A stretch of DNA of 63,116 nucleotides, counting the filler, from Sphaeroforma arctica JP610 (Eukaryota), in NCBI RefSeq assembly GCF_001186125.1. It is 6 parts of 3 records of this genome, joined end to end, with 100 filler letters (N's around TTAATTAATTAA, not from the genome) between each part and the next. Parts side by side here need not be neighbours in the genome. Positions count along the whole stretch, not along the records: positions 29,146 to 56,854 come from NW_014040537.1; 5 more parts are not named here. One strand, given 5' to 3'. Below the pieces are notes generated by a model. That model was not told the DNA's origin. It ran no database searches and worked only from the letters and a program-made list of their open reading frames with translations. Positions 1 through 63,116 of the stretch are shown here, piece after piece. Position numbers and translations under genes: made by a program. The number at the start of each line of letters is the position of its first letter. The stretch's first letter is position 1.

Positions 1-11380: not shown

Positions 11381-14300
11381 TTACAAGACGAGTGTACATT
11401 TAGCCATACTAACACATGTGTTTCCTCTGTTTGAGTTCAATAGTGGCCCAATGGTGTTCACTTGGCCTTTGTCGCCTGGGAATGCGACTGTGATTGGTTG
11501 TAAGGGATGGAATCCCTTTTTGTATATCTTATTTTTGAGAGATGGTACGCATACTTCGATGAACTTATGTACATGTTGTTCGATTTGTGGCCAATCATGT
11601 CCATCCGTCTGCAACATGTTTACCGTTTCCTCAGAAGTGTAATCTCCCAAGTTTTGCTACTGCTCGATAATGTTGACACGTGGCGCGTATTCTGTTGCCT
11701 GTGGCGCATCTTCAGATGGAACTGGATGTAATGCTGCAACATGTATGGCAGGTTGTTCCCGCGTTGAGTCAAAGTATGGAGATTTCATTCCTATCTTTGC
11801 TACCAATGCGACGACCCATGGGGTCTTGTCACATGCTTTTGTGCCTTCTTTGAGGAACGTTTTGTTCGTGTTTCCCACTAGCATCGGGTCTTCTTCTGGT
11901 ACAGATGCGAGTTTTGGAAACCAAGTTGCATAGAGGTAGTAGGGTACACATATCGTGATACTTGTTGCCTCTTCAATGACTTTGTCAACGACGTCAGGTA
12001 TGAGTTTCCATGGTGGGTTCGCCCATGCATTCACTTCCTGCTCCCACCTTTGTAGTAGCGCATTTTGTTCTTTGATGTAGTATTTATCTGTGTGTGCATT
12101 GTGAGCCGATGCGATCAGAACTACTGTGAATTCCCCAAACCGACGTTTAGTTTCTTGGTAGAATCTGGGGTGTAACATCCAGTCTATGGCTATTATGGTT
12201 ATGGGCATGTTAGTTTCCAAGGTTGTGTACTTTTGGCTGTTACGTGTTGTTTCCTTCGCTTCCTTTAATACCTTTTGGTTTTAGTGTTAGAAGTGTCTTC
12301 GTGTAGACGCGACAATATATCTACCATCTGGTTGCCCTTGCCTGGGATGTGTATGACGGAGAAGTGGTGGTGGAATGTTTTTGCTATCCATTTGGCTAGC
12401 ATTGGGTGTAACATCTGTTGACTGTTCATTGGCGTGAGTGCTTTATGATCTGTCCATAGTGTTATGTCCCATCCTTTAATGTATTCGGTTTAATGCTCCA
12501 GGCTATTTACCAGTGCTAGTAGCTCCTTGGTATTCGTGCCATAGCGTTGTTGTGCTGGATTCATGTCTTTCGAGAAGTAGAGAACATCCTCCTATGCCAT
12601 TGTCACTGGCATCGTTTATGATTTGAAACGGTACCCCATCAACAGGGTAGACTAGTGTCGCCTAATATGCGATGGATTCTTTGAGTTCTTCCCACTTCTT
12701 TTTGATAGTCCATGACACGAATATGTTCAGGTTCATTTTTTCTTTCAATAGGTTCCGGAATTGTTTTGTAGTGTCGGCAAAGTTGGGGACATGGTCGCCT
12801 ATATAGTTTGCTAGTCCCACCGCTGTGTGCAGATCTCTTTTTGATCCGGGTAGTGGCCAGTCTTTTTTTCAGGATCTTCTTTGAGTCCCTGTGTGGTTAC
12901 TTTCACATCTAGAATGTTGACCACCATGAACGCGAAGGCACACTTATTGTGATTGAGTCGGAACTTTGCTCCATTCAGTCGCTTGATTACTTCACGAACT
13001 GTCTTGTGGTGTTCTTCTATAAGAATCGCAATGAATATGTCATCTACATACAGCTGCACACCTTTGATGTCTATGAGCAGGTTTGCTATGACTGTCTGGA
13101 ACTGTGCTGTGAGTGAGTGTAGCCCAAACGGCGCTGACTTGAATGAGTACTCCGCTCCTCTCCACAAGAATGTGAAGTGTTGGCTTGCTTAGTCTACTAT
13201 GAAGTGGTGAAACCCTCCTATGAGATCTAACTTTGAAAATAATTGCGCTTCTTAAAGGTGGTGTAGTACTTCCTTTATTTTAGGTGACACAAACTTATCT
13301 TGTTCGTATTGGTATTTGATCTCGCGTAAGTCTAGACATGTTCTTACTTTCTTGAGAAGACCTGGATGGTCATGTTCACCTGATGATAACAACGGTAGAT
13401 TTACTGTTGTTGGAGTAGTTTGTATGTAGATGTGCCCATCTGTAAGCCACTTCCATAGAGCCTGGTAGGTTGCAATGTATGTCAGGAGGTATGTTCGCAT
13501 TGGTATCTAAAAGGTCTGTAAGTGACTCTCTGTAATATTCTTGTTCATGCTCCGGGTCTTCTTCATGTGGCGTGAGGAGTGATTCCCTTTTTTGCATCTG
13601 TTGGTATAAGTGGATTGATTAATCCTGCTATGTTTATACCTATGTATGATAGAAAGTCCATACCAAGAAGAATTGGTGTCTTCTTGTCTGGTAGATCCAA
13701 CACTTCAAAGCACTGAGAGATTTTCCTACCTCCATAATTAATGTCACAAACTTGAGTTGACCCTGTGCGTTGTATTTTTGCATCTGTTTCTGCTAATTAT
13801 ATATAGACCGGTTGCGCTCTGATGGAGAGATGTAGTTCTGATACTACACTCTTGTCCATGCATGAGCGTCGTACGCCCGAGTCTACTAGTGCGTTGTATG
13901 TATTGCCATTAATTTGTATGTCAATGTGTAAACGTTGGTCTCGTGGGACGGGAAGTAAGGATAAAGGTTAGTAATCTATATCATTTCCATTTATTAACAA
14001 CGTTTCTTCATCTGTATATACATTGAGCCTGTCAACCAGGTCAATCATGTTTCCTTCCGCCCACCAGTTGTTTCAGTGCTCATCACCTGCTGTGATGTCT
14101 TCTACCTTGCCGGAGGTAATGTACAGTCTTGCTATTTGCACGTCCCTTTTGACCTGTTCCTCAGCCTGCTTGGCCTGATTCGAAGCCTTCATGGGACATT
14201 TACTTAATCGGTGTGGGGCTGGCATCACTTTACAATAAGGACATGCACGCTCCTCACGCGTCACTTTCTTCTTTTGGGCCTGTCCTATTGGCTTGGTTTG

Positions 14301-16380
14301 ATTGGGTGCACCGATGTCTGGTTTCTGCCGTTTGTTCGTAGTAATAATGCTACTCTGAGCCTGGCTGTGGTTGGTTGTCTGTGCATTGTGTCGCTTGCGC
14401 TGCTCTCTTAGCTGCTCTATTAGCAACCGACCGCCTTGCACCCTGGCTGTCGTTCTTATGTTTGCCTCAGTCATAGCGTGAAGCGCAGTGTGCTTCGTAT
14501 CCGATAAGTGACCCTCACTTCCATCAGGTTGTTATTCTACCCTGATGAGAGCATCCACTTGCGCGTGTTTTCCTTTGGACCTTGAGAATTTGCAAGTGTG
14601 TAGGTTCTCTGTCTGAGTTGCGGTAACGCTAGTCTAACATCTCCATTGCTTTATGCGCTCGTTCTGTGCGCACTTCAACGTTCGGTGTCTTATTCTGCAT
14701 GTCATTGAAAACTTTCTCTAACAGATAGTCTACTGGATGGTGTCTGAGTCTGTCAATAATGATTCAATTACACTGTTCAGGATCGTTGGAATGCTTGGTT
14801 GTCTGTGTTTCAGAGTCTCTTAGCGTATTGAGCACTGCCTTGGTCTTCTCTATTGCATCAGCGGAATCTAATAGATTTCTTACTAGTGCTGGGTACTGAC
14901 ATAGTGGCATCGAATTTATTAAGAATAAGTCTCTTACATTGTATAGTGAGTTCTATCATGTCTTCGCAATTTTCTATCTTGTAAAAACTATCTTTGGGTA
15001 GCTTCGAAAATTCCAAAGTCTTTAGTAGTTTTACGAGGGCTGGTTGATTTGTCTGGTCACCTAAGTATGAACGCATGAGCTCTAACTCACTAATGTATTG
15101 ACTTATTCGAATGAGTTCATCCTCCTCATCGCCACCAAACTCGTTGATAACTAAATCATATCGTCGTAGAGCTCCTCATCCACGAGTGGCATGCGTCGTT
15201 CTGGCTGTTGGACATGAATGCCTACTCTCAACTTGTGTAGAGTCGGTATAGACACCGATACTGTCTGTTCCAGTTTGGAAACAAATATACTCGCCAGGAC
15301 GTGGTTGTCTTGACAGATGTGTTTGTCTATTTCTAAACACATCGCTGAGGCTAGTATGGACCCCCCCCCCCAGGTGTAGGCTAGCTCGACCCACTACCTG
15401 GGCTTGGCCCCCTTACTGAGCTGACATTTGCGCCATCTGTGCCCACACCCTCTTCTTCACCACCATACACGCCTGTTCTGGTTGCCGTTGGCATCTTGAG
15501 ATCTCTGTGATGGGGTGTGGTTATTGCAAGTTATTAGTGAAGACTCTTGCTATCTTTTGTGCGAATGCGCGCTTCACCCCTCTTGTCTTTCGTAATAGTT
15601 TGTGTGAAATCAATAAAAGTTGAATATAACTCACTTACTTTTATTGTGGTCTCGCTTTGCTGTATTTCCGTGTGAAGTGTTTCCCGTTCTGTGTGGTACG
15701 GTAGCTTGTTGCGTTCCTTCCTGTAATTGGGAAGGTTTATTTTTATTTCGTCATATGAGGGATTACTTATGATTATTCCGTCAAATGAGAAATTATTTTC
15801 TCATGATACTTAATGAGATGTTCGGTCCTAGTGACGTCACTGGGAAAAGTTCGGTCCTGGTAACGTCATCTCTTGATGTTTGGTCCTGTATTGAACTGAG
15901 TCTAAGTGGAGGTCACCCCTTGATGTTCGGTCCTGTATCGAACTGTGGTTTGTACCTCACTTCTTGTATTCAATAACTTGTGCTGGTGTGTCAATTTGAT
16001 ACCTTGTGTTGATGTGTGAGTCGTTCGCCTGTTTGGGCTATCCCTTGTATAAACCTTGTTTAGACCTGTGGACTGTCCTTATGTTGTGTCGATATTCTTG
16101 TGTGATCTTCCCTCATATGGCTTTGTCGCAAGCCTGGCTCTGCGTGTCTTGTTTGTGCACGTGATGTTGCTTGAGTTTTCGATTCAATGTGTGAATGCTC
16201 GATCTAAACATTCTCGTCTGTGTAATAGTTTTATGGTCTTTACGCATGTGTAATAGCTCTGTGGTTCTTTAGTGATGTTCGCTTAGAATCTTTTTGCTCT
16301 ACTTTTCGTTTATTTGTTTGTCATGTCCCTGTCCATCTCTGTTGATGTCCTTTTATCACTTACCTGGGAAAATATAATAG
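11381..16380 (-). mobile_element. Degenerate Ty3/gypsy-type LTR retrotransposon, copy 1: gag-ZnF-PR-RT-RNaseH-Dam MTase-integrase (3'-truncated)
   Basis: Zn knuckle CPYC..H....C (14073..14474); protease ALVDSG (~13885) and ILLGMDFL; RT KVRTCLDLR, FSKLDL, APFGL, YVDDI; RNase H DASDNGIG, KELLAL, TDHKAL; MTase with NPPW; integrase zinc-finger remnant and HPLQPITVAFP..GPL. Many stops and frameshifts. Confidence 0.88.
11740..12200 (-). CDS. Dam-like DNA N6-adenine methyltransferase domain within the retroelement pol
   Basis: DWMLHP..F....RFG.FTVVLIAS..NA...Y......NAL...W....WANPPW.LI..VV.K.....ITICVP....ATWF; NPPW at 12008-12019. Confidence 0.85.
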
Positions 16381-17559
16381 TAATCCAATATCTACACGTA
16401 CCCTTCTGGATCATTGGTAATTACCGTAGCTGCTCGTTCGAGATTTGTCCTGCGATTTAATAGAAGAGTATGTGTAGAGATTGCGAACACACATAAGTTT
16501 TCACATGAACGTCTACAGTGGCATGCCACAGTAGTAGTGAACATCTATCCAATACATTAGAAAGCCCTAGCACGACCAATACGCGATCACGCACACAAAA
16601 GTGTTACATGAGATCGAAAGCAAATAATACGATCGCAGCTAAATAAGGCTACACAATTGATATTACAAGGCACAAATGAGCAGCTTTAAAAAGCAGTTAG
16701 ATCCAAGTGACAAGAGACAGCGTGTATATATACAAATACGAAGCAATGACACACCACTAGTATAGTATTCAGAGATACAGTACAGTATACAGAGTTCGAT
16801 ACAGTGGTTGGTACAAGACATGGCGTAGAAGAACAAACATTCGCAGGTGCAACATTCACATCAAATAAAAACAGTGGAAGTTCAGTACAGGACCAAATAT
16901 TACACAAGAGAAAGTATATATCTCAAATAGCCCACGTGTCAAAACAAGGCCTAATTCTCATATGAGAAAATCGGTACAACTGAAATCACATATGACAAAA
17001 AAACTATTGCCACGCGTGGTAAAACAAGTCACATATTAATATCGCACATGATAAAACAAGCAAAGCTGATTTCACATGTGAAGAAATATGCTCAACCAAC
17101 AAACAATAAAAGCAACTTCCCAATCACAGGGAGGAACGCAATAAGCTACCACACAACACAGGACGGTAAACATTTCACACAGAAGTGCAGCAAAGCGTGA
17201 TACCGACAAAAGTAAGTGAGATAAATTCAATTTATTATTATTTTAATTGTTATTAGCTAAGAAAGAGAGGGGTGGGGGGGTGGGTGAAGCGCTTTTTCGC
17301 AACGAATATATAACAAGTCTTTACTTATATTACTAATAATCTGGGATACATACACACCAACACAGACAACTTAAGATGCCAACAGCAACCAGAGCAGGGG
17401 CGTGTCTGGGTAGCTGAGATGGTTCCCATAGGCGGTGAACCTATTTCTTTTTTGCTAGGATTATAGAATTACTATTATTACGCCTCACCCCACTCTAGAG
17501 TGGGGTGAGTGTTCGTGGGATAGAGATATGCGACTGAATAACAGTGTAATATCATTCTT

Positions 17560-18040
17560 AATATATACTCTTTAGCTTATCGACCTACTTATGGTGTGGT
17601 GGCCTTTACTTTTATACTCACTTTGAAAGTCGACTCTGTCAGGGATGAGAGGTCACTAATGATTACCCCGTAGGGGGATCATATCATTTCAAGGCAATGA
17701 TAGTGATACCCAGGGGAGTGAATGATACTAACACTCAGTGAGATCCCTGCGGGATCTGACGGGATCCTTTATGTAGGTCAGTTTGTCTGGGGCGGAGCTC
17801 GTCTAAAAGGAAACGAAGTGGTAAATATGGCAGGCTTCAGCGGGTTAGAAACCAGCATTAAAACGTAAGAGCACATGCCAGCCTCAATATGAGACTTACT
17901 AGTCGAACAGATACGAAAAAAAGGTTCTAATGAACTGCTAATTTAAGTGGTTTAGTTAGCGATCAACGAATAAAAGTAACATTAGGGATAACAGGCTAGT
18001 CACGGCCAAGAGTCCACATCTACGCCGTGGTTCGGCACCT
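17560..18040 (+). rRNA. rnl: Mitochondrial LSU rRNA fragment (domain V, peptidyl-transferase region), NUMT pseudogene
   Basis: agtttgtctggggcgg (P-loop region) and atcaacgaataaaag..gggataacaggct..ccaagagtccacatc.acg..gtggttcggcacct, colinear with 23S positions ~2240-2500. The 5' boundary is approximate. Confidence 0.9.
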
Positions 18041-19300
18041 TACTATATCGGGGTTGACCGTCTATCGGACTGTACTCTCAGTGACAGTGACTCAGGTGCA
18101 ATAGTAAAACATAAAGCTAATTGCTTGGACATCCCCCTCGGAGGGGATTATTAGCAGGGTGTACATGTAAAAATAGCGGGTTCCTAATAGTAGTTGCACA
18201 GTTAACGTATATTATAAGCGCATTAACGTACTAACGTGTATACTCGTAATCTTGGAATACGTTTAACGAATTGGACATGAACACGAACTGAGAAATTCAA
18301 GATTCTGAACATGTAAAAGTACTCAGTAGAGTATGGGACTCTCCTGTGGACAATTAGGTGGCTTTCCAAATATAGATTGGGTTTTCCACTGAAATTAGAA
18401 TTGTACATAGTATAGGAACGACACCAATCTGATACCTGAAAATGACACTTTAGGAATCTCTAATTAATGGGAGTACCATGAGAGAGGGTCTCAGGCATGA
18501 AATGGTTGTTGGTACAAACCTATAATATTATTCAATAATGATCTCATAGCAAGATACTCCACTGAGAAAAGGACAGGATAAGAGTTGTTAGAATTTAGGA
18601 CAACTTGGTTTTGATTCCTCCTAGCCAGCCAACTAGATGTGCTCGTCTATGCCTTAAATGGAATGGGTAGCTAGGTACCAAGCGATGGGGTATAGGTGCA
18701 GATGTATACTGCACCAGCTTGGTGTTTTGGTTTGATTTTTTATTTTCTTAAGTTGGACTTAGAGAGGTACTTTATTTTAGTTTGATTGGGAGATTGTTTC
18801 GAGGCGTGAAATGTAAGCTATGCGTCCAATGAAATGATATCTAATCTTAGTAACTAAAGCATAAATAAATCTAGACCGAAGTAGTGAGTGATTAGAGCGG
18901 AGCTTATAAACAATAGTCTCAGTCTAAAATCCCCTATTCTTTTGCTCATTACCAAGGGCTGCTAAACTTATTTAACATTTAACATTTCAACGTACTATTA
19001 ACGTATTTTAACGTATTAACGTAAACATCTTGGTATCGTATAGTCTGTCTAGAGGAGACCGACTTTTACACAGGGTAATACAAAATAGATTAAATTGCTT
19101 CATAGAGGACATAAGAAAATTGGTCAGTAAGTAAAGTTGATGGTCAGGCAGGGCCGTCCTACACCTCCGGTACCCCTTCGGGGCAATGATTACCCGTAGG
19201 GGAATCATGGTGGAATGCAGGAGCCCTCCTACACCTCCGGTACCCCTTCGGGGCAATGATAGAGGTGATGCTATAGTCCCCAACCACCCTTCATACCACG
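18041..19300 (+). ncRNA. Probable group I intron (fragmentary) at LSU position ~2500
   Basis: rRNA stops after GGCACCU. The following gggttgacc can form P1 with a U-G pair; P-like aattgcttggac (~18120), Q-like attagcagg (~18150) and S-like gatgctatagtcc (~19267) are present. No clear R element found. Confidence 0.55.
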
Positions 19301-19394
19301 TAGACGTTGTAATACACGAACCCAATTATCTTTTATACCCTACTACACTCCGATAAGATGTTGTACTACTACACTTTACTGCTCTGAAAACTAT

Positions 19395-19682
19395 TGCCAC
19401 TAGACTTAGAGATAGACCAGACCATAGAACTGCTAGCTATGTGATGGAAAACGTTCATCCCTCTGAATTACTAGCTAATCTTAAGTTGAGCTATTCATCA
19501 AACTAATACCTTTTTTTATTTTGCAAAAAGACAGGCAAAGACTAGTGCCAGCAGCCGCGGTAATACTGGTTCCTCTAGTCTATCTCATGATTATTCGGTG
19601 TAGAGGGTGTGCGGGTGGGTTTTCACGTTTTAACTAAATGACCAGGGCTTAACCTTGGTGAAATGGTTAAAAAGGGTAAAAC
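19395..19682 (+). rRNA. rns: Mitochondrial SSU rRNA fragment, NUMT pseudogene
   Basis: Exact gtgccagcagccgcggtaatac (19545-19566), with colinear downstream helices (tgtagagggtg.gc.ggtgg; aaatgaccagggcttaaccttgg). Confidence 0.9.
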
Positions 19683-22449
19683 TATGGCGGTGAAGGGGGT
19701 GACGCAAACGCGAATGGCGCGAGCGACAGCCCAGCGGGAGGGTCAACCCCAGGTAGTAGCTCAAGTCTACCAACACCTAATGGGGTACCCACACAGGCGT
19801 CAGCAATGCGTTTTGAAATCGATAAGAGTATTTGTCAAGGCAATTACTTGTTGATCAGTAGGTTCGTATCCAAGCTGAAAACAGCAGCACCTGTAGCTTT
19901 TGCGAGTCTACACAAAATGAGAGTATGCATTCACGATCAGCGACCAAACGTCGCATGCTACTGGTAGACGCAGAACTCAGAAAGAGATATGACCAAACTT
20001 TCAACGTGTGTAGTGATGACAAGGAGGATGAAGTAATTTAATCAGTCAATACATCAGCAAGCTAGCAATCCTGCGTACACAATTAGGTGATAAAGTTAAA
20101 GAACCAGCACTATCCAAACTACTAAAGATCCCAGTTGGTTGTATTTGGTTAATAGAGGTAAATTTTTCCTGAGCATTGAATTTTTTTACGAGTCCAATTA
20201 GCTCATCACTGACCGAGTTTCCGGGGCTTTAGCCCCATCAAGGTTACAAACAAAATACCTGTTGCCCTCCCTGCATACTAATTTGTATGGTCCGCCATAT
20301 GGTGTAGTAATCTTATTCATTTCACCTTGATAACGGACCATGACAATGTCCCATTCCTGGAAGTGTAGTGACGAGTGATTCTCATTTTGTATCTGTAAAT
20401 ATAAGTGGATTGATTAATCCTGCTATGTATGTATATACCTGTGTATGGCAAAATGTTCATACCAAGAAGTATCGATGTCTTCTTGTCTGGGAGGTCCAAC
20501 ACTAAAAAACACTAGGATGTTTTCCTTCCTCCATAACGTTGTATCATAACGTTGTATTCTTGCATCTGTTTGAGCTAATTGTATATAACCCAGGTGCGCT
20601 CTGACCGAGCGATATAGTTCAGTTACCACACTCTTGTCCATACATGAGCGTTATGCACCCGAGTCTACTAGTTCATTGTATGTATCACCAGTAATGTGTA
20701 TGTGAATGTGTAAACGTTGGTTTCGTGCTGTGGGAAGTAAAGATGAAAGTTGGTAATGTATATCATTTACATTTATTAACAACGTCTCTTCAAATGTATA
20801 TACATTGAGCCTAACAGCCAGGTCGATCATGTTTGCTTCCGCCCACCAGTTGTTTCAGTGTTCCTCACCTTCTGTGATGTGTTCCACCTTGCCGGAGGTA
20901 TTAGACAATCTTGCTATATGCACAACGTGTTTGACACGTTCCTCGGCCTGCTTGGCCTGGCTCGATGGCTTCATGGGACATTGACTGAACCGATGCGGGG
21001 CTGGTATCACCTTACAATAAGGACATGCACGCTCCTCGCGCGCCCCTTTATTCTCTTGGGGTTGTCTTATTGGTTTGGTTTGCTTGGGTACACCGTTGTC
21101 CGGTTTGTGCCGTTTGGTCGTAATAGTTGTGCTACTCTGAGCCCGACTGTGGTTAGTTGTTTGCGGATGGTGTCGCTTCTGACGCTCTCTATCAACCGAT
21201 CTGCCTGCACTTTGACTGCTGCTCTTTTGGTTGCTTCAGTAAGAGGGTAGAGTACAGTGTGTTTCATATCCGATATGTGACCTTCACTTCCATCAGATTG
21301 CTTGTCTGCCCTAATGACAGCGTTCACTTTCTCTTGTTGTCCATAGTACGTGAGTGCTTGGCATCTTTGGACCTTGAGAATTTGCAAATGTATAGGCTCT
21401 TTGTCTGAGTTGCGGTAACGCTCCTCAAACACCTCCATTGTTCTATGAACTTGCTCTGTGCACACCTATACGTTCAGTGTCTTGTTCTGCATGTCATTGA
21501 GAAACTTCTTTAACAGATAGTTTACTGGATGGTGTCTGATTATGTAAATAAGGATTCTATTGAATTGTTTAGGATCCTTTGAGTGCTTGGTTATCTGTGT
21601 TTCAGAGTCTCGTGACTCATTGAGCACTGGATTGGTCTTCTCCGTTGCATCAGTGGAGTCTAGATGATATCTCACTAGTGCTTGGTACTGACATAGTGGC
21701 AAAGACTTGGCTAATGAGGTCTCTGCATTGTTTAGTGAAATCTACAATGTCTTCCACGATTTTCCATTTTGAAGTAACTATTACTAGGTAGCTTCGTAAT
21801 TTCTGAGGTCTTTAGTATTTTTTCAAGTGCAGGTTCCTTTATTCTATCGCCTAAGCATGAACGCATGAATTCTAACTCACTGATATACTGACTGATTTGA
21901 TTAAGTTTATCTTCTTCATCGTCACCACACTCATTGATAGCTAGATCGTATCACCTTCTGATCTCATTGTCGACAATTGACATGCGTCGTTCTGGCTGTT
22001 GATCGTGAATGCCCACTCTCATCTTGTGCAGAGTGGCTATGGACACCGGTGCAGTCTGTTCTAATTTGGATACAAATCTACCAACCAGGACATAGTTGCC
22101 TTGTAAGATGCTCATGTTTATTTCTAAACGCATTGCTGAAGCCAAAAATTCCTTCTTCACCACCATACGCGTCTGCTCTGGTTGCCGTTGGCATCTTGAA
22201 GGGTCTGTATTGGTGTGTGGAAATTGTAGGTTATTTGTAAGAATCATACTATTATTGTGGTCTCGTTTTGCTGCACTTCCGTGTGAAGTTTTTACCGTTC
22301 ATCTGTGATGCGGTAGCTTGTTGCGTTCCTTCCTGTAACTGGGTGGGGTTGGACGATGTTTGTTAGTCAAGCTTATTTCGTCACGTGTGGACTTTACTTG
22401 TGATTATTCCATCATATGAGAAATTTCTCTTTTGTGATCTCAAAGAATT

Positions 22450-22605
22450 GTTCGGTCCTCGTGACGTCACTGGGAAAGTTCGGTCCTGTCGACGTCATCG
22501 AGGACGTTCGGTCCTGTTGACGTCACCGAGGAAGTTCGGTCCTGTTGACATCACCGAGGAAGTTCGGTCCGGTTGACGTCACCACTGGATGTTCGGTCCA
22601 GTACC
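22450..22605. repeat. ~28-bp tandem array containing TGACGTCA-like motifs in the retroelement 5' region
   Basis: ttcggtcct-nn-tgacgtcac-ngaggaag repeated about five times; a shorter array is in copy 1 at 15820-15940. Confidence 0.9.
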
Positions 22606-22954
22606 GGACTTCTTGTTATGTTCACGTCACGTGTAATGAATGGTCCTGTACCGACTTCTTGCTACGGTGTTAATTCGTTTTCAGGTGTGGTCTTGTACCA
22701 AACTATGGTCGTGTATAAACTGGCCTCGGAATACCTTGCAACTACTTGCCTCTGTACTGTGGCTGTGTGCCTGCTGAATTATTACACACGTGTATATCGG
22801 CGTTTGTTGTGCTCAAAGTTCAGTTGAATTTCGGTGTCACTTGGCATGTGATATGCCTGTCTTGTGTGCCTTTATGTTCCTTGTTATTGTTGTAGATATC
22901 TCGCTGTGAATATCGTGTTTGACCTCTAATCGCAGTTAGATTGTATGTGATCCC

Positions 22955-23230
22955 TGTTTAGATTTCGTATTCGATGTTGATTCCTAGGAGTATCAAGTTC
23001 AGGACTGATTGTCCTGTTCTCGTTTGATAGTCCGTATTGTAAGTCCTGTTACTGTTGTATATAACTATTTCTGTTTTATTTTAAATCTAATTGTATCTAT
23101 ATTGTATGTGATCTTTGCTTGGATTTCACATCCGATGTTGATTCCTAGAACTATCGAGGTCAGGACTGATTGTCCTTTTCTCTTTTGAATAGTCTGGGTT
23201 GTAAGTCTTATTACTGTTGCCTCTGAATAT
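22955..23230. repeat. Imperfect ~100-bp direct duplication
   Basis: cgatgttgattcctag..tatc.ag.tcaggactgattgtcct..tctc.tttga occurs at ~22972 and ~23132. Confidence 0.8.
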
Positions 23231-37900: not shown

Positions 37901-38644
37901 GCCCTTGATGATCGTCGTCATGCGCAGGCGTTTGCCCGGCGCCACCTCCACCAGTCCATGGTCGTGCTCATGCGCGTCCGATACCTTAGCCTGCATGATG
38001 GTCACGTGTCTTGGGTCGTGTTGCATGCGTAGATTATTGGCCCACTGTTGCTGGTTGTACGTGCTGCTGATGTAGCCCGTGATATCGTTATCCGCTAGCG
38101 GCATGCCATCCATGACCGCCAGGTAGATAAACTCAACGTCCAGGTCGTGGCACTGCTGCTCCTGATCGTACAGACTCTCCAGTGTGCGCTGCAGTTGGGT
38201 GCGCGTGTTGATCCTGTTCCCCTCCGTAAATCCCGCAAACGATACCACTACCCCCACGACCAGTTTGCGCTGCTTAGATCTGGGTGTGAAGTACGAGCCA
38301 CCCTGTACCGGCGCAAGCCCCGACCACTGTGAAATCACCGACTGCGTCTTCACTGCAGGCGCCGAACTCAGCACCAGATCATCTCTGACCTTCAGCATTG
38401 AAACCTCTGTATGCCTCATATCGTCCTCTGAGCCTCCCACCAGGCCTAAGACACTGCCGATTTTAGCTCCGTAACTTGCTATTACATAACCACTCCTCCT
38501 TGTGGCTGCTTTGAATCGACCCCAGCGAGACGGATCCACCTCCACCTCGATCTCGTCTGTAAGATACACAGTGTCATCGTCTGTGTGATCCTTCCATACT
38601 AAATCTGGATGCAGTTTCTTATCCTTGGGTTTATTGAGGGTGAT
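34971..38644 (-). CDS. Chitin synthase-like paralog 1 (degenerate motifs) fused to an LHFPL/claudin-like domain; exons 38644-36329 and 36107-34971, 5' exon not located (possibly in the gap)
   Basis: GT2 core with KVNSHEWFF, LAADNVLS and QRKRW; multiple TM helices; phase-0 intron gtaagt..ttttaccag; C-terminal LFPASW..LCG....YNPGDCSVGWSY. Confidence 0.88.
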
Positions 38645-38820
38645 CTGTAAGATTGAGTTTTAAAATGAATCGGTAGGTGAGTGAATCTTCAGAGTCAGCT
38701 ATCCATAAAAAGGTTATACAGCGGGGTACGGTTGACATACGGAAATTCGCATACGTACATCTACCTCATGGAGTAGGCGTGAGATATACTTATATTATTT
38801 TTATTATTATTACTATTATA

Positions 38821-38852
<32 letters not shown>

Positions 38853-40099
38853 CATATGTATATATGTGTATGTATATNNNNNNNNNNNNNNNNNNNNNNN
38901 NNNNNNNNNNNNNNNNNNNNNNNNNNNNNNNNNNNNNNNNNNNNNNNNNNNNNNNNNNNNNNNNNNNNNNNNNNNNNNNNNNNNNNNNNNNNNNNNNNNN
39001 NNNNNNNNNNNNNNNNNNNNNNNNNNNNNNNNNNNNNNNNNNNNNNNNNNNNNNNNNNNNNNNNNNNNNNNNNNNNNNNNNNNNNNNNNNNNNNNNNNNN
39101 NNNNNNNNNNNNNNNNNNNNNNNNNNNNNNNNNNNNNNNNNNNNNNNNNNNNNNNNNNNNNNNNNNNNNNNNNNNNNNNNNNNNNNNNNNNNNNNNNNNN
39201 NNNNNNNNNNNNNNNNNNNNNNNNNNNNNNNNNNNNNNNNNNNNNNNNNNNNNNNNNNNNNNNNNNNNNNNNNNNNNNNNNNNNNNNNNNNNNNNNNNNN
39301 NNNNNNNNNNNNNNNNNNNNNNNNNNNNNNNNNNNNNNNNNNNNNNNNNNNNNNNNNNNNNNNNNNNNNNNNNNNNNNNNNNNNNNNNNNNNNNNNNNNN
39401 NNNNNNNNNNNNNNNNNNNNNNNNNNNNNNNNNNNNNNNNNNNNNNNNNNNNNNNNNNNNNNNNNNNNNNNNNNNNNNNNNNNNNNNNNNNNNNNNNNNN
39501 NNNNNNNNNNNNNNNNNNNNNNNNNNNNNNNNNNNNNNNNNNNNNNNNNNNNNNNNNNNNNNNNNNNNNNNNNNNNNNNNNNNNNNNNNNNNNNNNNNNN
39601 NNNNNNNNNNNNNNNNNNNNNNNNNNNNNNNNNNNNNNNNNNNNNNNNNNNNNNNNNNNNNNNNNNNNNNNNNNNNNNNNNNNNNNNNNNNNNNNNNNNN
39701 NNNNNNNNNTATAAATAGTATATTAATTATACATATATATAGATATATATATATATATATAAATGTATATATGTATATATGTATATATATATATATTGGC
39801 ATATATCTTTACCTATATATCTATATAAATTTATATATATATAGTTTATACACACATAAATATATATACATTGTATACATATCTTATACGTATATATGTA
39901 TATATATATATTATGTATACATACTATAGATGTACATGTATATATGTGTATATATGTGTGTATATATATATATATATTAAATATGCGTATAAATATGGGT
40001 GTGTGTTTGTGCGTGCGAGTGTGTGTGCGCGTATGTATATATCTATATTTGTGTTTGCGTGCGTGCGTATGTCTCGTATCCAATCTGTCACGGAAAATC

Positions 40100-43000
40100 C
40101 AGCAACTCGTTTGCCTAAGTACATCCTCGGCCAAGATACTTACCTGTGCCGAGTTGTAACTGAGGACGGCGGTGAAGAATGAAACCACGATGAGCCAGTA
40201 TGACCAGTCCAACGAGCAGTCACCTGGATTGTAGTAATGTGCCGACTCACCACAGAGATAACCGCTGCTGGCGCTAACCTCTACATCCCACCACCCCACC
40301 CGGTTTGTTTTTAGGTCGAAGAAACTCATAGGGAATAGAAGGATAGCCGCCATCAGCGCGCAGATTGTGAGCCACACGTACAGCACACTGACGCCGTACA
40401 CACGCGACCTGTCCTTCGTGCACAGTGCATAGAGGCATGCGAGCATGATCAAGCCCAGGAAGATCACACACCCGAATATCAGTAATAGGGTGTAGGCCCA
40501 AAGCTGGTTCGGGAAATGCCACATCAGATCCGACCCCCACAACATCGTTTCGGATTTGTAGGGTACAACAGTGTGGAAGTCAAATTCGAAAAACAGGAGT
40601 CCATAGTACATATCCACGGAGCCACCCTCCACCGAGGTGGTGATGTCGGCTTTCATTTGTACGAAGGTCTGGTTTAGGAAGCTTTTCTTCTGGTATCTAG
40701 CCTTGTATGTGGTGTCCGGTGGGGTCGATATACCTACATACACTCTATCTGTAAGGTAATGATGGATTAACTAATATGAGGTCCTGTAGATTGCACACAT
40801 ACAATATGCATACAACTGTCACAATATACGTTCATATCCGTGATCTGAGCAACGGATATTGCACAGTCAATGCCAACCGGAGGAAAGTTATCGCGACAAC
40901 ATATTTATACATGGTCTACAACATACCGTAATCATCAGTGTATGTGAGATTCAAGTACGACAGGAAGTCGTGCATGACGTTCGTCAACTTATTTCCAATC
41001 GACCCATCCTCATTGACCGTGTAGTTAGTCGTAATAGTAGTGACAACACTGTTGTTGACATAGTAGGCATTGATACGATGGTTTGGCAAGAAGATCTTGC
41101 CCTCGAGCTCGCGTAAAGCATCCAATCGGTATAGTGTTGTCACTGTTACGACCTCGGTTCGAACATAGTTGTATATATCCATTACGTTGGCATCTTCAAT
41201 CGTCTCGTTGCTGCTCTTCAGAACGAAACTGTGTATATCCGTCGCGTTCGCATCTTCCAATGTCTCGCTGCTACTCTTGATAACACTGTCTTGTAATGTA
41301 TAGAACTGTGTACAAGTAGAAGTAGATAGCCTAAAGATTAGTTCTAATGCATACGATAGTGCCGAGTATAAATGCTGACAAAACTCTCTTATTTTAGGAA
41401 AGCACTAATCAAACACACCCAACCAAGCTCAATTATGCAACGCCTGCCCTAGTTCTATGCAATTCCCAATGCTACTAAATCAGTAAATTTAGTCTGGCGG
41501 TCGGTTATTTTGCTTCTGGGGCGTATGCGCGAGAAAGTTATTATCACAACAAGCAATGTGTTCTTCTATAGGGCTGGTCACTTACGGTTTCGTTATAGTC
41601 TGACCTGAAGATGTCTTCCCACTTCATGAAGGTTTCATTCAGAGTAACGGTGATGTTGAACCGCTGCTCCACTGGAAACGAATTCGTCAGCCACGACGTT
41701 GTGAATAGGCCTGTGAAAACACAGGCCACTGTGGTGGCGAAGAGCGTTGCACTCAGAATCTGCATCGATCGCCTAGTAAGATTCCTGACACCAGCCGACA
41801 ATATGTGCTCGGTGTAGAACAAATAGAAGCCGAAGGATAGGATCTGTTGGAAGAGAGCAATGCCCACAAAAACCATGGACATCACCATTAGACCCTGCAA
41901 GCTGTTGTAGCGCACAAAGAGTCCGCACACTGTAAAGTTCAGGCACATGACTAGGAGTAGCACTACCAACCCTATCCTTCTGTGCAGTATCCCTGTCTTA
42001 ACCGATTTCTTGCCCTTCGCTGATCCGCTTGATGGTCGATTTCCCCATGACAAATCCCACACACGGCAATAGGCATACGCAGAAAACCACGGTATGAATA
42101 TCGGCCAGAAGGCACAGAATTGAAAGAATGAGAACACCATCATAATAAACACGTCCAGGCTATGGAGCAGAGCCAAGAAGAAGGGCATGAATACGGCTAG
42201 AAGTAGAACCAGAATGGCTATGGGATCGGCGTTGGCAAATGCTGCGGTCAAACCGGCAACCACCAGCATATACGATATGCTATTCCAAACCACCACCGCA
42301 TTATACAAGCTTCTCGAGAATTTCGAGAAAAAATGCGTGAGACAGAATACTATATACAGGAGCGCCCCACAGCTGGTAATTCCCCAGGCGACGAGTTGAT
42401 TGTACCCGTCACCGCCAATATTCAAGGACTTGACGGCAAAGTATATTAGAGCCGCGAAGACACCAGGTGAGACAGTTCTGACAGCGTACAAAATAGTTTG
42501 TAACAGAAGCTGACTATAGATGACGATTTTGAACCACCAAGAGTGTGAGCCTCGGAAAATAACTCCGGGCGAGAAGAACAACAGATACAGGTACGATGCA
42601 GACGTTCCATTGATCCACCGTCGACGTTGTGTGAGAAAGCTTTTGCTGTCAGTCTCTGCTTCGGTGTAGAAAACTGCTTTGGGTACCCATCTTGTATATT
42701 TCCCAGTCATAAGACAAGCAGCGTAACTAAGGATACGATCCTCAGCGAGTAGTAGATTGCCCATAATTAAGCCATCTTCTGGTTTGATGCTGTTGACGTA
42801 GTCGATGTAGTAATCCATCGGCTTACCCCCCACAACACTCATTCGCCACAAACCGGCTGGTCCAGGTATCACAGGAAGCATACCAATCAGCGAAAATGCT
42901 CCTAAGAAACTGGAAATGGAGGCTTCATAATCGTATGCTTGCACAGCCCTGTACCACATCTGCATTAACCCCTCCGTCCTTAGAGACTGCATTGATGAAG

Positions 43001-44415
43001 ACATGACACGCTGACGCCCAGTAACAGCGCTAACGTCAGGATGCGTGTTTAAATAGTCGATGAGGTAATATAAACATCCCTGTGATAATGAAGACAAGAC
43101 AGATACAGTTAGTTAGATACAGAAAAAGGTACTTTATAATTCAGTGCCTGAAGAATAGTTACTACTGAGTCTCACAAAACGTATAACGTTAGATAAAATT
43201 AGGTGAATGCCGAGCGTAGACTGTCTAGAAGATGGCTACCACCAAGTCTGACTAAAGAGTCTCACTAAATACGATAAAGCTAGTAAGAAATAGTAATTCT
43301 GGTAAGCGTTACGGGTGTATAGTCCGAAGAGATTAATTTCTATCTAGCCAAACAAACAAAAATGCCTAAAATGTTAAGTGCCAAGCGCAAAGTTGTCCGA
43401 AGGATATTTGCTACTGGGCCGCAGAAAAAAAATCGAGTTAATTAAAAACAGCAAGGAAGTCCGGTAAGTGTCAAGCGTAGAATGCCTGTAGGAAGCTACT
43501 ACCAAGATACACAAAAACAACAGCTAAAGTACTAGTGAGATCCACAAAAAAAATAGTTAAAGTAAGGTATTTCCGGTAGGTGCAGGCACAGAATGCCTGG
43601 AGAATAGTTGCTACTACTGAGTCAACTGAAGTTGGCTAGATATAGTGGGATATTTTCGACGTGTCAAACGTAGAGTACCTGGAGCATAGCTACTACTGAG
43701 TCACTAGGAGAAGGAGGATAATTGTAAAATATACCTGTGCGTAGAGCGTCCCGCAGTCAGTCCCGAACGCATAGTCGATCTCGTATTCCGAACAGAATGC
43801 CACAAAAAACCATTCATGTGAGTTCGTTTTCCGCATATTAATTCCTTTCACTAAAGTTGTCAGTCGCATATGCTTTCCGGGAGCTATTTCAACCAGACCG
43901 TGATCTCCCAATTCATCTGTCGGCGCGGCTTGGAGTACAGATACGTACGAACGATCTTCACTCCTCAACATTGCATCGGCCCAGTGCGAATCGTTATATA
44001 TTTCATTTATGTACTGTATTGTGGATTCATCAGCCTCTGATATTCCGTCCAGTATCGCTAAATACACGAACTCAACACCTAAGTCTCTACATTCTATTTC
44101 CTGACCATGTAGTGACTCTAGAGTACGTTTCAATTCCTGCCTACCTTCATTGTAGAACGGTATCAACACACCTACAACAGTTTTGGCTTGTCTTTCCCTT
44201 GGTTTGAAGTATCCTTTACCTTTCAGTGGCGCCAATACGGGATAGGTTGTCACTAGCTTTGGTTTCCTTTTACAGGGTGGTGAATATGACCCTGTACCTT
44301 TGATGTCGTATGTATAGTTTGTGATTATGCTCGTGTCATCGGTTATATCATTATGTATGGAAGGACACGTGTTGGTGGATATTGTGTCAAAATCTCCTGT
44401 ATTTGTAAACGCCAT
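40100..44415 (-). CDS. chs: Chitin synthase paralog 2 fused to an LHFPL/claudin-like domain; exons 44415-43735, 43079-41586, 41305-40927, 40748-~40144 (3' end uncertain)
   Basis: PFYNE, ILDG, KTNSH, TDCGT, VIPG, LAEDRIL, QRRRW and SWG motifs; all introns GT..AG and frame-consistent. Confidence 0.92.
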
Positions 44416-45404
44416 TGTTGAATACTATGGTTAACTATATCCCGAGTTTTACAACCCATGTACAACTTTATTCTAAATACTTGATCTAACGTTCTGCTGG
44501 AGACAACTATATCGTCTTTAATAGTATATGGAAATTGTTATTTTTAAAGCGTCTAAGGCTCTATGAAATAATAAAATATGGCAAGCTTTGCAATTGCCAT
44601 AGCAAATACTGTACAAAGGATATGTATTCCAAAAACAACCTGAATGTGTATTTTTCTAGAAATTAATTTAGTTCATATTGCAATCTTTTGAGTGCTGAAA
44701 AAAATATTTACAAGACTTGGGAGTAAAGATTATACCTGTGGTATTTATTGTTTCATCAGTGGTTAAAACAATAAAATCCGTAAAAATGTGTTTGTTTGTT
44801 GATTGTTTTGTTTTTTTGTTTTTTTTTAAATACTGGGTCCGGTGACTCCGGTCAAGTGATTAAGGCTAAATACATACACACCTGCTCTTCATTTTTTGGA
44901 AATATAAAGAAAAAAAAGGATACAGTTTTGACTACTCCGGGAGTACTTTCGAATTTATTTAGACTTTATTTGAAACAAAACCCTTTCCAATTTTGAATTT
45001 TCTGTTTTGTATTATTGAGTTTGAGGGGGTTTTACGATGTTTCTATTTTTTTTGGCGGTATTTATGCCGGATTTCCACTGTTCCATTGGCATTTTGACCG
45101 CTTGGCCTTGCCGTGATGCCGTCGCTTGCACTTTCCTTCATCCTCACTTTTACCAAATATTTATAAATACATCATGTGTATTTGTACGGGATGTGTGCTC
45201 AGTTTTAAAAACAAATGAACAGAAGCTGTTACGAACAGTGCGAAGTCTGCGAAACAAATCTTCAATCGTATGAGAGATAGAATCAAAGTCTGCTGCGCTT
45301 TGCAGACCGAATATTGATCTATTACGGGCCTAGAGCTTCTAATCGTTACTGTATCAGCCATTCTTCAGTGTCAGCAATATCACAAATTTTATAAATACTC
45401 CAGT

Positions 45405-46831
45405 ATGAGATTCCTTGCTGGCTTTTTGGTTTGTATACTGGGAGCACATGCTGTCGAGAGTCGTGCAACATATGTAGCAGGCGTTCTATCCGTGGATGAA
45501 TTCCTGAACCTGACGATAGGAGAATACATAGCAATGACCGACACTCTATTGATAGCGGATATAAGTCCTGTCTGTTCCGCTGGACTGAATGCGATGAAAG
45601 CGACATCCAAGATTCTACCATTGGTATGTGCAGCTGTCGGCTCCGCGCCTATAGAAACTACAACAGAAAACTCTGTAGAGATAACGACGACGGAGGAGGT
45701 ATCAATAATAGGGGAGATAGTAGAAAGCGAATCGAGCACCCTCACGTCACTGAATACCATTGAAGCAAGTGCAACAGATACAACCGTGAATACAACAATC
45801 GTATACAACGGAACAGGTATTGAATCGATAATCAACCGGGCTACATTTGAGGAGCTTTTCTCACTGAGATTCAACGCTGAAGCTTGTCAAAAGGGAGTGG
45901 ATGTGCTCACTTATGACAACTTTGCCACAGCTATAAATTATTACTATCCGGAAATGGTGGTAAATAATGGGACCCGTGATCAGAAATATCGGAATGTAGC
46001 GGCATTCCTTGCTCAGATGTCTCAGGAAACATCCGGGCGTGGCGAAGGTATGTATTCATTTGACAACTCGTCACAATAATCGTGTCATCTTGCATGATCT
46101 CATATATGTGCTATTCGCTCATCGATAATTTTTTTACTAATCTACAACTTTCCAACATTGCAGGTGATCCATATTTATGGGGCCTCTGCTTTATCGAAGA
46201 GTTAATATGTGATGAGAGCTGTCCACAATATACTGACGAAGGTTCTTGGGAATACCCACCAGTACCGGGGGTGTCATACCATGGGCGAGGGCCTATTCAG
46301 ATCTCTTGGAATTACAACTACGGGCTTCTGAGTGAAGCGTTGTTCGATCACAAGGAGATTTTATTAAATAAGCCAGAAATGCTCGTAACTGATGGTGTAG
46401 TGGCATTCCGGTCTGCACTATGGTTTTGGACGACCCAGCAATGGGCGAAGCCATCGTGCTTTGATATTATGATGGAAACCGCTCCCCCGTGCCAACATGC
46501 CGGGCGAGTCCCAGGATTTGGATGGACCACCAATGTGATAAATGGTATGTGTATGCGATATTCGTTCTTTTTCTCTTCGAACAAGCCTTCTGTTCATAGT
46601 GTGTTCCCTGGACTCGACTCATACGTAGACTTCATTGCACCAATAGGTGGGCTAGAATGTGGCATAGAAACACCACAGAAGGTGGAAAACAGAGTGCAAT
46701 ACTACCTGTCAATAACAAGTGCACTGGACGTAGATCCTGGTAAATATTTGTACTGTGATGAGATGGCGAATTATAGCACCGACTTTGACTGTCCGGCACC
46801 GGAAACTACACAAGATAGCTTGGCGCAGTAA
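45405..46831 (+). CDS. Secreted GH19 chitinase with Thr/Glu-rich linker; exons 45405-46047, 46164-46544, 46647-46831
   Basis: Signal peptide; AAFLAQMSQETSG, WGLCFIEE, YHGRGPIQISWNYNYG, AFRSALWFW, KPSC, INGGLECG (after splicing). Confidence 0.93.
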
Positions 46832-47670
46832 GCACCAGCTGCTATTACATAATAGAGTACATGATGGTCGCACACTCTACAACCTCGGTGGTGCAAACTG
46901 CACTGTGTGTCTTGAAGCCCACCGACGCGGCGAATAGAAGATAAACCTCTCAGCAGAAGTCACGATTTGTAATCTGGCCGTCTACATTACATATAGAGAA
47001 CATTTGGGGGCGGACACAACTACCGATAGTCACCGCCACCACACAATATACGTACCATTGCGTTTGGTATGATCGTATCAATATTGAGATGGTTGCGTAG
47101 ATATGATTAAATAATATTAAAGATCGATTGTTTGGCGGGAGCAACTATGCATAGGAGTAACTACACCTATGTATACACGCATTTATTTTCGTGTGTGCGC
47201 AAGCATTCATGCCTTGAAAGACATCAGTATATGCACGGAAAAAATGACTTTTCTTCTTTCAGATACATATGTGTGTGTGTGTGCGTGCGCGTGTCCGTAT
47301 ATATATATAAGTATATAGGGATACATGTATAAACTCAACACACATGATTGCCACTGCAACTGTCTTCAAGTCGTTCTCGATAAATATGTACTTCTGTATA
47401 GATAAGTTTATATATATGTATAAGTCTATCTATGTGTCTATGTATGTATGTGAACATATAGGTACTTATGTATTTATACATATATATTTGTATGCATGTA
47501 AATATGTATATATATATTTATATAAATATATCTATAGATATAAATATATATATGTGTGTGTGTATTTATATGTATAAATATATATAAATATATATACATT
47601 CACATATATGTACTCATATATGTGTGTCTGTGTCTGCGTATATATGTATATTTATATTTATATATATATA

Positions 47671-47719
<49 letters not shown>

Positions 47720-47952
47720 TGTATTTGTGTATGTATATATATATGCATACAATATATATATATATGTGTGTGCGTGTGTTTGTATGTATCTATATATTTA
47801 TGTATATATATATATATTCATATCAAATAAATATATGTCTGTATCCGTGTCGGTGTCTGTAAAAATATACATATATATATATACGTACGTATGTATGTAT
47901 ATGTCTATTTACATATCTATAGATGTATATATATATATATATACATACATTC

Positions 47953-47987
<35 letters not shown>

Positions 47988-48109
47988 CTTTTATTTAGAT
48001 AAGTATACACAATAATATATATAAATATATATATATATATTTGCATTTACGTCTGTAAATGTATATATATATATATATATGTGTGTGTATCTATATATAT
48101 ATATATATA

Positions 48110-48150
<41 letters not shown>

Positions 48151-48699
48151 GTATAGTACTACGTATGTATGTATAGTAAATATATATATAGTTGGTTTCG
48201 GGTTAGATGTATGTGTGTATTATATAGTAGGTAGTAGTAGGTATATATAGTAAACCTAACTACCAACACAACTAGTGTAGTTCNNNNNNNNNNNNNNNNN
48301 NNNNNNNNNNNNNNNNNNNNNNNNNNNNNNNNNNNNNNNNNNNNNNNNNNNNNNNNNNNNNNNNNNNNNNNNNNNNNNNNNNNNNNNNNNNNNNNNNNNN
48401 NNNNNNNNNNNNNNNNNNNNNNNNNNNNNNNNNNNNNNNNNNNNNNNNNNNNNNNNNNNNNNNNNNNNNNNNNNNNNNNNNNNNNNNNNNNNNNNNNNNN
48501 NNNNNNNNNNNNNNNNNNNNNNNNNNNNNNNNNNNNNNNNNNNNNNNNNNNNNNNNNNNNNNNNNNNNNNNNNNNNNNNNNNNNNNNNNNNNNNNNNNNN
48601 NNNNNNNNNNNNNNNNNNNNNNNNNNNNNNNNNNNNNNNNNNNNNNNNNNNNNNNNNNNNNNNNNNNNNNNNNNNNNNNNNNNNNNNNNNNNNNNNNNN

Positions 48700-48761
<62 letters not shown>

Positions 48762-49267
48762 AATATATTCGCAGACATGTACATCGCCAACATTTTGCAG
48801 ATGCATTTAGATCTTGTTTAAGCTGGGCCAGACTGCTATGCCCTGAGATGTGTCTGGAGAAACTACCAGTTGCACAGGCATATACATCACCCGCGTTTGG
48901 CAGATACGTTTATATATTGTTTTAAGCTGGGTCAGACTGGTATGGTTCAGAGATGTGGTAGAGATTCTGCCCCTTTCGTAGGCATGTACATCACCCGCGG
49001 TTCGCAGATACGTTTAGAAATCGTATTGATTGCTGATTTCATTTCCATACTTGCTCCCAAACATTCAATATCAAAAATCGTGCTCAAATGGCTACACTAT
49101 GCATATCATACAGCCTCTTAAACTAGAAAAACAATGATTACATAATGACTTTATTATATTTGTTGTATATATGTGTATTTAAGTATTGAATACAGCCTCT
49201 TATACTAGCAAAACAATGATTACATAATGTCTTTAATATATCTGTTGTATATATGTGTATTTAAGTA

Positions 49268-52200
49268 TTATATGTCAACTGGGTACGCGTTCAGTTCCGC
49301 GAAATTACTATATTGTGTCGAAATGAAGTTTGTTCGTTCTGAGAGCGGACTGTGATTAATTTCTGTGTTGGAGTACGAGGCAAGCGATCGTGGATCATGG
49401 TTTGACCTCTCACTATTCATCATTGAAACAGTACTACTATTATTGGGATCTTCGAAGAACATGCGGCTATTTCTCAAACTACCACTCCTACTCGTAAACG
49501 GGTTTCGGAACTTCGATTCCCACGTACTCTTTTCCTCCTTAGCACCCGAGTGGTACCCAGTCTCCGTGTCCGTGTTCGCGTAGTTGAGTGATGTGAAGGA
49601 TATATGTGTGCAGTCGGCGAGCTTATCTTTCACATCTCTATTCGCCCCCTCCTTCTCAACGTCGACGTCGTTGTAGGTAAATGCGCTGCTGTCAAACTCG
49701 TAGGTCGGTGGGATAAACACCTTTTTCACATCCTCGGGTTTCTCTAAAGTAATTTGTGCCGAGTGGTAGCTAAATACAGCCGTGATGAACGATACCACCA
49801 CCAACCAATAGGACCATCCCATATTGCAATCGCCAGAGTTATAAAAGCCAGCACTCTCACCGCAGAGATACTGTTGCTCCTTGTTGTCGGGATTCCACCA
49901 CCCCACGTGGTACGTGTCTAGGTCCGCGAAACTCAAGGGGAACAGCAGGATCGCCGTAAAGAGCCCGATGATCGTGAACCACACATAAACCACGGCGACA
50001 CCATACACTCGAGACTTATCTTTGACCGTGAGCGCATAACAAGTGGCGAGAACCACGAGGGATAGGAAAATCACACAACCCACCATCAAGATTACGGTAT
50101 ATGACCATATAGTGTTTGGGTAATGCCACATCAAGTCCTGACCCCAAGAGATAGTCTCACTCTTGAACGGAGTTATTGTATGGAAATCGTATGATATGAA
50201 GAAGATACCATACGCAAGGTTCACGTAACCGTCGTACTCCTCAGAAACAACCTCGATGTCTTTGCGTACCACGGTCTGGTTGAAGTCCTCGATTGTGATG
50301 TATCCATTTCTATAGTCCCTGTCTGACACCGCCATCACATCCCCATAATGATTGTCTGTTTATAGGAACAGAAAAACATCAATATATTAGTGACAATACA
50401 GTGATTGTGGTAGTTACAGGACTTTGTTTGCGAGCAGGCGAAGCGTAATCTCGCGATACCAGAGCACCGTATATATCTATCATGAAAAAATACTGTGATA
50501 GCTTAAAATATCATCAGCAATCACTTACCAAATCCGTCGTAGTATGAGACATTCAGATACTCGACGTATGTCGTCATCCTGGTAGCTGACTGATTCGCAA
50601 TCGTCCCATTAACCCCGAGCGTGATGTTCACCAGATAGTTTGTGATGACTGTGTTATTCACGTAATAAGCACTGAACTTGTACTGATTCAAATCAATCCT
50701 CAATGCCAAATCTTTCAGCGGATCCATATTGTAAATTTTTGTAACGGTCTGAACCGTTTCTACAGCATACCCGGTGGTATTAACTATCACCAACTCCGCG
50801 TGATTGGCATCAGCTAAAACTTTATCTCCCTCTTGTTCTCGGAAATCCTGATTAGTTGAGATGGTATGCAAGTGGGATGCACTATTAATTCTACGCTTGC
50901 AACTGCAAAAACCAACAAAACAATGCAAGGCGACATTAAGTGCAAACAAGCCCGAGAAAACGAGAAAAAAAATTACAATTTACAGCATAGCAAACTCACC
51001 TCTTTACTCAACTGCGTCAGATACGGTCCGGTGAATGCAGTCACAGTCTGGTTCATTACGATGGTACTATTTGATCGGTTGTATACTTCCACGGAGTTGG
51101 TAAGCCAACTAGACGTGAATGTTCCGGTGAACATGCACACGACCGTAATCACGAAAAGGGTCCCGCTGAGAAATTTCATCCACTTCCTGTTGACGTTCTG
51201 AACACCAGCCGTCAACATGTGCTCAGTATAGAACAGATAGAAGATGAAAGAGAGGATCTGCTGCATGAGAGAAATGCCCACCATGACCATCGACATCATC
51301 ATTAGTGCCTGAGAGTTGTTGTAAGCCATAAAAAGACCGCACACTGTAAAATTCAGGCTCATAACTATGAGTAGTACTGCCAATCCAATCCTTTTGTGAA
51401 GTATCTCGGTTTTGTTTGCTTCCTTGCCTTCCGCAGAACCGCTTGAAGGTCGATTTCCCCAAGAAAGATCCCACACGCGGCAATAAGAATAAGCCGAGAA
51501 CCATGGTATAAATGTTGGCAGGAAAATGAAGAACTGAAAGAATGAAAACAGCATCATGATGAATACATCCAGACTGTGTAGCAGAGCCAAGAAGAAGGGC
51601 ATGAATACGGCCAGAAGAAGAATCAGGATGGCTATGGGATCCGCGTTGGCGAACGTCACGGCCACACTGGCAACGATTACCATAAATGACAGAGTGTTCC
51701 AAGTCACCACTGCATTATACAAGCTCCTCGAAAACTTCGTGAGAAAATGCGTCGCACAGAATATCAAATACATGAAGGCACTGAAACCGTTGATTGCCCA
51801 GGCCACGTACTGATTGTACTCGCTACCGCCGATGTTCAAAGATTTGACGGCGAAGTATATTAGAGTCGCAAAGATAGCAGGCGAAACAGCTGTGACCGTG
51901 TACAGTATCGTTTGCAGCAGAAGTTGACTGTATATGATAATCTTAAATGACCACGAGTGTGGTCCACGGAAAATCACTCCAGGTGAAAAGAACAGTAAAA
52001 ACAGGTACGATGCGAACGTTCCATTAATCCATCGTCGACGTTGTGTGAGAAACGCTTTGCTGTCAGTCTCTGCTTCGGTGTAGAAAACCGCTTTGGGTAC
52101 CCATCTTGTAAACTTCCCGGTCATAAGACAGGCAGCGTAACTAAGAATACGATCTTCGGCGAGTAGCAGGTTTCCCATAATTAAGCCATCCTCCGGTTTG

Positions 52201-63116: not shown

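What the first reader, a model, noticed from the sequence alone, without database searches (positions are those of the whole stretch)
11381..14474. Ty3/gypsy retrotransposon with a Dam-like 6mA methyltransferase between RNase H and integrase
Seen: domain order Zn-knuckle, aspartic protease (LVDSG), RT (YVDD), RNase H, NPPW-type MTase, then the integrase N-terminus, with a GPY/F module in copy 2. Knowledge: Dam-like MTases after RNase H are typical of DIRS tyrosine-recombinase elements, which generally lack protease and DDE integrase. Inference: an integrase-type LTR element captured the MTase and might adenine-methylate its own cDNA to protect it or mimic active chromatin. This copy is decayed, and its motif I reads VVLIAS instead of DLFAS.
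Basis: partly seen in the sequence, partly recalled or inferred. Interest (0 to 1): 0.75.

Follow-up and report, generated by a model that had tools for sequence, protein, structure and literature searches.

The report
Decayed methyltransferase-carrying gypsy retrotransposon
This is a broken copy of a repeated gypsy-type jumping gene, likely from an ichthyosporean protist, whose polyprotein carries an adenine-methyltransferase domain; a 2026 preprint already described this kind of element, and what the domain methylates is still untested (likely the element's own RNA or RNA-DNA intermediate).

Summary
On the minus strand a decayed Ty3/gypsy element reads gag with Zn-knuckle, protease, RT, RNase H, a Dam-family methyltransferase (Pfam E 3.6e-12, NPPW intact) and the start of a DDE integrase. 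The pol region has 9 stops and 6 frameshifts. The methyltransferase is not a nested insertion: intact 1288-aa relatives carry it in frame with DLFA and NPPW, and other genomic copies bridge its borders. RT and methyltransferase trees both place it in one clade with Abeoforma whisleri elements; its closest named fragments are from Sphaeroforma arctica. This matches the 'Ichthyosporean DAM-LTR' lineage of bioRxiv 10.64898/2026.05.21.726589, which proposes the same 6mA-mimicry idea. The scan noted such elements before on other DNA. Refinements found here: (1) intact relatives end in a degenerate chromodomain, although the preprint says the lineage lacks one; (2) the closest solved fold is the RNA cap methyltransferase PCIF1/CAPAM, ahead of T4 or E. 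coli Dam, which favours an RNA or RNA:DNA substrate; (3) gag and pol are separated by a family-wide in-frame TGA; (4) two Ty1/copia polyproteins also carry the domain. Activity, LTRs and 6mA were not testable. Verdict: already known; modest interest.

The parts
14073..15494 (-). gag (frameshifted), start codon at 15494; Zn-knuckle C-x2-C-x6-H-x4-C at 14243-14196
   Evidence: Translation; shared with copy 2 at 53-94% aa identity by segment; start context shared by three copies
14073..14075 (-). In-frame TGA between gag and pol, conserved across the family; read-through inferred
   Evidence: Same stop and context in copy 2 at 20857-20855. No other letter at 5% or more and no indel at these three places in 4 of 4 runs, while neighbouring places vary
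13629..13934 (-). Aspartic protease (LVDSG), one stop
   Evidence: 71.6% identical to P0002; P0002 hits gag-asp_proteas at E 3.9e-11
12898..13350 (-). Reverse transcriptase (YVDD at 13050-13039), two stops
   Evidence: 78.8% identical to P0002; Pfam RVT_1; Ty3/gypsy placement
12382..12712 (-). RNase H, two stops, one frameshift, deletions
   Evidence: 79.1% identical to P0002
11771..12214 (-). Dam-family (PF05869) N6-adenine methyltransferase domain; NPPW intact; motif I Asp replaced by Val in this copy
   Evidence: Pfam E 3.6e-12; 69.6% identical to P0002, no stop or frameshift; motif alignment
11381..11680 (-). Integrase zinc-binding region and start of the DDE core; cut by a microsatellite and an N gap
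   Evidence: 61.5% identical to P0002 over 91 aligned residues; alignment runs on to about 11381
15495..15900 (-). 5' untranslated region with short tandem repeats, shared with copies 2 and 3; LTR and PBS not delimited
   Evidence: summed contig depth falls to the single-copy level by about 16100-16300
20136..22603 (-). Copy 2: 5' region, gag, same TGA, protease, internal deletion to GPY/F; ends a few codons before the chromodomain position
   Evidence: 77.8% nt identity over 1810 bases; tblastn of P0001 and P0002
17038..20134 (+). Copy 3: 5' region and gag fragments (17038-17409 and 19714-20134), split by a 2.3-kb insert with rRNA-like pieces

Best explanation
This is a dead copy of a repeated Ty3/gypsy retrotransposon family whose Pol carries a Dam-family methyltransferase in frame between RNase H and integrase, and in intact elements that enzyme likely methylates adenines of the element's own reverse-transcription intermediate (RNA:DNA hybrid or single-stranded cDNA), so that new insertions would arrive marked like active host chromatin. 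Shown: the domain order, the decay, the intact relatives with both catalytic motifs, and a joint RT and methyltransferase clade with Abeoforma elements. Inferred: host is Sphaeroforma arctica or a close relative; Pol is made by occasional read-through of the conserved gag/pol TGA; the protease releases or trims the methyltransferase inside the particle; host AMT1 maintains the mark after integration (the preprint's model); the degenerate C-terminal chromodomain of intact relatives helps choose integration sites without a full methyl-lysine cage. Confidence in the identity is about 0.93, in the methylation mechanism about 0.45.
For: Intact single-ORF relatives P0001 and P0002 (1288 aa) and P0003 (995 aa): the only 3 hits among 357 candidates, with RT-RH-Dam-IN in one frame and protease too in the two long ones. 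Contigs from other genomic copies bridge RNase H-Dam (run X11 record 10) and Dam-integrase (X11 record 9, X5 record 25), and most summed contig depth reads the motif I Asp codon in 4 of 4 runs (X1 5910 of 6120). Dam is as conserved as RT between distant families (P0002 vs P0003: 60.1% vs 59.3%; Dam-integrase linker 14.3%). NPP[W/F] in 17 of 17 clade rows; motif I Asp in 15 of 15 relatives that cover it. RT clade of 14 rows, all Dam-positive, SH-aLRT 98. Dam clade of 17 rows, 100/96, includes Abeoforma P0107, P0108, P0113. Nearest named fragments are S. arctica proteins at 60-71%. [quoted passage not shown] The preprint reports more 6mA and higher expression on S. arctica DAM-LTRs.
Against: No activity has been shown: heterologous expression in Dam-deficient E. 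coli gave no 6mA (preprint). Iyer et al. (PMC4738411, passages) consider DIRS1 methyltransferase domains likely inactive. The 6mA enrichment is correlative and could follow from transcription and host AMT1 alone. No stable RNA structure was found after the TGA (z -1.2 to +1.0), so read-through has no positive signal. The CAPAM match leads DIMT1 (Z 9.7) by only 1.1, and the model is of relative P0005, not of this copy. LTRs could not be shown.
Confidence: 0.6

Rival explanations
1. The domain is an RNA methyltransferase like PCIF1/CAPAM. It would methylate the element's own transcript (cap-adjacent or internal A) to improve its stability, translation or packaging, and genomic 6mA on copies would be a by-product of transcription.
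For: Top methyltransferase in the fold search is zebrafish CAPAM (Z 10.8); the next are mostly rRNA m6A/m62A enzymes; T4 Dam 8.3 and E. coli Dam 8.2 rank lower. Iyer et al. place DIRS1 methyltransferases in the PCIF1 clade. PCIF1 prefers ssRNA. The dsDNA assay in E. coli was negative.
Against: The domain is about 145 aa and matches only residues 492-652 of the 482-residue CAPAM chain, and no WW hit was found in the relatives. The preprint derives these domains from prokaryotic DNA methyltransferases. The LTR versions are associated with AMT1-bearing hosts (9 of 13).
Confidence: 0.2
2. The domain is catalytically dead or non-catalytic and is kept as a nucleic-acid- or SAM-binding module, or as a structural spacer in Pol.
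For: Negative heterologous assay. Iyer et al. call DIRS1 copies likely inactive. Four Dam-less elements sit in the sister RT clade (P0008, P0010, P0013, P0084), so close relatives do without it.
Against: Motif I Asp in 15 of 15 and NPP[W/F] in 17 of 17 clade rows over deep divergence is the pattern expected of a working active site.
Confidence: 0.17
3. The methyltransferase is a nested DIRS fragment or an assembly chimera particular to this copy.
For: The assembly is gappy and the copy is cut by a gap.
Against: In-frame domain in intact relatives from three sources. Other copies bridge both borders. No tyrosine recombinase found in the window (best E 0.27). Congruent RT and Dam clades.
Confidence: 0.02

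Closest known systems
Ichthyosporean DAM-LTR lineage (Fernandez-Moreno et al., bioRxiv 10.64898/2026.05.21.726589; main text read in full, supplements closed)
   Same: Ty3/gypsy organisation with a DIRS-type Dam domain in Pol. RT and Dam both group with Abeoforma whisleri elements; nearest named fragments come from Sphaeroforma arctica, one of the three species named. Same NPP motif and the same proposed 6mA function.
   Different: The preprint says the lineage lacks chromodomains; intact relatives here, including the Abeoforma element P0108, end in a degenerate one. Its main text has no hit for 'gag', 'readthrough' or 'copia'. Whether this exact family is in its tables could not be checked.
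DIRS1-type tyrosine-recombinase retrotransposons with an MT domain after RNase H (PMC4738411, passages)
   Same: Same methyltransferase family in the same position after RNase H; 38 DIRS-type RT proteins among 160 Dam-positive rows.
   Different: This element has a protease and a DDE integrase, no recombinase in the window, and an RT far from DIRS (path length 3.8 versus 1.8 to the nearest other gypsy).
PCIF1/CAPAM cap-specific adenosine N6-methyltransferase (PDB 6irx)
   Same: Best methyltransferase fold match: Z 10.8, rmsd 2.7 over 129 residues. Placed in one clade with DIRS methyltransferases by Iyer et al..
   Different: 13% identity; only the core matches; no WW domain; embedded in a retroelement polyprotein.
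Chromoviruses with group II chromodomains (PMC3350952, passages)
   Same: Chromodomain fold at the integrase C-terminus with the W45 equivalent kept and an incomplete aromatic cage.
   Different: Group II was described only in plant elements. Here the loop carrying Y48 is mostly deleted, and the RT does not group with the named Tf2, plant or fish chromovirus proteins in the tree. The domain lies in relatives, not in this window.

Membership tests
Ty3/gypsy (Metaviridae) LTR retrotransposon | Pol order protease-RT-RNase H-integrase | tested here: met
Ty3/gypsy (Metaviridae) LTR retrotransposon | RT of Ty3/gypsy type, not DIRS type | tested here: met
   Best PDB sequence hit is Ty3 Gag-Pol, E 1.8e-68. 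DIRS on their own side of a long branch, SH-aLRT 99. Nesting within a DIRS subclade rejected, p-AU 0.0005. Where the DIRS outgroup attaches is unresolved, p-AU 0.50.
Ty3/gypsy (Metaviridae) LTR retrotransposon | DDE integrase with zinc-binding region and GPY/F module | tested here: met
   Complete in relatives (rve, Integrase_H2C2, three acidic motifs, GPYK). N-terminal part in copy 1, GPY/F in copy 2.
Ty3/gypsy (Metaviridae) LTR retrotransposon | Paired LTRs, PBS, PPT, target-site duplication | not testable with these tools
Ichthyosporean DAM-LTR lineage | Dam (PF05869) domain within a Ty3/gypsy Pol | tested here: met
Ichthyosporean DAM-LTR lineage | Dam-domain clade shared with Abeoforma and Sphaeroforma elements | tested here: met
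   17-row clade, 100/96, with Abeoforma P0107, P0108, P0113; the group was named after seeing the quick tree. S. arctica fragments are the nearest named hits but were not in the tree.
Ichthyosporean DAM-LTR lineage | No chromodomain at the preprint's detection threshold (hmmsearch E 1e-5) | tested here: met
   Pfam Chromo only at E 0.015 (P0001) and 0.0042 (P0003), none for P0002, P0006, P0108. More sensitive tests do show a degenerate chromodomain, also in the Abeoforma element, so the absence looks like a threshold effect.
Ichthyosporean DAM-LTR lineage | Ichthyosporean host | tested here: inconclusive
   Inferred from the nearest named homologues and a chitin-synthase gene array; the organism names of the sequencing runs are coded
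Ichthyosporean DAM-LTR lineage | Raised 6mA and expression on copies | not testable with these tools
   No modification data available
DIRS1-type retrotransposon | Tyrosine recombinase; no protease or DDE integrase | tested here: not met
   No recombinase hit in the window; protease and integrase present
Active N6-adenine methyltransferase (this copy) | Motif I acidic residue and NPP[Y/W/F] | tested here: not met
   NPPW intact but motif I Asp is Val in this copy; both motifs are present in relatives
Group I (HP1-like) chromodomain, intact relatives | Three-residue aromatic cage Y24, W45, Y48 | tested here: not met
   W45 in 8 of 8, Y24 equivalent aromatic in 5 of 8 (not in P0001 or P0003), Y48 not in register in any (definition)
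PCIF1/CAPAM | WW domain plus large methyltransferase with cap specificity | tested here: not met
   Only the core fold matches; no WW hit. A works-like lead, not membership.

The most novel reading that the evidence does not exclude
Ichthyosporean DAM-LTRs are cryptic chromodomain elements whose 'Dam' is really a PCIF1-like RNA or RNA:DNA-hybrid methyltransferase, made by gag/pol stop read-through and acting inside the particle: a retrotransposon that writes its own m6A mark on RNA or hybrid and steers integration with a cage-less chromodomain. The same module has also been captured by Ty1/copia elements, which the preprint's main text does not mention.
Probability: 0.25. Interest if true: 0.65.

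Novelty: already known. Interest (0 to 1): 0.27.

Why it matters
As given, the finding repeats a 2026 preprint, probably in one of its study species, and this copy is dead. Its remaining value lies in four testable refinements. (1) A PCIF1-like fold offers a reason for the negative dsDNA assay and names the substrates to try (RNA, RNA:DNA hybrid, ssDNA). (2) A degenerate chromodomain would merge the 'non-chromodomain' ichthyosporean class with chromodomain-bearing DAM-LTRs and raises the question of integration targeting. (3) A conserved gag/pol stop sets how much enzyme is made. (4) Copia elements with the domain would widen the number of independent captures.

Tried and rejected
No whole genome is held for this window, so no copy census, LTR, PBS, target-site duplication or dN/dS was possible. 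Protein-level conservation by domain was used as a proxy. The metagenome scan gave 6 loci: one 1.5-kb piece of the P0003 family and five DIRS loci, but no intact element DNA. No RNA holder was listed among 24 runs; this is no evidence on expression. Summed contig depth is far higher over the element than over the flank (X1: 32,000-50,000 over Dam versus 194), but the tool warns it is no copy number, so no number of copies is claimed. A single-sequence AlphaFold model of the window's domain failed (pLDDT 36.7) and was not used. A sequence search of that domain against the PDB found nothing (best E 0.51). Foldseek on the 686-residue model returned only integrases in its listed rows, and the 15-protein profile search listed only RT and integrase chains in its best 60. 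No stable RNA structure after the gag/pol stop. Deep relationships among Dam domains are unresolved: joining this clade with the RT-sister DAM-LTRs (p-AU 0.55) or with the copia domains (p-AU 0.70) is not rejected, so the number of captures and the donor are not claimed. An AU test with all DIRS beside this clade was not rejected (p 0.50), which only shows that the outgroup's attachment point is unresolved. ApT is neither depleted nor enriched in the copy (observed/expected 0.99). The protein atlas gave no answer. No tRNA genes in the window. Literature: 'copia + retrotransposon + DNA adenine methyltransferase' gave 6 papers, the 5 listed unrelated by title and abstract start; 'Sphaeroforma + LTR retrotransposon + chromodomain' gave 2, the preprint and a Capsaspora paper seen only in the listing. 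The preprint's supplements were not seen and may hold copia or chromodomain details.
Full report
Verdict. This copy is dead. Four smaller refinements came out of the follow-up.

Observation. The minus strand of 15494-11381 reads gag, Zn-knuckle (C-x2-C-x6-H-x4-C), an in-frame TGA, protease (LVDSG), RT (YVDD), RNase H, a Dam-family domain, and the integrase zinc-binding region with the first core strands; a microsatellite and an N gap then cut it. The Dam hit passes Pfam's cut-off (46.7 bits, E 3.6e-12). A frameshift-aware alignment to intact relative P0002, with X at the breaks, gives 9 stops and 6 frameshifts and domain identities of 71.6 (protease), 78.8 (RT), 79.1 (RNase H), 69.6 (Dam) and 61.5% (integrase N-part). 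NPPW is intact; motif I reads VVLIAS against VDLFAA or VDLFAE. Two more fragments lie in the window: copy 2, with an internal deletion joining protease to GPY/F, and copy 3 on the plus strand.

A family trait, not an insertion. A search with the Dam ORF among longer proteins gave 3 hits of 357 candidates: P0001 and P0002 (1288 aa, 85% identical to each other) and P0003 (995 aa, about 59%). All carry RT, RNase H, Dam and integrase in one frame. The DNA is held by 20 of 24 listed runs, from 7 studies. Contigs of other copies bridge the RNase H-Dam border (X11 record 10, 68 differing letters) and the Dam-integrase border (X11 record 9, X5 record 25). Most summed depth reads the motif I Asp codon in 4 of 4 runs, so its loss is particular to this copy. 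Between P0002 and P0003 the Dam domain is as conserved as RT (60.1 vs 59.3%), while the Dam-integrase linker is 14.3%. This is a protein-level proxy for selection; dN/dS could not be computed.

Placement. An RT-RNase H search returned 98 proteins, all LTR-type; of the 95 beyond the first three, 2 carry Dam. The best PDB sequence match is Ty3 Gag-Pol. A phmmer search with the window's domain found 588 proteins at E up to 0.001, of which 150 were listed. Of 254 rows screened, 160 were Dam-positive; 87 without RT or integrase were dropped, and 71 rows were used in a first tree. In an RT tree of 71 rows the window copy sits in a 14-row clade, all Dam-positive (SH-aLRT 98), with 14 DIRS on their own long branch. 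Nesting the clade inside a DIRS subclade is rejected (p-AU 0.0005), while the attachment point of the DIRS outgroup is unresolved (p-AU 0.50). In a careful Dam tree of 65 rows (five long or unstable rows and one near-duplicate left out) the same elements form a 17-row clade at 100/96; I named this group after seeing the quick tree. The clade includes three Abeoforma whisleri proteins, and the nearest named fragments are Sphaeroforma arctica proteins at 60-71%. One capture followed by vertical inheritance fits this lineage; deeper Dam relationships are unresolved. The host is inferred to be S. arctica or a close relative.

What is known. bioRxiv 10.64898/2026.05.21.726589 (main text read in full; supplements not seen) defines five DAM-LTR lineages. 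One is ichthyosporean (Pirum, Abeoforma, S. arctica). It reports more 6mA and higher expression on such copies, a negative E. coli assay, and a model in which the enzyme marks RNA-DNA intermediates and host AMT1 maintains the mark. The scan holds six earlier notes on similar elements in other genomes, all pointing to the same preprint; I had found the preprint before reading them.

Refinement 1, chromodomain. The preprint says this lineage lacks chromodomains. Intact relatives give sub-threshold Pfam Chromo hits at the C-terminus, and a four-sequence profile hits an HP1-family chromodomain at E 7.4e-4. With a profile of ten canonical retroelement chromodomains, 8 of 14 clade proteins scored above 8 bits, each above all 200 shuffles of its tail; these include Abeoforma P0108 at 27 bits. 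Three more had weak hits at the same place, two are truncated, and one (P0109) had none. The profile-profile probability of 98.7% is inflated because the rows were chosen with the same profile. An AlphaFold model of P0005 shows three strands and a helix at pLDDT 70-82 and matches the SUV39H1 chromodomain over 59 of 62 residues (Z 7.9, rmsd 2.0); the tool warns that Z under 8 can be a common arrangement. The aromatic cage is incomplete, as in group II chromodomains (PMC3350952 passages). The domain is not in this window.

Refinement 2, substrate. In the same model the methyltransferase (pLDDT about 80-90) matches PCIF1/CAPAM best (Z 10.8), then DIMT1 (9.7) and other mostly rRNA enzymes, with T4 Dam at 8.3 and E. 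coli Dam at 8.2. Iyer et al. placed DIRS1 methyltransferases in the PCIF1 clade and thought them likely inactive (PMC4738411 passages). PCIF1 acts in the order ssRNA > hybrid > ssDNA > dsDNA (PMC9178792 abstract and passages). A fold does not show function, but it would explain the negative dsDNA assay. Against inactivity: motif I Asp in 15 of 15 relatives that cover it and NPP[W/F] in 17 of 17 rows.

Refinement 3, gag/pol stop. Both in-window copies have the same TGA and context. In 4 of 4 runs no other letter reaches 5% at its three places and there are no indels, while neighbouring places vary. The P0001 and P0002 ORFs begin a few codons after this point. Read-through is inferred; that in-frame gag/pol stops are read through in some retroelements is recalled, and one search was seen as a listing only. 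No RNA structure supports it, and a spliced or re-initiated pol message is not excluded.

Refinement 4, copia. Among 35 proteins scanned (29 chosen by length, 6), P0170 and P0190 are Ty1/copia polyproteins (RVT_2) with the same domain at two different positions. The preprint's main text has no hit for 'copia', and a literature search showed nothing relevant in its listing. Their DNA was not seen.

Mechanism. Most likely, intact elements make Pol by read-through and package the methyltransferase. It would methylate the hybrid or single-stranded cDNA, and the integrated copy would then recruit host maintenance and sit in permissive chromatin. The anatomy and family membership are shown; every functional step is inferred. 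Scores: already known, interest 0.27; most novel reading probability 0.25, interest 0.65.

Noticed in passing
P0170 (2098 aa) and P0190 (1838 aa), hits: Ty1/copia polyproteins (RVT_2, copia gag, Pol_BBD, SH3) carrying the Dam-family domain with NPPW: after the Zn-knuckle in P0170, between protease and integrase in P0190. Their domains group together (100/99). Not mentioned in the preprint's main text. Hosts unknown.
   Followed up: partly
P0136, P0139, P0234, P0240: Gypsy-like polyproteins with the domain elsewhere: after an Exo_endo_phos endonuclease and before RT (P0136, P0139), before the protease (P0234), after the integrase (P0240).
   Followed up: no
RT tree: A 24-row RT clade (SH-aLRT 99) holds 20 Dam-positive elements and 4 Dam-less chromodomain elements; one capture with losses is not rejected against separate captures.
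   Followed up: partly
window 17410-19713: A 2.3-kb insert splitting copy 3, with a bacterial-type LSU rRNA piece (17745-18055, E 2.5e-38) and an SSU fragment (19533-19571); probably mitochondrial-derived DNA. No clear gene under code 4.
   Followed up: partly
window 10800-11150: AT-rich stretch beyond the gap with extreme summed contig depth (X1 779,507 versus 194 on single-copy flank); organellar-like or very high-copy repeat.
   Followed up: no
window 34971-53531: Tandem array of three chitin-synthase-like genes, each followed by an LHFPL-like membrane-protein ORF, with a GH19 chitinase gene at 45318-46831 on the other strand.
   Followed up: no
window 11381-15900: CpG observed/expected 0.69 in copy 1 and 0.76 in copy 2, against 0.93-0.98 in neighbouring chitin-synthase ORFs; mild depletion, cause untested.
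   Followed up: no
window 20134-20136: Copies 2 and 3 meet tail to tail with almost no spacer, which suggests a recombination or inversion junction.
   Followed up: no
window 5553-6632, 7806-8084, 29285-29851: An ORF with an internal duplicated domain and a signal-peptide-like start; an aldo-keto-reductase-like exon (recognised by eye); a 2Fe-2S ferredoxin domain (E 2.9e-10).
   Followed up: no

What the first reader, a model, noticed from the sequence alone, without database searches (positions are those of the whole stretch)
49268..51200. Chitin synthase fused to an LHFPL/claudin-like tetraspan domain with a large extracellular loop
Seen: after the CHS TM region all three paralogs continue in frame, across a shared intron, into TM-FTxSWLTNS, a ~200-aa loop rich in N-x-S/T sequons, YG[LI][LF]F, two TMs, LFPxS[WF], LCGES...YNxGDCx[VLM][GD]WSYW and a last TM. 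Knowledge: CG...Y..G.C..xW[AS]Y before TM4 is characteristic of LHFPL/TMHS claudin-superfamily proteins, which act as auxiliary subunits of membrane complexes. I know of no CHS with this fusion. Inference: a built-in oligomerisation, trafficking or fibril-guiding module. Equivalent regions lie at 34971-36550 and 40140-41780.
Basis: partly seen in the sequence, partly recalled or inferred. Interest (0 to 1): 0.85.

Follow-up and report, generated by a model that had tools for sequence, protein, structure and literature searches.

The report
Chitin synthase with built-in LHFPL tetraspan
In Sphaeroforma arctica, a single-celled relative of animals, chitin synthases are transcribed as one piece with a claudin-like (LHFPL-type) membrane module that likely acts as a built-in helper for delivering and clustering the enzyme, and two neighbouring 'genes' are likely one double protein joining a synthase with intact catalytic motifs to a predicted dead one.

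Summary
The fusion is real. Single spliced contigs span all four exons of SARC_00625, from the catalytic core to the tetraspan. The module passes Pfam L_HMGIC_fpl and its predicted fold matches LHFPL4 best (Z 16.6). It occurs in 14 of 120 listed chitin synthase homologues, which form one clade; named members are ichthyosporeans. The ~190-aa glycosylation-site-rich insert is a predicted beta-strand extension that several members lack.

Correction: the 'three paralogs' are likely two genes. SARC_00623 and SARC_00622 join in frame into a 2,203-aa tandem; the splice is seen in a close relative's contig, not yet in this species. The second synthase has changed residues that a Phytophthora synthase needs, so it is a predicted pseudo-enzyme. 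A second, more decayed fusion arose separately (P0123). A spliced antisense RNA crosses the junction.

Best reading (0.45): a built-in auxiliary subunit for maturation and clustering; untested. Ten paper searches showed no description, though databases carry the Pfam labels. New variant of a known kind; interest 0.65.

The parts
49268..53483 (-). Gene A (SARC_00625): chitin synthase + LHFPL-type tetraspan, 1197 aa, 4 exons (53483-52791, 52493-51000, 50847-50529, 50355-49268)
   Evidence: Model identical to P0002; single spliced contigs in X3 and X4
51987..53246 (-). A: GT2 catalytic domain (aa 80-400), all nine synthase motifs recognisable (PFYNE, DG, KRKTN, DCGT, QSYDY, VLPGP, EDR, QRRRW; SWG follows in the TM part)
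   Evidence: Foldseek top hit PsChs1, E 1.9e-24
51222..51986 (-). A: synthase membrane domain (aa 401-655)
   Evidence: AlphaFold2 helices at pLDDT mostly 83-97
51117..51182 (-). A: tetraspan TM1 (aa 669-690), same exon as EDR/QRRRW
50210..51104 (-). A: ~190-aa insert in the first extracellular loop, 10 sequons, no cysteine, predicted long beta strands (low confidence); spans two introns
   Evidence: no fold or Atlas match
49745..50113 (-). A: tetraspan TM2, TM3, second loop with the C-G..G-x-C pair, TM4 (aa 917-1039)
   Evidence: Pfam PF10242; LHFPL4/5 only PDB sequence hits; 16 of 18 changed codons synonymous against a relative over insert plus TM2-4
49271..49744 (-). A: predicted disordered cytoplasmic tail
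   Evidence: pLDDT about 30; 12 of 19 changed codons non-synonymous
34971..44415 (-). Gene B-C (annotated as SARC_00623 + SARC_00622): likely one 2203-aa tandem, synthase-tetraspan-pseudo-synthase-tetraspan; exons 44415-43735, 43079-41586, 41305-40927, 40748-40144, 38644-36329, 36107-34971
   Evidence: Open frame, five GT-AG introns; all five joints in relative X10
40144..44415 (-). Unit B: synthase with intact motifs + tetraspan (tetraspan 41777-40144)
38645..40143 (-). 1499-nt phase-0 intron (GTAAGT...TTACAG) joining B to C; holds an N gap 38878-39709
   Evidence: Joint 38644/40144 in a 1665-nt contig of X10; junction reads SAQ|ITLNKP, like intron-less SAQITLEKP of A
38267..38644 (-). Linker (about 126-131 aa) from B's last TM to C's first catalytic strand
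   Evidence: no Pfam match
34971..38266 (-). Unit C: predicted pseudo-synthase (EIGT, QSYDQ, LICGA, ADN, SWG lost; DG, catalytic D and QRKRW kept) + tetraspan (36520-35115)
   Evidence: Motif table read against PsChs1 mutants in PMC9556331
37928..40749 (+). Spliced antisense RNA over the B-C junction: plus-strand intron 38677-40314 (GTGAGT...TTTTTAG); true ends unknown; longest open frame 102 codons
   Evidence: One 1184-nt contig in X8; splice sites and frames
45405..46831 (+). GH19 chitinase gene between A and B-C, opposite strand; introns predicted, not tested
   Evidence: Pfam Glyco_hydro_19, 128 and 29 bits

Best explanation
These are chitin synthases that carry an LHFPL-type four-helix membrane module on the same chain, and the module likely works as a built-in auxiliary subunit that would help the enzyme fold, reach the plasma membrane and cluster with other synthases. 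Shown: the fusion, its transcript, its fold class by prediction, purifying selection, and one clade. Inferred: a single fusion of a division-1-like synthase with a free ichthyosporean LHFPL-like tetraspan; ten membrane helices (6+4) that leave both ends in the cytoplasm; the module packing on its own or a neighbouring synthase's membrane domain, as DUOXA does for DUOX and LHFPL4/5 do for their partners. The long glycosylated beta insert is an optional stalk, gained later and lost again, that would project into the wall. In the B-C gene the even helix count and a ~130-aa linker would let an active synthase (B) and a dead one (C) fill the two halves of the usual synthase dimer, with C as scaffold or damper.
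For: Transcript and selection. Fold: LHFPL4 Z 16.6, rmsd 3.1 A over 182 residues, then MP20, TARPs, claudins and DUOXA1 (Z 12.0); Foldseek prob 1.0. Most of these top matches are auxiliary subunits of other membrane proteins by entry title. DUOXA promotes maturation and membrane localisation of DUOX and its claudin-like domain contacts both DUOX subunits (PMC7794343, passages); LHFPL5 dimerises by TM1 and holds PCDH15 helices (PMC6092121, passages). Solved synthases have six TMs and are dimers (PMC12653383, passages). The four-helix core is kept in 12 of 14 carriers (P0005 and P0010 end early) while the insert is not. It is kept on two separately arisen predicted pseudo-enzymes, unit C and P0123, which points to a structural role. 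Nearest free relatives are ichthyosporean stand-alone tetraspans.
Against: No functional data. The role is borrowed from animal proteins at 11-16% structural identity. The window's three modules lack the first-loop cysteine pair of LHFPL5 and claudins. Sister synthases with an SH2 domain (P0015 Creolimax, P0017) and all other 106 listed homologues work without the module. The single-chain model (pTM 0.63) gives no inter-domain confidence. The B-C splice is seen in 1 of 4 runs, in a relative; in this species X8 shows the antisense joint instead, X4 laid nothing and X3 one short contig. C keeps the catalytic aspartate and QRKRW, which is native in PsChs1, so some activity is possible.
Confidence: 0.45

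Rival explanations
1. Fibril guide: the glycosylated beta stalk stands over the chitin exit and orders or binds nascent chains.
For: The insert is on the predicted outer face, sequon-enriched, 11-12% aromatic, predicted as long strands, and under purifying selection with the rest of the module.
Against: Absent in P0006, P0007, P0010, P0012; only 17-38% identical between carriers; no match to any fold or family; kept on predicted dead synthases.
Confidence: 0.15
2. Wall anchor or tension sensor: the stalk is held in the wall and the tetraspan passes force to the synthase, as LHFPL5 does to the hair-cell channel, so chitin is made where the wall is stretched.
For: LHFPL4/5 are the closest solved relatives; force coupling by LHFPL5 is stated in abstracts listed (PMC10337519, PMC10801851). 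S. arctica has a thick wall (PMC11286789, passages).
Against: Force coupling is known for one animal paralog with a dedicated tether; the fused domains group with ichthyosporean free tetraspans, not LHFPL5 (weak support); short-loop members have no stalk.
Confidence: 0.13
3. Junction targeting: the claudin-like module binds in trans across apposed membranes during cellularisation and places synthesis where new walls form between daughter cells.
For: Claudin-clan fold. S. arctica forms a polarised cell layer and builds calcofluor-positive walls around each cell before release (PMC6855841, passages).
Against: The claudin first-loop signature is not met in A, B or C; no PMP22_Claudin hit; walls appear after the cells lose polarity and detach in that paper.
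Confidence: 0.12
4. Passenger or cleaved product: the fusion only co-ordinates expression, and the tetraspan acts on its own after cleavage or has no bearing on the synthase.
For: The 15-residue link between synthase TM6 and tetraspan TM1 has pLDDT under 50; most synthases lack the module.
Against: The link is short and conserved (TEH/TDH motif) across at least four genera; one clade keeps the fusion.
Confidence: 0.1
5. For the tandem only: B and C are separate genes in this species, as annotated, and the joint in the relative is read-through.
For: The public models end B through a 58-nt intron and start C with a three-codon exon; the sense joint was not seen in three runs of this species; no 2,200-aa tandem among the best 120 hits in a search covering 887-2530 aa.
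Against: Perfect GTAAGT donor and in-phase acceptor; junction sequence matches A's continuous SAQITLEKP; no stop in 2203 codons; X10 contigs chain over all five joints with no coding indel listed. Other introns here are 152-655 nt.
Confidence: 0.2

Closest known systems
Division-1-like chitin synthases (Phytophthora sojae Chs1, Candida albicans Chs2, Saccharomyces cerevisiae Chs1)
   Same: GT-A domain, motif order and membrane domain; top 20 Foldseek rows are these enzymes (E 1.9e-24 to 6e-21, 16-21% identity).
   Different: They end after TM6. These add four helices and an outer insert; unit C has altered motifs; B-C is a covalent tandem.
LHFPL tetraspans (LHFPL4/GARLH4, LHFPL5/TMHS; Pfam PF10242)
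   Same: Four-helix claudin fold, second-loop C-G..G-x-C pair; only PDB sequence hits of the profile (E about 1e-7); best fold match.
   Different: Free ~200-aa proteins with a first-loop disulfide and a short hairpin. Here fused to an enzyme, disulfide lost in A/B/C, ~190-aa insert added.
DUOXA1 maturation factor of DUOX1
   Same: Claudin-like, N-glycosylated partner of a membrane enzyme that supports maturation and assembly (PMC7794343, passages); fold match Z 12.0.
   Different: Separate polypeptide, five TMs, oxidase partner; an analogy, not a relative by sequence in any search here.
Other chitin synthase fusions (myosin motor, MIT, SAM, cytochrome b5-like, DEK_C; SH2 in P0015/P0017)
   Same: Synthase fused to a module thought to aid targeting (PMC3942024, passages).
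   Different: Those listed are soluble modules; this one is a membrane bundle with an outer domain.
Yeast Chs7 and ScChs3
   Same: Chs7 is a partner needed for Chs3 folding and ER exit; ScChs3 has a glycosylated outer domain joined by four TMs (PMC12653383, passages).
   Different: Chs7 is a separate protein; the ScChs3 region is N-terminal and in division 2. No similarity to either was found or tested here.
Tandem synthase P0013 (locus L007, virus-like neighbourhood)
   Same: Two catalytic units in one chain.
   Different: Both units keep EDR and QRRRW; no tetraspan.

Membership tests
Chitin synthase (GT2), units A and B | Nine conserved motifs as numbered for PsChs1 | tested here: met
   against PMC9556331; motif 5 reads QxYDY throughout this clade
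Chitin synthase (GT2), units A and B | GT-A domain plus synthase membrane domain | tested here: met
   Predicted model of A, Foldseek; B by 88% and 76% identity
Chitin synthase (GT2), units A and B | Makes chitin from UDP-GlcNAc | not testable with these tools
   Needs an assay
Active chitin synthase, unit C | Residues whose mutation impairs PsChs1: D382, Y433, V452, P454, E495, W742 | tested here: not met
   D382>E, Y433>Q, V452>L, P454>C, E495>A, SWG lost. E495A itself costs about 95% of activity in PsChs1
Active chitin synthase, unit C | D291, catalytic D496, QR[RK]RW | tested here: met
   Kept; QRKRW is native in PsChs1
LHFPL (PF10242) | Pfam gathering score 25.2 bits | tested here: met
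   26.8-27.0 bits on whole proteins, 29.0-33.5 on last exons; only profile positions about 64-173 of 181 match
LHFPL (PF10242) | Four-helix claudin fold with outer beta sheet | tested here: met
   Predicted model, Z 16.6 to LHFPL4; Atlas model of short-loop P0012 TM 0.75 to an LHFPL cluster
LHFPL (PF10242) | Second-loop cysteine pair before TM4 | tested here: met
   C335 and C347 in 12 of 13 aligned domains; aligned to LHFPL4
LHFPL (PF10242) | First-loop disulfide (Cys68-Cys79 of LHFPL5, PMC6092121) | tested here: not met
   Absent in A, B, C; present in fused P0010, P0012, P0128 and most free relatives
LHFPL (PF10242) | Stand-alone protein of about 200 aa | tested here: not met
   Fused in one transcript
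LHFPL (PF10242) | Orthology to animal LHFPL paralogs | tested here: inconclusive
   183-column tree groups fused domains with ichthyosporean free tetraspans (0.94 with P0157 included), inner nodes weak
LHFPL (PF10242) | TM1-mediated dimer and partner binding | not tested
Claudin proper (PF00822) | W..GLW..C..C first-loop signature (motif recalled) and Pfam match | tested here: not met
   W and YG[IL]F present, cysteines absent; no PF00822 hit at E 0.1

The most novel reading that the evidence does not exclude
Ichthyosporeans build their wall with a chitin machine of their own: LHFPL-type modules link active and dead synthases into ordered membrane arrays, tandem genes fix the active:dead ratio, a glycosylated beta stalk ties the array to the wall and couples synthesis to wall tension, and an antisense RNA over the junction tunes whether the dead half is attached. 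This would place the auxiliary-subunit role of LHFPL proteins before animals.
Probability: 0.15. Interest if true: 0.88.

Novelty: new variant of a known kind. Interest (0 to 1): 0.65.

Why it matters
How chitin synthases are clustered and how chains are organised outside the membrane is open; a synthase that carries its own helper and outer stalk on one chain is a simple object for cryo-EM and deletion tests. Domain fusion is also a functional hint in the other direction: it suggests that LHFPL-type tetraspans served membrane enzymes in unicellular relatives of animals. The B-C gene would be a natural active/dead synthase pair, hidden by a split annotation, and the repeat origin of dead synthase-tetraspan proteins suggests a non-catalytic role for synthase scaffolds. 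The module is a clade marker that includes the fish parasite genus Ichthyophonus.

Tried and rejected
No whole genome is held for this window, so paralogs were counted only through protein searches. No run was on record as RNA. X4 laid nothing and X3 one 203-nt contig on B-C: no evidence either way. The insert gave no usable Atlas hit; Foldseek rows 7-50 for the domain model (coronavirus spike, Flock House virus; TM at most 0.11, rmsd about 28-31 A) were rejected as noise; the insert was not folded alone. QRKRW was first taken as a sign of decay in C and dropped, as PsChs1 has it. My first acceptor for B exon 3 was wrong and was corrected from the contig joint. Whether the intron-less metagenome carriers (P0004, P0009, P0011, P0012, P0014, P0016, P0123; one cluster member on a 272,826-nt contig) are giant-virus genes is open: four viral-contig scans found no relative and none of 27 metagenome loci held the tetraspan. 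Weak second GT2 frames in L007 and L009 are other intact glycosyltransferases, not dead synthases. A search with P0123 returned only itself. Earlier-findings look-ups were empty. Torruella et al. 2015 (recalled to treat ichthyosporean synthases) is not held; Morozov and Likhoshway 2016 (recalled) was not seen; no supplements were read, and domain figures there could show this fusion.

Full report
What the window is. The protein searches name the source of the three frames: Sphaeroforma arctica JP610, SARC_00625, SARC_00623 and SARC_00622, on one 234,128-nt contig. I call the units A (49268-53483), B (40144-44415) and C (34971-38644), all on the minus strand. A GH19 chitinase lies between A and B on the plus strand.

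Observation. The A model has four exons and 1197 aa and equals the public protein. Tetraspan TM1 shares an exon with EDR and QRRRW; the shared intron follows it. Four of the 23 listed runs were laid on A: all four show the three introns removed exactly, and X3 and X4 each hold one contig from exon 1 to past the stop. These runs are only guessed to be RNA, but exact GT-AG removal is what cDNA gives. Against relative X10, 16 of 18 changed codons in the insert and TM2-4 are synonymous, where random change gives 22%; the tail shows 7 of 19 (only 40 of 95 differences were listed). The insert has 9-10 sequons against 2.6-3.3 by shuffle, which fits an outer location.

What the module is. Pfam L_HMGIC_fpl passes its cut-off in all three units, narrowly on whole proteins. 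A profile of 13 fused domains matches only LHFPL4 and LHFPL5 among 177,635 PDB sequences. AlphaFold2 on A (40-row alignment, pLDDT 73) gives a synthase fold followed by helices 669-690, 917-943, 949-976 and 1016-1039; the synthase part matches PsChs1, CaChs2 and ScChs1. The domain alone (13 rows, pLDDT 75, pTM 0.57) matches LHFPL4 by Foldseek (prob 1.0, rmsd 3.1) and by VIA-align (Z 16.6 over 182 residues), ahead of MP20, TARPs, claudins and DUOXA1 at Z 12-15, with unrelated bundles under 10. The insert sits between the first two strands and is modelled as long strands at pLDDT about 45-80; no match was found for it. A, B and C lack the first-loop cysteines, which fused relatives P0010, P0012 and P0128 keep. 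So the module is LHFPL-like and claudin-clan, but not filed here as a standard LHFPL or a claudin.

How widespread. A search with A's main exon for proteins of 887-2530 aa gave 219 hits, 120 listed. My profile finds the module in 14 of these 120 (13 are its own seeds, P0005 is partial) and in none of the other 106 (next E 0.14). In a FastTree of 37 of the 120 catalytic regions the 14 form one clade (0.95), sister to SH2-synthases P0015 and P0017, with short-loop P0010 and P0012 branching first and short-loop P0006/P0007 nested among long-loop forms. That suggests one fusion, a later gain of the insert and at least one loss. A profile search of 1.84 billion representatives gave 82 hits. Among the top 21, those I could place are fused synthases or fragments, plus a free S. 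arctica tetraspan (P0131); free tetraspans of Creolimax and Amoebidium follow, then strong PF10242 proteins. Named carriers are Sphaeroforma (also partial SARC_14609 and SARC_10962), Pirum, Abeoforma and Ichthyophonus; the rest are unnamed metagenome proteins.

B and C are likely one gene. B's last exon ends YNSAQ at a GTAAGT donor (40143); C's frame begins after TTACAG at 38644 with ITLNKP, which restores the SAQITLEKP that A encodes without an intron. The joined model is 2203 aa with five GT-AG introns and no stop. Laid on 34800-44600, relative X10 has a 1665-nt contig across exactly 40144/38644, and its contigs chain over all five joints with no coding indel listed. In this species the sense joint was not seen: X4 laid nothing, X3 one short contig, and X8 has a contig joining 38676 to 40315 through a plus-strand GT-AG intron, an antisense RNA. 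The two paths form a bubble that an assembler may reduce to one (inference), so X8 does not show absence. The public models use a 58-nt intron and a three-codon first exon instead. I put the tandem at about 0.8.

C is a predicted pseudo-enzyme. It is the only one of 120 listed proteins with AADN at the EDR motif. Against PsChs1 mutants (PMC9556331, passages) it has D382>E, Y433>Q, V452>L, P454>C, E495>A and no SWG, while D291, D496 and QRKRW remain. It is not a decaying pseudogene: nucleotide divergence from X10 is 2-4%, like A and B (tables 8). Its linker and first catalytic part show 10 of 29 synonymous codons (40 of 203 differences listed), so constraint there looks relaxed. P0123, from a 35.8-kb metagenome contig, has lost every motif yet keeps a full tetraspan; it groups with P0009, not C, so dead forms arose at least twice.

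Mechanism. Solved synthases have six TMs and dimerise (PMC12653383, passages). Four more helices keep both ends cytoplasmic, which the tandem needs. Claudin-clan partners of membrane proteins promote maturation and assembly: DUOXA for DUOX (PMC7794343, passages), LHFPL5 for PCDH15 (PMC6092121, passages), LHFPL4 for GABA-A receptors (PMC5640807, listing and abstract start). The conserved core, optional insert and retention on dead synthases fit a built-in auxiliary subunit best (0.45). Fibril guide, tension sensor, junction targeting and passenger are the rivals. S. arctica has a thick, calcofluor-positive wall built around each newborn cell (PMC11286789, PMC6855841, PMC8963540; passages); none of these passages shows that it is chitin.

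Literature. Ten full-text searches showed no paper on this fusion; those pairing chitin synthase with LHFPL, claudin, tetraspan or Sphaeroforma were judged from listings of at most 25 rows. Two synthase surveys have no mention of Sphaeroforma or ichthyosporeans in the main text (PMC5122149, PMC3942024; term look-ups). PMC6299283 and PMC4739763 passages added nothing. Subscription papers and all supplements were not seen. The Pfam pairing is precomputed on 5 of the 120 records.

Verdict. Observation confirmed; interpretation partly supported and extended. New variant of a known kind; interest 0.65.

Noticed in passing
window 37928-40749 (+): Spliced antisense RNA with a canonical plus-strand intron 38677-40314 across the B-C junction; one contig in run X8; no long open frame.
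   Followed up: partly
window 45405-46831 (+): GH19 chitinase with a T/E/S-rich N-terminal part between the synthase genes, making a synthase-chitinase cluster.
   Followed up: partly
P0123 (metagenome contig, 35.8 kb): Fully degenerate synthase with an intact tetraspan, closest to P0009; no other relative found by word search.
   Followed up: partly
P0004/P0195, P0009, P0011, P0012, P0014, P0016: Carriers called as single long frames on metagenome contigs of 3.7-273 kb; could be intron-poor ichthyosporeans or giant viruses.
   Followed up: partly
P0015 (Creolimax CFRG0329) and P0017: Sister clade of synthases fused to an N-terminal SH2 domain instead of the tetraspan; novelty not checked.
   Followed up: no
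L007:4642-8730 (P0013): Two intact synthase units in one 1357-aa chain, next to a second GT2 gene in a virus-like polysaccharide cluster; L009 has a similar cluster with a single unit.
   Followed up: partly
P0020, P0043, P0048, P0096, P0109: Other synthase homologues with extra precomputed Pfam domains (PF00643, PF00704, PF07679, PF01565, PF01011).
   Followed up: no
window 5553-6359 (+): Frame with a likely signal peptide and two copies of a ~140-aa cysteine-containing unit (CxSNSFYLSGADDYFGI...CYKELD); no Pfam match; cut by gaps nearby.
   Followed up: no
window 11657-12280 (-): Dam-type methyltransferase match (46.7 bits), as recalled for DIRS-like retroelements.
   Followed up: no
window 29285-29851 (-): 2Fe-2S domain (Fer2, 40.4 bits), resembling the start of a xanthine dehydrogenase or aldehyde oxidase (recalled).
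   Followed up: no
window 49056-49250: Duplicated ~110-nt stretch just past A's stop; relative X10 has the shorter form (joint 49143/49250).
   Followed up: no
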